In this document: piece after piece, positions 1 to 64,000 of the stretch
Position numbering within the stretch: position 1 is the first letter of the stretch
How the letters are laid out: each line of letters begins with the position of its first letter
NCBI RefSeq assembly: GCF_056712565.1
Contig: NZ_CM160072.1
Length of the DNA stretch: 64,000 bases
Strand: one strand, 5' to 3'
Position numbers and translations under genes: made by a program
Notes under the pieces: model-generated
Seen by the model: the letters and a program-made list of their open reading frames with translations, nothing else
Database searches by the model: none
Told to the model about the DNA's origin: nothing

Positions 1-703
1 ATATTGATGACACCATCTCCCGGCATTCACGGTCATTGACCAGATCGGTGGTCGGCACTAACCAGTCGGAAACATGAAACGCGAGGATGCGTTTTCCGGC
101 ACGCAGGATCTGACTGGCGAGATCCGGGTCCCACCAGACATGGTAGACATCTACCGCCACGCCGAGGCCAAATTCGCCATCGGGATCGAGTTCATCACAC
201 CAGTCCAGCGCCTGACGTAACGTGCACAGACAAGAACGATCGGCAGCAGTCATCGGGTGCAGTGGCTCCAGTGCAATTGGCACGCCGACCTCTTTCGAAT
301 GTGGCAGCAACTGGCGAATCCCTTGTTTCACCTGTTCCCGTGCTTCGTACAGATCTTTTGTTCCCATTGGCAGACCGCCAACCACCTGCATATAACAGGC
401 GGCGTTCAGTACAGCGGCGTCGTCCAGCGCCCGGCGGTTATCGTCAATCGCCAGTTTGCGCTCCGCCAGCGTCGGTGCGGTGTAGTAGGTGCTACGGCAC
501 AAACCGGAAACGTTCATGTTACTGGCAGCAAGCTGGCGGGCGATTTGCTGGAGATCTTCACTCTGCAACTCCCTGCGCCAGGGGGCAATCGCGCCAATAC
601 CGCGTGCGGCGCAGGCATCAATAATGGCGGGTAGCGGCGTTTTATAGCCCAGTGTCGCGGTATTGATACTGAATAAATCCGGGCGTTGTAACAGATCTCT
701 CAT
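1..703 (-). CDS. sugar phosphate isomerase/epimerase (xylose-isomerase-like TIM barrel), 3' end outside window
   Basis: Minus-strand ATG at 703, hand translation MRDLLQRPDLFSINTATLGYKTPLPAIIDACAARGIGAIAPW... runs without stop to window start; not in ORF track because truncated. Confidence 0.6.
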   Translation of the reverse strand, partial: MRDLLQRPDLFSINTATLGYKTPLPAIIDACAARGIGAIAPWRRELQSEDLQQIARQLAASNMNVSGLCRSTYYTAPTLAERKLAIDDNRRALDDAAVLNAACYMQVVGGLPMGTKDLYEAREQVKQGIRQLLPHSKEVGVPIALEPLHPMTAADRSCLCTLRQALDWCDELDPDGEFGLGVAVDVYHVWWDPDLASQILRAGKRILAFHVSDWLVPTTDLVNDRECREMVSSI

Positions 704-712
704 GATTCAGCC

Positions 713-1504
713 TCAGAAGCGCGGCATACTTAAGCCACCGTCAATGGCGACCGCCTGACCACAGGTGTAAATAAGTTTACCTTCCGCCATCGCGCGGACA
801 GTGGAAGCAATATCCGCCGGATAACCCCAACGTCCCCACGGCACCAGACCTTTGGCAATCAGTTCGTCGTAATAGGCCGTTGCCGGAATAGTCATATCGG
901 TTTTGATGAGACCAGGACGCACTTCATATACGCCAATTTGTTCATTACAAAGGCGAGCAGCAAACAGACGAGCAGCGGCAGAGACGGCAGTTTTGGCAAT
1001 GGTATATTCGCCGCGATTCATCGCCAGCATGATGGCGTTGATGGAACTGACGAAAATAATCGAGCGGTGCGGCAGTTCTGCTTCCGGTTTCGGCTGTGCC
1101 AGTAAGCGCTTACTGAATGCCTGAGCAAGGAAGAACGGTGCGCGGGTGTTAATGGCAATATTTTGGTCGAAGCTGTCTGGTTCGAGGTCGAGAAGGTCAC
1201 CGCGTTTTTTCACTGAAATGCCTGCGTTGTTGAGCAGGCAGTCCAGACGTCCCCACTGGTTTTGCGCTGCGTCGAGCATCTCTTCATGCAGGGAGAGATC
1301 GCCCACATCAGCAGGGAAGCAAATCACTTCCACGCCTTCCGCCAGACATTCTTGTTGTGTGGCATGTAATTTTTCTACGCTATCGGCATCCGGACGATCA
1401 TTAATCAGCAGATTAAATCCGCCACGCGCAAGCTCCAGCGCACAGCCCTTTCCAATACCACGAGCGGCTCCGGTAATCACGGCAACAGGACGAGTGGATT
1501 TCAT
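713..1504 (-). CDS. short-chain dehydrogenase/reductase (SDR) family oxidoreductase
   Basis: ORF 713-1639 trimmed to Met at 1504 (MKSTRPVAVITGAARGIGKG); TGxxxGIG Rossmann motif and YxxxK catalytic motif (YTIAK). Confidence 0.75.
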   Translation of the reverse strand: MKSTRPVAVITGAARGIGKGCALELARGGFNLLINDRPDADSVEKLHATQQECLAEGVEVICFPADVGDLSLHEEMLDAAQNQWGRLDCLLNNAGISVKKRGDLLDLEPDSFDQNIAINTRAPFFLAQAFSKRLLAQPKPEAELPHRSIIFVSSINAIMLAMNRGEYTIAKTAVSAAARLFAARLCNEQIGVYEVRPGLIKTDMTIPATAYYDELIAKGLVPWGRWGYPADIASTVRAMAEGKLIYTCGQAVAIDGGLSMPRF

Positions 1505-1571
1505 ACAATAGCTCTCTTTTTTGAATTTTGTTTCCTTAGTGATGATTAGCTTGCGACTGGAGGATAAAAAG

Positions 1572-1593
1572 ATCAACCATCTAGTTGGTTGAT
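1572..1593. promoter_or_regulatory. 8-bp inverted repeat ATCAACCA-N6-TGGTTGAT in divergent SDR/TetR intergenic region; candidate TetR operator
   Basis: Perfect inverted repeat read directly in the 211-bp divergent promoter region. Confidence 0.4.
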
Positions 1594-1715
1594 ATGCGAT
1601 GGCGATCACAGGACATTTGATAACCTGATGAAAGTACAAGTTTTTGCCCTTTTTTCTGAAGCTGAAATCAAATCAGGTTATGATAGTCACCACGAAGAGG
1701 TCGTGGGGAAGCGTT

Positions 1716-2363
1716 ATGTATCTTGATACCAGCAACGTACAGAGCCTGAAAGAAAAGCTGCTGTTATGCGCGGTTAATGAATTTGCCGAATATGGTTACG
1801 AAGGGGCCAGAGTCGATAATATCGTCAAGGCCGCGGGGTGCAGTAAACAGACGGTTTATCACCACTTTGGTAATAAAGAAAATTTATTTATCGAAGTACT
1901 GGAATATACCTGGAACGATATTCGACAAAAAGAAAAGGCCCTTGATTTCTCAGATCTTCCGCCACAGAAAGCCATTGAGAAAATAATCGATTTTACATGG
2001 GATTATTATATTTCTAATCCCTGGTTTTTAAAAATTGTGCATAGTGAAAATCAAAGTAAGGGTGTGCATTATGCAAAATCACAGCGTCTTTTAGAAATTA
2101 ACCATGCGCACTTGCAGTTAATGGAATCCTTATTGGATGAAGGGAAGAAACAAAATATTTTTAAGCCAGATATCGACCCATTGCAGGTGAATATTAATAT
2201 TGCTGCGCTTGGGGGATATTATTTGATCAACCAGCATACGCTTGGCCTGGTTTATCACATCAGTATGGTTTCACCGCAGGCACTGGAAGCCAGACGTAAG
2301 GTCATCAAAGAGACGATCCTTAGCTGGCTTTTGGTTGACCCTTCATCTACCGCGCGCGAATAA
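1716..2363 (+). CDS. TetR/AcrR family transcriptional regulator
   Basis: ORF 1644-2363 trimmed to Met at 1716 preceded by GGGGAA; N-terminal HTH region ([32 protein letters not shown]) typical of TetR. Confidence 0.75.
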
Positions 2364-2985
2364 AACTGCCATCCGGCTGGCGGGTAAACAGGACCTGTTG
2401 ATTATTCCCCGTATCAATGGTTAAGCCCGTCACCACGCCGCTGGCGTTCTGGCGGATTTTCACCATCTGCCCGTTTTGCAAATTACTCAGTGGCTTATCC
2501 GCGCCTTCTACCTGCGCCATGGCATAGACATCGGTAGCGGGCAGTCCGTGGTCGCGGAACAGCTGCGCCATCGTTTTACCGGGTTCGACACGATAGGAGC
2601 GCCATTGATTATCAATTCCGCTATCTGGCTGGAATGGTTGCGTATGGGTGGTTTGCGGCTGCTCTTCTGGTTGGCCTTCCTGTATTGGTTCTGGAGCGAC
2701 CGGAGCCACCTGATCAGGATCATTTTGTGGCGTGACTAATTGCGCCCGCAGCTGTTCTTCTGTCGGTGGTTGTGATTGCGACTGAATATCTAACTGTGCT
2801 TCACGCGTCACCACCGGCGCGTTGGGCGTATCATCAGATGGAAGCAGAAATCCGACCACCAATACAATGGCGGCAATAATGATCCCCCGACGATGCATCG
2901 GCGGCAGCGGGTCCATGAAGCGAAAATTGTCCGGCGCGTGCCAGACTTTCTCCAGGGTTGGTTTTAGTTCAAAGCGCCCGGGCAT
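2347..2985 (-). CDS. ytfB: OapA/YtfB cell-division protein (LysM/OapA domain)
   Basis: ORF 2347-3021 trimmed to Met at 2985 ([13 protein letters not shown]...) preceded by AGGAGG; Pro/Gln-rich linker and C-terminal OapA-like region. Confidence 0.85.
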
Positions 2986-3202
2986 GGTTTCCTCCTGCTC
3001 CGCGTCTTGTTCCTCAATCATAGCCTATGAATAAGCTAACGCTATGATGTCCGTGGTAAACCCGCCTTTATTATATTCATACGGGATATTGCTATTGTTT
3101 CTTTTTCCCCGGGATTTGTCATCATTCCCGCGACAAAGTTTTACCCAAAGAAGTGTGGCTGATATGCTGCCCGCTACTTTATACCCTAAGAAAGGAAATA
3201 CG

Positions 3203-3823
3203 ATGACCACCCCAACTTTTGACACCATCGAAGCGCAAGCAAGCTACGGCATTGGTTTGCAGGTAGGGCAACAACTGAGTGAATCTGGCCTGGAAGGGCT
3301 GCTGCCAGAAGCACTGGTTGCAGGCATTGCCGATGCGCTGGAAGGCAAACATCCGGCTGTTCCGGTTGATGTGGTGCACCGCGCGCTGCGTGAAATCCAC
3401 GAACGCGCCGATGCCGTTCGTCGTCAGCGTTTCCAGGCGATGGCTGCTGAAGGTGTGAAATACCTGGAAGAAAACGCCAAAAAAGAAGGTGTAAATAGCA
3501 CCGAATCTGGCCTGCAATTCCGCGTGATCAACCAGGGTGAAGGCGCAATTCCGGCACGTACCGACCGCGTTCGTGTTCATTACACCGGAAAACTGATCGA
3601 CGGCACCGTGTTTGACAGCTCCGTTGCTCGCGGCGAGCCAGCTGAATTCCCGGTTAATGGTGTGATCCCTGGCTGGATTGAAGCACTGACTCTGATGCCG
3701 GTAGGTTCTAAATGGGAACTGACTATCCCGCAGGAACTGGCATATGGCGAGCGTGGCGCAGGCGCGTCCATCCCTCCGTTCAGCACCCTGGTGTTTGAAG
3801 TCGAACTGCTGGAAATCCTCTAA
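3203..3823 (+). CDS. fklB: FKBP-type peptidyl-prolyl cis-trans isomerase
   Basis: ORF 3044-3823 trimmed to Met at 3203 preceded by AAGGAAA; FKBP domain sequence. Confidence 0.9.
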
Positions 3824-4099
3824 GCAGCGCATTCTGTTCCCCTCGAACCAGAGGGGAGCAGGCATTCAGCAATAAACCCTTCAGTTTGCCAAACGGCGCT
3901 ATTTTATGTTGTAAAGTCCCTGTAAGCGTGTATTTTTGTGAGCTGTTTCGCGTTATCACCGTGATATGACACTCACTTTAAACATAAAATTAACATTAGA
4001 TCTAAATCTTAGTATTCATCCCGCGTATTGTTACCTAATATCGATGAGTCCCGATACAGATTCGTCGTATCATAGACTGACTAAAGGCCGTAGAGCCTG

Positions 4100-4112
4100 A
4101 ACAACACAGACA
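4100..4112 (+). promoter_or_regulatory. CA-rich tract in cycA 5' leader, consistent with GcvB sRNA target site
   Basis: AACAACACAGACA about 20-30 nt upstream of cycA ATG; GcvB targeting of cycA is established knowledge, exact site not verified. Confidence 0.4.
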
Positions 4113-4131
4113 GGTACAGGAAGAAAAAAAC

Positions 4132-5544
4132 ATGGTAGATCAGGTAAAAGTCGTTGCCGATGATCAGGCTCCGGCTGAACAGTCGCTACGGCGCAATCTC
4201 ACAAACCGACATATTCAGCTTATTGCCATTGGCGGTGCCATTGGTACAGGGCTGTTTATGGGGTCCGGCAAAACGATTAGCCTTGCCGGGCCGTCGATCA
4301 TTTTCGTTTATATGATCATCGGTTTTATGCTCTTTTTCGTGATGCGGGCAATGGGGGAATTGCTGCTTTCGAATCTGGAATACAAATCTTTTAGTGACTT
4401 CGCTTCCGATTTACTCGGGCCGTGGGCAGGATATTTCACCGGCTGGACTTACTGGTTCTGCTGGGTTGTAACCGGTATGGCAGACGTGGTTGCCATTACC
4501 GCCTATGCGCAATTCTGGTTCCCTGGGCTTTCTGACTGGGTTGCTTCGTTATCCGTGATCATTCTGTTACTGGTTCTAAACCTCGCCACGGTAAAAATGT
4601 TCGGTGAGATGGAGTTCTGGTTTGCGATGATCAAAATCGTCGCCATCGTGTCGCTGATTGTTGTCGGCCTGGTCATGGTGGCGATGCACTTTCAGTCACC
4701 GACCGGTGTGGAAGCATCATTTGCACATTTGTGGAATGACGGCGGCTGGTTCCCGAAAGGCTTAAGCGGCTTCTTTGCCGGATTCCAGATAGCGGTTTTT
4801 GCTTTCGTGGGGATTGAGCTGGTAGGTACAACAGCTGCGGAAACCAAAGATCCGGAGAAATCACTGCCACGCGCGATTAACTCCATTCCGATCCGTATCA
4901 TTATGTTCTACGTCTTCTCGCTGATTGTGATTATGTCCGTGACGCCGTGGAGTTCGGTAGTCCCGGAGAAAAGCCCGTTCGTTGAACTGTTTGTGTTGGT
5001 AGGTTTGCCTGCGGCTGCCAGCGTGATCAACTTTGTGGTGCTGACCTCTGCGGCGTCTTCCGCTAACAGCGGTGTCTTCTCTACCAGCCGTATGCTGTTT
5101 GGCCTGGCCCAGGAAGGTGTGGCACCGAAAGCGTTCGCTAAACTCTCTAAGCGCGCAGTACCCGCGAAAGGGCTGACCTTCTCTTGTATCTGTCTGCTCG
5201 GCGGCGTGGTGATGTTGTATGTGAATCCCAGCGTGATTGGCGCGTTCACGATGATTACAACCGTTTCCGCGATTCTGTTTATGTTTGTCTGGACGATTAT
5301 CCTTTGCTCGTACCTGGTGTATCGCAAACAGCGTCCTCATCTGCATGAGAAGTCGATCTACAAGATGCCACTCGGCAAGCTGATGTGCTGGGTATGTATG
5401 GCGTTCTTTGTGTTTGTTCTGGTGTTGTTGACACTGGAAGATGACACCCGCCAGGCGCTGCTGGTTACCCCGCTGTGGTTTATCGCGCTGGGGCTGGGCT
5501 GGCTGTTTATTGGTAAGAAGCGGGCTGCTGAACTGCGGAAATAA
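4132..5544 (+). CDS. cycA: D-serine/D-alanine/glycine:H+ symporter (APC family)
   Basis: 470-aa ORF, 12-TM amino acid permease sequence. Confidence 0.95.
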   Translation: MVDQVKVVADDQAPAEQSLRRNLTNRHIQLIAIGGAIGTGLFMGSGKTISLAGPSIIFVYMIIGFMLFFVMRAMGELLLSNLEYKSFSDFASDLLGPWAGYFTGWTYWFCWVVTGMADVVAITAYAQFWFPGLSDWVASLSVIILLLVLNLATVKMFGEMEFWFAMIKIVAIVSLIVVGLVMVAMHFQSPTGVEASFAHLWNDGGWFPKGLSGFFAGFQIAVFAFVGIELVGTTAAETKDPEKSLPRAINSIPIRIIMFYVFSLIVIMSVTPWSSVVPEKSPFVELFVLVGLPAAASVINFVVLTSAASSANSGVFSTSRMLFGLAQEGVAPKAFAKLSKRAVPAKGLTFSCICLLGGVVMLYVNPSVIGAFTMITTVSAILFMFVWTIILCSYLVYRKQRPHLHEKSIYKMPLGKLMCWVCMAFFVFVLVLLTLEDDTRQALLVTPLWFIALGLGWLFIGKKRAAELRK

Positions 5545-5556
5545 CCGCATTATCAT

Positions 5557-5585
5557 GCTGGATGGCGCAATGCCATCCAGCTTTT
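5557..5585. terminator. bidirectional intrinsic terminator between cycA and ytfE
   Basis: GCTGGATGGC-gcaa-TGCCATCCAGC hairpin followed by TTTT. Confidence 0.6.
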
Positions 5586-5588
5586 AGA

Positions 5589-6251
5589 TCACTCACCCGC
5601 CAGCGCGCGCGGGAATAGTACATTGTTTTCCAGACTGATGTGCTCCATCAGGTCATCAATCAGTTCATTAATGCCGTTATACATCGCTTTCCAGGTGGTG
5701 CAGGCTTCCGGCGGCGGTGTGACGTTATTGGTGGTGTGTTTGATCACTTCCAGCAGTTCGCCCGCTTCATCGTGCTCGCTTTCCATTACGCTGATTGGCC
5801 CCATTGCCTGGCTGCCCATGCCTTGTTTAATCATCGGGAAGAGAATTTGCTCTTCTTTCATCATGTGGCTGGAAAGCTCTTCATGCAGCATAGTCAGGTA
5901 TTTTGTCAGCCCTTTTGGCACGCTCGGTTTGTCGGCGTGAACGCGCTCGACTTTAGTCGCTTGCAGGATCAGCTCCGGCAGCTGCTCGCGATGGCGATCG
6001 TGATAGCGCACAATAATGTGGTCGATGATTTCCGCCAGCGGCGCGCTACGCCAGTCTTTTTCAATCGGTTGTTCAGCAAGCTTTGCCAGTTCGGCTTCAA
6101 TGACGTCAACATCCAGTTCTTTACGTGCCGCCGCGCGCGCCAGCGTCTGCTTACCGCCACAGCAGTAATCCATATCATATTTACGAAACAGAGCCGAAGC
6201 GCGAGGAATAGAGAGCGCCAGTTCACCTAAAGGTTGGTCGCGATAAGCCAT
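5589..6251 (-). CDS. ytfE: iron-sulfur cluster repair di-iron protein (RIC)
   Basis: 220-aa ORF; hemerythrin-like His/Glu motifs; NsrR box upstream. Confidence 0.9.
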
Positions 6252-6277
6252 AGCTGATACCTCATTCTTAATAAGAT

Positions 6278-6300
6278 AAGATGTATTTTAAATGCATCTT
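6278..6300. promoter_or_regulatory. NsrR operator in ytfE promoter
   Basis: AAGATGTATTTTAAATGCATCTT, 11-bp inverted repeat with one mismatch, matching the known NsrR box form. Confidence 0.6.
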
Positions 6301-6358
6301 TAAAACAAAAGCTATAACCCTTACGTAGCAGAGGCTTATTTAACTCACTGCCAGCGTG

Positions 6359-7333
6359 TCAACTTTCTGAGACAGATTCAGTTAAAGGTTTTTCTGGTTT
6401 TGCTCTGACCGCAATGACCACGCCAATCACTAACAGCGCGATACCGCTCAGCGTCATTAGCGGCGGCATTTGCTGGCGGAGTAAAAAGGTGTACAGCAAA
6501 CCTGCCAGCGTTTCGAAAACAATCAGCGGCCCGAGAATCACTGTCGGTAATCGCTGGCTGGCGACGTTCCAGCAGAGTGCGCCAATCCATGAGCAAAGCA
6601 CGGCTATCGCAACCATCAGACTAATAAACACCAGCGGACGGGGGCCAAAGGGTAAGGAGAAGTCCGGCGTTTGCATATTCAGCCAGTAACAGGCGACGAG
6701 ATAGCCGATGAGAGAAACCGGCAGCGTGACCAGCGCCTGCGCCGTCGCCCACATCATCGGATGTTTGTCGGGATTTTCCCGCAGCCAGCGGGCGTTGCGC
6801 AGGGCATACCATGCCCAGCAGACCACGGAAACTAACGCCAGCACGATGCCTGAGGTATAACGTGCCCAGTCAAAATCGGGGAGTCCGTGGTTTAACTCAG
6901 CAATATTCACACACGCCAGGCCGATGCCAATACAAACCAGTGCCGGGGCGAGTTTTCCCCACGCGAGTTTGCCGTCGCGCTGGCTATAAAGCAGATTGGC
7001 AAAAACGGGAATCACCACCGGCAGGGTGCCGATAATCATCGTGGAAACAGGCGCGCCAGTACGTTGAATGGCACTGGCAAGGCAGAAGTAATAGATAAGG
7101 TTGCCCATCATGGTGAGCATCAAGGCGGTAAGCCAGTCGCGACGTGCCAACTGACGCAGACGCACGCGTCCCAGCCAGGCAATGGGCAGCGCAATTAACC
7201 CTAGCGCCAGGTAACGCCCCATCGACTGCAACATCGCCGGGTATTCCGGTACGATCAACGGCCCGACAAAAATAAGCCCCCACATCAACCCTGCTAACAG
7301 GGCGTACAGCACGCCGCTAATCATTACTGGCAT
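6359..7333 (-). CDS. ytfF: EamA/DMT-family inner membrane transporter
   Basis: 324-aa ORF (true start may be Met at 7324); multi-TM hydrophobic sequence. Confidence 0.85.
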   Translation of the reverse strand: MPVMISGVLYALLAGLMWGLIFVGPLIVPEYPAMLQSMGRYLALGLIALPIAWLGRVRLRQLARRDWLTALMLTMMGNLIYYFCLASAIQRTGAPVSTMIIGTLPVVIPVFANLLYSQRDGKLAWGKLAPALVCIGIGLACVNIAELNHGLPDFDWARYTSGIVLALVSVVCWAWYALRNARWLRENPDKHPMMWATAQALVTLPVSLIGYLVACYWLNMQTPDFSLPFGPRPLVFISLMVAIAVLCSWIGALCWNVASQRLPTVILGPLIVFETLAGLLYTFLLRQQMPPLMTLSGIALLVIGVVIAVRAKPEKPLTESVSES

Positions 7334-7431
7334 CCATTGGTCTGTCAGAAGAAAGTTCAGGAAGCAGACATGATTGCTCCCGGCATCCCGTCATTATCAG
7401 AGAGGATGCGGGAGGATGCCACTTTAATTAA

Positions 7432-8292
7432 CTAGTTATTAACATTAAAAAGATGGCTTACGCTTTCGGCTAACGTTGTCGTTGGGCGGCCAATCAATTT
7501 GCTAAGCGTTTTGCTGTCATCAAACAGACCGCCTTTCGATGCGCCAACGTCAGAATCCGCCAGCATATCCGCCAGTCCATCAGGCAGTCCGACGCTTTTC
7601 AGTGCCGCAGCGAAATCGGCTTCGCTCAGGTTTTGATAGGTAATCGGTTTGCCGCTCTGTTTGGTGAGTTCTGCCGCTAACTGTGTCAGTGTCCAGGCAC
7701 TATCGCCCGCCAGTTCGTAAACCTTGCCTTCATGACCGGCTTCGCTAATTACGCGCGCCGCAGCTACCGCATAATCAGCCCGCGTTGCTGAGGCAATCTT
7801 GCCATCGCCCGCGGCACCGATAAATACGCCGTGTTCCAGTGCTGCCGGGGCGCTGGCGAGGTAGTTTTCGGTGTACCAGCCGTTGCGCAGCAGAGTGTAA
7901 ACGATGCCAGAATCAGCCAGCATTTTCTCCGTCTCGATGTGCTCATCGGCGAGGCCGAGCGGGGAGGAATCGGCATGTAGCAGGCTGGTATAAGCGATAA
8001 ATTTCACGTCGGCCGCCTTTGCGGCATTAATAACATTACGATGCTGCGGGGCACGTTGACCCACTTCGCTGGAAGAGATCAGCAGTAGTTTTTCCACTCC
8101 CTGAAGCGCAGATGTCAGTGCGGCTTCATCGCCGTAATCAGCCTGACGCACGGTAATGCCTTGTGCTGTCAGTACCTGTGCTTTTGCCGGATTACGAACG
8201 ATAGCCACTATTTGGCTGGCAGGAACCGTTTTCATCAAGGATTCAATAACATAGTGACCAAGTTGGCCAGTGGCACCAGTAATAGCGATCAT
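7432..8292 (-). CDS. qorB: NAD(P)H:quinone oxidoreductase (NmrA-like)
   Basis: 286-aa ORF; N-terminal GATGQLG Rossmann motif. Confidence 0.9.
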   Translation of the reverse strand: MIAITGATGQLGHYVIESLMKTVPASQIVAIVRNPAKAQVLTAQGITVRQADYGDEAALTSALQGVEKLLLISSSEVGQRAPQHRNVINAAKAADVKFIAYTSLLHADSSPLGLADEHIETEKMLADSGIVYTLLRNGWYTENYLASAPAALEHGVFIGAAGDGKIASATRADYAVAAARVISEAGHEGKVYELAGDSAWTLTQLAAELTKQSGKPITYQNLSEADFAAALKSVGLPDGLADMLADSDVGASKGGLFDDSKTLSKLIGRPTTTLAESVSHLFNVNN

Positions 8293-8340
8293 GGGAAGTC
8301 TCCATCGTTTTGTCTTGTGTTTAAATACGCTAACACTTAA

Positions 8341-8357
8341 ACTTACTTTTAGTAAGT
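8341..8357. promoter_or_regulatory. 7-bp inverted repeat ACTTACT-N3-AGTAAGT in qorB/ytfH divergent region; candidate YtfH operator
   Basis: Perfect palindrome read directly; lies between divergent starts of qorB (8292) and ytfH (8381). Confidence 0.4.
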
Positions 8358-8380
8358 ACGTACAAAAAGGTAAGTATGAA

Positions 8381-8761
8381 ATGAGTCAGGTTAGCCTGTC
8401 GCAACAACTCAAAGAGGGAAATCTCTTCGCTGAACAGTGTCCGTCGCGCGAGGTTTTGAAACACGTCACCAGCCGTTGGGGGGGGTTGATTCTGGTGGCG
8501 CTACGCGAAGGTACTCATCGCTTTAGCGACCTGCGGCGCAAAATCGGCGGGGTGAGTGAAAAGATGCTTGCGCAGTCGTTACAGGCGCTAGAGCAGGATG
8601 GTTTTCTTAACCGTATCGCGTATCCGGTGGTGCCGCCGCATGTGGAATATAGCCTCACGCCGCTGGGCGAGCAGGTGAGCGAAAAGGTTGCTGCACTGGC
8701 GGACTGGATTGAGTTGAATTTGCCCGAGGTGTTAGCGGTGCGGGATGAACGTGCGGCATAA
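8381..8761 (+). CDS. ytfH: HxlR-family transcriptional regulator
   Basis: ORF 8270-8761 trimmed to Met at 8381 preceded by AAGGTAAG; winged-helix HxlR-like sequence. Confidence 0.85.
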   Translation: MSQVSLSQQLKEGNLFAEQCPSREVLKHVTSRWGGLILVALREGTHRFSDLRRKIGGVSEKMLAQSLQALEQDGFLNRIAYPVVPPHVEYSLTPLGEQVSEKVAALADWIELNLPEVLAVRDERAA

Positions 8762-8889
8762 CTGCCGGATGCGCTGCGCTTATCCGGACTACGGTTCATG
8801 GCTTGTAGGGCGGATAAGATGCGTCAGCATCGCATCCGCCAATAAATGCCGGATGCGGTTGATGATTTGTAGGCCGAAAAAGAAGTGTT
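8762..8889. repeat. REP (repetitive extragenic palindromic) elements
   Basis: GCCGGATGCG...CTTATCCGGNCTAC-type palindromic units between convergent ytfH and cpdB. Confidence 0.7.
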
Positions 8890-10833
8890 TTACTTACTCA
8901 GATCCACCTGATAAATCGCAAACCCGATATCATCGGTCGCGACTTTATTCATCGGATACTGCCCTTTCTCTTTAATAAACGCTGCGGCTTTATCTGACGG
9001 AGAGGTTTCGAAACGGATATCCAGTTTCTTATCGCCAGCTATCGGTGCTAAACGCCAGTTGTTATCTGCCGCCGGGTGAATTTCCCCCGCACGTTTCGAC
9101 TCATCAGCAATCCACGCTGCCAGCACCGAGCGGTTCTCATCCGGTGAAGCAAAAGCGATATGGCTGTCGCCCGTACCGGCAAATTTGCCGCCGTAAGCGC
9201 GATAGTTATTGGTGGCAACGAGGAACATGGCGTTCGGATCAATCGGCTTGCCGTTAAAGGTCAGGTTCTTAATCCTTTCCGCATTGGCATTAATCATCTG
9301 GCACTCGCCGTCATAACGGGCGGGCTGGGTAACATCAATCTGATAATTCACACCATCAATAACATCAAAGTTATAGGTGCGGAAACCATCCCAGTTGATG
9401 AGTGACTGTGGTTTCGTGCTGTTAGGATCAATCTGGTTAAACTGTCCGGCGGAGCACTCCAGCCACTCTTTCACCTCTTTACCGCTGGCTTTCACCACAA
9501 TCAGCGTATTGGGGTAGAGATAAAGATCGGCGGCATTACGGAAGGTCAACTGGCCTTTTTCCACCTCCACATAGCTTGCGGGGTCATTTTTGCGACCACC
9601 AACTTTAAACGGTGCGGCAGCTGAAAGCACTGGCAGTTTTGCCAGATCCGGATCGCCCTGAATGTAATGCTCGACATACGCTTTTTGCGCGTTGTTCACC
9701 ACCTGCACGGTCGGATCGTCCTGCACAAGCGCCAGATAGCTATACATATTGTCGGCAGATTTACCGATTGGCTTGCTGACGAACTGGCGTGTGGCATCGT
9801 GATCGGCTTTGAGTGTTTCTACCAGCTTGCTGTCTTCCGCCGCGAGGGATTTTTTATTCGCGATGTCGTAAATCGGCCGTGCTTCCGCTTTCGCCTGCGT
9901 CACCTGCCATTTACCGCTGTCATTACTGAGTTGTAAGTCGACCACACCAAGATGATCGCCCCACATGCCTGGCATTACCGCCGGAACACCATTCAGCGTG
10001 CCTTTCGCGATATCAGCCCCTTCGATATCAGCAAAATCTTTACCTGGGAAAACGGCGTGAGCATGGCCAAACATAATGGCGTTAACGCCCGGAATTTCAC
10101 TGAGGTAATAAACTGAGTTTTCCGCCATCACTTTATACGGATCGGCAGACAGCCCGGAATGCGCCAGAACGACAACGACATCGGCACCTTTCTCGCGCAT
10201 TTCAGGCACGTATTTGCGCACGGTTTCGGTAATATCATTCACCGTCACTTTCCCGGATAAATTAGCTTTATCCCAGCCCATGATTTGTGGCGGGACGACG
10301 CCAATATAACCAATCTTCAGCGTCTGTTTTTTTCCGTCTTTATCGACCACTTCGGTGTCTTTAATTAAATACGGTGTAAACATTGGCTGTTTGGTTCTGG
10401 CGTCAATGACGTTGGCATTTACATAAGGGAATTTCGCTCCCGCCAGCGCATTTTTCAGATAATCCAGACCGTAGTTAAACTCGTGGTTGCCAAGCGTGCC
10501 GACGGTATAGTCCAGCGTATTTAATGCCTTATAGACCGGGTGAATATCACCTGCTTTTAATCCTTTCGCCGACATGTAATCTGCCAGCGGACTCCCCTGA
10601 ATCAAATCGCCGTTATCGACCAGTACGCTGTTTTTCACTTCATTGCGGGCATCGTTAATCAGGCTTGCCGTACGTACCAGTCCGAATTTTTCCGTGGCGG
10701 TGTCTTTGTAATAATCGAAATCCATCATGTTGCTATGCAGATCAGTGGTTTCCATGATACGCAGATCGACCGTCGCTGCATTCACACTGGCGGCAATCAG
10801 CGTGGCCAGGAGCGTTGCGCTAAACTTAATCAT
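8890..10833 (-). CDS. cpdB: periplasmic 2',3'-cyclic-nucleotide 2'-phosphodiesterase / 3'-nucleotidase
   Basis: ORF 8890-10842, likely start MIKFSATLL at 10833; signal peptide then metallophosphatase/5'-nucleotidase domains. Confidence 0.9.
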
Positions 10834-11022
10834 CAGGGACATCCTTTTATCATCGGGAATACGAAAGAAAAGGGAGAATAAACGTCTTACTTATAGAACA
10901 GTGAAGAATGCCACAATTTTACGCTTTGAAAATGATGACACTATCACAGTTGGCGCATTCATTAACGATAGGGTATAAGTAAAACAATAAGTTAACACCG
11001 CTCACAGAGACGAGGTGGAGAA

Positions 11023-11763
11023 ATGTTAGATCAAGTATGCCAGCTTGCACGGAATGCAGGCGATGCCATTATGCAGGTCTACGACGGGACGAAACCGATG
11101 GACGTCGTCAGCAAAGCGGACAATTCTCCGGTAACGGCAGCGGATATTGCCGCTCACACCGTTATCATGGACGGTTTACGTACGCTGACACCGGATATTC
11201 CGGTCCTTTCTGAAGAAGATCCTCCCGGTTGGGAAGTCCGTCAGCACTGGCAGCGTTACTGGCTGGTAGACCCGCTGGATGGTACTAAAGAGTTTATTAA
11301 ACGTAATGGCGAATTCACCGTTAACATTGCGCTCATCGACCACGGCAAACCGATTTTAGGTGTGGTGTATGCGCCGGTAATGAACGTAATGTACAGCGCG
11401 GCAGAAGGCAAAGCCTGGAAAGAAGAGTGCGGTGTGCGCAAGCAGATTCAGGTCCGCGATGCGCGCCCGCCGCTGGTGGTGATCAGCCGTTCCCATGCAG
11501 ATGCGGAGCTGAAAGAGTATCTGCAACAGCTTGGCGAACATCAGACCACGTCCATCGGCTCTTCGCTGAAATTCTGCCTGGTGGCGGAAGGACAGGCGCA
11601 GCTGTACCCGCGTTTCGGGCCAACGAATATTTGGGATACCGCCGCTGGTCATGCTGTGGCTGCAGCTGCCGGAGCGCACGTTCACGACTGGCAGGGTAAA
11701 CCGCTGGATTACACTCCGCGCGAGTCGTTCCTGAATCCGGGGTTCAGAGTGTCTATTTATTAA
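11023..11763 (+). CDS. cysQ: 3'(2'),5'-bisphosphate nucleotidase
   Basis: 246-aa ORF; inositol monophosphatase-family motifs (WLVDPLDGT). Confidence 0.9.
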
Positions 11764-12310
11764 TTAATTTATGCAGCAGGTCCATCACTTGCTGCACCTC
11801 TTCCTGAGTAAGCGCCCCGTCTTTGGCCCATTGCACGCGACCGTCTTTATCCAGCACCACTACAGCGGAACTTTTTTCATCCAGCTGCCAGGCACCGCGT
11901 GCGACGCCATTGCTATCAACAATAAACTGCGACCAGGGATAAAGCTTTTTATTACTCTCCAGACTGCTGCGCACAAACATCCCTGAACCCGGAATCGCGT
12001 CGTCGGTGTTAACAATGGTGGTGGTCTGGTAACGATCGTGCGGTAACTTCGCTGATTTAATCGCTTCAATCAGCGTCGCGTTTTTCTCTTTTGCAGAGGT
12101 GCGACCAGCAATATGTTGCAGTACTCGCACTTTTCCCACTAACTGCGCGCTGTTCCAGGTTTTGTAGCTAAACTGATCTTTATCAAGCACCAACTCGCCA
12201 CGATCGGTGATGCCAATCGGCGGCACTCGCTGACCGGTTTCGAACTGATGTGCGGAAGCCATCATCGGCAACAGCAGGCAGGTGAGTGCCAGAATCTTGC
12301 GTAGGGTCAT
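11753..12310 (-). CDS. ytfJ: periplasmic protein YtfJ
   Basis: 185-aa ORF with N-terminal signal peptide; 3' end overlaps cysQ 3' end by 11 bp. Confidence 0.85.
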
Positions 12311-12634
12311 GGTGTTTCCTTCTTATGATATGCAGGTGATCCGACCACTTGGGTCTGAGTTTTAATCATATGTGCTATTTATCGAATTTCCCGCAAGTGT
12401 GATGCCAGTTTGCGGTCAAGCGCACAAATCATATGAAAAATGAATGCTTATACTGAAGACCGCGCTTCGGTAAAAAGATAATTCTGAATAATTGTAACCT
12501 TTAGGTAAAAAAAGTTATACGCGGTGGAAACATTGCCCGGATAGTCTATAGTCACTAGGCATTAAAATTTGCGCCTCATAATAGTTGGGCCGATTGTGGC
12601 ACCGCAAAGGCGTAATACTCAGCAGGAGATAACA

Positions 12635-12841
12635 ATGAAAATTTTCCAACGGTACAACCCACTTCAGGTGGCGAAGTACGTAAAGATCCTGTTCCGTGGA
12701 CGGTTATACATCAAGGACGTTGGCGCTTTTGAATTTGATAAGGGTAAGATTCTTATCCCAAAAGTGAAGGATAAGCTGCATTTGTCAGTGATGTCCGAAG
12801 TTAACCGTCAGGTTATGCGTCTGCAAACAGAGATGGCTTAA
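12635..12841 (+). CDS. ytfK: small protein YtfK (DUF1107)
   Basis: ORF 12569-12841 trimmed to Met at 12635 preceded by AGGAGA; 68 aa. Confidence 0.85.
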
Positions 12842-12843
12842 CC

Positions 12844-12877
12844 AAAGTGCTATGCAGTAAAAAGTGCTATGCAGTAA
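12844..12877. repeat. perfect 17-bp tandem duplication (AAAGTGCTATGCAGTAA x2)
   Basis: Read directly, immediately 3' of ytfK stop. Confidence 0.85.
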
Positions 12878-12881
12878 TAAG

Positions 12882-12904
12882 ACGGCTCCTGATTCAGGAG
12901 CCGT
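12882..12904. terminator. bidirectional hairpin between ytfK and ytfL
   Basis: ACGGCTCCTG-att-CAGGAGCCGT perfect 10-bp stem. Confidence 0.6.
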
Positions 12905-12918
12905 TGATGTTTCTGGGG

Positions 12919-14262
12919 TTATGCGACGCTTTCTTCTTTATCTTTAGCGTCAGGCAGTTTTGGCGAAAGGGCGGTGGCTTTGCTGTCGATTCGGGTCACC
13001 AGCAGCTGGTCGATGCGGTAGTTATCGATATCCACCACTTCAAATTTGTAGCCGGCGAATTTCACCGAATCGGTGCGTTTCGGGATCTTACGCAGCATAA
13101 ACATCATAAAGCCGCCGATGGTTTCGTAGTTGCCCGACTGCGGGAACTCGTCAATATCCAGCACGCGCATGACGTCGTCAATAGGCGTGCCGCCGTCTAT
13201 CAGCCATGAGTTCTCATCACGGGCGACAATTTGCTCTTCCAGCCCCTGGCCGACCAGATCGCCCATCAGTGTGGTCATCACGTCGTTGAGGGTGATGATC
13301 CCCACTACCAGCGCGTACTCGTTCATGATCACCGCGAAGTCTTCACCTGCGGTTTTAAAACTTTCCAACGCCTCTGAAAGGGTTAACGTATCCGGCACAA
13401 TCAGCGTGTTGCGAATTTGTACGCCGCTGTTCAGTGCCAGGCTTTGGTTAGCCAGCACGCGGTTCAGCAGGTCTTTAGAATCGACATAGCCGATGATGTG
13501 GTCAATATCTTCATTACAGACGAGAAACTTAGAGTGCGGATGTTCCGCAACCTTATTCTTCAGACTTTGCTCATCTTCGTGGAGATCAAACCAAATCACG
13601 TTTTCACGCGGTGTCATTGAAGACGGAACGGTACGGGATTCCAGCTCAAAGACGTTTTCAATCAGCTCGTGTTCCTGTTTACGTAACACGCCCGCCAGCG
13701 CACCGGCTTCCACTACCGCGTAGATATCATCAGAAGTGATGTCATCTTTACGTACCATTGGCAGTTTGAAAATACGGAAGATTATGTTCGCCAGTCCGTT
13801 GAAGAACCACACCAGCGGGGTGCAAACGTACAGGCAGAAGCGCATCGGGTTGATGATACGCAAAGCCACAGCTTCTGGCGCAATCATACCGATGCGTTTC
13901 GGGGTTAAATCCGCAAACAGGATAAACATGCCAGTCACTAACGAGAAAGAGAGAATAAAGCTCAGTTGCTCAGAGAGTTCTGCCGACATATAGCGGGAGA
14001 ACAGGCTGTGAAAAGCTGGAGAAAATGCCGCATCACCGACGATACCGCCGAGAATCGCCACTGCGTTCAGACCGATCTGGACCACGGTAAAGAACATGCC
14101 GGGATTTTCCTGCATATTCAAAACGCGTTGGGCATTTATATTGCCTTCATCAGCCAGCAGTTTAAGTTTGATTTTGCGTGAGGCGGCAAGCGAGATCTCG
14201 GACATCGAGAAGAACGCACTTACAGCGATCAAACAGAGTATGACTAAAATACTGTTTAACAT
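12919..14262 (-). CDS. ytfL: CNNM/HlyC-CorC family membrane protein (DUF21-CBS-CorC)
   Basis: 447-aa ORF; N-terminal TM region, CBS pair and CorC_HlyC C-terminus. Confidence 0.9.
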   Translation of the reverse strand: MLNSILVILCLIAVSAFFSMSEISLAASRKIKLKLLADEGNINAQRVLNMQENPGMFFTVVQIGLNAVAILGGIVGDAAFSPAFHSLFSRYMSAELSEQLSFILSFSLVTGMFILFADLTPKRIGMIAPEAVALRIINPMRFCLYVCTPLVWFFNGLANIIFRIFKLPMVRKDDITSDDIYAVVEAGALAGVLRKQEHELIENVFELESRTVPSSMTPRENVIWFDLHEDEQSLKNKVAEHPHSKFLVCNEDIDHIIGYVDSKDLLNRVLANQSLALNSGVQIRNTLIVPDTLTLSEALESFKTAGEDFAVIMNEYALVVGIITLNDVMTTLMGDLVGQGLEEQIVARDENSWLIDGGTPIDDVMRVLDIDEFPQSGNYETIGGFMMFMLRKIPKRTDSVKFAGYKFEVVDIDNYRIDQLLVTRIDSKATALSPKLPDAKDKEESVA

Positions 14263-14429
14263 ATCTTATCCGACCTTTCAGGCCAGATCCTCGGAAGGGG
14301 AAGTTGATTAATTTGTGTGAAATACACATTGAAAGCCGATTCGAAGAAAGTGAACCGGCATTTTCAGTGGCTAGTATAGCGTAAGGTACTGTAAAGCCGC
14401 CAGAGGGTTAAAATTCAGACAGCTGAAAA

Positions 14430-14555
14430 ATGAAAAACTGCCTGATGCGCTATGCCGAACAGGCCTACGCAGTCCCCGCAATATATTGAATTTGGACGAT
14501 TTTGTAGGCCTGGCATTTTGTTTACGCCGTATCCGGCATAAACAAAATGCACTTT
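14430..14555. repeat. REP elements
   Basis: GCCTGATGCGC...AGGCCTAC / GCCGGATACGGCG palindromic units between ytfL and msrA. Confidence 0.6.
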
Positions 14556-14584
14556 ATCAACAATCTACATTTGTACCCGTAACG

Positions 14585-15223
14585 CTATGCTTCCGGCGGC
14601 AGACAGACGCCAATTCCGCCAATTCCACAGTAACCATACGGGTTTTTATGCAGATATTGCTGGTGGTCATCTTCGGCATAATAAAACGGTGTGGCGTTAG
14701 CGATTTCCGTGGTGATGCGACGATCGTCATCGGCGGCAAGCATCGCCGCCTGAAAACGTTCCAGACTGGCGCGAGCGGCGGCATCCTGTTCTGGGGTCAG
14801 CGGATAAATCGCTGAACGATACTGCGTGCCGTGGTCATTGCCCTGACGCATTCCCTGGGCGGGATCGTGATTCTCCCAAAATACTTGTAGCAACTGCTCA
14901 TAGCTGATGACGGATGGATCGTAAACAATGCGCACCGCTTCGGCATGGCCAGTATCGCCGGAGCACACTTCCCGATAAGTCGGATTTGGCGTATAGCCGC
15001 CGGTATAGCCTGCGGCGGTGCTGTAAACGCCGGGTAACTGCCAGAACAGACGCTCCACACCCCAGAAACAACCCATCGCAAAAATGGCAATCTCCATTCC
15101 GTCAGGTACATTGGTCATTGAGTGGCCGTTGACCGCATGCAGTGTGGCTACGGGCATCGGGGTGTTACGTCCAGGCAGGGCATCGGCGGGGGAAACCAGA
15201 TGCTTTTTATCAAATAAACTCAT
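14585..15223 (-). CDS. msrA: peptide methionine sulfoxide reductase A
   Basis: ORF 14585-15289 trimmed to Met at 15223 (MSLFDKKHL); GCFWG active-site motif. Confidence 0.9.
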
Positions 15224-15386
15224 GGTGTCGCTCTCCCGAAAATCGGTCATTGGGGTTAAGGTTGTAACAAGAGGCGTATTTGCACACAATAACCACCGTG
15301 AATAGGTCTAAAGTAAAACATAAGAAATATTTTGGGTTTAGTCTGCTTTTTAATCCATATTACTGGATTTTTGTTAAGCCGTTTAA

Positions 15387-20938
<5,552 letters not shown>

Positions 20939-20940
20939 CA

Positions 20941-21282
20941 ATGCGAATATTTGTCTACGGCAGTTTACGCCACAAACAAGGCAACAGTCACTGGATGACC
21001 AATGCCCAGTTACTGGGCGATTTCAGTATCGATAACTACCAGTTGTATAGCCTGGGCCACTATCCAGGCGCAGTTCCGGGGAACGGAACAGTACACGGTG
21101 AAGTTTATCGTATTGATAACGCCACGCTGGCCGAACTTGATGCCTTGCGCACCAGGGGCGGTGAATACGCGCGCCAGTTGATTCAGACGCCGTACGGGAG
21201 TGCATGGATGTACGTTTATCAACGACCCGTCGATGGATTAAAGCTAATTGAAAGCGGCGACTGGTTAGACAGGGATAAGTAA
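20941..21282 (+). CDS. ytfP: gamma-glutamylcyclotransferase-like protein (AIG2 family)
   Basis: 113-aa ORF starting MRIFVYGSLR. Confidence 0.85.
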   Translation: MRIFVYGSLRHKQGNSHWMTNAQLLGDFSIDNYQLYSLGHYPGAVPGNGTVHGEVYRIDNATLAELDALRTRGGEYARQLIQTPYGSAWMYVYQRPVDGLKLIESGDWLDRDK

Positions 21283-21294
21283 TAATAAAAGCAC

Positions 21295-21319
21295 GCCACC
21301 TTCGGGTGGCGTTGTTTTA
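21295..21319 (+). terminator. intrinsic terminator after ytfP
   Basis: CGCCACC-ttcg-GGTGGCG hairpin followed by TTGTTTT. Confidence 0.7.
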
Positions 21320-21660
21320 TGCGATGTATCTCGCGATTTTTTTTGTAACTTTCCCATCTTTTGCTTTTCTCTCCGGGCCGCTTTCCATATCTGCAATCGC
21401 ATAAAAAACTCTGCTGGCGTTAACAAATGTACAGGGGTAAAACGGGGACACGCTTTGAACGGTGAGTATGAGTGAGGCCGGCTAACTTCCAGCAAGTGGC
21501 TATGAACAGCAAAATGGTGGTCGAGTTTAGCTTGTTCTTACCGTTCAAGCCTTTCAACTGCTGAAAATAATAATAGTGGAGTAGAGAGTTTATAAATTGC
21601 GGGCATAAAAAACCCTTACTAACCGAAGCCCGGTGTTCAGGGTTATTGCGCCAGAAGAAC

Positions 21661-22191
21661 TTATTTATTCTTGGCGCGCTCGAAGGAAGCAACGATTTCA
21701 GCTTTAGCGGCTTCTGCGTTTTCCCAACCTTCAACTTTAACCCACTTGCCTTTTTCGAGGTCTTTGTAGTGCTCGAAGAAGTGAGCGATTTGCGCTTTCA
21801 GCAGCTCTGGCAGATCGTTAACGTCTTTAATGTGATCGTATTCTTTGCTCAGCTTGGTGTGCGGAACAGCAATCAGTTTCGCATCTTCACCGGCTTCGTC
21901 GGTCATTTTCAGTACGCCAACCGGACGGCAGCGGATCACAGAACCCGGCTGCAGCGGGTACGGAGTCGGGACCAGTACGTCAACCGGGTCACCGTCCAGA
22001 GACAGAGTGTGGTTGATGTAACCGTAGTTGCACGGATAGAACATCGCGGTGGACATGAAGCGGTCAACGAACAGTGCGCCGCTCTCTTTGTCGATTTCGT
22101 ATTTGATCGGATCTGCGTTAGCCGGGATCTCAATAACAACGTAGATGTCTTCCGGCAGATCTTTACCCGCAGGGACGTTGAGTAAGCTCAT
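21661..22191 (-). CDS. ppa: inorganic pyrophosphatase
   Basis: 176-aa ORF; family I PPase sequence. Confidence 0.95.
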
Positions 22192-22409
22192 GTCTGTTTC
22201 CTTTAAAAATATGTGGCAAACAAGTGCCGAGTATTATAGCCAACTCGCGCCGAATGTCTTCGCTTGTTTTCGTCTTCATTTTCCTTTTTCGCCAGTTTTA
22301 AGACGGTATACAGAGCAGGAAAATCCATAACCGTAGCCGCATTTTTCATAGTGAGATGAAAGCGATTACAAACTTGTGATTAACGTTTTATTTACTTTTT
22401 TGAAGTGTG

Positions 22410-22430
22410 ATGTAACGCAATCCGTTACAT
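22410..22430. promoter_or_regulatory. 8-bp inverted repeat ATGTAACG-N5-CGTTACAT upstream of ytfQ; candidate operator
   Basis: Perfect palindrome read directly, about 70 bp upstream of ytfQ ATG; partial CRP-like half site TGTGA adjacent. Confidence 0.35.
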
Positions 22431-22500
22431 AACGAATTGTCTATAGTTTTTTCGCGAACATCTTTTCACCAATAATAATTACCCCGACGAGGACAACCCT

Positions 22501-23457
22501 ATGTGGAAACGCTTACTTGTAGTCTCTGCAGTCTCGGCAGCCATGTCGTCTATGGCGTTGGCCGCTCCATTAACAGTAGGATTTTCGCAGGTCGGATCGG
22601 AATCCGGCTGGCGCGCCGCAGAAACCAATGTGGCGAAAAGTGAAGCCGAAAAACGCGGTATCACACTGAAAATTGCCGATGGTCAGCAAAAGCAGGAAAA
22701 CCAGATTAAAGCGGTACGTTCCTTCGTCGCACAAGGGGTGGATGCGATCTTTATCGCTCCGGTGGTGGCGACGGGTTGGGAACCGGTATTAAAAGAGGCG
22801 AAAGATGCCGAAATCCCGGTCTTCTTGCTTGACCGTTCCATCGATGTGAAAGACAAATCTCTCTATATGACCACCGTTACTGCCGACAACATCCTCGAAG
22901 GCAAGTTGATTGGTGACTGGCTGGTAAAAGAGGTCAATGGCAAACCGTGTAACGTGGTTGAGTTGCAGGGCACCGTTGGGGCCAGCGTCGCCATTGACCG
23001 TAAGAAAGCCTTTGCCGAAGCCATTAAGAATGCGCCAAATATCAAAATTATCCGCTCGCAGTCAGGTGACTTCACCCGCAGCAAAGGCAAAGAAGTGATG
23101 GAGAGCTTTATCAAAGCGGAAAACAACGGCAAAAACATCTGCATGGTTTACGCCCATAACGATGACATGGTGATTGGTGCAATTCAGGCAATTAAAGAAG
23201 CGGGCCTGAAACCGGGCAAAGATATCCTGACAGGCTCTATCGACGGCGTGCCGGACATCTACAAAGCGATGATTGATGGCGAAGCGAACGCCAGCGTTGA
23301 ACTGACGCCGAACATGGCAGGTCCTGCTTTCGATGCGCTGGAGAAATACAAAAAAGACGGCACCATGCCTGAAAAGCTGACGTTAACCAAATCCACCCTT
23401 TATCTGCCTGATACCGCAAAAGAAGAGTTAGAGAAGAAGAAAAATATGGGGTATTGA
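22501..23457 (+). CDS. ytfQ: periplasmic sugar-binding protein of ABC transporter (galactofuranose-type)
   Basis: 318-aa ORF with signal peptide; periplasmic binding protein fold. Confidence 0.9.
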   Translation: MWKRLLVVSAVSAAMSSMALAAPLTVGFSQVGSESGWRAAETNVAKSEAEKRGITLKIADGQQKQENQIKAVRSFVAQGVDAIFIAPVVATGWEPVLKEAKDAEIPVFLLDRSIDVKDKSLYMTTVTADNILEGKLIGDWLVKEVNGKPCNVVELQGTVGASVAIDRKKAFAEAIKNAPNIKIIRSQSGDFTRSKGKEVMESFIKAENNGKNICMVYAHNDDMVIGAIQAIKEAGLKPGKDILTGSIDGVPDIYKAMIDGEANASVELTPNMAGPAFDALEKYKKDGTMPEKLTLTKSTLYLPDTAKEELEKKKNMGY

Positions 23458-23465
23458 GGGTTGCT

Positions 23466-23577
23466 ATGCCTGATGCCGATTCGTAGGCCGGATAAGGCGC
23501 TCGCGCCGCATCCGGCGGTTGTGCGCTGAAGCCTGATGCGACGCTTACCGCGTCTTATCATGCCTACTGGGAGCACG
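23466..23577. repeat. REP elements
   Basis: GCCTGATGC...GTAGGCCGGATAAGGCG... units between ytfQ and ytfR. Confidence 0.6.
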
Positions 23578-23596
23578 CTTTACACCGGGGGAAACC

Positions 23597-25099
23597 ATGA
23601 CGACCGACCAACACCAGGAAATCCTCCGCACCGAAGGATTAAGTAAATTTTTCCCCGGTGTCAAAGCGTTAGACAACGTTGATTTCAGCCTGCGCCGTGG
23701 CGAAATCATGGCGCTGCTCGGTGAAAACGGGGCGGGAAAATCGACGCTAATCAAAGCATTAACCGGTGTATACCACGTCGATCGCGGCACTATCTGGCTG
23801 GAAGGCCAGGCTATCTCACCGAAAAACACCGCCCACGCACAACAACTCGGCATCGGCACCGTCTATCAGGAAGTCAACCTGCTACCCAATATGTCGGTCG
23901 CTGATAATCTATTCATAGGTCGCGAACCCAAACGTTTCGGCCTTCTACGCCGTAAAGAGATGGAAAAGCGCGCCACCGAACTGATGGCATCTTACGGTTT
24001 CTCCCTCGACGTGCGCGAACCGCTCAACCGCTTTTCAGTCGCGATGCAGCAAATCGTCGCCATTTGCCGGGCTATCGATCTCTCCGCCAAAGTGCTGATC
24101 CTCGATGAACCCACCGCCAGTCTCGACACTCAGGAAGTAGAGTTACTGTTTGGCCTGATGCGTCAGCTTCGCGATCGCGGCGTCAGCCTGATCTTCGTCA
24201 CTCATTTTCTCGATCAGGTTTATCAGGTTAGCGATCGGATCACCGTCTTACGTAACGGCAGTTTTGTGGGCTGTCGGGAAACCCGCGAGCTACCGCAGAT
24301 CGAACTGGTAAAAATGATGCTGGGGCGTGAACTGGACACCCACGCGCTTCAGCGTGCCGGGAGAACATTGCTGAGCGACAAACCTGTTGCCGCGTTCAAA
24401 AATTACGGCAAAAAAGGAACGATCGCGCCGTTTGATCTCGAAGTACGCCCCGGCGAGATCGTCGGTCTGGCAGGCTTGCTGGGATCAGGACGTACCGAAA
24501 CCGCCGAAGTGATCTTCGGTATCAAACCTGCTGATAGCGGCACGGCGTTGATCAAAGGCAAACTGCAAACGCTACGCTCGCCACATCAGGCTTCGGTTCT
24601 TGGCATTGGCTTCTGCCCGGAAGACAGGAAAACCGATGGCATCATCGCTGCCGCCTCGGTGCGGGAAAATATCATCCTTGCTCTCCAGGCCCAGCGCGGC
24701 TGGTTACGACCTATTTCCCGCAAAGAGCAGCAAGAGATTGCCGAACGCTTTATCCGCCAGCTTGGCATTCGCACACCTTCCACCGAACAACCGATTGAAT
24801 TTCTCTCCGGCGGCAATCAGCAAAAAGTGTTGCTTTCACGTTGGCTACTGACCCGACCGCAATTTCTGATTCTCGACGAGCCAACGCGCGGAATTGATGT
24901 TGGTGCCCACGCCGAGATCATCCGCCTGATTGAAACGCTGTGCGCCGATGGGCTGGCGCTGCTGGTGATCTCCTCCGAGCTGGAAGAGCTGGTGGGCTAT
25001 GCCGACCGGGTGATTATCATGCGCGATCGCAAACAGGTAGCGGAGATCCCGCTGGCAGAGCTTTCCGTTCCGGCGATCATGAACGCCATTGCGGCGTAA
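23597..25099 (+). CDS. ytfR: sugar ABC transporter ATP-binding protein (duplicated ABC domains)
   Basis: 500-aa ORF; Walker A GENGAGKST and second ABC module. Confidence 0.9.
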   Translation: MTTDQHQEILRTEGLSKFFPGVKALDNVDFSLRRGEIMALLGENGAGKSTLIKALTGVYHVDRGTIWLEGQAISPKNTAHAQQLGIGTVYQEVNLLPNMSVADNLFIGREPKRFGLLRRKEMEKRATELMASYGFSLDVREPLNRFSVAMQQIVAICRAIDLSAKVLILDEPTASLDTQEVELLFGLMRQLRDRGVSLIFVTHFLDQVYQVSDRITVLRNGSFVGCRETRELPQIELVKMMLGRELDTHALQRAGRTLLSDKPVAAFKNYGKKGTIAPFDLEVRPGEIVGLAGLLGSGRTETAEVIFGIKPADSGTALIKGKLQTLRSPHQASVLGIGFCPEDRKTDGIIAAASVRENIILALQAQRGWLRPISRKEQQEIAERFIRQLGIRTPSTEQPIEFLSGGNQQKVLLSRWLLTRPQFLILDEPTRGIDVGAHAEIIRLIETLCADGLALLVISSELEELVGYADRVIIMRDRKQVAEIPLAELSVPAIMNAIAA

Positions 25100-25109
25100 G
25101 GAGAATAGT

Positions 25110-26135
25110 GTGATGCCTCAATCTCTCCCGGACACTACGCCGCCGAAAAGGCGTTTTCGCTGGCCAACAGGAATGCCGCAGCTGGCGGCACTGTTGCTGG
25201 TGCTGCTGGTTGATAGCCTGGTGGCCCCGCATTTCTGGCAGGTGGTGCTTCAGGATGGGCGTTTGTTCGGTAGCCCTATCGACATTCTTAACCGTGCGGC
25301 CCCCGTTGCGCTACTGGCGATTGGCATGACGCTGGTTATCGCCACTGGTGGGATTGATCTCTCCGTAGGGGCGGTGATGGCTATCGCCGGAGCCACAACG
25401 GCTGCGATGACGGTCGCGGGATTCAGCCTGCCAATTGTTTTGTTAAGCGCCCTGGGCACTGGCATCCTGGCAGGATTGTGGAACGGCATACTGGTAGCGA
25501 TCCTCAAAATTCAGCCGTTTGTCGCCACCCTGATCCTGATGGTCGCCGGGCGCGGCGTGGCGCAACTGATCACCTCCGGACAGATCGTCACATTTAACTC
25601 ACCGGATCTCTCCTGGTTCGGCAGTGGATCGCTGTTGTTCCTGCCAACGCCAGTCATTATTGCGGTGCTGACGCTTCTCCTGTTCTGGCTGTTGACCCGC
25701 AAAACGGCACTGGGGATGTTTATCGAAGCCGTTGGTATCAACATTCGGGCGGCAAAAAATGCCGGGGTAAACACGCGGATCATCGTCATGCTCACCTACG
25801 TGTTGAGCGGGCTATGTGCGGCGATTGCGGGCATTATTGTGGCGGCGGATATTCGCGGTGCCGATGCCAACAATGCCGGATTATGGCTGGAGCTGGACGC
25901 CATTCTTGCAGTGGTGATTGGCGGCGGATCGCTGATGGGCGGGCGCTTTAACCTGCTGCTTTCGGTGGTGGGGGCGCTGATTATTCAGGGAATGAACACC
26001 GGAATTTTGCTTTCTGGCTTTCCGCCGGAGATGAACCAGGTGGTGAAAGCGGTGGTGGTGCTTTGCGTGCTGATTGTCCAGTCGCAACGCTTTATCAGTC
26101 TGATTAAAGGGGTACGTAACCGTGATAAAACGTAA
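25110..26135 (+). CDS. ytfT: sugar ABC transporter permease
   Basis: ORF 25089-26135; probable GTG start at 25110 five nt after AAGGAGA; 341 aa. Confidence 0.8.
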   Translation: MMPQSLPDTTPPKRRFRWPTGMPQLAALLLVLLVDSLVAPHFWQVVLQDGRLFGSPIDILNRAAPVALLAIGMTLVIATGGIDLSVGAVMAIAGATTAAMTVAGFSLPIVLLSALGTGILAGLWNGILVAILKIQPFVATLILMVAGRGVAQLITSGQIVTFNSPDLSWFGSGSLLFLPTPVIIAVLTLLLFWLLTRKTALGMFIEAVGINIRAAKNAGVNTRIIVMLTYVLSGLCAAIAGIIVAADIRGADANNAGLWLELDAILAVVIGGGSLMGGRFNLLLSVVGALIIQGMNTGILLSGFPPEMNQVVKAVVVLCVLIVQSQRFISLIKGVRNRDKT

Positions 26136-27117
26136 TTTGCCACTGATGATCACCATCGGCGTCTTTGTGTTGGGTTATATCTACTGTCTGACCCAGTTTC
26201 CCGGTTTTGCTTCCACAAGAGTGATCTGCAATATCCTGACCGATAATGCCTTTCTTGGGATAATCGCCGTTGGCATGACCTTTGTGATCCTCTCCGGTGG
26301 GATCGATCTCTCCGTCGGTTCGGTGATCGCCTTTACCGGCGTGTTTCTGGCAAAAGTGATTGGCGATTTCGGCCTCTCGCCGCTGCTGGCGTTTCCGCTG
26401 GTGTTGGTGATGGGCTGTGCCTTCGGCGCATTTATGGGGCTTCTGATTGATGCCCTGAAGATCCCGGCGTTTATCATTACCCTTGCGGGAATGTTCTTTT
26501 TGCGTGGCGTCAGCTATCTCGTTTCGGAAGAGTCGATCCCGATAAACCATCCTGTTTATGACACGCTCTCAAGCCTTGCGTGGAAAATCCCTGGCGGTGG
26601 TCGCTTAAGTGCGATGGGACTACTGATGCTGGCGGTGGTGGTTATCGGCATATTACTCGCGCATCGTACCCGTTTTGGTAATCAGGTATACGCCATTGGC
26701 GGCAACGCAACGTCGGCAAACCTGATGGGGATTTCCACTCGCAGCACCACTATTCGCATTTATATGCTCTCCACCGGACTGGCAACGCTGGCGGGGATTG
26801 TCTTCTCGATTTATACCCAGGCCGGATATGCACTGGCGGGCGTAGGTGTGGAACTGGATGCTATCGCCTCAGTGGTAATTGGCGGTACGCTTTTGAGTGG
26901 TGGCGTTGGAACGGTATTAGGGACGCTTTTTGGCGTGGCGATTCAGGGACTGATTCAGACTTACATAAACTTTGATGGCACGCTGAGTTCCTGGTGGACG
27001 AAAATCGCCATCGGTATTTTGTTGTTTATTTTTATAGCATTACAGCGTGGATTAACGGTGCTGTGGGAGAATCGTCAGAGTTCGCCAGTGACAAGAGTCA
27101 ACATTGCGCAGCGATAA
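26122..27117 (+). CDS. yjfF: sugar ABC transporter permease
   Basis: 331-aa ORF overlapping ytfT 3' end by 14 bp. Confidence 0.85.
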   Translation: MIKRNLPLMITIGVFVLGYIYCLTQFPGFASTRVICNILTDNAFLGIIAVGMTFVILSGGIDLSVGSVIAFTGVFLAKVIGDFGLSPLLAFPLVLVMGCAFGAFMGLLIDALKIPAFIITLAGMFFLRGVSYLVSEESIPINHPVYDTLSSLAWKIPGGGRLSAMGLLMLAVVVIGILLAHRTRFGNQVYAIGGNATSANLMGISTRSTTIRIYMLSTGLATLAGIVFSIYTQAGYALAGVGVELDAIASVVIGGTLLSGGVGTVLGTLFGVAIQGLIQTYINFDGTLSSWWTKIAIGILLFIFIALQRGLTVLWENRQSSPVTRVNIAQR

Positions 27118-27149
27118 AAACGCCTCTCCGTGTGGAGAGGCGCAGGAGC

Positions 27150-28148
27150 TTACGCGTCCGGGAACTCACGGATAAAGCGTTCGACATCTTCAACCATATG
27201 GTCGTTGCCGACAAAGAACGAACGGCGCTGGTGCAGGGTTTCCGGGATAATATCCAGAATACGCTCTTTGCCATCGCTCGCTTTACCGCCCGCTTGTTCC
27301 GCCAGGAATGCCATCGGGTTGCACTCATACAGTAAACGTAGTTTACCGTCCGGGTGGCTGGCGGTGCTTGGGTAGAGATAAATACCGCCTTTCAGCAGGT
27401 TACGGTGGAAATCCGCGACCAGTGAACCGATATAACGTGAGGTATACGGGCGGTTGGTGGATTTATCTTCTTCCTGGCAGAATTTAATGTACTTCTTCAC
27501 CCCGTTCGGAAACTTAATGTAGTTTCCTTCGTTGATGGAGTAGGTTTTGCCTTTCTCCGGGAAGCGCATCCGTTCCTGGCACAGGCAGAAAACACCCAGC
27601 GAAGGATCATAAGTAAAGGCGTGAACACCGCATCCGGTGGTGTAAACCAGCATAGTAGAGGAGCCGTATACCACGTAACCTGCCGCAACCTGTTTGTTAC
27701 CAGGCTGGAGGAAATCTTCTTCCGTTACCGGCGTGCCAACAGGCGTAACGCGGCGGTAGATAGAGAAAATGGTACCGACAGAGACGTTAACATCGATGTT
27801 GGACGAGCCATCCAGTGGGTCCATCAGCACCACGTATTTTGCGTGTTCACAGCCTTCAAAGACGACAATCTCATCTTCTTCTTCAGAGGCAATGCCCGCA
27901 ACGATATCGCGTGCTTTCAGTGCGGCTTTCAGTTTCTCATTAGCGAACAGGTCGAGTTTCTGCTGAACCTCGCCCTGCACGTTCTCAGCACCGCTGGCAC
28001 CCAGGATATCAACCAGTCCTGCTTTGTTGATATCGCGATGGATAATCTTGGCGCCCAGTTTTATTGCCGACAGCAAAGCAGTGAGCTCACCGGTAGCATG
28101 AGAAAACTCGTGCTGCTTTTCGACAATAAATTCACCTAACGTTTTCAT
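27150..28148 (-). CDS. fbp: fructose-1,6-bisphosphatase class 1
   Basis: ORF 27150-28211 trimmed to Met at 28148 ([12 protein letters not shown]); 332 aa. Confidence 0.95.
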
Positions 28149-28323
28149 AAAACTTTCCCTGCAATGTTTATGGAGTAAAGCGACCGCAACAATCTTAACA
28201 AATAATCCCAATGTTGCGCTCAGGTGAATCGCGCCAGCAAATTACGGATTATCCTGAAATGCGTTTCTCACTTGCCCGACATATGCGTAAAATGAGCGCC
28301 AGATTAAAAAAGGATAGTGACGT

Positions 28324-29697
28324 ATGCGCATTCATATTTTAGGAATTTGTGGCACGTTTATGGGCGGTCTGGCGATGCTGGCGCGCCAGTTAGGCCATGA
28401 AGTAACGGGTTCGGACGCCAATGTGTATCCGCCGATGAGCACCTTACTTGAGAAGCAAGGCATTGAACTGATTCAGGGTTACGATGCCAGCCAGCTCGAT
28501 CCACAGCCGGATCTGGTGATTATTGGTAACGCCATGACCCGTGGAAATCCGTGTGTGGAAGCGGTACTGGAAAAAAACATCCCTTATATGTCAGGTCCGC
28601 AGTGGCTGCACGATTTTGTGCTGCGCGACCGCTGGGTGCTGGCCGTTGCCGGTACACACGGCAAAACCACCACGGCGGGAATGGCGACCTGGATTCTGGA
28701 ACAGTGTGGTTACAAACCGGGATTTGTGATCGGTGGTGTGCCGGGGAACTTTGAGGTTTCGGCGCGTCTGGGCGAAAGCGACTTCTTTGTTATCGAAGCG
28801 GATGAGTACGACTGCGCCTTCTTCGACAAACGCTCTAAATTTGTCCATTACTGCCCGCGTACGCTGATCCTCAACAACCTTGAGTTCGATCACGCCGATA
28901 TCTTTGACGACCTGAAAGCGATCCAGAAACAGTTCCACCATCTGGTGCGTATCGTTCCGGGGCAGGGGCGTATTATCTGGCCGGAAAACGACATCAACCT
29001 GAAACAAACCATGGCGATGGGCTGCTGGAGCGAGCAGGAGCTGGTGGGCGAGCAGGGGCACTGGCAGGCGAAAAAGCTGACCACCGATGCTTCCGAATGG
29101 GAAGTCTTGCTGGATGGCGAAAAAGTGGGCGAAGTGAAATGGTCGCTGGTAGGCGAACATAATATGCACAATGGCCTGATGGCGATTGCAGCGGCTCGCC
29201 ATGTTGGTGTAGCGCCGGCAGATGCCGCTAACGCGCTGGGTTCGTTTATTAACGCTCGTCGCCGTCTGGAGTTGCGTGGTGAAGCGAATGGCGTCACGGT
29301 ATATGACGATTTTGCCCATCACCCGACGGCGATTCTGGCAACGCTTGCGGCGCTGCGTGGCAAAGTTGGTGGTACGGCGCGCATTATTGCCGTGCTGGAA
29401 CCTCGCTCGAATACCATGAAAATGGGGATCTGCAAAGACGATCTGGCACCTTCATTAGGTCGTGCCGATGAAGTCTTCCTGCTGCAACCGGCACATATTC
29501 CGTGGCAGGTGGCAGAAGTGGCAGAAGCCTGCGTTCAGCCTGCACACTGGAGCGGCGATGTGGATACGCTGGCAGATATGGTGGTGAAAACCGCTCAGCC
29601 TGGCGACCATATTCTGGTGATGAGCAACGGCGGTTTTGGTGGTATTCATCAGAAACTGCTGGATGGTCTGGCGAAGAAAGCGGAAGCTGCGCAGTAA
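28324..29697 (+). CDS. mpl: UDP-N-acetylmuramate:L-alanyl-gamma-D-glutamyl-meso-DAP ligase
   Basis: 457-aa ORF; Mur ligase motifs (GTHGKTTT). Confidence 0.9.
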   Translation: MRIHILGICGTFMGGLAMLARQLGHEVTGSDANVYPPMSTLLEKQGIELIQGYDASQLDPQPDLVIIGNAMTRGNPCVEAVLEKNIPYMSGPQWLHDFVLRDRWVLAVAGTHGKTTTAGMATWILEQCGYKPGFVIGGVPGNFEVSARLGESDFFVIEADEYDCAFFDKRSKFVHYCPRTLILNNLEFDHADIFDDLKAIQKQFHHLVRIVPGQGRIIWPENDINLKQTMAMGCWSEQELVGEQGHWQAKKLTTDASEWEVLLDGEKVGEVKWSLVGEHNMHNGLMAIAAARHVGVAPADAANALGSFINARRRLELRGEANGVTVYDDFAHHPTAILATLAALRGKVGGTARIIAVLEPRSNTMKMGICKDDLAPSLGRADEVFLLQPAHIPWQVAEVAEACVQPAHWSGDVDTLADMVVKTAQPGDHILVMSNGGFGGIHQKLLDGLAKKAEAAQ

Positions 29698-29704
29698 TTC
29701 ACAG

Positions 29705-29825
29705 CCTCAGCCTGATAGAGTGTGTGTAGGCCGGATAAGGCGTTCACGCCGCATCCGGCATTTGAGCATAGTGCCTGATGCGACGCTTGATGCGTCTTAT
29801 CAGGCCTACAGGTGCACCGCATCCG
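29705..29825. repeat. REP elements
   Basis: GTAGGCCGGATAAGGCG / GCCTGATGCGACGC units between mpl and yjgA. Confidence 0.6.
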
Positions 29826-29854
29826 GCAAACCATACTCACATCAACAACGAAAA

Positions 29855-30406
29855 TTACCCTTCGTTTTCCGCTAACTCACGCAGATACTGGAAAATCTGG
29901 CGCGCGGATTTCGGCGGCTTATTCCCTTCTTTCTCTTTCTTCGCGTTACGGATCAGAGTACGCAGTTGCTGACGATCGGCATCGGGCCACAGATTCAATA
30001 CTTCAGCGATGGCGTCATCACCCTGGTCGATCAGACGATCGCGCAGGTTTTCCAGTTTATGGAACAACACCACTTGCTGGTTGTGGCGGTTTTTCAGCTT
30101 ATCCAGCGCCTGACGGATCGGTTCTACGTCGCGCTGGCGCAGCATCTTACCGATGAGCTGCAACTGGCGGCGGCGACCTTCCATCTTAATACGCTGGGCG
30201 AGCTCAATAGCCGCGCGCAGATCCGCATCTAACGGGATCTTATCCAGCGCGTTTTTCCCCAGATCAACAATTTCCGCGCCAAGGCGTTTTAGCTCCTCGG
30301 CATCACGTTTAATTTCACTTTTACTGACCCAGATAATTTCATCGTCTTCGTCTTCGATGTCATCACCGGGAACGTCGTCGAGCCAGTCTTCGGGCTGCTT
30401 AGTCAT
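29855..30406 (-). CDS. yjgA: ribosome-associated protein YjgA (DUF615)
   Basis: 183-aa ORF, acidic N-terminus. Confidence 0.85.
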
Positions 30407-30499
30407 CTCAGGCTCCTTAAAAAAAGAGGCTAATGTTACCAGTTAAGATGCGCACTGAAAAACGGTTCTCTGTTAGACTTCAGAGAAACTCTCTACATT

Positions 30500-31852
30500 A
30501 TGGCACTTGCAATGAAAGTAATCTCTCAAGTTGAAGCGCAGCGCAAGATTCTGGAAGAAGCAGTTTCGACTGCGCTGGAGTTGGCCTCAGGCAAATCGGA
30601 CGGTGCGGAAGTTGCCGTCAGCAAGACCACCGGCATTAGCGTAAGCACGCGTTATGGTGAAGTGGAGAATGTTGAATTCAATAGCGATGGCGCGCTGGGG
30701 ATCACCGTTTATCACCAGAACCGTAAAGGTAGCGCATCGTCTACCGATTTAAGCCCGCAGGCCATTGCCCGCACCGTACAGGCGGCGCTGGATATTGCCC
30801 GTTACACTTCGCCAGATCCGTATGCAGGCGTGGCAGACAAAGAACTGCTGGCCTTTGACGCACCGGATCTCGACTTGTTCCACCCTGCGGACGTTTCTCC
30901 GGATGAAGCCATTGAACTGGCGGCCCGCGCGGAACAGGCGGCATTGCAGGCGGACAAACGCATCACCAATACCGAAGGCGGTAGCTTTAACAGCCACTAC
31001 GGTGTCAAAGTTTTTGGCAACAGCCACGGCATGTTGCAGGGTTACTGCTCAACGCGTCATTCGCTCTCCAGTTGTGTAATCGCCGAAGAAAATGGCGATA
31101 TGGAGCGCGATTATGCCTACACCATTGGGCGTGCGATGAGCGATCTGCAAACGCCAGAGTGGGTTGGGGCCGACTGTGCGCGCCGTACTTTATCGCGCCT
31201 GTCACCGCGTAAACTTTCTACCATGAAAGCGCCGGTGATTTTTGCCAATGAAGTGGCAACAGGGTTGTTTGGTCATTTGGTGGGGGCGATAGCGGGTGGT
31301 GCGGTCTACCGTAAATCGACCTTCTTGCTCGACTCGCTCGGTACACAAATTCTGCCGGACTGGCTGACAATTGAAGAACATCCGCATCTGCTGAAAGGGC
31401 TGGCATCTACACCATTCGACAGCGAAGGTGTGCGCACCGAGCGCCGCGATATCGTCAAAGATGGCATCCTGACTCAGTGGCTGCTGACCAGCTATTCGGC
31501 GCGGAAACTGGGGCTGAAAAGCACCGGACATGCGGGCGGTATTCACAACTGGCGGATTGCCGGACAAGGGCTAAGCTTCGAACAAATGCTCAAAGAGATG
31601 GGCACCGGGCTGGTGGTGACGGAGCTGATGGGCCAGGGCGTGAGTGCCATTACCGGTGATTATTCCCGTGGTGCAGCGGGCTTCTGGGTAGAGAACGGCG
31701 AAATTCAGTATCCGGTGAGCGAAATCACCATCGCTGGTAATTTAAAAGATATGTGGCGCAATATTGTCACCGTCGGTAACGATATTGAAACACGCAGTAA
31801 TATACAGTGTGGTTCTGTGCTGTTGCCGGAGATGAAAATCGCCGGGCAGTAA
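30500..31852 (+). CDS. pmbA: metalloprotease PmbA/TldE
   Basis: 450-aa ORF. Confidence 0.9.
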
Positions 31853-31894
31853 AAAAACTGGCGCGTCCTGCCGCGCTATAAACTAAAAAATTAC

Positions 31895-32010
31895 ACAAAA
31901 TCATTCGCACTGCATCGAGACGGAAAGTGAATGAGAGCAGGGGAGCGTACTCGTAGTACGTGACTCGGGCGAATGAGCGTAGCCGTCGATGAGGCAGTGT
32001 GAAGGATGAA
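31895..32010. repeat. ERIC/IRU-like imperfect palindromic intergenic element (diverged)
   Basis: GTGAATgagagcAGGGGAGCgTACtcgtAGTACGTGACTCGGGcGAatGAGCG resembles ERIC core; central palindrome CGTACT-cgt-AGTACG; by-eye comparison to remembered consensus. Confidence 0.45.
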
Positions 32011-32032
32011 GTGTAAATAAAAAAGGAAGTGA

Positions 32033-32422
<390 letters not shown>

Positions 32423-32466
32423 TTCTTTATTTCCCTGTTGCCTGCACTCAGGTAACAGGGAACTTA

Positions 32467-32931
32467 TCATCGCAAATGATGCACCACCTGATTGCTGCTG
32501 CCGCGCCAGATCAGGGAAGGGTCTTTTAAATCCTGCACAAATTTGCCGTCGACCAGCACGTTAATCAAATCAACAACCTGCATTTGCGCAGCGTTGAGTT
32601 CGTCGAGTTTATAGCCTGTCCACACCCAGATGTCTTTACCCGGACACTCGGCGCGGATGCGTTGTACCAGTTTCAGAATATCCGGCACGTTTTGCGGATG
32701 TAGCGGATCGCCGCCGGAGAGGGAAATACCCTGGCGTTTGATACGAGTGTCATTCAGATCGTTAATGATCTGGTCTTCCATTGCTTTGGTAAATGGCTGA
32801 CCGGAATTTACCCGCCAGGTGCTTTTGTTATAGCAACCGGGGCATTCATGAACACACCCGGAGACAAACAGGGTGCAGCGAGTGCCGGGGCCGTTGACGA
32901 TGTCGACAGGATAGTACTGATGATAGTTCAT
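32467..32931 (-). CDS. nrdG: anaerobic ribonucleotide reductase activating protein (radical SAM)
   Basis: 154-aa ORF; CxxxCxxC cluster motif. Confidence 0.9.
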   Translation of the reverse strand: MNYHQYYPVDIVNGPGTRCTLFVSGCVHECPGCYNKSTWRVNSGQPFTKAMEDQIINDLNDTRIKRQGISLSGGDPLHPQNVPDILKLVQRIRAECPGKDIWVWTGYKLDELNAAQMQVVDLINVLVDGKFVQDLKDPSLIWRGSSNQVVHHLR

Positions 32932-32944
32932 TATTTCACTTGGC

Positions 32945-33070
<126 letters not shown>

Positions 33071-33088
33071 CTTAACACAGAGTGAAGA

Positions 33089-35227
33089 TTAACCTATCTG
33101 CCCATTTCCCAAATGTTTAACGCGGCGCTTAACTTCTTCCTGCTTACCAGCGTTAAACGGACGTGCATCCGGGCTACCTAAATATCCGCACACGCGGCGA
33201 GTCACCGACACACGGGAGGTGTCATGGTTACCACATTTCGGACAAGTGAAGCCTTTGCTGGTGCACTCAAATTCGCCGGTAAAGCCACACTCGTAGCATT
33301 CATCGATCGGTGTGTTGGTGCCGTAATACGGTACATGCTGATAGCTGTAATCCCAGACATCTTCCAGCGCCTTCAGGTTGTGCTGAATGTTTGGATACTC
33401 GCCATAGCAAATGAAGCCACCGTTCGCCAGTGGCGGGTAAGGCGCTTCAAAGTCGATCTTGTCGTACGGGTTCACCTTCTTCTCCACATCGAGGTGGAAA
33501 CTGTTGGTGTAGTAACCTTTATCGGTCACGCCCGGCACCACGCCAAACTCAGCGGTATCGAGACGGCAGAAGCGGTCACACAGGTTCTCACTCGGCGTAC
33601 TGTAGAGGCTGAAACCGTAGCCAGTTTCTTCTTTCCACTGATCCACCGCCTGACGCAGACGCTCAACAATCGCAATACCTTTCGCGCGCAGCTGCTCGTT
33701 GTCGTAAACATGCTCGCCGCCGAACAGCGCGTTAATGGTTTCGTGGATGCCGATGTAACCCAGCGAAATAGACGCACGACCGTTTTTGAAGATTTCAGAA
33801 ACGTCGTCGTCAGCATTCAGACGCACGCCACAAGCGCCTTCCATATAGAGGATCGGGGCTACGCGCGCTTTCACGCCTTCGAGACGAGCGATACGGGTCA
33901 TCAGCGCCTTACGTGCCAACACCAGACGTTCATCCAGCAGCTTCCAGAAGGTGGCTTCATCGCCTTTTGCTTCCAGAGCAATACGCGGCAGGTTCAGGCT
34001 GATCACGCCGAGGTTGTTACGACCATCGTGGATCTGCTCGCCGTTTTCATTTTCCCACACGCCGAGGAAGCTGCGGCAGCCCATCGGGGTTTTAAACGAA
34101 CCGGTGACTTTCACTACCTGATCGTAGTTCAGGATATCCGGATACATGCGCTTGCTTGCGCACTCCAGCGCCAGCTGTTTGATGTCGTAGTTCGGATCGC
34201 CTTTTTTATGGTTCAGGCCATCGCGAATCGCAAACACCAGTTTCGGGAACACCGCCGTTTTACGGTTTTTACCGAGGCCTGCGATACGGTTACGCAGGAT
34301 CGATTCCTGAATCAGGCGCGATTCCCAGCTGGTGCCCAGACCAAAACCAAAGGTTACAAACGGCGTTTGACCGTTGGCGGTATGCAGGGTGTTTACTTCG
34401 TACTCCAGCGACTGGAAGGCATCGTAGCACTCTTTGATGGTACGAGAGTTAGCGTAGCCTTCGGCGTCCGGGATGTTCCACTCTTCTGCGGTCTTGCGAT
34501 GTTTGTTGTAGCTGGCGGTGACAAACGGTGCCAGCACTTCATCGATACGGTTAATGGTGGTGCCGCCATAAATATGGCTGGCGACCTGAGCAATAATCTG
34601 CGCAGTTACCGCGGTTGCCGTAGAGATCGACTTCGGCGGTTCAATCTCGGCGTTCCCCATTTTAAAGCCCTGGGTCAGCATGCCTTTCAGGTCGATCAAC
34701 ATGCAGTTGAACATCGGGAAGAACGGCGAGTAATCGAGATCGTGATAGTGAATATCGCCACGCTCATGTGCCTGCACCACGTCACGCGGCAGCAGGTGCT
34801 GGCGTGCATAGTGTTTAGCCACGATCCCGGCCAGCAGGTCGCGCTGGGTTGGAATCACCTTGCTGTCTTTGTTGGCGTTTTCGTTGAGTAACGAGGAGTT
34901 GGTCTGCTCGACCAGACCACGGATCTCCTGGTTCAGGCGACCGCGTTTTTCACGTTCAATGTCGCGATCGTGACGGTACTCGATGTAGGCACGAGCCAGT
35001 TGTTTGTATGGCCCCGACATCAGCTGGTTTTCAACTGCGGTCTGGATCTCATTGATATCCACTTGGTTGCGGCCCTGCATCTGCTCGCTGACAACCGCAG
35101 CAACAGTGGCGCAATAATCGGCATCATCGACTTCCGCTGCTTTAGCTGCACGCAGAATCGCTTCTTTGATGCGCTCTGATTTAAACGGCACTTTGCAGCC
35201 GTCTCGTTTCATCACATGCGGTGTCAT
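33089..35227 (-). CDS. nrdD: anaerobic ribonucleoside-triphosphate reductase (class III)
   Basis: 712-aa ORF; C-terminal glycyl radical motif. Confidence 0.95.
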   Translation of the reverse strand: MTPHVMKRDGCKVPFKSERIKEAILRAAKAAEVDDADYCATVAAVVSEQMQGRNQVDINEIQTAVENQLMSGPYKQLARAYIEYRHDRDIEREKRGRLNQEIRGLVEQTNSSLLNENANKDSKVIPTQRDLLAGIVAKHYARQHLLPRDVVQAHERGDIHYHDLDYSPFFPMFNCMLIDLKGMLTQGFKMGNAEIEPPKSISTATAVTAQIIAQVASHIYGGTTINRIDEVLAPFVTASYNKHRKTAEEWNIPDAEGYANSRTIKECYDAFQSLEYEVNTLHTANGQTPFVTFGFGLGTSWESRLIQESILRNRIAGLGKNRKTAVFPKLVFAIRDGLNHKKGDPNYDIKQLALECASKRMYPDILNYDQVVKVTGSFKTPMGCRSFLGVWENENGEQIHDGRNNLGVISLNLPRIALEAKGDEATFWKLLDERLVLARKALMTRIARLEGVKARVAPILYMEGACGVRLNADDDVSEIFKNGRASISLGYIGIHETINALFGGEHVYDNEQLRAKGIAIVERLRQAVDQWKEETGYGFSLYSTPSENLCDRFCRLDTAEFGVVPGVTDKGYYTNSFHLDVEKKVNPYDKIDFEAPYPPLANGGFICYGEYPNIQHNLKALEDVWDYSYQHVPYYGTNTPIDECYECGFTGEFECTSKGFTCPKCGNHDTSRVSVTRRVCGYLGSPDARPFNAGKQEEVKRRVKHLGNGQIG

Positions 35228-35462
35228 GATCGCTCCATATTTTTAAGAACAGGTTATCCACAGAAATTGGGAAAGGCGTTTTCCGGTTTTTTCGTTTCGT
35301 TTTCCGGTGCTTTCCGCAATCGCCATCCGCTTATCCACAACGCCGCACCTTTTTCGTGGGGAGCTGTAGTAGCAATTATAGTCGATTAATACAACATATT
35401 GGGTTGGGACGCATTTTAAAGTCTATATATAGTGCTTTGCATCAAGGATGTTTGAACTTTTT

Positions 35463-35476
35463 TTGATGTAGCTCAA
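35463..35476. promoter_or_regulatory. FNR-like site TTGAT-N4-cTCAA upstream of nrdD
   Basis: TTGATGTAGCTCAA, one mismatch to TTGAT-N4-ATCAA; nrdDG is known to be FNR-activated. Confidence 0.35.
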
Positions 35477-35578
35477 AGTAAAAAGCAGAGCGTACGGATG
35501 ACGGGCGCTACAGCGATATGTAAATTTTTTAATGAATTTTTTGATTATAAAATCAACAAAAACAACATGCTGACAGGC

Positions 35579-35609
35579 AAAACCCCGGAATGACAGGCAT
35601 TACCGGGGC
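35579..35609 (-). terminator. intrinsic terminator after treC
   Basis: On minus strand CCCCGG-taatgcctgtcatt-CCGGGG followed by TTTT. Confidence 0.5.
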
Positions 35610-35620
35610 TTAGCGAAGAT

Positions 35621-37276
35621 TTACTTCTGTAACCACCAGACAGCCTCAAAAGGCCGTAAAGTCATGGCACAGGGTTGTGGTGAGGCTTCTTCGTAGTTAT
35701 GCATCACAAGCTGCCAGTTGCCGAGCATTTTCCCTGGCTGCCAGGGTTGGGTCTCACGGCTAAGGTTGGCAATGACCAGCAAGGTTTGCCCCTTCCACTC
35801 ACGGCGATAGCACCACAATACAGGGCTGTTTGGCAGCAGATCCTGGTAATCGCCCCATGTCAGGACGGCTTCTTGCTTACGCAGTGCGATTAACTTTTGG
35901 TAGGTGTAAAACACCGAGGACTCATCGGCCAGCGCTGCTTCTACGTTGATTTCCTGATAGTTATCGCCCAGGCCAATCCACGGTTCGCCAGCCGTAAACC
36001 CGGCATTATCGCCGTTGGTCCATTGCATGGGGGTGCGACTGTTGTCACGGGATTTACTGGCGAGGATTGCCAATAACTCGTCGGCATCACGCCCATCGTT
36101 GCGCAGCTCGGCAAACATATTGAGGCTCTCCACGTCGCGATAGTCAGTAATGCGCGTGAAATGTGGGTTGGTCATGCCAATCTCTTCGCCCTGGTAGATA
36201 TACGGCGTTCCCTGCATGCCATGCAGCACCATCGCCAGCATTTTTGCCGCAGGCACACGGTATTCACCTTCATCACCAAAGCGAGAAACAATGCGCGGCT
36301 GATCGTGGTTACACCAGAACAAGGCATTCCATGCCACGTTGTGCATTCCTTGTTGCCAGTGGCGGAACAATGTTTTCAACGCCACAAAGTCAGGTTTAGC
36401 CAGCGTCCATTTTTCACCACCGGGATAATCGACCTTCAGGTGATGAAAATTAAAGGTCATCGACAATTCACTGCCTGTCAGTGCCGCGTATCGCTGGCAA
36501 TGCTCAAGGCTGGTGGAGGACATTTCACCTACGGTCATTAACCCGCGTGGCGTAAACACATCGCGGTTCATCTCGTGCAAAAATTCGTGTGCTCGTGGCC
36601 CGTCGGTGTAGAAGCGACGCCCGTCGCCATCCAGGTCTTCAGGGTAACGCGGGTCTTTGGAGATCAGATTCACCACATCCAGGCGCAACCCGTCGACCCC
36701 ACGATTGGCCCAGAACTCACAGACTTTTTTCAGCTCTGCGCGTACCGCTGGATTCTCCCAGTTGAGATCCGCCTGTTCTGGTGCAAAGAGATGCAAATAG
36801 TACTGTTCGCTTTCCGCATGCCAGCGCCACGCACTACCACCGAATTTTGAACGCCAGTTGTTCGGTGGCGTTTCTGGTTCTCCATCGCGCCAGATATAAA
36901 ACTGGCGGTAAGGGCTTTCTTTGTTCAGCGCCTCGCGAAACCAGGCATGTTGGGTAGAGGTATGGTTAAACACCATATCGAGAATGATACGAATCCCACG
37001 CGATTTTGCCTGTGTCACCAGTTCGTCAAAATCGTCCAGCGTGCCATAGGTGGGATCAATCGCCGTATAATTCGCTACGTCGTAACCGTTATCGACCTGG
37101 GGAGAGACATAAAAGGGGGTTAGCCAGATGGCATCAACGCCCAGTTTATGCAGATAGTCCAGACGCTGGATAACGCCACGTAAATCGCCGGTGCCGCTAC
37201 CCGTGGTGTCCTGAAAACTCTTTGGATAAATCTGGTAGATAACGCCGTTTTGCCACCAGTGGGGAAGATGAGTCAT
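35621..37276 (-). CDS. treC: trehalose-6-phosphate hydrolase
   Basis: ORF 35621-37423 trimmed to Met at 37276 (MTHLPHWWQNGVIYQIYP); GH13 family; 551 aa. Confidence 0.9.
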   Translation of the reverse strand: MTHLPHWWQNGVIYQIYPKSFQDTTGSGTGDLRGVIQRLDYLHKLGVDAIWLTPFYVSPQVDNGYDVANYTAIDPTYGTLDDFDELVTQAKSRGIRIILDMVFNHTSTQHAWFREALNKESPYRQFYIWRDGEPETPPNNWRSKFGGSAWRWHAESEQYYLHLFAPEQADLNWENPAVRAELKKVCEFWANRGVDGLRLDVVNLISKDPRYPEDLDGDGRRFYTDGPRAHEFLHEMNRDVFTPRGLMTVGEMSSTSLEHCQRYAALTGSELSMTFNFHHLKVDYPGGEKWTLAKPDFVALKTLFRHWQQGMHNVAWNALFWCNHDQPRIVSRFGDEGEYRVPAAKMLAMVLHGMQGTPYIYQGEEIGMTNPHFTRITDYRDVESLNMFAELRNDGRDADELLAILASKSRDNSRTPMQWTNGDNAGFTAGEPWIGLGDNYQEINVEAALADESSVFYTYQKLIALRKQEAVLTWGDYQDLLPNSPVLWCYRREWKGQTLLVIANLSRETQPWQPGKMLGNWQLVMHNYEEASPQPCAMTLRPFEAVWWLQK

Positions 37277-37325
37277 TACGTTATTCCTGCAAATGCGAGG
37301 GGGCGCAATTGCGCCCCGAAGAAAA

Positions 37326-38747
37326 TTAAACAATGTCCAGCGTGCCCAGGCGGTATTTCCGCTGATAGATAAACGAGGTGAGTACAATCGGGATGATGAT
37401 GGCGATAGCCATTGCCAGCGCAAACACCTGCCAGTAGCTCGGTTGAATCGAGAGAATTCCCGGCAGGCCGCCTACGCCGATGCCATTCGCCATAACGCCG
37501 TTCAGGCCGCATAGCAATCCTGCCAGACCAGAACCAATCATCGCGCACAGCATCGGGAAGCGATATTTCAGGTTGATGCCGTACATTGCAGGCTCAGTGA
37601 CCCCAAGCCAGGCGGAGATCGCCGCAGGCACGGAGATCTCGCGTTCATTGTGCTTGCGGCTGGAAATGATAATACCTATCACAGCGGAGCCCTGAGCGAT
37701 ATTCGACAGCGCAATCAGCGGCCACACTGGCGTGCCACCCATGCTTTGAATCATCTGCAAATCAATAGCAAGCGTGGTCTGGTGTACGCCGGTGATCACC
37801 AGCGGGGCGTACAGGAAGCCAAACAATGCCGCGCCAATCGGAGCAAAGCTGCCGGTCATCAGGTGACGTACCGCAAAGGCAACGCCATCGCCAATCATGC
37901 GACCAAACGGACCAATCAGCGCATGGGCGAGGAACACCGCGAGGATCAGCGAACAGACGGGCACCACCACCAGGTAGAGGTAATCCGGCACGATGCGCTT
38001 AAGACGAGTTTCAATAACGCCCAGCGCCAGCCCGGCTAACAGTGCCGGAATAACCTGTGCCTGATAGCCCACTTTGGCGATGCTGAACATGCCAAAGTTC
38101 CATACTTCCGGCAGCTGCTGCCCGAGCAGATAAGCGTTCATCAACTGTGGGGAAACCAGCGTCACGCCAAGCACGATACCGAGGATCGGTGTACCGCCCA
38201 TTTTTTTCACCGCTGACCAGCAAATCCCGACCGGCAGGTAGAAGAAGATCGCTTCACCGATCAACCACAGAAAATCGTAGATCGTTTGCAGGGAAGGGTA
38301 CATTTGCGCCAGCGTTTGACCGTTGCTCATGGGCAAATCGCCGATCACATTGCGAAAACCGAGGATCAAACCGCCGCTAATCAACGCGGGCAGCAACGGG
38401 AAGAAAATCTCCGCGAAATGAGAGATCAACTGCTCATGCCATTTCATATTCTGCCGGGCGGCTTTTTTTACCTGCTCTTTATCAACCTGCGCCTGTCCGG
38501 TTGACGCTATCAGTGCTTGATAGTAATCACCCACGTTGGTGCCAATCACCACCTGAAATTGCCCGGCATTGGTGAAACAGCCTTTCACCATGGGGAGTTG
38601 CTCAATTTCTTTCGGTCTGGCATTGGCCGGTTGGTTGAGGACAAAGCGCAGACGAGTAATACAGTGGCTCACCGTCGCAATATTGCCGCGCCCGCCGACC
38701 AGTTCAATCAACCGATCGATATCCGTTTGGTTTATTTTGCTCATCAT
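37326..38747 (-). CDS. treB: PTS trehalose-specific EIIBC component
   Basis: 473-aa ORF; EIIB cysteine motif near N-terminus, EIIC membrane domain. Confidence 0.9.
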   Translation of the reverse strand: MMSKINQTDIDRLIELVGGRGNIATVSHCITRLRFVLNQPANARPKEIEQLPMVKGCFTNAGQFQVVIGTNVGDYYQALIASTGQAQVDKEQVKKAARQNMKWHEQLISHFAEIFFPLLPALISGGLILGFRNVIGDLPMSNGQTLAQMYPSLQTIYDFLWLIGEAIFFYLPVGICWSAVKKMGGTPILGIVLGVTLVSPQLMNAYLLGQQLPEVWNFGMFSIAKVGYQAQVIPALLAGLALGVIETRLKRIVPDYLYLVVVPVCSLILAVFLAHALIGPFGRMIGDGVAFAVRHLMTGSFAPIGAALFGFLYAPLVITGVHQTTLAIDLQMIQSMGGTPVWPLIALSNIAQGSAVIGIIISSRKHNEREISVPAAISAWLGVTEPAMYGINLKYRFPMLCAMIGSGLAGLLCGLNGVMANGIGVGGLPGILSIQPSYWQVFALAMAIAIIIPIVLTSFIYQRKYRLGTLDIV

Positions 38748-38802
38748 AAAGCCCCATGGCAGATGACATTTTTGGTTGGCTGCAGAATATATTGCGCGGA
38801 AA

Positions 38803-38816
38803 AATTTAAAAACGGG
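38803..38816. promoter_or_regulatory. TreR operator-like palindrome in treB promoter
   Basis: Perfect 14-bp palindrome CGGGAACGTTCCCG; second inverted repeat ATCGTT-N6-AACGAT about 20 bp further upstream of treB. Confidence 0.5.
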
Positions 38817-38865
38817 AACGTTCCCGAAACGCAGCGAAGATCACAATTTATCGTTCAGGAAACGA

Positions 38866-39813
38866 TCAGGACAGGGTGGCGGGGATGATGATTTGTTGCG
38901 GTTCGCTGCGCCCGGTGACCTGCGCGATCAACTGGCAGGCCGCCTGGCGTCCAGCTTCGGCGTAACCGGGATCTACGGTGACGATCTCCGGATGGAGGAA
39001 TTTCATTAACGGTGTATTACCGACGCTCGCCAGTTGCAAGGTGTCGATGCGTTGCTCTTGCAGGTATTTACTTGCGCCAAGTGCCAGCGTGTCGGTTGCG
39101 CACAGTAACGCGGTAGTTTCAGGCGTAATCACTTTTGCTACGTTCTCATAGCCTTGCTTCATAGCAAGCCCTGGCAGAGCGGCAACGGGATGCAATTTAT
39201 GCGCTTTGCAGAACGCCAGGTAGGCTTCGTGACGTCGCTTACCGGTCGTCACGTCACTATGCGGCACGCCGAGATAACTGATATTACGATGCCCCTGGTC
39301 ATACAGCCGTTGCATCAGGATCTTGATTGCCCCTTCGTCGTCATAACAGACCGAAGCAAAGCCTTTTGCGTCACGCGCCAGCAGAACCAGCGATGACTGC
39401 CAGTGGGCTAACATTTCTTCTGTTATGCCGGTAAAACCGAACAGCACTACGCCGTCGATATTACGCCGTTTCAGGACCCCCAAATGTTCGGCAACTAATT
39501 GTGGGGAAAACTGACTTTCCATCATGATTGGATCGTAACCTTGTTCATAGAACGCTGGCAGCATGGTTTGAACGGCGAGATTTTCTGACAACGAATCCAG
39601 ACGGGTAACAATGATGGCGACCACTTTATCGCTTTGCCCACGCATAGCGCGCGCAGAGCGGGAAGGGGAAAATCCATGCTGATTCATCACTGCTTCAACA
39701 CGCTCGCGCGTGCGCTGGCTCACGCCGCTTTCGTTATTCAGCACCCGGGAAACCGTAGATTTCCCCACGCCGCTTAAGCGCGCGATGTCTTTGATGGTCA
39801 GCCGATTTTGCAT
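38866..39813 (-). CDS. treR: trehalose operon repressor (LacI family)
   Basis: 315-aa ORF; N-terminal HTH (TIKDIARLSGVGKSTVSRVLN). Confidence 0.9.
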   Translation of the reverse strand: MQNRLTIKDIARLSGVGKSTVSRVLNNESGVSQRTRERVEAVMNQHGFSPSRSARAMRGQSDKVVAIIVTRLDSLSENLAVQTMLPAFYEQGYDPIMMESQFSPQLVAEHLGVLKRRNIDGVVLFGFTGITEEMLAHWQSSLVLLARDAKGFASVCYDDEGAIKILMQRLYDQGHRNISYLGVPHSDVTTGKRRHEAYLAFCKAHKLHPVAALPGLAMKQGYENVAKVITPETTALLCATDTLALGASKYLQEQRIDTLQLASVGNTPLMKFLHPEIVTVDPGYAEAGRQAACQLIAQVTGRSEPQQIIIPATLS

Positions 39814-39888
39814 CCTGTTGTCCCATAACGTGTTGTTTAATTATTTGAGCCTAACTTTACCTGTGCATTCAGCAATGGGTAAAGTCTG

Positions 39889-39905
39889 GTTTATCGTTGG
39901 TTTAG
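39889..39905 (+). promoter_or_regulatory. PhoP box direct repeat GGTTTA-N5-GGTTTA in mgtA promoter
   Basis: GGTTTATCGTTGGTTTA read directly; mgtA is a known PhoP-activated gene. Confidence 0.5.
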
Positions 39906-39997
39906 TTGCCAGCAGGTATTATATCGCCATAAATGCTACGAATATTATTGGATTCTCCTTATTATTTGCGGCGCTTTTTTCACTTACCGGAGGTTAT

Positions 39998-40051
39998 ATG
40001 GAACCTGATCCCACGCCTCTCCCTCGACGGAGATTAAAACTTTTCCGGTAA
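39998..40051 (+). CDS. mgtL: mgtA leader peptide (proline-rich, 17 aa)
   Basis: [17 protein letters not shown] in the mgtA 5' leader. Confidence 0.8.
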
Positions 40052-40191
40052 GCCCGTCTTTTCACGGCGTTACCGGATGCGTAAGGCCGTGACGTTTTAA
40101 CGTCCCTGCTCAGCTTTATTACCTTCAGGTAAGGCTTCGCCACGCCTGAAGACATTTCTGTACTGTTTCAGACAGTGCGGAGGGACTCCTT

Positions 40192-42888
40192 ATGTTTAAA
40201 GAAATTTTTACCCGGCTCATTCGCCATTTACCTTCCCGTCTGGTTCATCGTGATCCATTGCCTGGCGCGCAGCAGACAGTGAATGCGGCGGTCCCGCCTT
40301 CTTTAAGTGCGCATTGCCTGAAAATGGCGGTGATGCCCGAAGAAGAATTGTGGAAAACGTTCGACACCCATCCGGAAGGGTTAAATCTGGCGGAAGTGGA
40401 ATCTGCCCGCGAACAACATGGTGAAAATAAATTACCCGCACAACAACCGTCGCCGTGGTGGGTACATTTATGGGTCTGCTATCGCAACCCCTTTAATATT
40501 TTGCTCACCATTCTTGGTGCTATTTCTTACGCCACGGAAGATTTATTTGCCGCAGGTGTTATCGCGCTAATGGTCGCTATTTCTACGTTGCTGAACTTTA
40601 TTCAGGAAGCTCGTTCCACCAAAGCGGCAGATGCCCTGAAAGCGATGGTCAGTAATACCGCGACGGTACTGCGAGTAATTAACGACAAAGGCGAAAATGG
40701 CTGGCTGGAGATCCCGATCGACCAGCTGGTGCCCGGCGATATTATAAAACTGGCGGCAGGGGATATGATCCCGGCAGATTTACGTATCTTGCAGGCGCGG
40801 GATCTGTTCGTCGCTCAGGCGTCGTTAACCGGTGAGTCTCTGCCCGTGGAAAAAGCCGCTACTACTCGCCAGCCGGAGCACAGCAATCCGCTGGAGTGCG
40901 ACACCCTGTGTTTTATGGGCACCACCGTGGTGAGCGGCACGGCACAAGCAATGGTGATTGCTACAGGAGCCAACACCTGGTTTGGTCAACTGGCGGGGCG
41001 TGTTAGTGAGCAGGAAAGCGAGCCGAATGCCTTTCAGCAAGGGATCAGCCGCGTCAGTATGCTGCTGATTCGCTTTATGCTGGTGATGGCTCCGGTGGTG
41101 TTGCTTATCAACGGTTACACCAAAGGCGACTGGTGGGAAGCGGCACTGTTCGCACTTTCGGTCGCGGTAGGCTTAACGCCAGAAATGTTGCCGATGATTG
41201 TTACCTCGACGCTGGCGCGTGGCGCAGTCAAGTTGTCGAAACAGAAAGTGATCGTCAAACATCTGGATGCCATTCAGAACTTTGGCGCAATGGATATTCT
41301 GTGCACTGATAAAACCGGCACCCTGACACAGGATAAAATTGTGCTGGAGAATCATACCGATATCTCCGGTAAAACTAGCGAACGCGTGCTGCATAGCGCG
41401 TGGTTGAACAGCCATTACCAGACCGGGCTTAAAAACCTGCTTGATACAGCGGTGCTCGAAGGTACGGATGAAGAGTCAGCGCGCTCGCTGGCCAGCCGTT
41501 GGCAAAAAATTGATGAGATTCCATTTGATTTCGAGCGTCGTCGGATGTCGGTGGTTGTGGCAGAAAATACCGAACACCATCAGTTGGTTTGCAAAGGCGC
41601 ATTGCAGGAAATCCTCAATGTGTGTTCGCAAGTGCGTCACAATGGCGAGATTGTACCGCTCGATGACACCATGCTGCGTAAGATTAAGCGGGTTACTGAT
41701 ACGCTGAATCGTCAGGGGCTGCGCGTGGTTGCGGTGGCGACGAAATACCTGCCAGCGCGTGAAGGAGATTACCAGCGGGCGGATGAATCCGACCTGATCC
41801 TCGAAGGATATATTGCTTTCCTTGATCCGCCAAAAGAGACAACAGCTCCGGCACTGAAGGCATTAAAAGCGAGTGGAATTACCGTAAAAATCCTTACTGG
41901 CGACAGTGAGTTGGTTGCAGCGAAAGTGTGCCATGAAGTGGGGCTGGACGCGGGAGAGGTGGTCATTGGTAGTGATATTGAAACGCTATCTGACGACGAA
42001 CTGGCAAATCTCGCACAGCGCACCACGCTGTTTGCTCGTCTGACGCCGATGCATAAAGAACGCATCGTAACGTTGCTGAAGCGCGAAGGGCATGTGGTTG
42101 GCTTTATGGGCGATGGTATTAATGATGCGCCCGCCTTGCGCGCTGCGGATATCGGCATTTCTGTGGACGGCGCGGTAGATATTGCCCGTGAAGCGGCTGA
42201 TATCATCCTGCTGGAAAAAAGCCTGATGGTGCTGGAAGAGGGGGTTATTGAGGGACGTCGCACTTTCGCCAACATGCTGAAATACATCAAAATGACGGCG
42301 AGCTCTAACTTCGGTAATGTGTTCAGCGTGCTGGTGGCGAGTGCTTTCTTGCCCTTCCTGCCGATGTTGCCGCTACACTTGCTTATTCAAAATCTGCTGT
42401 ACGATGTGTCACAGGTGGCGATCCCATTTGATAACGTCGACGACGAGCAAATTCAAAAGCCGCAGCGTTGGAATCCGGCGGATCTGGGGCGCTTTATGGT
42501 CTTCTTCGGACCGATCAGCTCGATTTTCGATATTCTGACGTTTTGCCTGATGTGGTGGGTATTCCATGCCAACACGCCGGAAACGCAAACGCTGTTCCAG
42601 TCGGGCTGGTTTGTGGTGGGCTTACTGTCGCAAACGCTGATTGTGCATATGATCCGCACCCGTCGTGTACCGTTTATTCAGAGCTGTGCATCGTGGCCGT
42701 TAATGATTATGACCGTGATCGTGATGATTGTCGGGATCGCATTGCCGTTTTCACCGCTGGCCAGTTATCTGCAGCTGCAGGCGCTGCCGTTAAGCTATTT
42801 CCCGTGGCTGGTTGCGATTCTGGCAGGGTATATGACGTTAACCCAGTTGGTGAAAGGGTTCTATAGCCGTCGTTACGGTTGGCAGTAA
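40192..42888 (+). CDS. mgtA: Mg2+-importing P-type ATPase
   Basis: 898-aa ORF; DKTGTLT phosphorylation motif and GDGINDAPAL. Confidence 0.95.
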   Translation: MFKEIFTRLIRHLPSRLVHRDPLPGAQQTVNAAVPPSLSAHCLKMAVMPEEELWKTFDTHPEGLNLAEVESAREQHGENKLPAQQPSPWWVHLWVCYRNPFNILLTILGAISYATEDLFAAGVIALMVAISTLLNFIQEARSTKAADALKAMVSNTATVLRVINDKGENGWLEIPIDQLVPGDIIKLAAGDMIPADLRILQARDLFVAQASLTGESLPVEKAATTRQPEHSNPLECDTLCFMGTTVVSGTAQAMVIATGANTWFGQLAGRVSEQESEPNAFQQGISRVSMLLIRFMLVMAPVVLLINGYTKGDWWEAALFALSVAVGLTPEMLPMIVTSTLARGAVKLSKQKVIVKHLDAIQNFGAMDILCTDKTGTLTQDKIVLENHTDISGKTSERVLHSAWLNSHYQTGLKNLLDTAVLEGTDEESARSLASRWQKIDEIPFDFERRRMSVVVAENTEHHQLVCKGALQEILNVCSQVRHNGEIVPLDDTMLRKIKRVTDTLNRQGLRVVAVATKYLPAREGDYQRADESDLILEGYIAFLDPPKETTAPALKALKASGITVKILTGDSELVAAKVCHEVGLDAGEVVIGSDIETLSDDELANLAQRTTLFARLTPMHKERIVTLLKREGHVVGFMGDGINDAPALRAADIGISVDGAVDIAREAADIILLEKSLMVLEEGVIEGRRTFANMLKYIKMTASSNFGNVFSVLVASAFLPFLPMLPLHLLIQNLLYDVSQVAIPFDNVDDEQIQKPQRWNPADLGRFMVFFGPISSIFDILTFCLMWWVFHANTPETQTLFQSGWFVVGLLSQTLIVHMIRTRRVPFIQSCASWPLMIMTVIVMIVGIALPFSPLASYLQLQALPLSYFPWLVAILAGYMTLTQLVKGFYSRRYGWQ

Positions 42889-42944
42889 AGAATAAACTGG
42901 GCATGGTGGCCCGGAATCAGATTGCAGACAAAGTGAGCTTTGTT

Positions 42945-43045
42945 CATGCCGGATGCGGCGTAAATGCCTTATCAGGCCTACAAATTCAATAAATTGCAGG
43001 AATCACGTAGGCCTGATAAGCGTAGCGCATCAGGCAATTTTGCGT
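42945..43045. repeat. REP elements
   Basis: GCCGGATGCGGCG / CTTATCAGGCCTAC units after mgtA. Confidence 0.6.
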
Positions 43046-43093
43046 TTGTCATTAGACTTAATCCGGGCATGATAGCCCGGATTTCCATCAAGA

Positions 43094-43480
43094 TTAGCGA
43101 CGAACAGCGATCGCTTCGATCTCAATCTTCACGTCTTTCGGCAGACGAGCAACTTCAACGCAAGAACGTGCCGGGAAGGTGGCGTTGTGTTCGGTGAAAA
43201 AGGCTTCGTAGGTAGCATTAACGGTTGCGAAGTCGTTCAGATCTTTCACAAACACGGTGGTTTTAACGATATCGCCCACTTTCAGGCCAGCGGCTTCGAC
43301 GATCGCTTTTACGTTATCCAGCGACTGACGTGCCTGTGCAGCGACATCTGCCGGGACTTCGCCCGTTTTCGGGTTTACCGGGATCTGACCGGAAGTGATA
43401 ATCATATTGCCCAGATCAACGCCCTGCACGTAAGGACCGATAGCTGCCGGTGCATTTTCCGTCGCGATAGTTTTGCTCAT
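43094..43480 (-). CDS. ridA: 2-iminobutanoate/2-iminopropanoate deaminase (RidA/YjgF)
   Basis: ORF 43094-43552 trimmed to Met at 43480 (MSKTIATENAPAAIGPYVQG); 128 aa. Confidence 0.9.
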   Translation of the reverse strand: MSKTIATENAPAAIGPYVQGVDLGNMIITSGQIPVNPKTGEVPADVAAQARQSLDNVKAIVEAAGLKVGDIVKTTVFVKDLNDFATVNATYEAFFTEHNATFPARSCVEVARLPKDVKIEIEAIAVRR

Positions 43481-43552
43481 GATTTCTCCTTTATTACAGC
43501 GGTAAAAAGTCTGGCTCATTATAGGGAGCCAGACTTTTATTACCAACCGCAA

Positions 43553-44014
43553 TTAATTGGCCAGCACCACATTATGGGAAAACTCTTTTTCACAGTATTT
43601 GCATTTGAGCGCGATATCATTGGCGCGTTTTCGCACGGCAAAGCTGGATGAAACCGGTTCGGCATGGCTGATACAGTTGCTGTTCGGGCAGACCAGCACA
43701 TTGTCGATGCGCTCTGGCAGACTGGGGCGCGATTTGCCAACCACTTCATAGTTGTCGATACGGTTAACCGTGGCTTGCGGTGCATATAACGCCAGCTGAT
43801 CAACCTGATCCTCACTTAAAAAGGTATTTTCGATTTTGATCAGATCCTTGCGCCCCATCTCGCCAGAAGGCAGGTTCAGACCAATGGTGATGCGCTGATC
43901 TGTTTCGGTCAACTTGAACAGACTCAACAGTTTAAAACCGATCTGGGCGGGGATATGGTCAATTACCGTGCCGCGTTTAATAGCTTCAACCTGCAATTTA
44001 TTATCGTGTGTCAT
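43553..44014 (-). CDS. pyrI: aspartate carbamoyltransferase regulatory subunit
   Basis: 153-aa ORF; C-terminal zinc-binding cysteines. Confidence 0.95.
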
Positions 44015-44026
44015 CTCTATTTCCCC

Positions 44027-44962
44027 TTACAGTACCAGATCGCGATTCAGAACCAGTGCCAGTAACGCCTGGCGAGCGAAAATCCCGTTGCCTGCTTGCT
44101 GGAAGTACCAGGCGTGAGGCGTTTTATCCACATCCGTCGCAATCTCATCAACACGCGGCAGCGGATGCAGCACTTTCATATTGGCTTTGGCGTTGTGGAG
44201 ATCGCTGGCGCGAAGAACAAACTGCGCTTTCACGTTGGCGTACTCGGACGGGTCCAGACGCTCTTTTTGCACGCGGGTCATGTACAGGATGTCTACTTCC
44301 GCCATCACTTCTTCAATAGAGCTGTGCAGACTCCAGGCGATCCCTTTTTCATCGAGCATATCCAGAATGTATTGCGGCATTGCCAGCGCATCCGGCGCGA
44401 TAAAGTAAAAACGGTTGCCGTCGAACTTCGCTAGCGCCTGGGTCAGGGAGTGAACGGTGCGGCCATATTTCAGGTCACCAACCATTGCGACGTGGAGATT
44501 GTCCAGACGCCCCTGGGTTTCCTGAATGGTGAATAAGTCCAGCAAGGTTTGCGTCGGATGTTGGTTGGAGCCATCACCGGCATTCAGTACCGGTACATTG
44601 CCGGAAAACTCGGTGGCCAGGCGCGCTGCACCTTCCTGCGGATGACGCATCACTATCGCATCGACGTAAGTGCTGATAACCGAAATGGTATCGGCCAGCG
44701 TTTCGCCCTTTTTACCCAGTGATGTATTGGCGCTGTCGGAGAAGCCCACCACGCTGGCACCCAGGCGGTGCATGGAAGTTTCGAAAGAGAGGCGGGTGCG
44801 GGTAGAGGCTTCGAAGAAACAGCTGGCAATAACTTTGTGCTTCAACAGCTCTGGTTGCGGGTTCGCTTTCAGTTTCGCCGCTGTCGCCAGCACCAGATTA
44901 AGGTCATCGCGACTAAGGTCGTTTATGGAAATGATATGTTTCTGATATAGCGGATTAGCCAT
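44027..44962 (-). CDS. pyrB: aspartate carbamoyltransferase catalytic subunit
   Basis: 311-aa ORF; STRTR carbamoyl-phosphate binding motif. Confidence 0.95.
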
Positions 44963-44965
44963 CTT

Positions 44966-45100
44966 TTATCTCCTGACGCCTGGGCAAAAAAAAGCCCCTC
45001 GATTGAGGGGCTGGGAATGGGTGATCAACGGGAAGAAAAACGGCAGGCCAGCGTCTTTTTTCAGACGCGGTAAGACAAAATGTCGAACACACTGAACCAT
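44966..45100 (-). CDS. pyrL: pyrBI operon leader peptide
   Basis: Hand translation MVQCVRHFVLPRLKKDAGLPFFFPLITHSQPLNRGAFFCPGVRR (44 aa) immediately upstream of pyrB. Confidence 0.85.
   Translation of the reverse strand: MVQCVRHFVLPRLKKDAGLPFFFPLITHSQPLNRGAFFCPGVRR
44986..45012 (-). terminator. pyrBI attenuator terminator
   Basis: AGCCCCTC-gatt/aatc-GAGGGGCT hairpin followed by T8 on the minus strand, inside pyrL. Confidence 0.75.
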
Positions 45101-45189
45101 ACATCCTCCCGGCAAATTGTCCGGCATTATACTCAGCTCTGAGAGAGGATCAAGAAGATGATGCAGTTATAAAGCAAGGCAAACGGTTA

Positions 45190-45678
45190 TCATGAATATA
45201 TATTCAATTTTAATAAGTAATTAATTTGCTTGTGCACCAGGGCTGTACGCTTTACCACACGTGGTGCGACCCAAACGATATTGCTGCCAGCAATCACGCC
45301 AAGAATTTCTGGCAAAGCATGGAAATCAAGGATTCGTGCTACTGCCCGACCATATCCGGCGACGGTATGGATAAGGATAAATTCACCATTATGCTCGACA
45401 CTCAGGACCATTTCAGCGACGGATCGACCTGCGTCAGGTGTGGGAAGTAATTGAGGATTCACCGAATAAATTTTTTGTCCTTTTGTATTTCTAATTTTTA
45501 TGACTCCCAGCAATTTCAGTAGTCGTGAAACGGTTGACTGACTGATACTGTCAAAGCCATGGTTTTGCAAATCGCGGCGGATTTCCTCCTGTGAAAGATA
45601 ACTTTTTTCGGTAATCAGGCGCTGACAGACCGCCAGTTGCTTCTTTTCTTTGGCGGAGTAATCATCGTATTCCTTCAT
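45190..45678 (-). CDS. ArgR-family transcriptional regulator (ADI cluster-associated)
   Basis: ORF 45190-45744 trimmed to Met at 45678 preceded by AAAGGTG; ArgR-like DNA-binding region (SQSTVSRLLK...IRNTKGQ) and C-terminal oligomerisation region. Confidence 0.75.
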   Translation of the reverse strand: MKEYDDYSAKEKKQLAVCQRLITEKSYLSQEEIRRDLQNHGFDSISQSTVSRLLKLLGVIKIRNTKGQKIYSVNPQLLPTPDAGRSVAEMVLSVEHNGEFILIHTVAGYGRAVARILDFHALPEILGVIAGSNIVWVAPRVVKRTALVHKQINYLLKLNIYS

Positions 45679-45793
45679 AATGCACCTTTTATTTATTATT
45701 ACCTGATGATATTTTTCACATTTTATAATGTGAGAGTGGTTCATTTATCACTACACCAGATTTGAAGGCCGCTTTGATAAGCGGCCTGTCGCG

Positions 45794-47197
45794 TTAAATC
45801 ATCGCGGCGATACTCAGCACAATCATATTCAACATCGTGAGAATCAGCAGTAGCGGTGCTACCCATCTCAGATAACGGACCCAGGGTACACGGGCAATCG
45901 CCAGACCGCCCATCACTACCGCAGAGGTTGGCGTAATCAAATTAACCACCCCGGAAGCAGACTGATAAGCGGTCACCACCAGATCGCGTTGTACATGAGC
46001 AAAATCAGCGAGTGGAGCCATTATTGGCATCGTTAACACTGCAAGGCCGGAAGATGAGGGAACCAGAAAAGAGAGCAATACTTCCAGCCAATAGGTCACG
46101 TTGATGAAAACAGTGGTGGAAAGCCCTGAAACCAGATTCTCAGCACTGTGCAGAATTGTGTGCGTAATCATGCCGTTATCCATCACGACCACAATACCGC
46201 GGGCGATGCCGATAATCAGTGCCACACCAAGGAGATCCCGCGCGCCGTCAATAAAGGTACTGGTGAAGGTTTCTTCGCCCATGCGGGCAATGACACCCAC
46301 GATGACCGCAGCTGCCAGAAAGACAGCAGAGATTTCCGCCATCCACCAACCCAGTACCGCTACGCCGTAAATCATAAAGGCAAAGGATGCAGCAAAAAGT
46401 ATCAGGATCGCTTTGCGCGTGGGGGTAAATTCCAGCATCGTTTCTGAACGATTTCCCAGAAAATGCGCCTGGTTTTCAGCCATCTTATCCGCCACGATAG
46501 AGCTTTCCGGACTGTTGCGAACTTTGCGGGCATAACGCATAACCCAGTAAACACAAATCACGTAGCCTACTAACAGCAAAATAACACGCAGCAAAATGCC
46601 CTGAGTAAAGGGGATCCCTGCGGCGTTGGCAGCAATGACGGTAGCAAATGGGTTAATGGTTGAGCCCAGCGTGCCAATGCCCGATCCCAATAACACTGTG
46701 GCGGCAGCGACCAGAGGATCAAAGCGGGCAGCCATCATGACGGGCACCAGCAACGTGTAGAAGGGGAGTGATTCTTCCGCCATCCCATAAATAGTACCGC
46801 CAGCAGCGAAGAGCGCCATCAGGATCGGAATCATCCACTCTTCCCGACCATTAAGGCGAGTTGTCACTCGTTCGATACCGGCATCTATTGCTCCGGTTTT
46901 ATTTACTACTCCCAAAAATCCACCGATGATCAGGACAAACAGCGCGACATCAATCGCTCCCGCAGTGTAGGTTTGATGGTTGTACAAGCCGTCGATGGGC
47001 GCTAACAGGACAGCCGTAATACCCTGTGGTTGCGCCTCAACAGGTGCGTAAGTGCCTGCAACAGGAACTTCCTTTCCCAGTGCGGCATTTGTCACCATCT
47101 GATATTTTCCCGCAGGTACAATCCAGGTCATTGCCGCAACTAACGCAATCAGCACGAACAAGATGGTATAAGCGGTGGGAAATTTGAATTTACCCAT
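45794..47197 (-). CDS. membrane carrier, probably YfcC/DcuC-type anaerobic carrier family; putative arginine/ornithine exchanger of the ADI cluster
   Basis: ORF 45794-47242 trimmed to Met at 47197 preceded by GGAGA; highly hydrophobic multi-TM protein; family assignment from sequence recall only. Confidence 0.7.
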   Translation of the reverse strand: MGKFKFPTAYTILFVLIALVAAMTWIVPAGKYQMVTNAALGKEVPVAGTYAPVEAQPQGITAVLLAPIDGLYNHQTYTAGAIDVALFVLIIGGFLGVVNKTGAIDAGIERVTTRLNGREEWMIPILMALFAAGGTIYGMAEESLPFYTLLVPVMMAARFDPLVAAATVLLGSGIGTLGSTINPFATVIAANAAGIPFTQGILLRVILLLVGYVICVYWVMRYARKVRNSPESSIVADKMAENQAHFLGNRSETMLEFTPTRKAILILFAASFAFMIYGVAVLGWWMAEISAVFLAAAVIVGVIARMGEETFTSTFIDGARDLLGVALIIGIARGIVVVMDNGMITHTILHSAENLVSGLSTTVFINVTYWLEVLLSFLVPSSSGLAVLTMPIMAPLADFAHVQRDLVVTAYQSASGVVNLITPTSAVVMGGLAIARVPWVRYLRWVAPLLLILTMLNMIVLSIAAMI

Positions 47198-47253
47198 AAT
47201 GTGATCTCCATAATCACGGGCATACGCCACTCGTCGACGCATGCCCGTCAGGG

Positions 47254-48258
47254 TTAGTCGCCGAGAGTTGCTACCATCACCGCTTTAATGGTGTGCATCC
47301 GGTTTTCTGCTTCATCGAAAACAATGGAGTGGGCAGATTCAAAAACCTCATCAGTTACTTCCAGTCCTTTGAGGCCGTAGGCCATCTCGATCTCGCGTCC
47401 TACTGTGGTGTGCTCATTATGGAAGGCGGGCAGGCAGTGCATAAATTTGACTTCAGGGTTACGCGTGGCAGTAATCACCTGTTGATTGATCTGATAAGGT
47501 GTCATAAGACTCACTCGTTCTGCCCAGGCTTCTTTTGGCTCTCCCATCGAAACCCAAACATCCGTATAGAGAAAATCAACGTCGTATACGCCTTCTTCCA
47601 CATCCTCTGTCAGGGTGATTCTCGCCCCAGTCACGCTGGCGATCTCACGGCATTGTGTTACCAGCGCTTCATCTGGCCAGAAAGATTTTGGTGCCACCAG
47701 ACGGATATCCATCCCCATTTTTGCAGCACCAACCATCAGCGAGTTCCCCATGTTATTTCGGGCATCACCAAGATACGCAAAGCTCAGCTCTGGCAGCGTT
47801 TTGCCTGGCGCATGTTCCAGCATGGTCATTAAATCCGCGAGGATCTGTGTCGGGTGAAATTCATTGGTCAGTCCGTTCCATACCGGAACACCAGCGAACT
47901 CACCTAATTCTTCAACGATATTCTGACCATAACCGCGATACTCAATACCGTCATACATGCGTCCGAGTACGCGAGCGGTATCTTTCATTGATTCTTTATG
48001 GCCGATTTGTGAGCCGCTGGGGCCGATGTAAGTCACCTGCGCACCTTGATCAAAGGCCGCGACTTCAAAGGCACAGCGGGTACGGGTAGAGGATTTTTCA
48101 AAAATCAACGCAATGTTTTTACCGACCAGCGTTTGTTTTTCGTTTCCAGATTTCTTGGCGGCTTTAAGATTGATAGCCAAATCAATCAGGTATTGAATCT
48201 CTGCTGGGGTGTAATCAAGCAGCTTAAGAAAATTACGGTTTTTCAGTGAAGTAGCCAT
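47254..48258 (-). CDS. ornithine carbamoyltransferase (ADI-cluster copy, ArgI-like)
   Basis: ORF 47254-48285 trimmed to Met at 48258 preceded by AAGGA; STRTR and HCLP motifs; high similarity to argI product at 51620-52624. Confidence 0.85.
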
Positions 48259-48268
48259 GGGGATGTCC

Positions 48269-49213
48269 TTATAAAAATGGATCAAGCGTGGTTATGGGGG
48301 TATCAAGGCGAATAAGAGTGCCTTTGTCTCCGGCGAGAATTTCCGGACCATCTGCAAGAGAGCCGATCCCTGCAATGCCCCGGCACTGACTAACAAACTT
48401 TGCGCAGGCGGTGACTTTCGGCCCCATAGACCCGGCATCAAACTGCATTTCGTTGAGTAATTCCGGCGTGACCTGGGCCAGCGGGCGTTGGGTTGGCTTG
48501 CCCCAGTCGAGATATACTGCGTCCGCATCAGTGAGGATCAACAAGGCGTCAGCATGGATCTGACTTGCCAGTAGCGCGGCTGAAAGATCTTTGTCGATAA
48601 CCGCTTCAATCCCATGGTATCCATCGGCTTTTTCAACCACCGGAACACCACCGCCACCATTACAGATCACCAGATGATCGTGGGCGATCAGTGTCTGGAT
48701 GGCATCCCGCTCGACGATGCGTTTAGGTTGTGGAGAAGGTACGACCCGGCGGAAAGAGTGACCATCTGCTTTGAAAACCCAGCCTTTTTCTGCCTGTAGT
48801 ACCTGAGTCTGAGCGTGGTCATAAATTGGGCCGATGTACTTAGTTGGGTTACTGAAGGCGGGATCGTTGGCATCCACTTCAACCTGCGTCAGCAGAACGC
48901 TGATTTCACGTTGTGGTAGTTGATTTTTCAGCGCCTGTTGTAGCATGTAGCCGATCATCCCCTGGCTTTCGGCCCCCAGAATGTCGAGTGGATAGGGAGC
49001 GACATGGGCATAGGCGCTATTTTGAAGTGCCAGAAGTCCAACTTGTGGACCATTCCCGTGAACCAGTACAACCCGCCAGTGTTGAGTCAGTTGGGCGATA
49101 GTTTTAGCCGCAAGATCGATATTTTTACGTTGGATTTCTGCTTCGAGTGGTTCGCCTCGTTTAAGCAGGGCATTACCGCCGAGAGCGATAACCAGTGTTG
49201 GTTTGTTTTCCAT
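48269..49213 (-). CDS. carbamate kinase
   Basis: ORF 48269-49237 trimmed to Met at 49213 preceded by AAGGAAG; carbamate kinase-like sequence ([10 protein letters not shown]...). Confidence 0.85.
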
Positions 49214-49223
49214 GATCTCTTCC

Positions 49224-50447
49224 TTAGATACCGTCACGATGCAAAGGGCAACTCATGCAACGTGCGCCGCCACGTCCGCGGCCTAATTCATCACCGGGGA
49301 TGGGTAAAACGGTGATGCCTGCTTTGTCATATTTTTCGTTAGTCCAGATGTTGCGCTCGTAGCCCACTACCACTCCCGGCCGAAGCGTGAGCACATTGTT
49401 AGCGTCATTCCACTGTTCGCGTTCTGCCTCAAAGGCATCACCCCCCGTGGTGATTAAACGTACCTGGTCAATACCGAGGGCTTTTTCGATAGCATGGAGG
49501 AGTGTGCTTTCTTGAGTACGTTTCAGGCCGCCGTGACCGTCAGGTGTTAGCGTCCAGCAATTAACATCCGGGCGCACAACTTCGGGATAAACCGAGAAGG
49601 TGTCGATATCGATATGAGTCATAACGGTGTCAAGATGCATACAGGAGCGGTGTTTAGGCAGCTCAACAGCGATTACCCGTTCAGCCTGACGATGTTTAAA
49701 CAATGCCTGAGCAAGAAACTCGATTCCTTGTGGCGTGGTGCGTTCAGACATGCCGATCAACACGGCCCCCCGACCAATCACCAGCACATCACCACCTTCT
49801 AACGTGGCGTGGTCATAATTAATATTCTCGTCGCCGAAATATTTAATAAATTCGCCGCCAGCAAATTGTGGATGCCAGCGATAAATAGCGCGTAGATTAT
49901 TGGTTTCACGTTGGCGAGCAGGTTTTGCCATTGGATTAATCGATACACCGTTATAAATCCAGCATGAGGTATCACGCGTAAATAAATGATTCGGTAACGG
50001 CTTCATAATGAAATCATTAATATCGTGGGTATCAACCACCATATTTTTAATTGAGGCGGGAATTTCACTATAAGTCAGCCCACCACTTAAATGACGAGCA
50101 AGGTCCCGGTGTGACATCTCTGCAAGCCAGGTGCGAACGTCAGTAGCAAACGTAGGGCCGAGTCGGTAATCTGATATTTGTGTTTCCAGTAACCAGCTTT
50201 TGGCTTCCGGGATATCCAATGTTTGTGTTAGTAAATCAGTGAGTAACAGAACTTCTATCCCTTGCTGGCGCAGCGTATTGGCGAAAATATCATGCTCTTC
50301 ACCTGCCCGCTCAACGGACAATACATCGTCAAATAACAACTCCTGGCAATTGGATGGTGTTAGACGTTTCAGACTGAGATTTGGGCGATGCAACATAACG
50401 CTGCGTAGTTGTCCAATTTCAGAACCAACATAATGCTTTTCCATCAT
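49224..50447 (-). CDS. arginine deiminase
   Basis: 407-aa ORF; amidinotransferase-family sequence with C-terminal catalytic Cys region (RCMSCPL). Confidence 0.85.
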
Positions 50448-50567
50448 TATTCCTTTAACACTTTTTCAAAAATAAAGAGGAGATGGCTGCAAACAAATTA
50501 AATGCTTGTAGTCAGGTCTGTTCAGTAATTTTCAGATGCAATGATTCAGTTTATTTCTTCCAGAAAA

Positions 50568-50583
50568 TGTGACGACTTTCACA
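50568..50583. promoter_or_regulatory. perfect CRP consensus site TGTGA-N6-TCACA upstream of the ADI operon
   Basis: TGTGACGACTTTCACA read directly, about 120-135 bp upstream of the arginine deiminase start. Confidence 0.5.
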
Positions 50584-51094
50584 CCAGTGATGATATTAAT
50601 AATCGCAGTTAATAATATTTGATGCGGTTCTGATAAATGATAAAGAAACAAAATACGATAATGCATTAATACGCAAATATACGCAGAGTTATTCTTCGTT
50701 GTTAATTGATTGTTTTATTTTTCAGGAAATGCCTTTAAGTATAAAGCATTGATATTTATGTATATTTTAATATTCATTGCATATCTATGCGAAAGAATAA
50801 GGTGATTATTTTTCACAGCACTATTTTCACGGGATAACTATGACAGCACGGGCATTAAAAGCTAAGAAAATGAACTGTGATCTGACTGAGAGTTTTCTTT
50901 TAACATATGCAATAACAAGATATTAGGACCAAAATACATAGCTAAGTTATAAGATTTATGCAGCAAAACTGCATACAAAATTACTCCTGCTTAACATCAG
51001 TACAACATCTCCAGCAATAAACATGCGCAAGGGCAAAACCTGATGATTTTTCTATGGTGAGAGGTGGCTTTTTTTCGTATAAGGAAAGAAGTGA

Positions 51095-51574
<480 letters not shown>

Positions 51575-51583
51575 GTGATCACT

Positions 51584-51613
51584 GCCGGGGGGCGACCTGT
51601 GCCGCCGCCCGGC
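51584..51613. terminator. GC-rich hairpin between convergent tabA and argI
   Basis: GCCGGGGGGCG ... CGCCGCCCGGC stem with one mismatch. Confidence 0.45.
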
Positions 51614-51619
51614 AAAACG

Positions 51620-52624
51620 TTATTTTGCTAATGTAGCGACCATAACAGCTTTTATGGTGTGCATCCGGTTTTCTGCCTGGTCAAAGACAATACTTGCCGG
51701 AGATTCAAAGACTTCATCGGTGACTTCCATTCCACCATACAGACCGAATTCTGCGGCCATTTTTTTACCCAGCGTGGTTTGCTCATCATGAAATGCAGGC
51801 AGACAGTGGAGGAACTTAACCTGCGAATTACCGGTCAGGGCCATCATTTTGCTATTCACCTGATAGTCACGCAGCAGGGCAATACGCTCCGCCCATTTCT
51901 CTTTGGGCTCACCCATCGATACCCAGACATCGGTATAGATAAAGTCTGCACCTTTAACCCCAGAGGCGATATCTTCCGTCAAGGTGATTTTACCCCCGTG
52001 TTTTTGTGCCAGAGCACTGCATTCGGCGACCAGCGCAGCTTCCGGCCAGCATGCCTGTGGCGCGACCAGACGCAAATCCAGACCGGTAAGCGCCGCAGCT
52101 TCGAGCATCGAATTGCCCATGTTGTTACGCGCGTCACCTGCATAGACCAGCGTCATTTCGTTGAATGCTTTGCCGGGCAAATGCTCCTGCATGGTGAGGA
52201 GATCCGCCAGCAGCTGCGTGGGGTGGAACTCATTGGTCAGGCCGTTCCATACTGGCACGCCAGCGTATTCCGCCAGTGTTTCGACAATCTCCTGACCATA
52301 GCCGCGATACTGAATACCGTCATACATGCGACCAAGCACGCGGGCAGTGTCTTTAATCGACTCTTTGTGACCAATCTGGCTGCCGCTTGGGCCGAGATAA
52401 GTAACGCGAGCACCCTGGTCATATGCGGCAACTTCGAAAGAGCATCGGGTACGGGTCGAGTCTTTTTCGAAGATGAGCGCGATGTTTTTGCCAGTGAGTC
52501 TGGCTTCTTCTTTACCGCTTTTCTTATCGGCTTTCAGCTTCGCGGCTAACTGCAACAAGCTGTTGAGTTCAGCTGGCGTGAAATCGAGTAATTTCAGGAA
52601 ATGCTTATGATAAAACCCGGACAT
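51620..52624 (-). CDS. argI: ornithine carbamoyltransferase (anabolic)
   Basis: ORF 51620-52828 trimmed to Met at 52624 ([13 protein letters not shown]); 334 aa; ARG boxes upstream. Confidence 0.9.
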
Positions 52625-52647
52625 AGATCCCTCCTGTGGCCAACGCC

Positions 52648-52690
52648 TTAATGAATTAAAATTCAATCTATATGGATGATTATTCATTTG
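52648..52690. promoter_or_regulatory. tandem ARG boxes (ArgR operator) in argI promoter
   Basis: AATGAATTAAAATTCAAT then TGGATGATTATTCATT, matching the TGAAT-N4-ATTCA pattern, 24-66 bp upstream of argI ATG. Confidence 0.55.
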
Positions 52691-52785
52691 CAAGTCTAAA
52701 GCATAAATCTTTGTCACAAAGGTGGAGGCAATGTCAGTGGTGTGTGACAATAAGAGTATCGGCAGGACATTAAGAGGAATGAGCC

Positions 52786-53202
52786 ATGGCAAACCCGGAA
52801 CAACTGGAAGAACAGCGTGAAGAAACACGTTTGATTATTGAAGAATTACTGGAAGATGGCAGCGATCCGGACGCGCTGTACACCATCGAACACCATCTTT
52901 CCGCAGACGATCTGGAAACCCTGGAAAAAGCAGCAGTTGAAGCGTTTAAACTCGGTTACGAAGTGACCGATCCAGAAGAGCTGGAAGTTGAAGATGGTGA
53001 CATCGTGATTTGCTGCGACATCCTCAGCGAGTGTGCGTTGAATGCCGACCTGATCGATGCCCAGGTTGAACAACTGATGACGCTGGCGGAGAAATTTGAC
53101 GTTGAGTACGATGGTTGGGGCACTTACTTTGAAGATCCTAACGGCGAAGACGGCGACGATGAAGATTTTGTCGATGAAGACGATGACGGTATTCGTCACT
53201 AA
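52786..53202 (+). CDS. rraB: RNase E inhibitor RraB
   Basis: 138-aa ORF, very acidic C-terminus. Confidence 0.9.
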
Positions 53203-53224
53203 TTAAGCGTTGACGACAAAGGCT

Positions 53225-53315
53225 GCGTTACCTGATGCGCTACGCATATCAGGCCCAGGTAGTTCCTGCAACCTGGTGAATTTGTAGCCCGGATAAGGCA
53301 TTTACGTCACATCCT
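53225..53315. repeat. REP elements
   Basis: CCTGATGCGCTACGCATATCAGGCC / GTAGCCCGGATAAGGCA units after rraB. Confidence 0.5.
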
Positions 53316-53378
53316 GCATACTCAAAAAGCACGTGGTTAATGTTCGAATGCCCGCGAGTCTAAGCTCGCGGGCATTTT

Positions 53379-53900
53379 TCAAAGTTTGCGTAGCATCCGT
53401 ACTTCACAATCGACATGACCCGTGCAGCCAAGCGCATAGTCGATATGCTCAAAGCCCAAATGCTCATAAAGCGCAATGGCTTCCTTTAAAAAAGCGGTCG
53501 TTTCCAGATAGCAGCGTTTGAAACCCATTTCTCGCGCCTGCTCCATTGCCATTAAGGCCAGTTTTTTTGCCAGCCCTTTGCCGCGGATAGCCGGAAGAAA
53601 ATACATCTTTTGCAGTTCGCAAATGTCTGACTCACTCCCGGTTAATGGCGCAATCCCACCGCCGCCGACCACTTCACCCTCGTACTCAACCACCCAATAT
53701 GCGTGGCCAGGCTGACTATATACTTGATACAGCTCGTCAAGGTTCGGATCGGCGACGGTGTAGCCTTTATCAGCGGTAAGACCGTATTCGGCGGATACCT
53801 GACGAATGACGTGGGCGATAGCAGGATTATCGGCGACGGTAAGTTTGCGCAAACGGAGTGCGGGAGAAGCGACAACATTCATAGCATAGCTCAATTTCAA
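53379..53900 (-). CDS. yjgM: GNAT-family N-acetyltransferase
   Basis: 173-aa ORF (start could be Met at 53882); acetyl-CoA binding motif (RGKGLAKKL). Confidence 0.8.
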
Positions 53901-54074
53901 ATGTATGATTTATAGCTCACTTTAATACCACCCTCGCTTAGGTGGTGCAAGAAGAAGATAAATCAGAAAATATTACGCATATCTCTCTGAGATAAAGCGT
54001 ATTCTAGGCGAACCAGTATCAATTGACTGGAATTATTATCGGTATGAATGGAATTTATTTTAGGGATATAGTTC

Positions 54075-55262
54075 ATGAATGATGTAAACATCGGGAAAGA
54101 TAATTCTCGGCACTCGTTTGTTTTCACAGGCAAAGGTGGTGAGTATTTTCTTATTTGTCTTGTGAATTTTTCACTGACAATTATTACTCTGGGAATATAT
54201 GGACCGTGGGCATTGATAAAATGCCGTCGTTATATTTATCAACATGTGACACTCAAGGGGCAACCATTTAGTTATAAGGGAACAGGTGGTGCCATTTTTG
54301 TTAGCATGTTACTTATTGTGGTGGTTTATCTTCTCAGTATTTCTTGTTTTGCAGGTCAACACTTTGCGCTCGGTTTATTCCTGTTTGCTCTCTTGATCTG
54401 CGGTATTCCTTGTATGGCAGTGAAGAGTCTGCAGTATCAGGCGAACATGACCTCACTGAATGACATTCGCTTTGGCTTTAACTGCTCAATGATGCGTGCA
54501 TGGTGGGTTATGCTAGGACTGCCTGTTCTGTTGGCGTTAGTTTTTTGGTTCGCACTGTATCTTATTGCACAAGTGACGACATCGATAGGAGGGTTATTCT
54601 TTAACTTAGTCGCATTAAGTTTGCTTTCTGCCATCGGGCTAGGTGTTGTCCATGGTATAACCTATAGTAAATGGATGCCATTGCTGGGTAATAATGCAAC
54701 TTTTGGCATTCATAAGTTTTCTATTCAGGTAAACGTAAAAGAATGCATTAAAGGTTGCATGCTCGCAATATTAACCATGGTTCCTTTCATCATTGTGATT
54801 GGTATTATGATCGCACCAGTATTCCAGCAGTTAATGATGATGACCATGTTGGGTAGGTCTGATGCTGGCAGTGAGTTTGTATTACAATATTACCCGCAGA
54901 TTATGGCTTCTTATTTCCTGTATTTTGTCGCGATCCTTGTTTTTGCCAGTTATCTCTATGTCACGTTACGCAATCTGTTTTTGAATAATCTGACGCTGGC
55001 AAATGGGACAATTCGTTTTCATTCATCTGTTACCGCGATCGGTATGCTTCTGCGCATGTTGGCGGTATTAATGGGGTCCTCAATTACCTGTGGTCTGGCT
55101 TATCCCTGGCTGAAAATGTGGATGGTTAGCTGGATTGCTAACAATACCCATGTCCAGGGCGACCTTGATTCGCTGGAGTTAACCAATGATGACAAACCGC
55201 AGGATAGCGGTTCGTTAATGTGGATATCTCGCGGTATTATGCCGTATGTTCCGTTTATCTAA
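54075..55262 (+). CDS. yjgN: inner membrane protein YjgN (DUF898)
   Basis: 395-aa hydrophobic ORF. Confidence 0.85.
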   Translation: MNDVNIGKDNSRHSFVFTGKGGEYFLICLVNFSLTIITLGIYGPWALIKCRRYIYQHVTLKGQPFSYKGTGGAIFVSMLLIVVVYLLSISCFAGQHFALGLFLFALLICGIPCMAVKSLQYQANMTSLNDIRFGFNCSMMRAWWVMLGLPVLLALVFWFALYLIAQVTTSIGGLFFNLVALSLLSAIGLGVVHGITYSKWMPLLGNNATFGIHKFSIQVNVKECIKGCMLAILTMVPFIIVIGIMIAPVFQQLMMMTMLGRSDAGSEFVLQYYPQIMASYFLYFVAILVFASYLYVTLRNLFLNNLTLANGTIRFHSSVTAIGMLLRMLAVLMGSSITCGLAYPWLKMWMVSWIANNTHVQGDLDSLELTNDDKPQDSGSLMWISRGIMPYVPFI

Positions 55263-55269
55263 ATAAAAA

Positions 55270-55297
55270 GGCCGGAGCATGCTCCGGCCTTCGTTTT
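55270..55297. terminator. bidirectional intrinsic terminator between yjgN and valS
   Basis: Perfect palindrome GGCCGGAGCATGCTCCGGCC flanked by A-run and TTCGTTTT. Confidence 0.65.
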
Positions 55298-55308
55298 CAC
55301 TATGAGTA

Positions 55309-58164
55309 TTACAGCGCGGCGATAACAGCCTGCTGTTCAATCAGCTTCGCTTTCGCTTCTGCGTAGCCTTCCAGCTTCTCACGCTCTTTCGCGATGACCG
55401 CTTCCGGTGCGCGGGCGACAAAGCCTTCGTTCGCCAGCTTGTTCTCAATACGGCTGATTTCGCCTTCGATCTTCGCTACTTCTTTCGCCAGACGTGCCAG
55501 CTCATCTTCTTTGTTGATGAGGCCTGCCATCGGGATCAGCAGTTCTGCGCCGTCGACGATCTTTGTAACGGAAACCGGACCTTTATCATCAGCAGGCAGC
55601 ACGGTGATGCTTTCCAGACGCGCCAGCGTTTGCAGGAAGCCGCGGTTTTCATTTACGCGACGTTCTGCATCCGCGCTGCAACCACGCAGCAGCAGCTCCA
55701 GCGGTTTACCCGGCGCGATGTTCATTTCTGCACGGATGTTACGTACAGCAACGATCGCCTGTTTCAGCCACTCGGTGTCGGCCAGTGCCGCTTCATCAAC
55801 CTGAGACGCATCGTACTGCGGGAACGGCTGCAGCATGATGGTGTCGGCAGTGATACCGCAAAGTACTTTCACGCGCTGCCAGATGGTTTCGGTGATGAAC
55901 GGAATGATCGGATGCGCGAGGCGCAGCAGACCTTCCAGTACAGTCACCAGCGTATGGCGAGTACCGCGCAGTTCGGCTTCTGTTCCACCGTTCATTACCG
56001 GCTTGGTCAGCTCCAGATACCAGTCACAGAACTGGTTCCAGGTGAATTCATACAGAATGCCTGCGGCGATATCGAAGCGGAAGCTGTCCAGCGCTTCGCG
56101 GTACGCTTTGATGGTCTGGTTGAACTCCGCCAGAATCCAGCGATCCGCCAGCGACAGCGTCATTTCACCGCCGTTGAAGCCGCAATCCTGACCTTCCGTG
56201 TTCATCAGCACAAAACGGCTGGCGTTCCACAGCTTGTTACAGAAGTTACGGTAGCCTTCCAGACGCTTCATATCCCAGTTGATGTCACGACCGGTAGAAG
56301 CCAGCGCCGCCAGGGTGAAGCGCAGCGCGTCAGTACCGTGCGGCTCAATGCCGTTCGGGAACTGCTTCTCGGTGCGCTTACGGATTTTGTCCGCCAGCTG
56401 CGGCTGCATCATATTGCCGGTACGTTTTTCCAGCAGTTCCGGCAGCGAAATACCGTCAACCATATCCAGTGGGTCAATCACGTTACCTTTGGATTTGGAC
56501 ATCTTCTGGCCTTCGTCATCACGAATCAGGCCGGTCATGTAAACGGTGTGGAACGGCACCTGCGGTTTGCCATTTTCATCTTTGATGAAGTGCATGGTCA
56601 TCATGATCATGCGGGCAATCCAGAAGAAGATGATGTCAAAACCAGATACCATCACGCTGGTTGGGTGGAACTGGCGCAGTGCGTCGGTGTTTTCCGGCCA
56701 GCCGAGTGTAGAGAAAGTCCACAGCGCGGAGGAGAACCAGGTGTCGAGAACGTCTTCATCCTGACGCAGCGCAACATCAGCACCGAGGTTATTTTCTTTA
56801 CGCACTTCGTCTTCGTTGCGGCCAACATAAACATTACCCGCTTCGTCATACCATGCCGGGATACGGTGACCCCACCATAGCTGACGAGAGATACACCAGT
56901 CCTGAATATCGCGCATCCAGGAGAAATACATGTTTTCGTACTGCTTCGGTACGAATTGAATGTCGCCATTCTCAACCGCTTCAACTGCCGGTTTCGCCAG
57001 TACATCGGCACGCACGTACCACTGGTCGGTCAGCATCGGTTCGATAACCACGCCACCACGGTCGCCATAAGGAACGGTCAGGTCGTGCGGTTTAATTTCT
57101 TCCAGCAGGCCGAGCGCGTCAACCGCAGCAACGACTGCTTTACGTGCAGCAAAACGCTCCAGTTTCTGGAACTCTGCCGGGATTTCGCTGGAATAAACGT
57201 CAGATTCGTTACCTTTGGTATCGAACACCTGGGCGCTTTCACGGATATCGCCGTCAAAGGTCAGGATGTTGATCATCGGCAGGGCGTGACGTTTACCGAC
57301 TTCATAGTCGTTAAAGTCGTGCGCTGGGGTGATCTTCACGCAGCCAGTGCCTTTTTCCATGTCGGCGTGTTCGTCGCCAACGATCGGAATACGACGGTTA
57401 ACCAGTGGCAGAATGACATATTTGCCAATCAGATCTTTATAACGCGGATCTTCCGGGTTAACGGCCACGCCAGTATCGCCCAGCAGGGTTTCCGGACGGG
57501 TAGTCGCAACCACCAGATAATCTTTACCGTCTGCGGTTTTCGCGCCGTCAGCCAGCGGATAGCGGATGTGCCACATCGAACCTTTCGATTCGCGGTTTTC
57601 CACTTCCAGGTCGGAGATAGCGGTGCGCAGTTTCGGGTCCCAGTTTACCAGGCGTTTGCCACGGTAAATCAGGTCTTCTTTATACAGACGAACGAAAACT
57701 TCTTTCACCGCATTGGACAGGCCTTCGTCCATGGTGAAGCGTTCACGCTCCCAGTCGACGGAGTTGCCGAGACGGCGCATCTGACGGGTAATGGTGCCGC
57801 CTGATTCCGCTTTCCATTCCCAGATTTTGTCGATGAAAGCTTCGCGGCCGTAGTCGTGACGGGTTTTACCTTCTTCTGCGGCAATCTTGCGCTCAACGAC
57901 CATCTGGGTAGCGATCCCGGCGTGGTCAGTACCGACCTGCAACAGGGTGTTTTTGCCCTGCATGCGCTGATAGCGGATCATGGTATCCATGATGGTTTGC
58001 TGGAAGGCGTGACCCATATGCAAACTGCCGGTGACGTTCGGCGGCGGGATCATGATGCAGAAACTTTCCTGGCTTTCATCGCCATTAGGCTTAAAGTAGC
58101 CCTGCTTTTCCCAGTGCTCGTAAAGCGGCTGTTCGATATCTTGTGGGTTATATGTCTTTTCCAT
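55309..58164 (-). CDS. valS: valine--tRNA ligase
   Basis: 951-aa ORF; HIGH motif ([12 protein letters not shown]) and KMSKS. Confidence 0.95.
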
Positions 58165-58607
58165 TATTTCCAGGTTGCCGTATTCAGGTTGAAACCAGCC
58201 ACGCGGTAGGCTTTATAGCGTTCGCGCGCCAGTTGTTTCAGAGAATCTTCATAAGGAACGAAGTCTACCACTTCTGTGAAAGCGGTGGCAAAATCTGCAA
58301 AGCTTGTTCGCAGACTAATCAATATATCGCGCGGGCTGCTGCTGCGCTTTTGCGGCCAGGCGATCTCCACCGGCGCACCGCCGCGCGGTCCTTCTCCCGC
58401 TAAATTATGCGGAACAAAGCTTTCTGCCGGACGCGCCCACAGGGCTTCATCCAGTCGGTAAGCCTGCTTTTCATCTTCACAGGCGATGAGTACGCGCTTA
58501 CCACTGCGCCAACGTTCTGCGGCAATTTCACACACCAACTGCTCAACGGCGCTTAAGCCATCGACGGTGGTGTCATTGTCCAGAAGGTAGAACGTTGCGT
58601 TTTTCAT
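58164..58607 (-). CDS. holC: DNA polymerase III chi subunit
   Basis: 147-aa ORF; stop overlaps valS start by 1 nt. Confidence 0.9.
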
Positions 58608-58624
58608 ATATGGGGCTTCTTGTG

Positions 58625-58860
<236 letters not shown>

Positions 58861-58863
58861 CAA

Positions 58864-60378
<1,515 letters not shown>

Positions 60379-60641
60379 CTACGCTCCTGAATCTTAAAGA
60401 CAACGGCGGTGGCTACAGATAGAATTGCAAGCTTTCGTAACTCATGTCCGCTGTTGCGATGACTTCGTGTTAATCTTAACGTTATTACGGCATTGGCACG
60501 TCAGAACAAAATCTGAGAGGTGAATCCGTTGAGTATAATTATCTTAGCGACGATTTCGACGACTCAAGAGAATAAATGACGTTTAAGCCATGAAACAAGC
60601 TAAAATCCTGCAAAAGACGAGTTTTTACGGGCGTATTTAAA

Positions 60642-61742
60642 GTGATAATCATAAGATATCTGGTGCGGGAGACGCTCAAAAGCCAGCTGGCGATACTCTT
60701 CATCTTGCTTTTGATCTTCTTCTGTCAAAAGTTAGTGAGGATCCTCGGCGCAGCGGTTGACGGCGATATTCCGGCGAACTTGGTGCTCTCCCTTCTCGGG
60801 TTGGGCGTGCCGGAAATGGCGCAGCTTATCCTGCCATTAAGCCTGTTCCTCGGGCTGCTGATGACGCTGGGCAAACTGTATACCGAAAGTGAAATTACGG
60901 TAATGCATGCCTGCGGTCTGAGCAAAGCGGTGCTGGTGAAACCGGCAATGATCCTTGCGGTGTTCACGGCAATCGTCGCGGCGGTTAACGTGATGTGGGC
61001 GGGACCATGGTCATCGCGTCATCAGGATGAAGTGTTAGCAGAAGCGAAAGCGAACCCTGGCATGGCGGCGCTGGCGCAAGGGCAATTCCAGCAAGCGACT
61101 AATGGCAGCTCGGTGCTGTTCATCGAAAGCGTTGACGGCAGCGATTTCAAAGATGTGTTCCTCGCGCAAATTCGACCAAAAGGTAATGCACGACCTTCTG
61201 TGGTGGTGGCCGATTCCGGACATTTAACCCAGCTGCGCGACGGCTCCCAGGTCGTCACTCTCAACCAGGGAACGCGCTTCGAAGGCACTGCACTGTTACG
61301 TGATTTCCGCATTACGGATTTCCAGGATTATCAGGCGATCATTGGTCACCAGGCGGTGGCGCTCGACCCGAACGATACCGACCAGATGGACATGCGCACA
61401 TTGTGGAACACTGACACCGATCGTGCTCGCGCAGAACTGAACTGGCGTATCACGTTGGTGTTCACCGTGTTTATGATGGCACTTATGGTCGTACCGCTGA
61501 GCGTGGTTAACCCGCGTCAGGGGCGCGTACTATCGATGCTGCCAGCCATGCTGCTGTATCTGTTGTTCTTCCTGATCCAGACCTCCCTGAAATCGAACGG
61601 CGGTAAAGGTAAGCTGGACCCGACGCTGTGGATGTGGACCGTTAACCTGATTTATCTGGCTTTGGCGATTGTTCTCAACCTTTGGGACACCGTGCCGGTC
61701 CGCCGCCTGCGCGCCAGTTTTTCGCGTAAAGGAGCGGTGTGA
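60642..61742 (+). CDS. lptF: LPS export ABC transporter permease LptF
   Basis: 366-aa ORF. Confidence 0.9.
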   Translation: MIIIRYLVRETLKSQLAILFILLLIFFCQKLVRILGAAVDGDIPANLVLSLLGLGVPEMAQLILPLSLFLGLLMTLGKLYTESEITVMHACGLSKAVLVKPAMILAVFTAIVAAVNVMWAGPWSSRHQDEVLAEAKANPGMAALAQGQFQQATNGSSVLFIESVDGSDFKDVFLAQIRPKGNARPSVVVADSGHLTQLRDGSQVVTLNQGTRFEGTALLRDFRITDFQDYQAIIGHQAVALDPNDTDQMDMRTLWNTDTDRARAELNWRITLVFTVFMMALMVVPLSVVNPRQGRVLSMLPAMLLYLLFFLIQTSLKSNGGKGKLDPTLWMWTVNLIYLALAIVLNLWDTVPVRRLRASFSRKGAV

Positions 61743-62824
61743 TGCAACCTTTTGGCGTACTTGACCGCTATATCGGTAAAACTATTTTCACCACCATCAT
61801 GATGACGCTGTTCATGCTGGTGTCGCTGTCCGGCATTATCAAGTTTGTCGATCAGCTGAAAAAAGCCGGGCAGGGGAGTTACGACGCGTTAGGCGCAGGA
61901 ATGTATACCTTGCTGAGCGTGCCGAAAGATGTGCAAATCTTCTTCCCGATGGCGGCTCTGCTTGGGGCGTTGCTTGGTCTTGGGATGCTGGCGCAGCGCA
62001 GCGAACTGGTGGTGATGCAGGCTTCTGGTTTTACCCGTATGCAGGTGGCGCTGTCGGTGATGAAAACCGCCATTCCGCTGGTCTTGCTGACGATGGCGAT
62101 TGGTGAATGGGTCGCGCCGCAGGGCGAGCAGATGGCGCGTAACTACCGTGCGCAGGCGATGTACGGCGGCTCGTTGCTCTCTACCCAGCAAGGTTTATGG
62201 GCGAAAGATGGCAACAACTTCGTCTACATTGAGCGGGTTAAAGGTGACGAAGAGTTAGGTGGCATCAGTATTTATGCCTTTAACGAGAATCGTCGTCTGC
62301 AATCCGTACGCTATGCCGCTGCCGCGAAGTTTGACCCGGAACATAAAGTCTGGCGTCTGTCGCAGGTTGATGAATCTGATTTGACCAATCCGAAACAGAT
62401 CACCGGTTCGCAGACGGTGAGCGGCACCTGGAAAACCAACCTCACGCCAGACAAACTGGGCGTGGTGGCGCTGGACCCGGATGCACTCTCTATCAGCGGT
62501 TTGCACAACTATGTGAAGTATCTGAAGTCGAGCGGTCAGGATGCCGGACGTTATCAGCTCAACATGTGGAGCAAAATCTTCCAGCCGCTATCCGTGGCGG
62601 TGATGATGCTGATGGCGCTGTCGTTCATCTTTGGCCCACTGCGTAGCGTACCGATGGGCGTGCGTGTGGTCACTGGTATTAGCTTCGGTTTTGTCTTCTA
62701 CGTACTGGACCAGATCTTCGGCCCGCTGACGTTGGTTTACGGCATCCCGCCGATCATCGGCGCACTGTTGCCAAGCGCCAGCTTCTTCTTAATCAGCCTG
62801 TGGCTGTTAATGAGAAAATCGTAA
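61742..62824 (+). CDS. lptG: LPS export ABC transporter permease LptG
   Basis: ORF 61739-62824; likely start MQPFGVLDRYIGK at 61742 overlapping lptF stop; 360 aa. Confidence 0.9.
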   Translation: MQPFGVLDRYIGKTIFTTIMMTLFMLVSLSGIIKFVDQLKKAGQGSYDALGAGMYTLLSVPKDVQIFFPMAALLGALLGLGMLAQRSELVVMQASGFTRMQVALSVMKTAIPLVLLTMAIGEWVAPQGEQMARNYRAQAMYGGSLLSTQQGLWAKDGNNFVYIERVKGDEELGGISIYAFNENRRLQSVRYAAAAKFDPEHKVWRLSQVDESDLTNPKQITGSQTVSGTWKTNLTPDKLGVVALDPDALSISGLHNYVKYLKSSGQDAGRYQLNMWSKIFQPLSVAVMMLMALSFIFGPLRSVPMGVRVVTGISFGFVFYVLDQIFGPLTLVYGIPPIIGALLPSASFFLISLWLLMRKS

Positions 62825-62838
62825 CCGAATGAACGAAT

Positions 62839-62860
62839 AAAGGGAGCGAAAGCTCCCTTT
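62839..62860 (+). terminator. intrinsic terminator after lptG
   Basis: AAAGGGAGC-gaaa-GCTCCCTTT hairpin followed by ATTATTG. Confidence 0.6.
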
Positions 62861-62926
62861 ATTATTGTTAGCAAAGTGTGTTTCGTTCATGCCTGAAAGA
62901 TCATGAAAATTCAATATATTGCAGTA

Positions 62927-62965
62927 GTGTAGGCCTGATGCGGCGCGCCAGCGTCGCATCAGGCA
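62927..62965. repeat. REP element
   Basis: GTAGGCCTGATGCGGCGCGCCAGCGTCGCATCAGGC palindrome. Confidence 0.5.
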
Positions 62966-62984
62966 AAGACAAATCGCACCTGGC

Positions 62985-64000
62985 TTACCTTCTTCTCCCC
63001 CCCAGCAAACTCCCCAACATCCCGCGCACAATCTGATTCGTCACCTGGCGGGCGGCGCTTTTTGCCATTGTTTGCACCACACCATCTTTCTTCCCGCCGC
63101 GTGGTCCGGTAGTGCCAAACAAAATATCCTTCAATCCACCGAGAATACCGTCATCCACCGCCACCTCTTTCCCTTTCGCGGGAGGATTATTTTGCTGCTC
63201 GATACTGGCCTGAAAGCCTTTTTGCAACATCTCATAGGCGGATTCCCGGTCCACGTCATCCTCGTACTTGCCATACACCGGGGAGTGGTTAATCAAGCCA
63301 TTGCGCTCATCTTCCGTCACCGGCCCCATTCGTGAACAGGGGGCAATCACCATCGCCCGTTCCACCACTGAAGGGCTTCCTTTCGCATCGAGAAACGAGA
63401 TTAACGCTTCGCCCGTCCCCAGTTCCTGGATTGCCTTTTCGGTATCAAATGTTGGATTGGCCCGCATGGTTTGCGCCGCTGCCTTCACTGCTTTCTGATC
63501 TTTAGGCGTAAAAGCACGCAAAGCGTGTTGAACGCGATTACCGAGCTGCCCGAGCACGTTATCCGGGATATCTGACGGGTTTTGCGAAACGAACCAGACG
63601 CCCACGCCTTTTGAGCGAATAAGCCTTATCACCTGCTCAATCTTATCCAGCAGTACCTGCGGTGCATCGTTAAACAGCAGATGCGCTTCGTCGAAGAAAA
63701 ACACCAGTTTTGGTTTCTCCAGATCGCCCGCTTCCGGCAATTGTTCATACAACTCTGAAAGCATCCACAGCAGGCTGGCGGCGTACAGTTTCGGCATCTG
63801 GTAGAGCTTCTCGGCGCTGAGGATATTGATAACGCCTTTACCGTTGGCATCGGTGCGCATCCAGTCTTTGATATCCAGCATCGGCTCACCAAAGAAGTGT
63901 GCTGCGCCTTGCTGTTCCAGCGACAACAGCCCGCGCTGGATGGCACCAACCGATGCACTACTGATATTACCGTACTGATTCTGGAAGGATTTGGCGTTAT
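62985..64000 (-). CDS. yjgR: putative P-loop NTPase YjgR (DUF853), 5' end outside window
   Basis: Minus-strand ORF ending at 62985; FFDEAHLLF Walker-B-like segment; reading frame assumed to continue past 63926 to the window end. Confidence 0.75.

Follow-up and report, generated by a model that had tools for sequence, protein, structure and literature searches.

The element described here lies in the 183-bp spacer between pmbA and cybC, two co-oriented genes in a 64-kb stretch of DNA (the window, by which we always mean the whole stretch that was analysed). The window is E. coli; its spacer is 100% identical to that of strain ZJ3920 and 99.5% identical to that of UPEC 536. The element starts 37 nt past the pmbA stop codon and ends 18 nt ahead of the cybC ATG, and its position in the 5' region of cybC, as claimed in the initial annotation, is therefore confirmed. 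The pmbA-cybC synteny is common to most Enterobacteriaceae. The TAAAAAAGGAAGTGAGCA block ahead of the cybC ATG is kept across genera, and the short GC hairpin just past the pmbA stop codon is also kept in the spacers of C. amalonaticus, Kosakonia, Kluyvera and Atlantibacter. In K-12, cybC is a pseudogene (b4236) whose start has been taken out by a 26-bp deletion; the element is still there, and the NC_000913.3 annotation gives no repeat feature at the site. Literature searches on cybC together with pmbA or ERIC gave no relevant paper, and none of the papers that could be searched mentions the copy. The coordinates of the features are collected in Table 1.

Table 1 Features of the pmbA-cybC region (positions are those of the window)
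Feature	Position	Strand	Basis
pmbA (tldE), upstream gene	30500-31852	+	ORF list and RefSeq annotation of matching genomes
Short GC hairpin just past pmbA stop; terminator-like only on the minus strand (then T7)	31861-31876	-	terminator scan
TAAAAAA, left copy of 7-nt direct repeat	31884-31890	+	sequence
Complete ERIC/IRU element, 127-128 bp	31890/31891-32017	+	consensus alignment, profile HMM and covariance model agree
Left outer arm (terminal inverted repeat), starts TTACAC	31891-31916	+	inverted repeat; paired in minimum-free-energy fold
Variable core, site of nearly all E. coli allele differences	31931-31975	+	allele comparison
Apical hairpin GCGTACT-CGT-AGTACGT, element centre	31945-31961	+	sequence and fold
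Right outer arm, ends GTGTAA	31991-32016	+	inverted repeat; paired with left arm
TAAAAAA, right copy of 7-nt direct repeat	32018-32024	+	sequence
cybC ribosome-binding region AAGGAAG	32023-32029	+	start overlapped by right TAAAAAA copy
cybC (cytochrome b562), downstream gene, intact, 128 aa	32036-32422	+	ORF list and annotation of matching genomes

The element was compared with the 127-nt E. coli ERIC consensus of Wilson and Sharp (2006), as printed in Delihas 2007 (PMC2759123, Table 1a). The two sequences align end to end and in one orientation, with 86 of 129 columns identical (67%), and a semi-global alignment to the consensus places the copy at 31891-32017. The likeness to ERIC that had been claimed at the outset was borne out by a local alignment score of 47, as compared with 15.8 ± 2.5 and a maximum of 27 in 500 shuffled sequences (z about 12). 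A covariance model was then built from eleven ERICs (the consensus, four E. coli loci, two from Citrobacter, one from Salmonella, two from Morganella and one from E. whittamii), none of which was a copy from the pmbA-cybC locus. When searched with the filters off, this model matched 31890-32017 on the plus strand over model positions 1-127 with 94.1 bits (E 3.8e-21). Apart from the reverse strand of the same site (18.3 bits), nothing in the rest of the window scored above 14 bits (best 13.6), and by consensus alignment and covariance model alike the pmbA-cybC copy is the only ERIC in the 64 kb. An nhmmer profile made from the covariance-model alignment gave E 3.5e-20 for the element in a 5-Mb search space. 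Together with the identity of 67%, these scores substantiate the initial description of a diverged ERIC/IRU-like element.

Plain blastn with the ERIC consensus found no match at the site, and the ERIC1R and ERIC2 primers had no match in the window with three or fewer mismatches. These misses were first taken as evidence against an ERIC, a reading that was overturned by the profile and the covariance model. "Diverged" is the right word because consensus blastn finds nothing and the primers have more than three mismatches, and consensus-based catalogues could miss the copy. With more than three mismatches at both primer sites, the copy would not prime ERIC-PCR. The core of the element, which is the primer-targeted central inverted repeat, is still recognisable (GTGAAT, GAGCxTAC, AGTAxGTGACTxGGG and TGAGCG) and still pairs. 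The results demonstrate a full-length but diverged ERIC/IRU miniature inverted-repeat copy, and we regard the identification of window positions 31890-32017 as an ERIC as virtually certain.

The extent of the palindrome had to be revised. The interval given at first, 31895-32010 or about 110 bp, falls inside the true element, whose span by alignment, HMM and covariance model is 31890/31891-32017 (127-128 bp). The proposed centre, CGTACT-cgt-AGTACG, was read correctly: it forms the apex and is present in the fold. The ERIC2-primer-sense strand is the plus strand, the same sense as pmbA and cybC. The two outer arms are 26 nt each and 77% complementary. The 7-nt direct repeats flank exactly 127 bp and could be a target-site duplication or a chance occurrence in A-rich DNA. 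The copy resembles ERIC/IRU elements in its length of 127-128 bp, its end-to-end alignment, its long imperfect hairpin with two-sided pair changes, its co-oriented neighbours and its membership in a multi-copy family, but differs in its termini, which are TATAC...GTATA in the consensus and ATTACAC...GTGTAAA in the window copy. The latter have one TA inside each end, and no clean flanking TA-TA duplication is visible.

The relation of the copy to the rest of the family was examined in 5,426 complete E. coli genomes. With the ERIC consensus as query, a median of 13 places per genome was obtained, yeiL-psuT and ybhJ-ybhI included. With the window copy as BLAST query the median was three full-length places, the additional ones being the queA-acpH and rhlB-gppA spacers. 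The ERICs of these two spacers are the closest copies, with identities to the window copy of 76% (queA-acpH) and 71% (rhlB-gppA). In a joint alignment, identity to the consensus was 89-91% for yeiL-psuT and ybhJ-ybhI, 84% for queA-acpH, 73% for rhlB-gppA and 67% for the window copy. The last three share the sub-family signatures ACAAAATCATTC, TGCATCGAGA(C/T)GG, TGAATGA and GGCAGTxTGAAGGATGAAGTGTA, and all three lie just upstream of the start of the downstream gene in the same orientation to it. They differ in how they meet that gene. At queA-acpH the last base of the ERIC is also the first base of the acpH ATG, at rhlB-gppA the ERIC contains the gppA ATG, and in both the likely Shine-Dalgarno sequence (AAGGA, right arm) is within the stem, whereas the cybC Shine-Dalgarno sequence and ATG lie 6-18 nt outside the element.

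Rfam holds no ERIC family, and the only match of the element there was V_AS5 (RF02818), at 25 bits (E 0.0047) over model positions 1-129, which is far short of the gathering score (96). ERICs of the canonical type from E. coli and Citrobacter gave matches of the same full-length kind, likewise below threshold, at 30-48 bits; the V_AS5 match is therefore weak independent support. The Vibrio RNA AS5 has the core GUGACUGGGGUG and the hairpin architecture in common with the window ERIC, and V_AS5 seems to represent a Vibrio relative of ERIC rather than the enterobacterial family. That family, under the names ERIC, IRU and RU-1, was reportedly described by Sharples and Lloyd in 1990 and Hulton et al. 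in 1991 and is said to have been treated also by Wilson and Sharp in 2006. The window copy is filed here as a previously unannotated, diverged member of it.

Folding of the element as plus-strand RNA gave a single interrupted hairpin of -54.7 kcal/mol, as compared with -29.0 ± 3.3 kcal/mol for dinucleotide shuffles (z -7.9; not one of 200 equalled it), and the hairpin shape was unchanged in a 231-nt context fold. The stable RNA structure that the initial annotation had foreseen is thus supported by prediction. The minus strand reached -36.5 kcal/mol (z -5.4). Conservation of the fold was assessed in a MAFFT alignment of 21 strand-checked copies (ten pmbA-cybC orthologues and eleven other ERICs), for which RNAalifold returned the same long hairpin. 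Standard pairs filled 97.5% of the sequence-by-pair cells, as opposed to 83.6 ± 1.0% in column shuffles and 32-46% when the partners were slid by 1-3 columns; as 10 of the 21 rows are orthologues of one locus, these cell counts overstate the independent events. Changes on both sides were found in 17 of 32 pairs, against 9.5 ± 1.1 in shuffles and 2-5 in the slid controls, for a structure that was derived from the same alignment. In the apical stem (alignment columns 58-70) the consensus CTTAC/GTAAG has become CGTAC/GTACG in the window copy, with both sides changed and the pair kept, and the consensus helix CCCCAG/CTGGGG reads (G)CCGGG/CCCGG(T) in most pmbA-cybC alleles. A significant alignment to ERIC and a conserved secondary structure are both present.

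G-U occupies one pair position in 16 of the 21 copies and another in 19, and these two positions are the cause of the difference in folding energy between the strands. The G-U positions point to pairing that matters as RNA and not as DNA. They are a family property, the same in ERICs of either orientation, and are no evidence on the pmbA-cybC locus itself. Template-switch (quasi-palindrome) mutation is another possible source of pair-keeping changes in a palindrome, one that requires no selection on the RNA. The element could accordingly be a dead ERIC that persists without function and owes its pair-keeping changes to intramolecular template switching. Such a signature was seen in Escherichia sp. 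MOD1-EC7003, where three clustered changes (GTGAAT to GTGCAT and TGAGCG to TGCACG) perfect a helix, and the same view gains from the window allele being the weakest folder of the seven E. coli alleles compared (-54.7 as against -60 to -64 kcal/mol). Its main difficulty lies in the rate at which the element has diverged.

The age of the insertion was judged from its distribution. One genome per species was scanned with a CybC query, giving 57 loci. The six other Escherichia genomes that were retrieved, namely those of two divergent E. coli, two Escherichia sp., E. whittamii and E. albertii, all carry an orthologous ERIC at the same position and in the same orientation at the pmbA-cybC junction, and their spacers measure 181-183 bp. 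A comparison with other genomes at this junction had been suggested at the outset. Most other genera have spacers of 30-95 bp without an element at that position and keep the TAATAATAAAAAAGGAAGTGAGCA block before the ATG. Since the same copy is found in all six of these Escherichia genomes and is absent at that place in other genera, the insertion is older than the split between the sampled Escherichia lineages. In Citrobacter and Salmonella, the pmbA-cybC spacers carry an independent ERIC in reverse orientation that abuts the upstream stop codon.

Divergence of the element from the window copy was 1.6-7.0%, as compared with 20-29% at fourfold-degenerate sites of pmbA and cybC in the Escherichia species, a ratio of 4-14 (Fisher p 6e-6 to 1e-9). 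Recent recombination was considered as a source of this low divergence and rejected, because a binned comparison showed ordinary coding divergence right up to the spacer and no extended tract of low divergence. The low divergence therefore indicates a copy that is both old and constrained. Differences among E. coli alleles numbered 0-1 in the 83 nt of the outer arms and 2-6 in the 45 nt of the core (31931-31975). The left outer arm showed no variation among the six other E. coli alleles compared, and the right third (31976-32017) had no differences from the window in four of the six other Escherichia genomes, E. albertii included. Template switching does not explain a divergence this far below that of fourfold sites, and neither the near invariance of the outer arms nor the conservation of the entire spacer, unpaired parts included, is what a functionless remnant would lead one to expect. 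On this evidence we consider it probable that the hairpin is under selective constraint, and a relic without function rather unlikely. Wilson and Sharp are reported to have found that E. coli ERICs evolve slowly, keep their pairs and vary in presence and absence.

Presence and absence do vary at this locus. The filled spacer was found in 3,885 of the 5,426 complete E. coli genomes, and about 1,540 (~28%) have a 54-bp spacer without the element and an intact cybC. The element is thus dispensable, a fact that agrees with an inert copy, as does its retention in K-12 beside a cybC pseudogene. Presence/absence polymorphism among related genomes is evidence of past mobility. The natural empty allele has the sequence GCGCCAAATCTTCATAATAAAAAAGG. 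Filled alleles read GCGC, then TATAAACTAAAAA and the element, then ATAAAAAAGG, and empty alleles read GCGC, then CAAATCTTCATA, then ATAAAAAAGG, so that the two states differ by a substitution block of 12-13 nt with no clean TA site. The empty allele was considered both as a clean excision product and as a clean pre-insertion site, and neither fits the filled and empty junctions. An identical empty junction occurs on two flanking haplotypes, one of which is the window's own haplotype (strain E12), and one pair of filled and empty alleles has nearly identical flanks. The empty state should be derived, given that all other Escherichia genomes retrieved are filled. Despite this expectation, the empty E. 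coli allele keeps a CATAATAAAAAAGG motif and in this resembles the empty spacers of other genera.

A difference between filled and empty alleles that simple insertion does not explain might suggest that the palindrome acts as DNA, be it as a cruciform, a protein-binding site or a recombination hot spot. The spacer has been struck by ERIC independently, in both orientations and in different genera, with deletions and remnants seen, and in one E. coli genome a deletion has its end point inside the element. In a cruciform, however, the conserved G-U positions would turn into G-T or A-C mismatches, many internal loops interrupt the stem, and no protein-binding motif is described for ERIC (PMC2229807, Table 1). 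We consider a role at the DNA level to be highly improbable.

The element was also examined for signals of transcription. A promoter scan of 31400-32500 found no sigma-70-like site, and relaxed matching over 31750-32030 gave a best match of 7/12, with none in the right arm. Some bacterial miniature inverted-repeat elements do have outward promoters (PMC3184786), and this one stands where other genera have a TAATAAT block ahead of AAAAAAGGAAG; given that the scan revealed no promoter-like hexamer pair, it is nonetheless extremely improbable that the right end of the element drives cybC. The empty spacers of relatives, at 30-95 bp, are too short for a separate promoter. No plus-strand intrinsic terminator was found between pmbA and cybC in the terminator scan, in which terminator-like sites occurred on the minus strand only. 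Neither the element nor the short hairpin qualifies as a Rho-independent terminator of pmbA, since there is no plus-strand U-run: AAAUAAAAAAGG follows the element and UAUAAACU follows 31861-31876.

The minus-strand sites raise the question of whether the element stops antisense transcription through cybC, for example nrdDG read-through, before it enters pmbA. Read on that strand, the ERIC hairpin is followed by UUUUUU (the complement of 31885-31890, an A6 run directly beside the element) and then by the second, GC-rich hairpin with its U7 (31876-31861, tail CAGTTTTTTT to 31854), and the minus-strand fold of the element is itself significant. That fold is, however, much weaker than that of the plus strand because G-U pairs become A-C mismatches, and the stem base is AU-rich and interrupted, unlike that of an intrinsic terminator. 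Moreover, the short GC hairpin is present in genera that lack the ERIC, so the element is not needed for it, and between 32422 and 32467 there is a convergent hairpin that belongs to nrdG itself. It is therefore very unlikely that the element serves as a terminator or insulator on the minus strand.

With no recognisable promoter and no plus-strand terminator, the element is most likely transcribed in the sense orientation. Read-through from pmbA, or else a weak start close beside the element, would carry transcription into cybC, placing the hairpin either in a pmbA-cybC read-through transcript or in the cybC leader. Masking of the cybC Shine-Dalgarno sequence was considered and set aside: in the 231-nt fold the hairpin is self-contained, and the only pairing partners of the ribosome-binding region are early cybC codons. 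As the hairpin does not pair with the ribosome-binding site, direct translational masking is unlikely. The persistence of the element in K-12, where the cybC start is deleted, likewise speaks against a role confined to the translation of cybC.

A hairpin of about 55 kcal/mol might instead form a structural obstacle or a signal for processing, and thereby determine how stable the pmbA and cybC segments of the mRNA are in relation to each other. In passages of PMC2229807, PMC3184786 and PMC10969869 that summarise De Gregorio et al. 2005, ERICs of Yersinia that are co-transcribed with flanking genes are stated to alter mRNA levels in an orientation-dependent manner. The pmbA-cybC copy resembles the co-transcribed ERICs of Yersinia enterocolitica in being a hairpin between genes. 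Those elements are proposed to control, depending on their orientation, how stable the flanking mRNA segments are, and the pmbA-cybC copy may act by the same route, through RNase E and 3' exonucleases. It differs from the destabilising Yersinia ERICs, which are reportedly at the upstream stop codon, in starting 37 nt past that of pmbA. De Gregorio et al. reportedly found in 2005 that the destabilising Y. enterocolitica ERICs abut or overlap the upstream stop codon and that ribosomes unmask an RNase E site in them. The window ERIC would be in the stabiliser-type orientation and not of the ribosome-unmasked RNase E type (the Yersinia "A"/"B" assignment), on the grounds of its distance from the pmbA stop codon and of an orientation opposite to that of the stop-abutting Citrobacter and Salmonella ERICs. 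The hairpin would then be expected to stabilise or insulate, as a barrier at the pmbA 3' end or as protection at the cybC 5' end.

An action on the pmbA/cybC mRNA at the RNA level is put forward tentatively, as a possibility suggested by sequence and predicted folding. The explanation as a whole, namely an old and constrained ERIC that is likely co-transcribed as a hairpin and affects pmbA/cybC mRNA, is the one that we favour on balance. A more far-reaching version, which we consider doubtful, is that the ERIC was co-opted as a cis-acting pmbA-cybC RNA before the sampled Escherichia diverged, that the spacer is a preferred ERIC target, and that the recurrent empty allele arises by a defined removal or conversion. 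If true, co-option would account for a dead mobile element that evolves more slowly than synonymous sites by a factor of 4-14, and the identical empty allele on two E. coli haplotypes would reflect defined removal or conversion and not random deletion.

The element is of an ordinary kind, and its discovery has little importance beyond annotation. Diverged ERICs of this type escape consensus BLAST, ERIC-PCR primers and current RefSeq annotation, and a small profile or covariance model is enough to recover them cleanly. With its filled and empty alleles and, in other genera, inverted ones, the locus offers a natural experiment on ERIC function in E. coli. That the copy is so strongly conserved from one Escherichia species to another lends support to the published view of ERICs as RNA structures under constraint, as opposed to neutral debris.

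Comparison of the window with E. coli alleles lacking the ERIC element (loci L004 and L006) demonstrated that these empty alleles carry CAAATCTTCATA where TATAAACTAAAAA and the element would be (window 31877-32017), and the interpretations of the empty allele as a clean excision or as a clean target site were both rejected. The identical empty junction occurs on two distinct flanking haplotypes, one of which is the window's own haplotype. E. coli JNE141411 (L018) has a deletion at the 3' end of pmbA that takes out the stop codon of this gene together with the left spacer and the left ERIC half; the annotated pmbA reading frame, now 5 codons longer, continues into the right ERIC half and stops there. 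A GC hairpin lies 3' of pmbA, and while its T-run is on the minus strand in the window, a T6 run follows the equivalent Atlantibacter hairpin on the plus strand. The polarity of this terminator-like structure thus varies among genera.

The cybC pseudogene of K-12 (loci L005 and L008) arose through the loss of 26 bp, start codon included, corresponding to GTGAGCAATGCGTAAAAGCCTGTTAG at window 32027-32052, and its deletion junction reads AAGGAACTATTCTTGCA. A sigma-54 ChIP-seq site, 'IS52', has been assigned to cybC (PMC4591121), and its sequence is identical to this junction. The 'IS52' binding site is therefore a by-product of the deletion, specific to K-12, and the site is missing from the window, where cybC is intact.

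The E. coli ERICs closest to the window copy are those of the queA-acpH and rhlB-gppA spacers, both of which reach the start codon of the gene that follows. At acpH, the ATG starts at the final base of the ERIC, while the gppA ATG (position 1619 of L002) is located inside its ERIC. For both genes, the sole Shine-Dalgarno-like AAGGA is found within the right arm of the ERIC hairpin, an arrangement that suggests translational masking by the hairpin at acpH and gppA. Individual E. coli genomes range from about 4-6 consensus-like ERIC places (e.g. JJ2434, M16807 and SCU-484) up to 12-17 in other strains, which suggests that ERIC content is lineage-specific.

Features in the window and in loci retrieved from other genomes
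Feature	Location	Strand or orientation	Genome and remarks
GC hairpin 3' of pmbA	window 31861-31876		T-run on minus strand only (A7 on plus-strand side, 31854-31860)
ERIC, queA-acpH	L001:1496-1623		E. coli
ERIC, rhlB-gppA	L002:1495-1621		E. coli
ERIC-core element	L023:3565-3692	minus	E. whittamii, ~1.2 kb downstream of cybC
ERIC copy 1	L056:1690-1815	minus	Morganella psychrotolerans
ERIC copy 2	L056:3032-3157	plus	Morganella psychrotolerans
Canonical ERIC, pmbA-cybC spacer upstream of cybC	L030, L033, L037	reverse	Citrobacter (L030, L033); Salmonella enterica subsp. diarizonae (L037)

The E. whittamii element combines an ERIC core with different termini (TTTTCGC...GCGAAAA); its covariance model score of 125.8 bits is not independent, because the sequence was used in building the model. 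The equivalent place in the window has no counterpart of this element. In Morganella, cybC is not adjacent to pmbA and is flanked by the two oppositely oriented ERICs.

The canonical ERICs of the Citrobacter and Salmonella pmbA-cybC spacers are oriented opposite to the window element and lie immediately 3' of the pmbA TAA. This orientation and placement indicate an insertion independent of the Escherichia one. Related Citrobacter genomes (L027-L029, L035, L038 and L041) retain 43-nt ERIC remnants with an internal deletion, and the spacers of C. braakii, C. youngae and S. arizonae hold TACTCG alone, which is similar to an ERIC end. In the 185-bp spacer of Citrobacter amalonaticus S646 (L025), the remnant of an ERIC end (TACCCGCTATACTTCGAA...GGATTATTCAGGGTAT) precedes an unrelated second palindrome, ~110 nt in length (AAGAGCCCGGCCATCAGGC...GCCTGATGGCCTGGCTCT). 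The pmbA-cybC spacer appears to be a palindromic-repeat hot spot.

Follow-up and report, generated by a model that had tools for sequence, protein, structure and literature searches.

The region between treR and mgtA in the window analysed here (the whole stretch of DNA, 64,000 nucleotides) is almost certainly the native E. coli mgtA control region, in which a PhoP-dependent promoter is combined with leader attenuation controlled by the small ORF mgtL. This promoter and leader belong to an already known system and their identification is correct. Two-layer control by Mg2+ explains both the small ORF and the long leader, which consequently represent neither a new small gene nor a new RNA element. 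The initial annotation of this DNA had proposed the known Mg2+/proline-sensing attenuation architecture, a proposal now supported by identity with K-12, by a match to Rfam family RF01056 and by the RefSeq annotation of mgtL. The arguments drawn from our own analysis are the K-12 identity, the Rfam match, the capacity of the leader to adopt alternative structures, covariation in stem B, conservation of the mgtL frame and the geometry of the promoter.

The locus and its relationship to E. coli K-12

The intergenic region (39814-40191) separates a minus-strand ORF of 315 aa from a plus-strand ORF of 898 aa. The former, at 38866-39813 (-), is treR (NCBIfam TreR TIGR02405, 590.7 bits). The latter, at 40192-42888 (+), is mgtA, encoding the Mg2+-importing P-type ATPase (TIGR01524 equivalog, 1609.6 bits for a cutoff of 610.75; RefSeq annotation). 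The leader bearing the RF01056 match is therefore located 5′ of a gene for a Mg2+-transporting P-type ATPase, as identified by the TIGR01524 profile. From the mgtL stop to the mgtA ATG the distance is exactly 140 nt (40052-40191, 40191 being the final leader base), as had been estimated approximately from the first reading of the sequence.

Using 39814-40191 as a megablast query against 5426 complete E. coli genomes, we found the treR-mgtA intergenic region in 5425 of them, with a median of one copy per genome, and 5417 of the 5426 carry its 118-nt core (39983-40100) with an identity of 99% or more. The RefSeq annotation under the match reads ‘mgtA regulatory leader peptide MgtL’. Strain SA186 is 100% identical over 39814-40191 and displays the gene order treC-treB-treR, mgtL-mgtA, ridA-pyrI. 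The arrangement is the same in K-12 MG1655, where mgtL (b4702) and mgtA (b4242) are annotated. In one strain, E. coli GCU-H1 (NZ_CP178558.1, hit H12), the megablast match is limited to positions 1-118 of the query, corresponding to 39814-39931 and ending approximately at the transcription start. The leader of this strain appears deleted or interrupted beyond that point.

The alignment to the K-12 mgtA leader that the initial annotation had suggested as a check gives 6 mismatches in 387 columns, none of them in the PhoP box or in mgtL. Thus neither the mgtL codons nor the PhoP box have been lost relative to K-12, both being identical, and the region maps upstream of mgtA. The mismatches (window/K-12) are at 39824-39825 (CA/TG), 39856 (T/G), 39862 (T/C), 39909 (C/T) and 39932 (A/G), all upstream of 39933. 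These six substitutions fall in the treR-proximal and promoter part and touch no defined element. From 39933 to the mgtA start, that is from about +5 of the transcript, the sequence is identical base for base to that of K-12 MG1655. Of the two promoter differences, the C for T at 39909 lies in the spacer between box and -10 hexamer and the A for G at 39932 at about +4.

Other features were also observed elsewhere in the window. The pyrL leader peptide of the pyrBI attenuator is located at 44966-45100 (-), where its ORF was confirmed. Between pyrL and a yjgK-like gene, a minus-strand cluster (~45190-50445) comprises, as annotated in strain SA186 (~99% identical), genes for an arginine repressor, a YfcC-family protein, argF, arcC (carbamate kinase) and arcA (arginine deiminase), with a second argF further on. 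From the annotation of the same strain, the very small ORF ytgA would lie upstream of lptF at ~60530-60580 (+). Rfam Ysr276 (Yersinia sRNA 276, antisense type) matches over its full length at 59623-59817 (+) with 183.1 bits, opposite the pepA coding region (minus strand, ~58865-60376). ES239 sRNA matches at 10834-10956 (+) with 157.4 bits, across the 5′ end of cpdB and the spacer between cpdB and cysQ. Matches at gathering level were found for STnc450 (14324-14381, -) and ES036 (14461-14503, -) in the paeA-msrA spacer, and for three copies of naRNA4 in intergenic spacers (23486-23564, 29729-29806 and 58714-58789, all +).

The PhoP promoter and the mgtL leader ORF

The PhoP box is the direct repeat GGTTTA TCGTT GGTTTA (GGTTTATCGTTGGTTTA) at 39888-39904 (+), an exact match that is the same in K-12. 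The initial annotation was right about the presence of the repeat and placed it one base off, at 39889-39905. On either strand of the 64-kb window, GGTTTATCGTTGGTTTA is the sole exact match, and none was obtained in 100 dinucleotide-preserving shuffles. Allowing one mismatch to KGTTTA-N5-KGTTTA yields two further sites in the window, which corresponds to chance level. The repeat fits the consensus (T/G)GTTTA-N5-(T/G)GTTTA (PMC3335776), the direct-repeat consensus of architecture I PhoP promoters, and the box footprinted at Salmonella mgtA, TGGTTTATCGTTGGTTTAA, has the same core (PMC3335776). For these identical K-12 and Salmonella boxes, binding of PhoP-P as well as dependence on PhoP/PhoQ and on low Mg2+ have been published (PMC3335776, PMC11552253).

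The box is in direct orientation, on the same strand as mgtA, and a spacer of 12 nt (39905-39916) separates it from the -10 hexamer TATTAT of the PhoP-dependent promoter, predicted from this spacing at 39917-39922 (+). A distance of 12 nt from box to -10 defines the ‘architecture I’ PhoP promoters (class II activation), among which Salmonella mgtA is included (PMC3335776). The mgtA promoter has no -35 consensus and a simple sigma-70 scan makes no call there. This is no counter-evidence, since the absence of a -35 consensus is part of the definition of architecture I PhoP promoters. Between treR and mgtA, the same scan returned a single sigma-70-like site, located at 39867..39840 of the minus strand (TGCACA-16-AATAAT). 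It lies about 20 nt from the PhoP box and is placed to serve the divergent treR.

By homology with Salmonella, transcription would start at 39928/39929 (+), giving a leader of 263-264 nt. The Salmonella mgtA leader measures 264 nt (PMC3335776) and carries mgtL at nt 71-124 (PMC6460261). The distance from the mgtL ATG to the mgtA ATG is 194 nt, both in the window and in the Salmonella loci.

The proline-rich mgtL ORF of 17 codons plus stop was indeed found by translation at 39998-40051 (+), where it had been reported, and K-12 alignment and RefSeq concur. Its DNA is identical to K-12 mgtL, the reference peptide being RefSeq WP_001387276.1 / K-12 b4702. MgtL carries Pro at positions 3, 5, 7 and 9, and acidic residues at positions 2 and 4. 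Its Shine-Dalgarno (SD) GGAGG, as read from the sequence, is at 39989-39993 (+), within the 5′ strand of stem A, and the segment containing it, CTTACCGGAGG, is invariant among 24 aligned leaders. In E. coli, MgtL gives a toeprint at Pro3 and contains the destabilising motif EPDP, which affects mgtA expression in a translation-dependent manner, the QN mutant losing mgtA reporter expression (PMC11282234). A longer ORF of 113 aa with a GTG start (39710-40051) was also listed and rejected. It continues the mgtL frame in the 5′ direction, across the promoter and into the treR coding sequence, and is an artefact of the automatic listing of ORFs.

Conservation and alternative structures of the leader

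Conservation of mgtL beyond E. coli was explored by scanning a collection of species-representative genomes with a pattern in which only positions 1 and 2 of mgtL codons 1-10 were fixed. This returned 29 loci, of which 26 belong to Enterobacteriaceae (Escherichia, Salmonella, Citrobacter, Kosakonia, Leclercia, Superficieibacter, Pseudescherichia, Enterobacter and MAGs). The other three (L010, L017 and L021, from Oscillospiraceae, uncultured bacterium and Anaerolineae MAGs) have no short mgtL-like ORF or downstream mgtA and were discarded as chance matches; with 19 bases specified and 298 Gb scanned, we calculate that about 2 such matches are expected. Conservation of MgtL residues 1-10 is circular, because the scan was seeded with the first ten codons. 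Start and stop positions, frame, wobble positions, stems, PhoP box and downstream gene are independent of the seed.

By these independent features, the arrangement is strikingly stable. The ORF has 15-17 codons in all 26 enterobacterial loci, with C-terminal indels of 3 or 6 nt only, all in frame, and its stop is in every case the TAA within CCGGTAAG. A MgtA-like ORF follows 185-295 nt past the mgtL ATG in 25 of the 26, the sequence of the remaining locus (L023) being too short downstream to tell. Upstream of mgtL, 25/26 loci carry a repeat resembling the PhoP box, with no more than 2 mismatches, mostly 79-122 nt before the ATG, for ~0.01 expected by chance per locus according to our arithmetic. 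At the sequence level, maintenance of the mgtL frame across genera is evidence that the ORF is probably translated.

Some variation was nevertheless recorded among these loci. Codon 11 (40028-40030) is CGG (Arg) in the window and in K-12 and TGG (Trp) in 16 of the 26 relatives, with E. albertii, E. whittamii and two subspecies of Salmonella among the carriers of the latter (loci L005, L022, L024, L012 and L013 among others). The last ~5 residues are otherwise variable in the 26 loci, the peptide of 15-17 aa always ending with a C-terminal Arg. In Escherichia whittamii (L022) and in ‘E. coli’ E69 (L029), the box starts 100 nt, not 110 nt, before the mgtL ATG, and the 5′ leader or promoter part is ~10 nt shorter.

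At the RNA level, Rfam family RF01056 (Magnesium-II) matches 39983-40098 (+) over model positions 1-115 of 115, with 125.8 bits for a gathering score of 40 (E 5.5e-25). According to the Rfam structure line and to the minimum free energy (MFE) fold, the outer helix of stem-loop A pairs 39983-39993 with 40042-40052 and closes a three-way junction around mgtL, which contains two inner hairpins (39999-40001/40011-40013 and 40018-40022/40029-40033). Stem-loop B, supported by the same two sources, pairs 40064-40073 with 40081-40090. The alternative stem-loop C, which excludes A and B, pairs 40044-40051 with 40070-40077 and, in addition, 40054-40057 with 40064-40067 (all on the + strand). Its main strands are UCCGGUAA (40044-40051), from the A 3′ strand with the mgtL stop inside, and UUACCGGA (40070-40077), from the B 5′ strand.

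The whole leader folds at -88.3 kcal/mol (z = -5.7 versus shuffles), and this MFE structure includes A, B and a distal domain. As long as the A-B span is complete, thermodynamic folding always favours A+B. Stem C becomes the MFE structure when the A 5′ strand is removed or masked, or when the RNA ends at 40076, with the B 3′ strand incomplete. The appearance of C only under masking or in partial transcripts fits a kinetic co-transcriptional switch but is no proof of it. The switch between A+B and C has itself been published (PMC11552253; PMC6460261).

Covariation was assessed on an alignment of 24 enterobacterial leaders (A2), with 500 shuffles and slid-partner controls. The A+B pairing is maintained in 97.7% of cells versus 35-49% with slid partners, and none of the 500 shuffles reaches the observed covariation score. 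In these 24 sequences, stem B shows compensatory double changes at 4 of its 10 pairs, with 97.9% of cells paired, and the helix of stem A is 96.9-100% paired and mostly invariant. In the 7-bp core of stem C (CCGGUAA/UUACCGG), five pairs are invariant and the other two are kept in 23/24 and 22/24 sequences. Being near-invariant, stems A and C thus have pairing potential but no covariation support. Such near-invariance is plausible for a segment that pairs in two ways and also encodes the last Arg codon and the stop.

Further downstream, MFE folds predict a distal leader domain at 40102-40186 (+), closed by pairing of GUCCCU (40102-40107) with AGGGAC (40181-40186) and enclosing two hairpins (40123-40151 and 40158-40180) also present in the consensus fold. 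A consensus fold computed from 20 enterobacterial leaders retains the closing helix and both hairpins, some pairs covarying, and GTCCCTG is nearly invariant in the aligned leaders. The AGGGAC strand overlaps the mgtA SD GGAGG (40179-40183), which is paired in the MFE structure. We infer that the distal helix may play a role in mgtA translation. No description of a helix sequestering the SD in the mgtA leader came up in a literature search.

Two published K-12 RNA 3′ ends fall in the leader when mapped to the window with an offset of 4427433, obtained from K-12 annotation and alignment. One, from the Term-seq table of PMC7815308, is at 40057 (+; K-12 4467490), 5 nt past stem A, and would thus correspond to a short transcript of ~129 nt covering mgtL only. 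The other, at 40143 (+; K-12 4467576; PMC7815308 supplementary file 3), is a candidate premature-termination site. It falls within the first distal hairpin (loop and 3′ arm), at a distance of 49 nt from the mgtA ATG.

Two-layer control, competing explanations and related systems

For PhoP binding, mgtL translation, ribosome destabilisation, Mg2+ responsiveness and the termination mechanism, the model presented here draws on the literature. In the first layer, low periplasmic Mg2+ would act through PhoQ so that PhoP-P occupies the repeat 39888-39904. From this repeat, which overlaps the -35 position and lies 12 nt from TATTAT, PhoP-P would activate transcription from ~39928/39929. The second layer would operate in the resulting leader of ~263 nt, which carries mgtL inside stem-loop A. 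When the A 3′ strand UCCGGUAAG, which includes the mgtL stop, pairs with the A 5′ strand, stem-loop B would be free to form. Alternatively, pairing of the same UCCGGUAAG with the B 5′ strand would give stem-loop C. With sufficient cytoplasmic Mg2+ (and Pro-tRNA), mgtL translation would be completed, A+B or B would form and transcription would terminate early, leaving a 3′ end at ~40143 in the distal leader. At low Mg2+, ribosomes would stall or drop off on the E-P-D-P / Pro codons, stem C would form and RNA polymerase would read into mgtA. Attenuation controlled by mgtL translation has been described (PMC11552253, PMC6460261), as has the response of leader conformation and read-through to Mg2+ (PMC11552253).

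How far other explanations could account for the same features has to be considered. The probability that the repeat and the small ORF are functionless chance features of an AT-rich intergenic region is practically negligible. Short ORFs and hexamer repeats do arise by chance, and the same frame carries the spurious 113-aa GTG extension, but the box is absent from all 100 shuffles, the region is near-invariant in 5417 genomes and conserved across genera, and it matches an Rfam family and is backed by experimental literature (PMC11552253, PMC11282234). A pure Mg2+ riboswitch, in which the RNA would bind Mg2+ directly and thereby stabilise A+B, mgtL translation being dispensable, is very unlikely. 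Rfam does class RF01056 as a riboswitch aptamer, and several mgtL wobble positions, being part of the inner hairpins of stem A, do not vary, which makes the constraint at the RNA level a real one. Yet start, frame and stop are kept in 26 loci despite a variable C-terminal part, which is unexpected for an untranslated RNA, and the EPDP motif exerts translation-dependent effects on E. coli mgtA expression (PMC11282234). Mg2+ sensing is now ascribed mainly to the behaviour of ribosomes on the acidic and proline codons of mgtL, direct sensing by the RNA being debated (PMC11552253, PMC5499598). The two mechanisms, direct Mg2+ sensing and mgtL translation, are not mutually exclusive.

The single disputed point, on which published studies already disagree, is whether leader termination in E. 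coli depends on Rho. An output of another kind (arrest or processing without Rho, decay by RNase E, or a distal helix that occludes the mgtA SD) seems rather unlikely. In favour of such an output, the Rho termination score of E. coli mgtA was 1.0 when measured by ChIP-qPCR in the rho R66S mutant, but R66S may simply leave the mgtA terminator unaffected (PMC5499598). Reviews consider, moreover, that E. coli may not share the Rho dependence (PMC11552253, PMC12360218). In the MFE structure the SD of mgtA is paired, and the closing helix is conserved across 20 leaders. On the other hand, Term-seq with bicyclomycin data assigns to the 3′ end 4467576 (40143) a Rho score of 1.56, the mention ‘significant Rho termination region: Yes’ and a low intrinsic terminator score of 1.46 (PMC7815308). 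A terminator scan found no intrinsic-terminator-like site on the + strand of the mgtA leader, and the E. coli leader is treated as Rho-terminated in PMC11282234. That the conserved distal helix across the mgtA SD would constitute, unlike the Salmonella paradigm, a translational or Rho-independent control layer in E. coli is unlikely. If true, it would explain the absent effect of the rho mutant on E. coli mgtA and would be a refinement of the known system, not a new one. Since the leader analysed here is the K-12 leader, the window adds nothing to the debate on Rho.

PhoP-dependent transcription followed by mgtL-controlled attenuation, the reading that we retain, has its closest counterpart in mgtL-mgtA of K-12 MG1655. 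The locus is the same (treR, mgtL-mgtA, ridA), with identical PhoP box, stems A, B and C and distal leader, and it differs by the six treR-proximal and promoter substitutions. The Salmonella enterica mgtA leader shares the core of the PhoP box, the 12-nt spacing to the -10, mgtL at nt ~70-124, the 194-nt spacing between ATGs and the alternative stems. Its peptide differs, the two non-enterica subspecies retrieved having MDPEPTPLPRW R(I/V)FLFR, and Rho dependence is established in Salmonella whereas it is disputed in E. coli.

Similarly, the corL-corA leader of E. coli and Salmonella forms a three-way junction stem A around a short uORF and adopts OFF (A+B) and ON (C) folds as here, and translation of its uORF is inverse to expression of the transporter gene, as for mgtL-mgtA (PMC11552253). 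Unlike mgtA, corA has a constitutive promoter without PhoP box, and corL starts with UUG and has only one conserved proline; this locus is outside the window. More distantly, the trpL, hisL and pyrL attenuators resemble mgtL in that the progress of a ribosome on a short ORF selects between exclusive hairpins and thereby determines read-through. These attenuators end in an intrinsic terminator hairpin with a U-run, whereas the mgtA leader has no such site and termination is assigned by the literature to Rho. The signal also differs: for mgtL it is the Mg2+-dependent stability of the ribosome on acidic and proline codons, and not the supply of charged tRNA alone as in trpL, hisL and pyrL.

Follow-up and report, generated by a model that had tools for sequence, protein, structure and literature searches.

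Chromosomal arginine deiminase (ADI, arc) clusters have been described in both Salmonella and Escherichia coli. Salmonella enterica carries STM4467-STM4466-STM4465-STM4464-STM4463 in the slot between pyrBI and tabA/argI, and in 2008 a ~5-kb islet spanning STM4463(rosE)-STM4467 was reported from all Salmonella and from uropathogenic E. coli (PMC2328253). At the same locus E. coli Nissle 1917, uropathogenic and other B2 strains possess an arc operon of the order arcA-arcC-arcB-'arcD'-arcR. Its Nissle genes CIW80_16600-16615 (YfcC, OTC, arcC, arcA) are among the most highly expressed genes unique to that strain (PMC11610980), and deletion of arcA-arcC-arcB-arcD-arcR changed gut colonisation as well as growth, over a range of initial pH values, in media supplemented with arginine, while an inducible arc copy in Nissle changed the pH of the culture (PMC10659395). 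Another arc operon resides on plasmids of ESBL-producing E. coli; according to PMC7671891, which cites Billard-Pomares et al. 2019, it was a disadvantage when mice were colonised in the gut and an advantage in urinary-tract infection. Further points of reference are the arcA-arcB-arcC-arcE cluster of Streptococcus pneumoniae and arcDABC of Pseudomonas aeruginosa.

The window analysed here is a stretch of 64,000 nucleotides of E. coli DNA, 100% identical at this locus to the HS13-1 chromosome, on which RefSeq annotates all five genes discussed below. In the ORF list of the window, positions 45190-50447 hold five intact, co-directional minus-strand genes. With the likely start codons, which agree with the RefSeq calls in HS13-1, they and their neighbors are laid out as follows:

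44966-45100: pyrL, the flank on the pyrBI side, with pyrB beyond
45190-45678, minus strand: arcR/rosE orthologue, ArgR paralogue (162 aa; longest ORF to 45744)
45794-47197, minus strand: YfcC/DcuC-family carrier, ArcE type (467 aa)
47254-48258, minus strand: ornithine carbamoyltransferase (OTC; arcB by position, RefSeq name argF; 334 aa)
48269-49213, minus strand: arcC, carbamate kinase (314 aa)
49224-50444, minus strand: arcA, arginine deiminase (406 aa; another ATG possible at 50447)
51122-51574, plus strand: tabA (yjgK), the flank on the other side, an allele linked to the arc haplotype

The intergenic gaps measure 10 bp (arcA-arcC), 10 bp (arcC-OTC), 56 bp (OTC-carrier) and 115 bp (carrier-regulator). 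We consider it highly probable that the cluster consists of a chromosomal ADI operon, arcA-arcC-OTC-carrier, and, behind it and transcribed on its own, the gene of an ArgR-paralogue regulator, arcR, orthologous to rosE/STM4463. The original prediction had named the same five functions, the 10-bp spacing of the three enzyme genes and the flanks pyrBI-pyrL and tabA, and all of this is borne out by the ORF coordinates and by family searches, in which arginine deiminase, carbamate kinase and OTC models, Pfam DcuC and the Pfam ArgR domains were matched. Its statement that K-12 carries yjgH-bdcA-bdcR here was also right, as these are the genes between pyrL and tabA in MG1655. The pathway had been judged an already described one, and the literature agrees: the operon is described and annotated in E. 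coli and Salmonella, and the observation is real but ordinary. What the present analysis contributes is the synteny across Enterobacterales, the counts among E. coli genomes, the residue losses in the ArgR paralogue and the elements of the control region.

The comparable Salmonella cluster that had been anticipated is present at the equivalent locus (see also PMC2328253): the five genes, their order and their slot agree with the window, the proteins are 86-95% identical, and the control region matches in length and conserved blocks; it differs in having 77-81% nucleotide identity, a species-level divergence. From the operon of Nissle 1917, uropathogenic and other B2 strains nothing material sets the window apart, and in Nissle CIW80_16600-16615 lie 12 locus tags past cybC, as in the window. 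The plasmid operon of ESBL-producing E. coli matches in its five genes and their order, but nucleotide identity gene by gene is only 71-79%, megablast aligns only arcA-arcC (~77%), and IS1 and IS66 flank the operon, which was counted at 297 plasmid places, on plasmids of the IncF type. Since it is nearest to Enterobacter cloacae-complex chromosomes (86.5%), its origin is different from that of chromosomal arc.

The three enzymes all score above curated family cut-offs. ArcA, for which RefSeq also uses the label arcA, scores 531 bits against TIGR01078 (cut-off 489) and 617 bits against NF002381, and aligns full length with P. aeruginosa ADI 1RXX (404 bits), its RCMSCP and MHLDT segments falling on HCMTCP and MHLDT of that enzyme (the Cys and His motifs). 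ArcC reaches 514 bits with NF009008 (cut-off 361), 382 bits with TIGR00746 (cut-off 358) and 336 bits against the PDB carbamate kinase 8crv. The OTC passes NF003286 (544 bits, cut-off 515) and TIGR00658 (439 bits, cut-off 281), is 69% identical to the window's own ArgI, and scores higher with E. coli ArgI (524 bits) than with the P. aeruginosa catabolic OTC 1dxh (480 bits). With the anabolic ArgI as its nearer relative of the two, it owes its proposed catabolic role to gene context only. That context comprises an arginine deiminase gene, OTC and carbamate kinase genes adjacent to it, and, in the role of arcD or arcE, a predicted exchanger gene of the DcuC/YfcC family within the cluster. P. aeruginosa arcDABC encodes the same three enzymes, but its carrier is an APC-family ArcD unrelated to that of the window (17% identity to ArcE).

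The carrier had been called YfcC/DcuC-type rather than an APC-type ArcD, and the family scores support this. Residues 6-464 match Pfam DcuC PF03606 with 385 bits, and the cluster contains no APC-family gene. Against the NCBIfam equivalog 'putative basic amino acid antiporter YfcC' (NF008611) it reaches 286 bits, below the cut-off of 500, so that it is a YfcC paralogue and should not be named YfcC; E. coli YfcC itself is ruled out on the same score. No solved structure for the carrier was detectable by sequence. The Nissle publication calls this protein 'arcD' and searched for it with K03758, a model of the APC family that does not fit the window's carrier (PMC10659395). The original prediction held that the exchanged substrate was not obvious, but the question is not really open, since Noens and Lolkema showed that the non-APC ArcE of S. 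pneumoniae exchanges arginine, ornithine and citrulline, and found arcE in 22 of 39 gamma-proteobacterial arc clusters (PMC5300872). The pneumococcal protein (TC 2.A.118, Ion Transporter superfamily) is linked to ours indirectly, through the annotation of its gene as yfcC / C4-dicarboxylate anaerobic carrier and through those 22 gamma-proteobacterial clusters with arcE; its cluster differs in phylum, in the length of the carrier (503 aa), and in gene order and regulators. In 80 species, arc clusters with four different gene orders contain an orthologue 72-91% identical to the window's carrier, and a copy with 62% identity adjoins arcA-argF-arcC on a Brucella anthropi plasmid. By analogy with ArcE we infer an arginine/ornithine(/citrulline) exchanger, for which electroneutral exchange is predicted.

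ArcR contains both Pfam ArgR domains, the N-terminal winged-helix Arg_repressor PF01316 and the C-terminal oligomerisation domain Arg_repressor_C PF02863, and is 84-89% identical to the Salmonella and Citrobacter genes at the same position. Since it scores below the cut-offs of the ArgR models (110 bits with NF003457, cut-off 194; 101 bits with TIGR01529, cut-off 130), it is best described as an ArgR paralogue; these scores and the absence of the Asp128/Asp129 pair led us to reject ArgR proper. The SQSTVSR helix, with the DNA-reading SR motif, is retained, and ArgR Asp128/Asp129/Thr130 are replaced by Ser/Asn/Ile (ArgR GTIAGDDTIF, GVIAGSNIVW here, GVVAGSSIVW in orthologues). In all, five ligand-contact positions are changed (Gln106Arg, Thr124Val, Asp128Ser, Asp129Asn/Ser, Thr130Ile), and none of the aligned Enterobacteriaceae orthologues keeps the aspartate pair. 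Choi et al. 2012, by its title, reportedly places ADI expression under the control of STM4463, which is said to be an activator. In ArgR, Asp128 forms the salt bridge to the guanidinium group of arginine, and the Arg-Asp pairs that line its binding site are described as extremely conserved in orthologues of ArgR (PMC2880562). ArcR would thus probably not sense arginine in the way ArgR does.

The regulatory elements of the locus are listed below; strand is given where one applies.

45193-45206: perfect ARG-box core TGAATATATATTCA; it overlaps the stop codon of arcR and lies 87 bp upstream of the pyrL ATG
45767-45786, minus strand: GC-rich stem-loop GGCCGCTT-ATCA-AAGCGGCC, just 3' of the carrier stop codon, read from sequence
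50445-51121: divergent control region between arcA and tabA, 677 bp, AT-rich (30-36% GC)
50484-50514, minus strand: hairpin in the predicted arcA leader (RNAalifold)
50541-50546, minus strand: candidate -10-like hexamer AATCAT (TAnnAT in most genera), its columns conserved in alignment A1
50568-50583: predicted CRP-type site TGTGA-N6-TCACA, ~130 bp upstream of the arcA ATG
50701-50715, plus strand: ArcA-P-box-like sequence GTTAATTGATTGTTT, 12/15 consensus matches, in a conserved block

In 10 other genera the control region has kept a length of 665-678 bp and separate blocks of conserved sequence, and no Rfam family was found in the window's 677 bp. The motif TGTGA-N6-TCACA has its sole perfect match in the 64-kb window here, where 0.16 were expected, but at least one match arose in 14 of 100 shuffles, so the count alone is weak; across 36 orthologous regions, seven of the eight positions of GTGA-N6-TCAC never vary, and the remaining one is kept in at least 90% of them. 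Arc operons are generally activated by a Crp/Fnr-family protein, and the predicted site is of the CRP type, not the FNR/ANR type. We infer that AATCAT may be the -10 of the arcA promoter, which would put the CRP-type site near -41.5, in class II geometry. The Salmonella sequence matching the ArcA-P-box-like element, GTTAATTATTTGTTT, has been predicted as an ArcA site for STM4467 (PMC3848847). In the leader hairpin, RNAalifold draws five pairs with compensatory changes in all; in an extended helix of eight pairs, seven are changed on both sides and none of 500 shuffles reaches the score. Pairing holds in 81% of cells, and in 83% over two helices tested together, versus 34-50% with the partner slid. 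The window's own leader forms six of the eight pairs and, folded as a single sequence, does not stand out (z = 0.22). As assignments, the promoter, the CRP and ArcA sites and the hairpin stay predictions from sequence patterns. In other genera the carrier-arcR gap holds a hairpin or a REP element, and the stem-loop after the carrier stop codon suggests that arcR has its own promoter, which fits the phenotype of the rosE -40 insertion (PMC2328253). Only two perfect ARG-box cores occur in the window, TGAATATATATTCA and the argI operator at 52652-52665 (a positive control); the former recurs at the same place in Salmonella, Citrobacter, Enterobacter, Kosakonia and further genera, and its right half is retained in K-12.

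The cluster is present in 596 of 5426 complete E. coli genomes (~11%, about one in nine), against 4771 with the K-12 cassette and against all sequenced serotype genomes in Salmonella (PMC2328253). Copies at least 99% identical occur in 593 records, including ST131, F11 and APEC O2:K1:H7; 90% of pks-positive genomes have the cluster, and the window's tabA allele, there named 'tabA_2', co-segregates with arc genes in a published pangenome table (PMC8545132). The order argI-tabA-arcA-arcC-OTC-carrier-arcR-pyrB-pyrI-ridA recurs in Citrobacter, Salmonella, Enterobacter, Kosakonia, Lelliottia, Buttiauxella and Rahnella; Tatumella and Erwinia share this order with no tabA match, and in Aeromonas and Vibrionaceae arc adjoins pyrBI or ridA. 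Because slot and order are conserved across Enterobacterales and arc lies beside pyrBI in Aeromonas and Vibrionaceae, the cluster looks ancestral at this locus, and the yjgH-bdcA-bdcR cassette that would have replaced it in most E. coli looks derived. The synteny comparison thus upholds one part of the original wording, that the content is strain-variable, but its 'island' and 'accessory block' are misleading, as the slot is syntenic in many Enterobacterales genera and mobility genes and repeats are missing.

Three other readings deserve consideration. That the cluster is a horizontally acquired island which entered a B2-type lineage, and not an ancestral cluster lost elsewhere, we think unlikely. 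Its presence in a minority of complete E. coli genomes would suit such an entry, but slot and gene order are common to many genera, and no close donor appears among 100,044 species representatives (best match 78.5%, C. koseri). The divergent segment does reach past arc: tabA has only 75% nucleotide identity to its K-12 counterpart, the 3' part of argI has ~80%, and a crossover lies within argI at ~52033, a pattern that resembles a recombination tract; yet between E. coli and Salmonella the arc genes (77-81%) have diverged on par with the flanking core genes (80-86%). We found no mobility genes, integrase, tRNA, IS or flanking repeats around the cluster, and thus neither these hallmarks of a genomic island, nor an attachment site, nor atypical coding composition: coding GC is ~50%, as in the flanks, and the AT-rich parts are arcR and the control region only. 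K-12, moreover, has a remnant of the ARG box at the arcR end. Another arc operon, distinct from this one, is indeed mobile on plasmids that carry IS elements, and Escherichia sp. MOD1-EC7003 carries arc genes 78-82% identical to the window's, as distant as those of Salmonella, between flanks 93-96% identical. Such a divergent copy in similar flanks points to at least one replacement by recombination at the locus and, on this sequence comparison, complicates the reading of ancestral retention that we otherwise prefer.

As for the regulator, it is doubtful that ArcR is a conventional arginine-sensing repressor that switches the operon with arginine through canonical ARG boxes. The two ArgR domains, the SR motif and the perfect ARG box at the arcR stop codon fit that idea, as does RosE, a DNA-binding repressor at the std promoter (PMC2328253); the five altered ligand contacts do not, and upstream of arcA there is no canonical ARG-box core (up to two mismatches), the conserved boxes there reading TGCRT-N4-ATKCA. 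A carrier that is no arginine/ornithine exchanger, in a cluster serving mainly citrulline catabolism (carrier, OTC and carbamate kinase) or the supply of carbamoyl phosphate to pyrBI/argI, seems to us very improbable. Citrulline is likewise an efficient substrate of ArcE, and a short pathway starting from it has been proposed (PMC5300872); but the intact arcA is always the first gene, tightly coupled to arcC and OTC, and the Nissle deletion and inducible copy acted on growth with arginine and on culture pH (PMC10659395). The ArgI-like OTC, the position between two other users of carbamoyl phosphate, pyrB and argI, and YfcC-family members outside arc clusters, e.g. on E. faecium plasmids, also speak for this reading; the window's carrier subfamily, however, accompanies arcA in four gene orders and on an alpha-proteobacterial plasmid.

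We therefore keep to an ADI operon with an ArcE-type exchanger. The steps of the pathway are established. The carrier would bring L-arginine in and let L-ornithine out; ArcA would hydrolyse arginine to citrulline and ammonia; OTC would phosphorolyse citrulline to ornithine and carbamoyl phosphate; and ArcC would pass the phosphate of the latter to ADP, giving ATP, CO2 and a second ammonia, a net yield per arginine of one ATP and two ammonia. Transcription of the operon would start at a class II promoter with the CRP-type site, and ArcA-P, as well as ArcR or ArgR at TGCAT/ATTCA-type boxes, would add to its control. Conversion of arginine in vivo to ornithine, two NH3, CO2 and ATP is predicted by analogy with the published work on the same locus in Nissle 1917. 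On this reading, the arc operon would give its host energy without oxygen and raise the pH.

Arginine deiminase (ADI) operons convert arginine into ATP and ammonia without oxygen and provide pH buffering. Open reading frames were listed over 42000-54000, with the start codons of RefSeq for an identical strain, and they bear out the five co-directional minus-strand genes of the original prediction at the same coordinates, together with the 10-bp gaps between arcA and arcC and between arcC and the ornithine carbamoyltransferase (OTC) gene. The OTC-carrier gap is 56 bp and the carrier-arcR gap 115 bp.

Genes of the arc cluster (open reading frames with RefSeq starts)
49224-50444, minus strand: arcA, arginine deiminase
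48269-49213, minus strand: arcC, carbamate kinase
47254-48258, minus strand: OTC gene, ornithine carbamoyltransferase
45794-47197, minus strand: membrane carrier, 467 aa
45190-45678, minus strand: arcR, ArgR-like gene

The products of the first three genes all exceed the curated NCBIfam cut-offs. The carrier reaches 286 bits against the YfcC model (equivalog cut-off 500) and ArcR 110 bits against the ArgR model (cut-off 194), and both are therefore paralogues of E. coli YfcC and ArgR rather than those proteins themselves. In Pfam the carrier is a DcuC protein (PF03606, 385 bits), and ArcR has both ArgR domains. The ArcA enzyme aligns over its full length with the Pseudomonas aeruginosa ADI 1RXX, with the Cys- and His-containing motifs matched up, and ArcC and OTC match solved carbamate kinases and ornithine carbamoyltransferases. 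OTC shares 69% identity with the ArgI of the window and resembles E. coli ArgI more closely than it does the catabolic enzyme of P. aeruginosa, so that its catabolic role rests on gene context. With pyrB, the arc OTC gene and argI, three paralogous transcarbamoylases lie within 8.6 kb.

The ADI system is already on record: it has been described and annotated, and worked on experimentally, in closely related strains. Over 44900-51200 the sequence matches the E. coli HS13-1 chromosome at 100% identity, with all five genes annotated there, and what remains of the window belongs to the ordinary core of E. coli, running from ytfB via mgtA to valS and lptFG. In E. coli Nissle 1917, CIW80_16600-16615 encode a YfcC family protein, OTC, ArcC and ArcA, lie 12 locus tags past cybC and are among the most highly expressed unique genes of that strain (PMC11610980); their position relative to cybC agrees with the window layout. 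In Nissle, deletion of arcA-arcC-arcB-‘arcD’-arcR, or expression of the four structural arc genes from an inducible promoter, altered how the strain grew across pH, the pH of its cultures and its colonisation of the gut (PMC10659395). Chessa et al. renamed the Salmonella islet regulator, the orthologue of ArcR, rosE; in their report RosE is a DNA-binding repressor of std fimbriae, and the islet occurs in every sequenced Salmonella serotype genome and, within E. coli, in uropathogenic strains but not in others (PMC2328253). Salmonella virulence has been linked to STM4467 and STM4463, according to papers citing Choi et al. 2012, and the E. coli literature describes for this operon a trade-off between gut colonisation and urinary-tract infection. 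The observation behind the original prediction was real and its interpretation essentially right: it had called the pathway described rather than new, and the published and annotated copies agree.

Among 5426 complete E. coli genomes the chromosomal arc cluster is found in 596 and yjgH-bdcA-bdcR, the K-12 cassette, in 4771, which makes the locus nearly two-state in this species. The statement of the original prediction that K-12 has yjgH-bdcA-bdcR here holds for MG1655, where these genes lie between pyrL and tabA. Copies of the arc cluster are at least 99% identical in 593 records, and carriers include ST131, F11, APEC O2:K1:H7 and the probiotic A0 34/86. In a published pangenome table, the arc genes, a ‘tabA_2’ allele and ‘yfcC_2’ occur in 90% of pks-positive and about 7% of pks-negative genomes, and bdcA and bdcR follow the mirror pattern (PMC8545132). 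A second version of the operon, with the same gene order, lies between IS1 and IS66 (2846-8088 in locus L002, from plasmid pEc-050-T0_2). It is 71-79% identical to the window gene by gene, megablast aligning arcA-arcC only, at about 77%, and it occupies 297 plasmid and about 60 chromosomal places. Its nearest relatives are chromosomes of the Enterobacter cloacae complex (86.5%), and it is presumably the plasmid operon of Billard-Pomares et al. 2019, as cited in PMC7671891.

The difference from K-12 extends beyond the cluster. High identity to K-12 stops near the pyrBI -10 region (about 45135-45188), and alignment restarts some 50 bp upstream of tabA at only 75%. The tabA gene (51122-51574) is 75% identical to the K-12 allele, a level of divergence found between genera, and the last ~400 bp of argI (51620-52032) are ~80% identical; from about 52033, inside argI, identity is 97-97.5%. 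The two haplotypes therefore differ over ~7 kb, and the jump at about 52033 implies that recombination crossed over within argI and that the two haplotypes have long persisted as a block. The window lacks yjgL (1.8 kb in K-12, between tabA and argI) at 51575-51619, and its tabA-argI spacing of 45 bp is that of most other genera examined.

Further variation was seen outside this block. The yjgN gene (54111-55400, YjgN family) is a second divergent allele in the window: most of it shows 67-80% identity to K-12, beside a valS at 97%. Upstream of ytfB, 1-2363 looks like further strain-variable content, holding a frameshifted sugar-phosphate isomerase/epimerase gene, a 3-ketoacyl-ACP reductase gene and an intact TetR/AcrR regulator gene (RefSeq, identical strain). 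The intervals 42928-43017, after mgtA, and 53231-53327, in the rraB-yjgM gap, look like REP-type intergenic repeats, each being 79-82% similar, in inverted orientation, to the K-12 counterpart of the other.

Is the cluster a foreign insertion, or is it ancestral in this slot? A scan with the carrier, one genome per species, gave 80 loci, onto which 13 window proteins were mapped by tblastn. The order argI-tabA-arcA-arcC-OTC-carrier-arcR-pyrB-pyrI-ridA(-mgtA) was recovered in many Citrobacter species, Salmonella diarizonae and the Escherichia lineage MOD1-EC7003, and also in Enterobacter, Kosakonia, Lelliottia, Pseudescherichia, Buttiauxella and Rahnella; in Tatumella and Erwinia mallotivora it is kept, with no tabA match by tblastn. 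The slot between pyrBI and tabA/argI is thus common to many Enterobacterales genera. In Aeromonas the arc genes adjoin an inverted argR-like gene and pyrIB, and in Vibrionaceae they adjoin ridA, pyrBI or rraB. In Vibrio sp. Of7-15 (locus L070, 7682-18900) two arcA copies flank the carrier; arcC, OTC, pyrB, pyrI, an argR-like gene and ridA come next, and rraB lies upstream. The neighbourhood of arc, pyrBI, ridA and rraB therefore extends into Vibrionales.

Absence from most E. coli is what an insertion would produce, and the original prediction spoke of a strain-variable island. Strain-variable the cluster is, by the genome counts; the island part is misleading, given a slot conserved across genera and no mobility genes or flanking repeats at the cluster. 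Nucleotide identity to Salmonella is 77-81% for the arc genes and 80-86% for flanking core genes, no close copy was found among species representatives (best 78.5%, C. koseri), and coding GC is ~50%, like the flanks. Upstream of pyrL, K-12 keeps only the right half of the ARG box that lies over the arcR stop codon in the window, plus the adjoining AACCGTTTGC. Together, the Salmonella-like divergence, the missing close copy, the lack of mobility genes and repeats, the GC content and the K-12 remnant argue against foreign insertion. Direct or inverted repeats as integration scars were considered and rejected, the sole long repeat reflecting OTC/argI paralogy. The simplest reading is that the cluster is ancestral in its slot and that most E. 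coli probably have a derived replacement. In MOD1-EC7003 (locus L010, 6665-12100), the arc genes in the same slot are 78-82% identical to those of the window and 83-86% to those of Citrobacter, although its flanking genes match E. coli at 93-96%. The locus has thus undergone one or more replacements by recombination, and these identities are evidence of a between-genus allelic replacement of the entire cluster.

The original prediction was also right that the carrier is not an APC-family ArcD, its matches being to the YfcC/DcuC family. An unrelated carrier, ArcE (TC 2.A.118, Ion Transporter superfamily), is found instead in about half of the arc clusters of bacteria, 22 of 39 in gamma-proteobacteria among them, and ArcE of S. 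pneumoniae exchanges arginine and ornithine with micromolar affinity and also moves citrulline (Noens and Lolkema, PMC5300872). Carrier orthologues 72-91% identical lie inside arc clusters in 80 species and at least four gene orders, a context that agrees with an ArcE-type exchanger, and a Brucella anthropi plasmid has a 62% identical copy adjoining arcA-argF-arcC. A YfcC homologue on E. faecium plasmids (37% identity) was rejected as an arc carrier, lying outside any arc cluster; since the family has such members, arginine/ornithine exchange is a substrate assignment that we infer for a probable ArcE-type protein. A large protein search with the carrier returned close relatives only and did not reach S. 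pneumoniae ArcE, and a PDB sequence search gave no match and thus no solved structure detectable by sequence. Published ‘arcD’ searches using an APC-family model will miss the true carrier in enterics.

The arcA-tabA spacer is 677 bp long with 30-36% GC, and in ten other genera it measures 665-678 bp and retains discrete conserved blocks.

Candidate control elements
50484-50514: leader hairpin, sequence varying between clades with pairing kept
50568-50583: CRP-type site TGTGA-N6-TCACA, sole perfect match in the 64-kb window
22 bp downstream of the CRP-type site: TAnnAT element, which would centre the site near -41.5
50701-50715: ArcA-P-box-like sequence, candidate
near 50669-50682 and 50779-50792: TGCRT-N4-ATKCA boxes, conserved blocks
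near 50955-50974: palindrome TATGCA-N8-TGCATA, conserved block
45193-45206: perfect ARG-box core TGAATATATATTCA, over the arcR stop codon, 87 bp upstream of the pyrL start

The perfect CRP-type match is weak as a count, because 14 of 100 shuffles also matched; conservation is the stronger argument: of the eight positions in GTGA-N6-TCAC, seven do not vary across 36 sequences and the other is kept in at least 90%. With the TAnnAT element it may form a class II promoter, the usual geometry at Crp/Fnr-activated arc promoters (a general statement, PMC4813224). The Salmonella counterpart of the ArcA-P-box-like sequence was predicted as an ArcA site for STM4467, with modest array effects (PMC3848847). 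No canonical ARG box was found upstream of arcA at up to two mismatches in the 14-bp core, and no FNR site (TTGAT-N4-ATCAA) was seen by eye in the alignment of the control region. Conserved small ORFs in the 677 bp were rejected, conservation being patchy like binding motifs and unlike a reading frame, as was a conserved operator in the carrier-arcR gap, which is variable and has REP elements in several genera. Just upstream of tabA (51040-51121) lies a block, TCGTATAA...TGAAAC-NN-TGTTTTA, kept in K-12 and every genus examined; it probably serves as promoter or operator of tabA.

For the leader hairpin, RNAalifold gave five pairs, all with compensatory changes, and in the extended helix 7 of 8 pairs changed on both sides, these changes falling mainly between three or four clades and so representing few independent events. 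The two leader helices together have 83% of alignment cells paired, versus 34-50% with the partner slid, and none of 500 shuffles reached the score. The window's own leader forms 6 of 8 pairs, and its single-sequence fold is no stabler than shuffled sequence (z = 0.22). When 44900-51700 was scanned against Rfam with a permissive E-value, the arc leader gave no match, and the only two matches, both sub-threshold, fell on the pyrBI attenuator. A second helix, which would sequester the Shine-Dalgarno sequence (CCTTT with AAAGG), was set aside; it is paired in 86% of cells with no both-side changes and is thus uninformative.

ArcR keeps the SQSTVSR DNA-reading motif and differs from ArgR at the ligand pocket (Gln106Arg, Thr124Val, Asp128Ser, Asp129Asn, Ser in most orthologues, and Thr130Ile). 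In ArgR, Asp128, Asp129 and Thr130 contact the ligand, Asp128 through a salt bridge to the arginine guanidinium group, and the pocket Arg-Asp pairs are extremely conserved among orthologues (PMC2880562). From these substitutions and pocket roles, we infer that ArcR lacks canonical arginine sensing and probably differs from ArgR in its response to arginine, if it has one. No statement on a non-canonical arginine response of ArcR was found in the literature covered, two key papers lying outside that coverage. The ARG-box core at the arcR stop is conserved at the same spot across Enterobacteriaceae and might link ArgR/ArcR binding to pyrLBI read-through or to the pyrBI promoter.

A joint reading of these elements is offered tentatively, as we consider it rather unlikely to hold as a whole. 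Enteric ADI operons would then follow an undescribed control logic, in which ArcR, without the arginine-binding Asp pair, would be blind to arginine and act at the TGCRT-N4-ATKCA boxes, alongside a class II promoter that depends on CRP, a site for ArcA-P and a leader hairpin of conserved structure, and the canonical ARG box over the arcR stop codon would couple the operon end to the pyrBI promoter. On the same reading, Enterobacterales, Aeromonadales and Vibrionales would share argI-arc-pyrBI as a carbamoyl-phosphate supercluster of ancient origin, from which the K-12 arrangement would be derived by deletion and replacement.

In conclusion, what is added here is modest and mostly inferential: ancestral synteny, a two-state locus, an ArcE-type carrier, an ArgR paralogue without the Asp pair and conserved control elements. 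None of these points alters the understanding of the ADI pathway; for E. coli, the arc operon is a marker of B2 and pks-positive lineages.

Follow-up and report, generated by a model that had tools for sequence, protein, structure and literature searches.

A second ArgR-family gene at the end of the E. coli arginine deiminase cluster: a RosE ortholog that probably does not sense arginine as ArgR does

What does a second ArgR-type protein do in the cell when its gene closes an arginine deiminase (ADI) cluster and lies close to argI? The question was raised by a sequence-only reading of the window, i.e., the whole stretch of 64,000 nucleotides analyzed here, which is 100% identical to UTI89 and APEC O1 (ExPEC/B2 E. 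coli). This reading proposed an additional ArgR-family regulator, possibly with its own promoter, and asked whether it communicates or forms mixed oligomers with the housekeeping ArgR. The genes concerned are as follows:

45190..45678, minus strand: RosE/STM4463-type ArgR-family regulator gene (ORF and translation, RefSeq, Pfam, identity to the Salmonella protein, AF2 model)
45683..45688, minus strand: Shine-Dalgarno sequence AAGGTG of the regulator gene, read from the sequence, 5 nt upstream of the ATG
45794..47197, minus strand: YfcC/DcuC-family carrier gene, an ArcE-type arginine/ornithine exchanger by context (Pfam DcuC, E = 5.5e-115; RefSeq 'YfcC family protein')
47254..48258, minus strand: catabolic ornithine carbamoyltransferase gene arcB (Pfam OTCace_N and OTCace; RefSeq)
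48269..49213, minus strand: carbamate kinase gene arcC (Pfam AA_kinase; RefSeq)
49224..50444, minus strand: arginine deiminase gene arcA (Pfam ADI, E = 1.1e-135; RefSeq)

The order arcA-arcC-arcB-carrier-regulator puts the regulator at the distal end of the cluster, as the sequence-only reading had it. It is also that of Salmonella, Kosakonia, Enterobacter, Cronobacter, IncF plasmids, and the loci L007, L010, and L012, the carrier gene having the same position in all orthologous loci. The regulator ORF starts with an ATG and encodes 162 aa, and RefSeq annotates it in UTI89 as 'arginine repressor' (WP_000666045.1) at exactly these coordinates. The start is placed at 45678 because the N-termini of the orthologs (MKEYDDY...) and the ribosome-binding region, common to Salmonella and C. 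rodentium, both point there; a longer ORF of 184 aa starting at 45744 was ruled out on these two grounds.

The product carries both ArgR regions that had been recognized from the letters alone, each well over its curated cut-off: the N-terminal winged-helix DNA-binding domain (PF01316, 52 bits for a cut-off of 27) and the C-terminal alpha/beta oligomerization domain (PF02863, 50.4 bits for a cut-off of 25). Its best NCBIfam model is PRK05066 and its best PDB match by phmmer is Vibrio ArgR (3v4g, E = 4.6e-22). When an AF2 model of the monomer (pLDDT 88) is superposed on known structures, it fits the C-domain of E. coli ArgR (1xxa) at 1.7-1.9 Å over 69-70 residues (TM 0.79-0.81) and the AhrC N-domain in complex with DNA (2p5l) at 1.0 Å over 62 residues. 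The two-domain architecture and the fold are thus shared with E. coli ArgR (P0A6D0; PDB 1aoy, 1xxa). However, with 36% identity to the latter and scores below the housekeeping-ArgR equivalog cut-offs (110.8 bits vs 194 and 101.5 bits vs 130.45, NCBIfam NF003457 / TIGR01529), the protein is, by these measures, an ArgR-family paralog distinct from ArgR itself.

The closest described protein is Salmonella RosE/STM4463, with 86% identity at a coverage of 100%. The synteny is identical (argI-yjgK-arcA-arcC-arcB-arcE-regulator-pyrLBI), and the two proteins have in common their 162 aa, a GS(N/S)IVW motif, and their place at the cluster end beside pyrLBI with yjgK and argI opposite; they differ in their last five residues (LNIYS vs MNLNS), and the known target of RosE, std, is a Salmonella fimbrial operon. 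Judged by sequence and gene order, the regulator is the E. coli ortholog of RosE/STM4463, i.e., an ordinary pathway regulator that has already been described. Indeed, the location of rosE (STM4463) on the ADI islet and the presence of this islet in uropathogenic E. coli were published in 2008 (PMC2328253), and the idea of an unrecognized regulator has to be given up. In the literature, we found no experiments on the E. coli protein, and the outcome here is a residue-level annotation of a known regulator, which opens no new broad question. The gene was given the name arcR in a paper on Nissle (PMC10659395). The Gram-positive ArcR of the Crp/Fnr family is likewise encoded in an ADI cluster, but its fold is unrelated; no Crp/cNMP domain was detected in the regulator by Pfam search, and the two thus have just a name in common. 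As for function in Salmonella, the title of Choi et al. 2012 places the STM4467-encoded ADI under STM4463 control (PMC3497419). Moreover, STM4463 mRNA drops 6- to 80-fold in an anaerobic mutant of arcA, here the two-component regulator (PMC3075218), which fits co-regulation with the ADI operon.

We consider it likely that the protein is a pathway-specific regulator of the ADI module (arcA-arcC-arcB-arcE), of ArgR ancestry and orthologous to RosE, which activates ADI expression. It would bind, as an oligomer, ARG-box-like palindromes (TGNAT-W4-ATNCA), and the canonical pocket would not have to contain L-arginine for this. As operators, it would use two single boxes in the arcA promoter, located upstream of a CRP-type site at conserved distances of about 92 and 208 bp, and from there it would help a class II CRP-dependent promoter to fire. 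The elements of this promoter are:

50541..50546, minus strand: AATCAT, putative -10 hexamer for arcA, lying 30-35 bp downstream from the center of the CRP site
50568..50583, minus strand: perfect CRP-type site TGTGAAAGTCGTCACA (10/10 core match), centered upstream of arcA at about 130 bp from the start codon
50662..50675, minus strand: ARG-like box 1 TGCGTATTAATGCA, candidate regulator operator (11/12 to TGNATWWWWATNCA)
50778..50791, minus strand: ARG-like box 2 CGCATAGATATGCA, second candidate operator (10/12)

Salmonella, Kosakonia, Enterobacter, and Cronobacter all conserve the CRP-type site, as do the IncF plasmid copy and a relative with a 40% identical regulator. An FNR reading of this TGTGA-N6-TCACA site was rejected, its discriminating G/C positions being of the CRP type. 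The A and T positions of the AATCAT hexamer are invariant in alignment A6, and its spacing from the CRP site would correspond to a class II geometry. The center of box 1 lies 92-93 bp upstream of that of the CRP site in E. coli, Salmonella, L007, the IncF plasmid, and L012 (regulator identity 40%), its columns being invariant in alignment A2, and the center of box 2 lies 206-209 bp upstream in E. coli, Salmonella, Kosakonia, Cronobacter, and the IncF plasmid. The E. coli arcA upstream region is AT-rich and holds 5 matches of at least 10/12 in 674 bp, which puts each box alone at the level of chance; what argues for the two candidate operators is their conserved position, in sequences that are for the most part alignable homologs. 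Tandem ARG boxes are absent upstream of arcA, where the strict 18-mer finds just matches with 3 mismatches, and the presumed target of the regulator differs in this from those of ArgR, with their tandem boxes 3 bp apart. These single ARG-like boxes at apparently fixed distances from the CRP-type site are new in this analysis.

ADI expression would thus be activated by the regulator, as reported for STM4463 on STM4467. This direction of control is taken over from Salmonella, in which STM4463 is reported to act as an activator of ADI. Such a role has counterparts in Gram-positive bacteria. The Streptococcus pneumoniae ArgR2 and the Streptococcus suis ArgR are extra ArgR-family paralogs dedicated to the arc operon, which they activate in an ADS-specific manner, and the streptococcal paralog binds the arcA promoter, in which no typical ARG box can be defined (PMC4278536). 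These proteins belong to a Gram-positive lineage, whereas our searches place the regulator nearest to gammaproteobacterial ArgR (3v4g, PRK05066), which suggests that the same solution arose independently. The ArgR of Bacillus licheniformis and the AhrC of B. subtilis, as cited in PMC2328253 and PMC4278536, activate arginine catabolic operons. They resemble the regulator as ArgR-fold proteins acting positively at a catabolic promoter with upstream ARG-type sites, but they are single housekeeping, arginine-binding regulators with a GDD motif, while E. coli would use a separate paralog devoid of it.

As for the transcription of the regulator gene itself, the spacer between carrier and regulator (45679-45793) measures 115 bp up to the carrier stop (45794), as first reported. 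It contains two elements:

45706..45734, minus strand: weak sigma-70-like match CTCACA-17-TATCAT, candidate internal promoter (9/12, promoter scan)
45766..45787, minus strand: GC-rich hairpin AGGCCGCTT-ATCA-AAGCGGCCT, just past the carrier stop codon (RNA fold -18.9 kcal/mol, z = -2.95)

The hairpin lacks a U-tract, and the terminator scan called no terminator there; an Rfam scan of 44000-53500 gave no RNA family at threshold. From genus to genus, the spacer varies from 56 to 180 bp and cannot be aligned (in Salmonella, it measures 180 bp and is largely unrelated), and it contains a hairpin or GC-rich palindromic sequence. The promoter of its own that had been suggested for the regulator comes down to a single 9/12 match, unconserved in the other genera compared. 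Transcription that reads through from the arc operon is no less likely, and we suppose that the regulator is transcribed at least partly in this way, which would give positive feedback.

Is ADI the main target, or merely the occasion on which the regulator is made? The protein may be mainly a pleiotropic repressor acting outside ADI, on adhesins and other horizontally acquired genes, the ADI linkage being an input and not the main output, a reading that we hold possible but rather unlikely. It draws on Salmonella, in which RosE represses the std fimbriae and purified RosE shifts DNA of the std upstream region (PMC2328253). It also draws on Citrobacter rodentium, in which two deletions have removed arcA through most of arcE while the regulator is kept, on many contigs, as an intact ORF of 159 aa. 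Since C. rodentium keeps the regulator without the ADI genes, ADI control is not its sole role; however, the C. rodentium ortholog carries the pocket changes R111C, R115S, and D118N, at three positions that are conserved elsewhere, which may equally mean decay. Against this reading, E. coli B2 is not known to have a std operon, nor is any E. coli target known. Moreover, the regulator and the four ADI genes move together as a five-gene module, found on about 250 plasmids, including IncF, and the linkage to ADI persists in relatives with regulator identities of 49%, 46%, and 40%. For the proposed binding to ARG-like boxes, the std upstream region delimited by a published primer, taken from S. 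enterica subsp. diarizonae, i.e., from another subspecies than in the experiment, was not discriminating: the best ARG-like score was 10/12 in the RosE-bound and in the non-binding fragments, a score reached by 38% of shuffles. Repression of unrelated loci is compatible with the ADI-specific activator that we favor, which may also repress such loci as RosE does at std.

Whether the regulator responds to arginine can be approached through its residues. In ArgR, the recognition-helix residues S47/R48 and their neighbors make base contacts, and the acidic pair D128/D129 grips the guanidinium and alpha-amino groups of L-arginine. The comparison with E. coli ArgR gave opposite answers for these two functions: the loss of key residues, which had been named beforehand as a refutation of the sequence-only reading, is seen in the arginine pocket but not in the part that reads DNA. 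The DNA-reading helix is conserved: Q47, S48, S51, and R52 of the regulator match Q43, S44, S47, and R48 of ArgR (QSTVSRLL vs QSKVSRML). All 119 subfamily representatives have the first three, and 117 of them have R52. The wing keeps R63 and N64 (R59 and N60 in ArgR). On the contrary, among the seven ligand contacts of ArgR, i.e., Q106, D113, T124, A126, D128, D129, and T130 (PMC2880562), five are replaced, the regulator having R, D, V, A, S, N, and I (Q106R, T124V, D128 to S132, D129 to N133, and T130I). Also shared with ArgR are R110, H99/T100, and, in the GTIAG stretch, G123 and A126 (G127 in most). The GDD motif, kept in 88/129 sequences of a family alignment made of representatives and a few added reference sequences, reads GSN in the regulator, and none of the 119 subfamily representatives has an Asp at either position; D128 is missing from every representative above about 40% identity, and Asp129 is also gone in the close subfamily (119/119). 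Instead, the subfamily has its own conserved motif, GYGRAVAR...GS(N/S)IVW, and conserves R111, R115, and D118. The loss of Asp128 across the whole ADI-linked clade, with a fully conserved DNA-reading helix, is new in this analysis.

Because the Asp pair is absent in 119/119 representatives, a second arginine-sensing repressor is unlikely, and the regulator probably does not sense arginine in the ArgR manner. The EMSA buffer listed for RosE contains no arginine (PMC2328253). This probable lack of ArgR-type sensing, together with the CRP-type site of arcA, is of use for predicting when the ADI pathway is on, or for engineering it. The loss of the Asp pair is no proof of ligand independence, since R111, R115, and D118 could form a different pocket. 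We regard it as doubtful, but conceivable, that this re-tooled pocket (D128/D129 lost, R111 gained, R115/D118 kept) could sense citrulline, ornithine, or carbamoyl phosphate, and could even couple ADI-derived carbamoyl phosphate to aspartate transcarbamoylase. Two facts hint at this: R111, R115, and D118 are exactly the residues changed in the ADI-less C. rodentium ortholog, and the adjacency of regulator and pyrBI is retained in relatives at 46% and 40% identity. The coupling would operate through a box that precedes the pyrBI start site by about 80 bp:

45191..45208, no strand assigned: ARG box-like palindrome CATGAATATATATTCAAT over the regulator stop codon, differing at 1 position from the 18-bp consensus; the pyrBI -35 hexamer follows about 40 bp downstream

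This palindrome is conserved in 7/7 enterobacterial loci and in the IncF plasmid, and K-12, which has no regulator, still carries an 11/12 version of it; the main text of the ArgR ChIP-exo paper mentions no pyrL/pyrBI peak. A conserved ARG-like box over the regulator stop codon, upstream of the pyrBI promoter, is also new in this analysis.

The near-identical DNA-reading helix and the kept wing residues make binding to canonical ARG boxes chemically plausible, and this near-consensus box at the 3' end of the regulator gene points the same way. Could the regulator then be a second arginine-responsive ArgR that engages in cross-talk with the housekeeping protein, via mixed hexamers or canonical ARG boxes such as those of argI? 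Mixed ArgR/AhrC complexes are known in Lactococcus. The co-occurrence that such cross-talk supposes is real: argR is present in 5425/5426 complete E. coli genomes (100%) and the regulator, an accessory gene, in 596/5426 (11%), including Nissle 1917, so that the carriers hold two ArgR-family proteins. The canonical tandem ARG boxes some 7 kb away are equally real:

52650..52688, no strand assigned: argI operator with its canonical pair of tandem ARG boxes, a housekeeping ArgR target (0 and 2 mismatches, 3-bp spacer)

The two 18-bp boxes occupy 52650-52667 (0 mismatches) and 52671-52688 (2 mismatches), and 2 ARG-box matches with at most one mismatch were found in the 64 kb for 0.03 expected by chance, one of the 2 being the palindrome over the regulator stop codon. 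Nevertheless, we judge such cross-talk improbable. The arginine-binding Asp pair is gone in the whole subfamily, and the regulator is only 36% identical to ArgR. The named residues of the ArgR trimer-trimer interface, L85, S101, P102, and L107 (PMC2880562), are all four different in the regulator (M90, V106, A107, and A112), and a bulky Y109 stands for ArgR A104. All E. coli have the argI operator in their core, with or without the islet, and the adjacency of argI and arc is an ancient synteny, common to several enterobacterial genera. The neighborhood of argI, pointed out in the sequence-only reading, is no sign of a functional link to its operator.

A last reading, which takes the regulator for what is left of a duplicated ArgR, decaying or without function and simply accompanying the ADI genes, is very improbable: the hallmark ligand residues of the family are lost and the score falls far under the ArgR equivalog cut-off, but the protein has its full length and an identity of at least 99% in all 596 E. 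coli carriers, keeps 70-86% identity across genera with invariant DNA-reading residues and the conserved GS(N/S)IVW motif, and has a Salmonella ortholog with demonstrated phenotypes (PMC2328253).

Successful ExPEC/B2 lineages are marked by the ADI islet, which is found in 90% of pks-positive vs 7% of pks-negative genomes (PMC8545132). A plasmid-borne ADI copy has also been tied, according to a citing paper (PMC7671891), to a trade-off between gut colonization and urinary virulence.

The regulator encoded at the end of the arginine deiminase (ADI) operon arcA-arcC-arcB-carrier is an already known one, of the RosE/STM4463 type. A large protein search places it in a tight enterobacterial subfamily, whose Salmonella member, STM4463, is 86% identical to it, with further members at 70-85% identity in Citrobacter, Kosakonia, Enterobacter, Cronobacter, Yokenella and Buttiauxella. 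STM4463 is reportedly an activator. It was given the name rosE by Chessa et al. 2008, who found that the std fimbrial operon is de-repressed by a Mud insertion located 40 bp before the rosE start, and that purified His-RosE shifts DNA located 225-375 bp upstream of stdA (PMC2328253). The same paper reports the ADI islet in uropathogenic E. coli; in work on E. coli Nissle, the gene goes by the name arcR (PMC10659395). Control of the STM4467-encoded ADI by STM4463 is reported by Choi et al. 2012. In an anaerobic mutant of arcA, here the two-component global regulator and not the ADI gene, STM4463 mRNA is down 6-fold (qPCR) to 80-fold (array) (PMC3075218). In a pangenome study, 'argR_2' and the ADI genes were found in 90% of pks-positive vs 7% of pks-negative genomes (PMC8545132), and a colonisation/virulence trade-off has been tied to a plasmid-borne ADI operon, as summarised in PMC7671891. 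The sequence-only reading correctly saw an ArgR-family protein ending the ADI cluster, but overlooked both its RosE/STM4463 identity and the loss of its arginine-sensing residues.

45190-45678, minus strand: regulator open reading frame, 162 codons, ATG start, with an AAGGTG ribosome-binding site five bases before the start

The same ORF is annotated exactly in UTI89 RefSeq as 'arginine repressor' (WP_000666045.1). Megablast of 1.2 kb around the regulator gave 100% identity to UTI89, APEC O1, IHE3034, NU14 and others, and shows the window to be ExPEC/B2-type E. coli. On the minus strand, the annotation lists, one after another, pyrI, pyrB, pyrL, regulator, YfcC/DcuC-family carrier, ornithine carbamoyltransferase, carbamate kinase and arginine deiminase; past the ADI cluster lie yjgK (plus strand), argI (minus strand) and rraB. 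The regulator is present in 596 of 5426 complete E. coli genomes, where each copy lies on the chromosome, has its full length and shows at least 99% identity, and housekeeping argR in 5425 of them.

The ArgR-like DNA-binding and oligomerisation regions proposed earlier are well founded, both ArgR Pfam domains scoring above their curated thresholds. By sequence, Vibrio vulnificus ArgR comes nearest among solved structures (E = 4.6e-22), and the 31 best PDB matches of the AlphaFold model (mean pLDDT 88.2) are all ArgR/AhrC. Its C-domain superposes on E. coli ArgRC (1xxa) at 1.7-1.9 A and its N-domain on the AhrC N-domain/operator complex (2p5l) at 1.0 A. On the ArgR equivalog model, the regulator reaches 110.8 bits vs a 194-bit cut-off, and so is not an ArgR equivalog; its identity to E. 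coli ArgR is 36% (comparison sequence 100% identical to PDB chains 1aoy and 1xxa).

In ArgR, Asp128 holds the guanidinium group of L-arginine, Arg110 is the resident competitor for Asp128, and the alpha substituents of L-arginine are held by Gln106, Asp113, Thr124, Ala126, Asp128, Asp129 and Thr130 (Strawn et al. 2010, PMC2880562). The equivalent positions in our alignment are R111, D118, V128, A130, S132, N133 and I134, and R115 corresponds to Arg110. Five of the seven contacts are changed, both aspartates among them. Aspartate occurs at the Asp128/Asp129 positions in none of 119 subfamily representatives (S in 116; S or N in 118), and R111, R115 and D118 are kept in 112, 116 and 118 of them. 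The recognition helix is near-invariant, Q47, S48 and S51 (ArgR Q43, S44 and S47) each being found in 119/119 representatives and R52 (ArgR R48) in 117/119; the wing residues R63 and N64 are kept in 116/119. The residue check that the sequence-only reading proposed as its own refutation therefore has two outcomes, arginine-binding residues lost, as would refute it, and DNA-contacting residues conserved, and we conclude from sequence that the arginine pocket is lost in the regulator and its DNA-reading surface kept. When 1.84 billion representatives were searched exhaustively with HMMER, the relatives formed a graded series. D128 is missing in every relative above about 40% identity (motifs GS(S/N), xS(N/T) and GND), and the canonical GDD appears from 39% identity downward and is present in 88/129 aligned sequences. 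No arginine is among the listed components of the RosE EMSA buffer (PMC2328253), which fits arginine-independent DNA binding by RosE but falls short of proof.

The sequence-only reading also raised cross-talk or hetero-oligomerisation with ArgR. The residues named at the ArgR trimer-trimer interface are L85, S101, P102 and L107 (PMC2880562); the regulator has M90, V106, A107 and A112 at these positions, and Y109 in place of A104. These changes argue against easy mixing of the two proteins, though some may occur. Since the recognition helix is conserved, DNA-level cross-talk seems more plausible than hetero-oligomerisation.

The order argI-yjgK-arcA-arcC-arcB-carrier-regulator-pyrLBI is common to the Salmonella, Kosakonia, Enterobacter and Cronobacter loci and to L007, a locus of a further genus with a 69% identical regulator. 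Linkage to ADI genes extends to more distant relatives. In one with a 49% identical regulator, an AA_permease-type carrier gene and arcA-arcC-arcB precede it; in one at 46%, the regulator has pyrBI on one side and a convergent ADI cluster on the other; in one at 40%, the gene order matches that of E. coli. The five-gene module, with a 76.5% identical regulator, also occurs on plasmids, about 250 in number and for the most part conjugative IncF plasmids of E. coli, for instance:

L009 2738-7980: complete arcA-arcC-arcB-carrier-regulator module on IncF plasmid pEc-050-T0_2

The plasmid modules have IS elements on their flanks and are carried mostly by conjugative plasmids of E. coli and Klebsiella. 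Because the linkage holds in distant relatives and on plasmids, the regulator belongs to the ADI module, and its adjacency to argI and pyrBI is ancestral rather than a recent juxtaposition. A B2 strain gaining an ADI plasmid would carry three ArgR-family proteins. In K-12 (MG1655 4472534-4477300 compared with window 45190-51620), yjgH-bdcA-bdcR between pyrL and yjgK/tabA, and yjgL between tabA and argI, stand in place of the ADI cluster of B2 strains; the point at which homology restarts is precisely the ARG-like box that precedes pyrBI. As other genera share the ADI arrangement, it is probably the B2 state that is ancestral, and K-12 would have undergone a replacement. In Citrobacter rodentium, two deletions took arcA through most of the carrier gene and left a 159-aa regulator intact. 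This orphan (L003 8750-9480) stands directly between yjgK and pyrBI, and has C, S and N at the elsewhere conserved pocket positions R111, R115 and D118.

Most likely, the regulator would activate the arc operon without depending on arginine in the ArgR pocket, acting jointly with CRP from ARG-like sites upstream; it may also repress additional targets. Between arcA and yjgK lie 674 bp of intergenic DNA, alignable over six genera, with conservation in discrete blocks. Single boxes were scored against the relaxed ARG consensus TGNATWWWWATNCA.

50541-50546: -10-like hexamer AATCAT, A and T invariant, 30-35 bp downstream of the CRP-site centre
50568-50583: CRP-type site TGTGAAAGTCGTCACA, perfect consensus core (TGTGA-N6-TCACA), about 130 bp upstream of the arcA start
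50662-50675: ARG-like box 1, TGCGTATTAATGCA, centre 92-93 bp upstream of the CRP centre
50778-50791: ARG-like box 2, CGCATAGATATGCA, centre 206-209 bp upstream of the CRP centre

The CRP-type site is kept in all compared genera, in the plasmid copy and in the relative with the 40% identical regulator; its spacing to the -10-like hexamer would correspond to class II geometry, and from this site the ADI operon of E. coli is predicted to be under catabolite control. The position of box 1 is common to E. coli, Salmonella, L007, the plasmid and the 40% relative, where it is the sole match of at least 10/12 within 590 bp; that of box 2 is common to E. coli, Salmonella, Kosakonia, Cronobacter and the plasmid. 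The plasmid copy has the CRP-type site and both boxes with unchanged spacing. Each box alone is at chance level in this AT-rich DNA, and the two are not in the tandem, 3-bp-spaced arrangement; by positional conservation only, they are the leading operator candidates for the regulator. In std upstream DNA of S. enterica subsp. diarizonae, the motif scores 10/12, a chance-level value, both in the fragment bound by RosE and in a non-binding one. The canonical tandem ARG boxes reported at argI are indeed there, three bases apart:

52650-52667: argI ARG box, perfect, 18 bp
52671-52688: argI ARG box, two mismatches

Over the whole window, the ARG consensus at no more than one mismatch gave 2 sites vs 0.03 expected.

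Two other elements in this intergenic region are invariant in six genera. In its yjgK-proximal part, the inverted repeat TATGCA-N8-GCATAA (GTATGCAGTTTTGCTGCATAAA, 50956-50975) has half-sites resembling TGNAT/ATNCA in reversed order. The direct repeat GTT-N8-GTTA (GTTGTACTGATGTTAA, 50991-51006), of 11-bp periodicity, is ArcA-P box-like; it may have to do with STM4463 depending strongly on ArcA in Salmonella (PMC3075218), or with yjgK regulation.

The carrier-regulator gap was measured as described, with a spacer of 115 bp between the carrier stop (45794) and the regulator start (45678).

45716-45733: perfect 18-bp palindrome TCACATTATAAAATGTGA, 38 bp upstream of the regulator start, overlapping a weak promoter-like match
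45766-45787: hairpin with a 9-bp stem directly 3' of the carrier stop, -18.9 kcal/mol, z = -2.95, no U-tract

The suggestion that the regulator may have its own promoter is not borne out by conservation: the spacer holds one weak sigma-70-like match (9/12), and its sequence is not conserved between genera. Its length varies from 56 to 180 bp and it is unalignable, only the final ~25 bp (RBS region) being common to E. coli, Salmonella and C. rodentium. The palindrome is part-present in Salmonella and absent from the remaining genera compared; in several genera, the spacer consists of GC-rich palindromes. Since the rosE insertion at -40 abolishes function, transcription in Salmonella begins farther upstream than -40, as both models would allow. 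The more likely source of regulator transcripts is read-through from the arc promoter, perhaps joined by a weak internal start, rather than a dedicated conserved promoter. From the regulator stop to the pyrBI promoter/leader (44993-45190), the scan found no terminator-like site before the pyrL attenuator hairpin (44993-45012), the first one downstream of the regulator; thus, arc/regulator transcripts may run into the pyrBI leader.

45126-45131: pyrBI -10, TATAAT
45148-45153: pyrBI -35 hexamer, TTGATC
45191-45208: near-consensus ARG box CATGAATATATATTCAAT, one mismatch, overlapping the regulator stop codon

This box precedes the pyrBI -35 by about 40 bp, its centre being at roughly -81 from the estimated start site. 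The pyrBI operon is not known to be an ArgR target. The box is absent from L012, a locus with a 40% identical regulator, and conserved in 7/7 enterobacterial loci and the IncF plasmid copy; K-12, without the regulator, retains an 11/12 version.

Follow-up and report, generated by a model that had tools for sequence, protein, structure and literature searches.

A compact tabA–argI junction lies within a divergent arginine deiminase block of a CFT073-like Escherichia coli chromosome

Introduction

The difference between Escherichia coli strains in yjgL (icaR) is already documented. An insertion adjacent to ‘argF’ (argI, for which RefSeq naming has ‘argF’) has been proposed as the origin of the gene (Silué et al., 2022, mSphere, PMC9241512). 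Of the six B2 strains tested in that study, five were without icaR, as was IAI39; these strains share an ‘argF duplication’ and are without bdcA and bdcR (PMC9241512). Experiments with a deletion and with inducible expression have addressed the arc operon of strain Nissle 1917 (PMC10659395), and a plasmid-borne arc operon with arcA and arcC homologues has been described in ESBL-producing E. coli (Billard-Pomares et al., 2019, as cited in PMC7671891). A literature search on CFT073 arginine deiminase found nothing relevant. For the spacer between tabA and argI, the closest described elements are bidirectional intrinsic terminators and REP-type palindromes, in which one GC-rich imperfect palindrome likewise occupies a very short spacer between convergent genes.

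Here, a 64-kb stretch of DNA (64,000 nucleotides; the window) from a CFT073-like E. coli chromosome was analysed. Its tabA–argI junction repeats, at an identical locus, what Silué et al. observed as the icaR polymorphism (PMC9241512), and their ‘argF duplication’ is arcB of the window. However, tabA was stated there to be lost, whereas the window contains a full-length, divergent tabA homologue (designated tabA′), and that study is without the argI-internal breakpoint, the family-wide compact junction and the foreign block origin proposed below. The plasmid operon of ESBL-producing strains, as far as the citing paper describes it, belongs to the same pathway but is only ~77% identical over arcC–arcA and without linkage to tabA or argI. 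The hairpin of the window differs from the convergent-gene 3′ hairpin class in being without a U-tract and in occurring in one copy per genome. The finding is real but ordinary: what is added is that tabA appears to be replaced, that the right breakpoint lies in argI, and that the compact junction is common and probably ancestral. Beyond such bookkeeping, its significance is small.

Results

The window was compared with E. coli K-12 and with the B2 strain ST131. The results showed that it is collinear with both and 97–100% identical to them up to 45135. In a base-by-base comparison with ST131, identity is complete to 45135, divergence starts at 45136, mismatches are dense to 52028 and the next mismatch is at 52130; identity is ~75% over tabA and ~80% over argI positions 51633–52033, and returns to 98% from ~52033. 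Over 51000–52700, identity of the window to strain HS13-1 is 100% and to CFT073 99.9%. The divergent block (Table 1) contains an argR-like gene, a yfcC-like gene, arcB, arcC, arcA, tabA′, the spacer and the last ~135 codons of argI, with its boundaries upstream of pyrL and inside argI, and stands where K-12-type strains have yjgH-bdcA-bdcR-tabA-yjgL and the 3′ end of argI. A preliminary description of this DNA had treated the compact junction and the arginine deiminase (ADI) island as separate signs of gene gain and loss, to be checked by alignment of the whole interval. That alignment, to K-12 and ST131, did reveal the yjgL difference, but as part of a divergent block and not as a mere difference at the junction, and both signs fall within a single 6.9-kb block with its right edge inside argI. 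As read from this pattern of divergence, the junction and the ADI genes appear to be one contiguous replaced block rather than the products of two independent events.

Table 1 Features of the divergent block and of the tabA′–argI junction (positions in the window)
Feature	Position	Strand	Basis or remark
Divergent block, putative replacement	45136–52028	.	6,893 bp; from just upstream of pyrL to argI codon ~199
ArgR-like regulator gene of the arc cluster	45190–45678	-	CFT073 annotation ‘arginine repressor’
YfcC-family putative basic amino acid antiporter gene	45794–47197	-	CFT073 annotation
arcB, catabolic-type ornithine carbamoyltransferase	47254–48258	-	NF003286, 543.7 bits (cut-off 515)
arcC, carbamate kinase	48269–49213	-	TIGR00746, 381.6 (cut-off 358.25)
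arcA, arginine deiminase	49224–50447	-	TIGR01078, 531.2 (cut-off 489.1)
AT-rich divergent intergenic region, arcA/tabA′	50448–51121	.	674 bp, about 30% GC
tabA′, full-length DUF386 (YhcH/YjgK/YiaL) protein, 150 aa	51122–51574	+	TIGR00022, 192 bits (cut-off 45.5); PF04074, 147 bits
Convergent spacer	51575–51619	.	Exactly 45 bp, stop codon to stop codon
GC-rich hairpin TGCCGGGGGGCG / CGCCGCCCGGCA	51583–51614	.	No T-run after it on either strand
argI 3′ part, codons ~200–334, of the putatively imported block	51620–52028	-	77–82% nucleotide identity to outside loci
argI 5′ part, codons 1–~199, resident E. coli	52029–52624	-	97–98% to K-12 and ST131

The open reading frames in 45136–52028 are all arc genes, tabA′ or argI, with no integrase or transposase gene among them; no flanking direct repeats were found at the block boundaries, and GC content within the block is E. 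coli-like, at 43–53% except in one regulatory spacer. A classical mobile island (integrase, tRNA, direct repeats) was therefore rejected, there being no integrase, no boundary repeats and no compositional anomaly. Because the flanks are conserved and syntenic, the simplest mechanism appears to be homologous recombination with one anchor point upstream of pyrL and the other within argI.

The proteins of the arc cluster were compared with curated models. ArcA, ArcB (the ornithine carbamoyltransferase, OTC) and ArcC each exceed the cut-off of their model, as expected of an arginine deiminase operon. The ArgR-like protein scores 110 with the ArgR model against a cut-off of 194, and the YfcC-family protein 286 bits with NF008611 against a cut-off of 500. 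At the nucleotide level, arcB is about 68% identical to argI. Two promoter-like sites facing arcA, which are consensus matches only, were located on the - strand of the AT-rich intergenic region (50705–50676 and 50793–50764), and this region is likely to be the arc control region. The arc genes of the window are 77–84% identical in nucleotide sequence to those of the best-matching species. The arc clusters located at pyrB–argI in Citrobacter spp., Salmonella enterica subsp. diarizonae, Kosakonia and Enterobacter have the same gene order and orientation as that of the window; at this level of identity, no sampled species is the source. A further difference was seen at the 3′ end of arcC (~48296), where five G are present in the window and six in CFT073; the change shifts the last codons, and the protein ends in a different stretch of 11 residues here and in ...DTPHNHA in CFT073.

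Next to the arc genes, tabA′ shares the position of K-12 tabA and likewise converges on argI. Identity between the two genes is 73.6% in nucleotide and 83% in amino acid sequence, compared with 98% for pyrB and 97% for the 5′ part of argI, and tabA of other B2 strains is 96–98% identical to K-12 tabA. The gene, named tabA in the preliminary description, is therefore not the K-12 allele, and descent of tabA′ as a vertical orthologue of K-12 tabA (b4252) appears unlikely because its divergence is out of line with that of the flanking core genes. The best match in another species was that of C. amalonaticus (89% amino acid and 76.4% nucleotide identity), and nucleotide identity of tabA′ is 72–76% whether the locus compared is from Escherichia, Citrobacter or Salmonella. 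Five other Escherichia loci were retrieved; K-12-type tabA is 88–96% identical to four of them, a range shared by pyrB and the 5′ part of argI, and 78% identical to that of Escherichia sp. MOD1-EC7003. The tabA alleles of E. coli are bimodal: 591 genomes have one at least 99% identical to that of the window, 4,814 have one at 60–80% and only seven lie between. These results suggest that tabA was replaced, not lost, in the block carriers. RefSeq names tabA′ of the CFT073, Nissle and 536 type only ‘YhcH/YjgK/YiaL family protein’, and the ‘tabA’ of such strains should not be handled as a K-12 allele.

The right edge of the block divides argI (51620–52624, - strand), which encodes a 334-aa ornithine carbamoyltransferase scoring 771 bits with the ArgI-type model NF009213. 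Its 3′ part is equally far from K-12, ST131, other Escherichia, Citrobacter and Salmonella. There are 20 amino acid differences between the encoded ArgI and that of K-12, and 18 lie after residue 199. The N-terminal, carbamoyl-phosphate-binding part of the chimera is native E. coli, and the C-terminal ~135 residues with the 18 substitutions would have come with the arc operon; ArgI of CFT073-, Nissle- and 536-type strains is best regarded as a mosaic. The argI gene of Escherichia sp. MOD1-EC7003 is also mosaic, with 100 nt (argI nt 600–700) that are 98% identical to the putatively foreign segment of the window.

The spacer separates a tabA-family TAA stop at 51572–51574 from the complement of the argI stop, TTA, at 51620–51622, and its coordinates and folding agree with the convergent arrangement, the 45-bp gap and the GC-rich hairpin that had been noticed earlier. 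The hairpin is the sole structured element between the two convergent open reading frames. Its arms (51583–51594 and 51603–51614) are 12 nt each, with 11 of the 12 positions paired (92%) and 8 nt between them. As RNA, the + strand of the spacer folds with −28.7 kcal/mol (z −3.1; none of 200 shuffles was equally stable) and the - strand with −27.8 kcal/mol (z −3.1). The G-run in the 5′ arm (51587–51592) is variable in length, with six G here and five in CFT073, whose spacer is consequently 44 bp. The 45-bp length is a minority form: 108 of the 596 spacers found in complete E. coli genomes match at 99% or more, and most others sampled are 44 bp.

The hairpin has the stable GC-rich stem-loop at a 3′ end that is expected of an intrinsic terminator. 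A U-run 3′ of the stem is absent, however, the + strand continuing AAAACG and the - strand AGTGATCAC, and the promoter/terminator scan called no terminator at this hairpin; a canonical intrinsic terminator was rejected because of the missing U-tract. As a 32-nt palindrome between two stop codons, the element also fits the description of a REP, an imperfect extragenic 3′ palindrome of ~35 nt. A search of the window with up to three mismatches found one match only, and assignment to REP/BIME was rejected on copy number, the spacer being present at one place in each of 596 genomes and absent from others. The Rfam scan of 50400–53300 (E ≤ 1) matched nothing. Most likely, the hairpin is a shared 3′-end element of both convergent transcripts, terminator-like and/or a barrier to exonucleases, with the probable role of setting or shielding the 3′ ends of the two mRNAs.

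A species scan with the TabA-like protein, using one genome of each of 100,044 species, gave 80 loci that were kept. The results showed two recurrent architectures across the Enterobacteriaceae. The first, pyrB, argR-like, yfcC-like, arcB, arcC, arcA and tabA converging on argI, followed by rraB, was found in Citrobacter spp., Salmonella enterica subsp. diarizonae, Kosakonia, Enterobacter, Trabulsiella, Yokenella and Buttiauxella. The second, pyrB and tabA converging on argI, then rraB, without the ADI operon, was found in Klebsiella, Kluyvera, Raoultella, Pseudocitrobacter, Escherichia whittamii, Escherichia sp. E1V33 and ‘E. coli’ E69; three further architectures occurred among the other Escherichia loci fetched. 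Among the 69 species loci holding both genes, the tabA–argI spacer measures 37–125 bp in 60 and about 210 bp in two, and seven have 0.5–6 kb inserted. Every short spacer folds strongly, with a stability of at least 0.3 kcal/mol per nt and a median z of −4. A structured element is kept at this position in more than 60 species, although its sequence turns over. RNAalifold on 14 spacers from different genera returned only a trivial consensus of four pairs, the hairpins being too unlike to align, and conservation of the hairpin was accordingly judged by folding each spacer singly and not by covariation. Spacers of 44–46 bp occur in four other Escherichia loci, namely those of E. whittamii, Escherichia sp. 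E1V33 and two records titled ‘E. coli’, and these contain a similar hairpin (CCGG(T/A)GGCG...CGCCTCCGG; an example is GTGGATTATGCCGGAGGCGACGTTACGCCGCCTCCGGTACTGGCG). Several Citrobacter and Klebsiella loci have typical REP-like palindromes (GCCGGATG...CCGGCCTAC) at the same position.

In K-12 MG1655 the gene order is tabA (b4252), yjgL (b4253) and argI (b4254), and 1,992 bp, yjgL included, lie between the tabA and argI stop codons, not the 45 bp of the window. No homologue of YjgL, BdcA or BdcR is encoded in the window (tblastn with K-12 YjgL gave no match). The observation that K-12 has yjgL between the two genes and that it is missing here was thus confirmed. When K-12 was compared with Escherichia sp. 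E1V33, homology ended exactly at the tabA stop and resumed at the argI stop, and the K-12 yjgL DNA is AT-rich (25–38% GC). Both features suggest that yjgL was added, in agreement with the insertion next to ‘argF’ proposed by Silué et al. (PMC9241512). With 60 of 69 loci compact, the compact junction is the common and probably the ancestral state, and yjgL looks like an addition rather than the baseline; the direction implied by the earlier reading, a loss of yjgL in this lineage, is reversed.

The full block was found in 596 of 5,426 complete E. coli genomes (about 11%), in 593 of them at 99% identity or more. K-12-type tabA is present in 4,823 genomes, where a yjgL-related gene almost always comes next; the yjgL alleles of E. 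coli are numerous, and some contain IS insertions or frameshifts. Carriers of the block include CFT073, Nissle 1917, 536, NRG 857C, ATCC 25922, APEC O2:K1 strains and IAI39, phylogroups among the 596 carriers being assigned from named reference strains only. In the B2 strain S88 and in one ST131 strain, also B2, the interval is of the K-12 type and yjgL is frameshifted, which differs from the B2 losses reported in PMC9241512. The proposal that pyrB–argI is a hotspot is in keeping with the two main E. coli haplotypes, the many yjgL alleles and the seven species loci with inserts, but its framing in terms of loss is not. Compared with the window, phylogroup F strain IAI39 is ~0.4% different over 44338–56800 and ~2.4% different further upstream, implying that the block is also exchanged between lineages as part of larger recombined fragments. 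A different arcC–arcA pair, ~77% identical to that of the window, occurs in E. coli at 297 places on plasmids and elsewhere on chromosomes; this pair probably corresponds to the ESBL-associated operon described by Billard-Pomares et al. (2019), as cited in PMC7671891.

Discussion

We consider it likely that the 45-bp junction is the usual enterobacterial arrangement, carried inside a 6.9-kb block that was imported by homologous recombination, and not the scar of a yjgL deletion. The block would have replaced the resident segment from yjgH through bdcA, bdcR, tabA and yjgL to the 3′ end of argI, with one crossover just upstream of pyrL and the other in argI near codon 199. The donor would be a syntenic, roughly genus-level-divergent member of the Enterobacteriaceae. 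The exchange would have left the recipient with a mosaic ArgI and with a divergent TabA homologue gained by horizontal transfer. In E. coli the block now segregates, including in B2 (CFT073, Nissle 1917 and 536) and in the phylogroup F strain IAI39. In the majority haplotype, yjgL (icaR) and its own flanking hairpins fill the presumed ancestral spacer site from stop codon to stop codon. No donor was found among the 100,044 species genomes, in which C. amalonaticus was best (89% amino acid and 76% nucleotide identity). A search of 5.8 billion protein clusters with TabA′ recovered E. coli-type relatives at 97–99% and one 1.6-kb metagenome contig at 94%, with nothing else above 87%; the donor is thus unsampled.

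The import is read from the pattern of divergence, and an old polymorphism retained inside Escherichia would be its alternative. In the form of vertical retention, pyrB-ADI-tabA-argI would be original in Escherichia and kept in part of B2 and F, the K-12-type interval being derived or imported. B2 and F are early-branching E. coli groups. The sharing of this architecture by Citrobacter, Salmonella, Kosakonia, Enterobacter and others is in line with retention, as is the failure of the species scan and the protein-cluster search to find a donor. However, K-12-type tabA and the argI 3′ end are 88–96% identical to E. whittamii, E1V33 and the two other Escherichia-titled loci, whereas the alleles of the window are ~72–80% identical to all of these. 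Within argI, identity jumps from 80% to 98%, diversity in the block does not exceed 0.5% across 593 genomes, and the IAI39 copy of the block is far more similar than its flanks. Moreover, the other ADI-bearing Escherichia, MOD1-EC7003 (L009 1318–8477), has a different and independent ADI–tabA cassette, 87.5% identical to C. amalonaticus and 77–84% to the window. Retention is therefore considered unlikely.

Much the same comparisons bear on a simple loss, in which a K-12-like ancestor deleted yjgL, leaving 45 bp, and gained the ADI genes separately. K-12-type strains do have yjgL here, and the gene decays often, as seen in the frameshifts of ST131 and S88 and in the IS insertions. A deletion between otherwise resident genes fits poorly with a flanking tabA and argI 3′ end that are only 74% and 80% identical to the K-12 type, against 96–98% in other B2 strains; with a spacer hairpin that resembles those of yjgL-less Escherichia loci and contains no K-12 yjgL flank sequence; and with divergence that is unbroken from 45136 to 52028. 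Such a loss is very improbable. Hardly credible is gene conversion of the argI 3′ end by its paralogue arcB, which was rejected: arcB, oriented like argI and 4.4 kb distant from it, has a 59-nt stretch 83% identical to the argI 3′ end, but the two genes are ~68% identical overall and no closer in the 3′ region, whereas a conversion tract would be nearly identical.

If the block was imported by homologous recombination, the locus is a clean example of how an arc operon may enter and spread in E. coli by homologous replacement at conserved flanks, without a mobile element. Comparisons of yjgL/icaR should start from the 45-bp hairpin spacer and count the presence of yjgL as an insertion. A functional reading, to which we give little credence, is that the swap made a chimeric anabolic ornithine carbamoyltransferase and that the junction was selected, the imported ArgI C-terminal part and TabA′ being matched to ArcB and the arc system. 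If so, this matching could limit mixed trimers or futile cycling, and the strict tabA–argI pairing in at least 60 species would hint at a role of TabA in arginine/carbamoyl metabolism.

Three further differences were seen outside the block. A second strongly divergent segment lies at 53831–55300 and contains a yjgN-family (DUF898/YjgN) gene (54075–55262, + strand), which is ~70% nucleotide-identical to yjgN of K-12 and ST131, the adjoining yjgM and valS being 93–97% identical; this segment accompanies the arc block in IAI39. In the spacer between rraB and yjgM, ~97 bp (53231–53327) match the K-12 mgtA–ridA intergenic region on the opposite strand at 82%; the stretch is absent from the rraB–yjgM spacer of K-12 and ST131 and is probably a dispersed intergenic repeat. 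In the holC–pepA spacer, 58652–58861 aligns twice, at 90–93%, to neighbouring positions of ST131, indicating a difference in copy number of a ~105-bp repeat.
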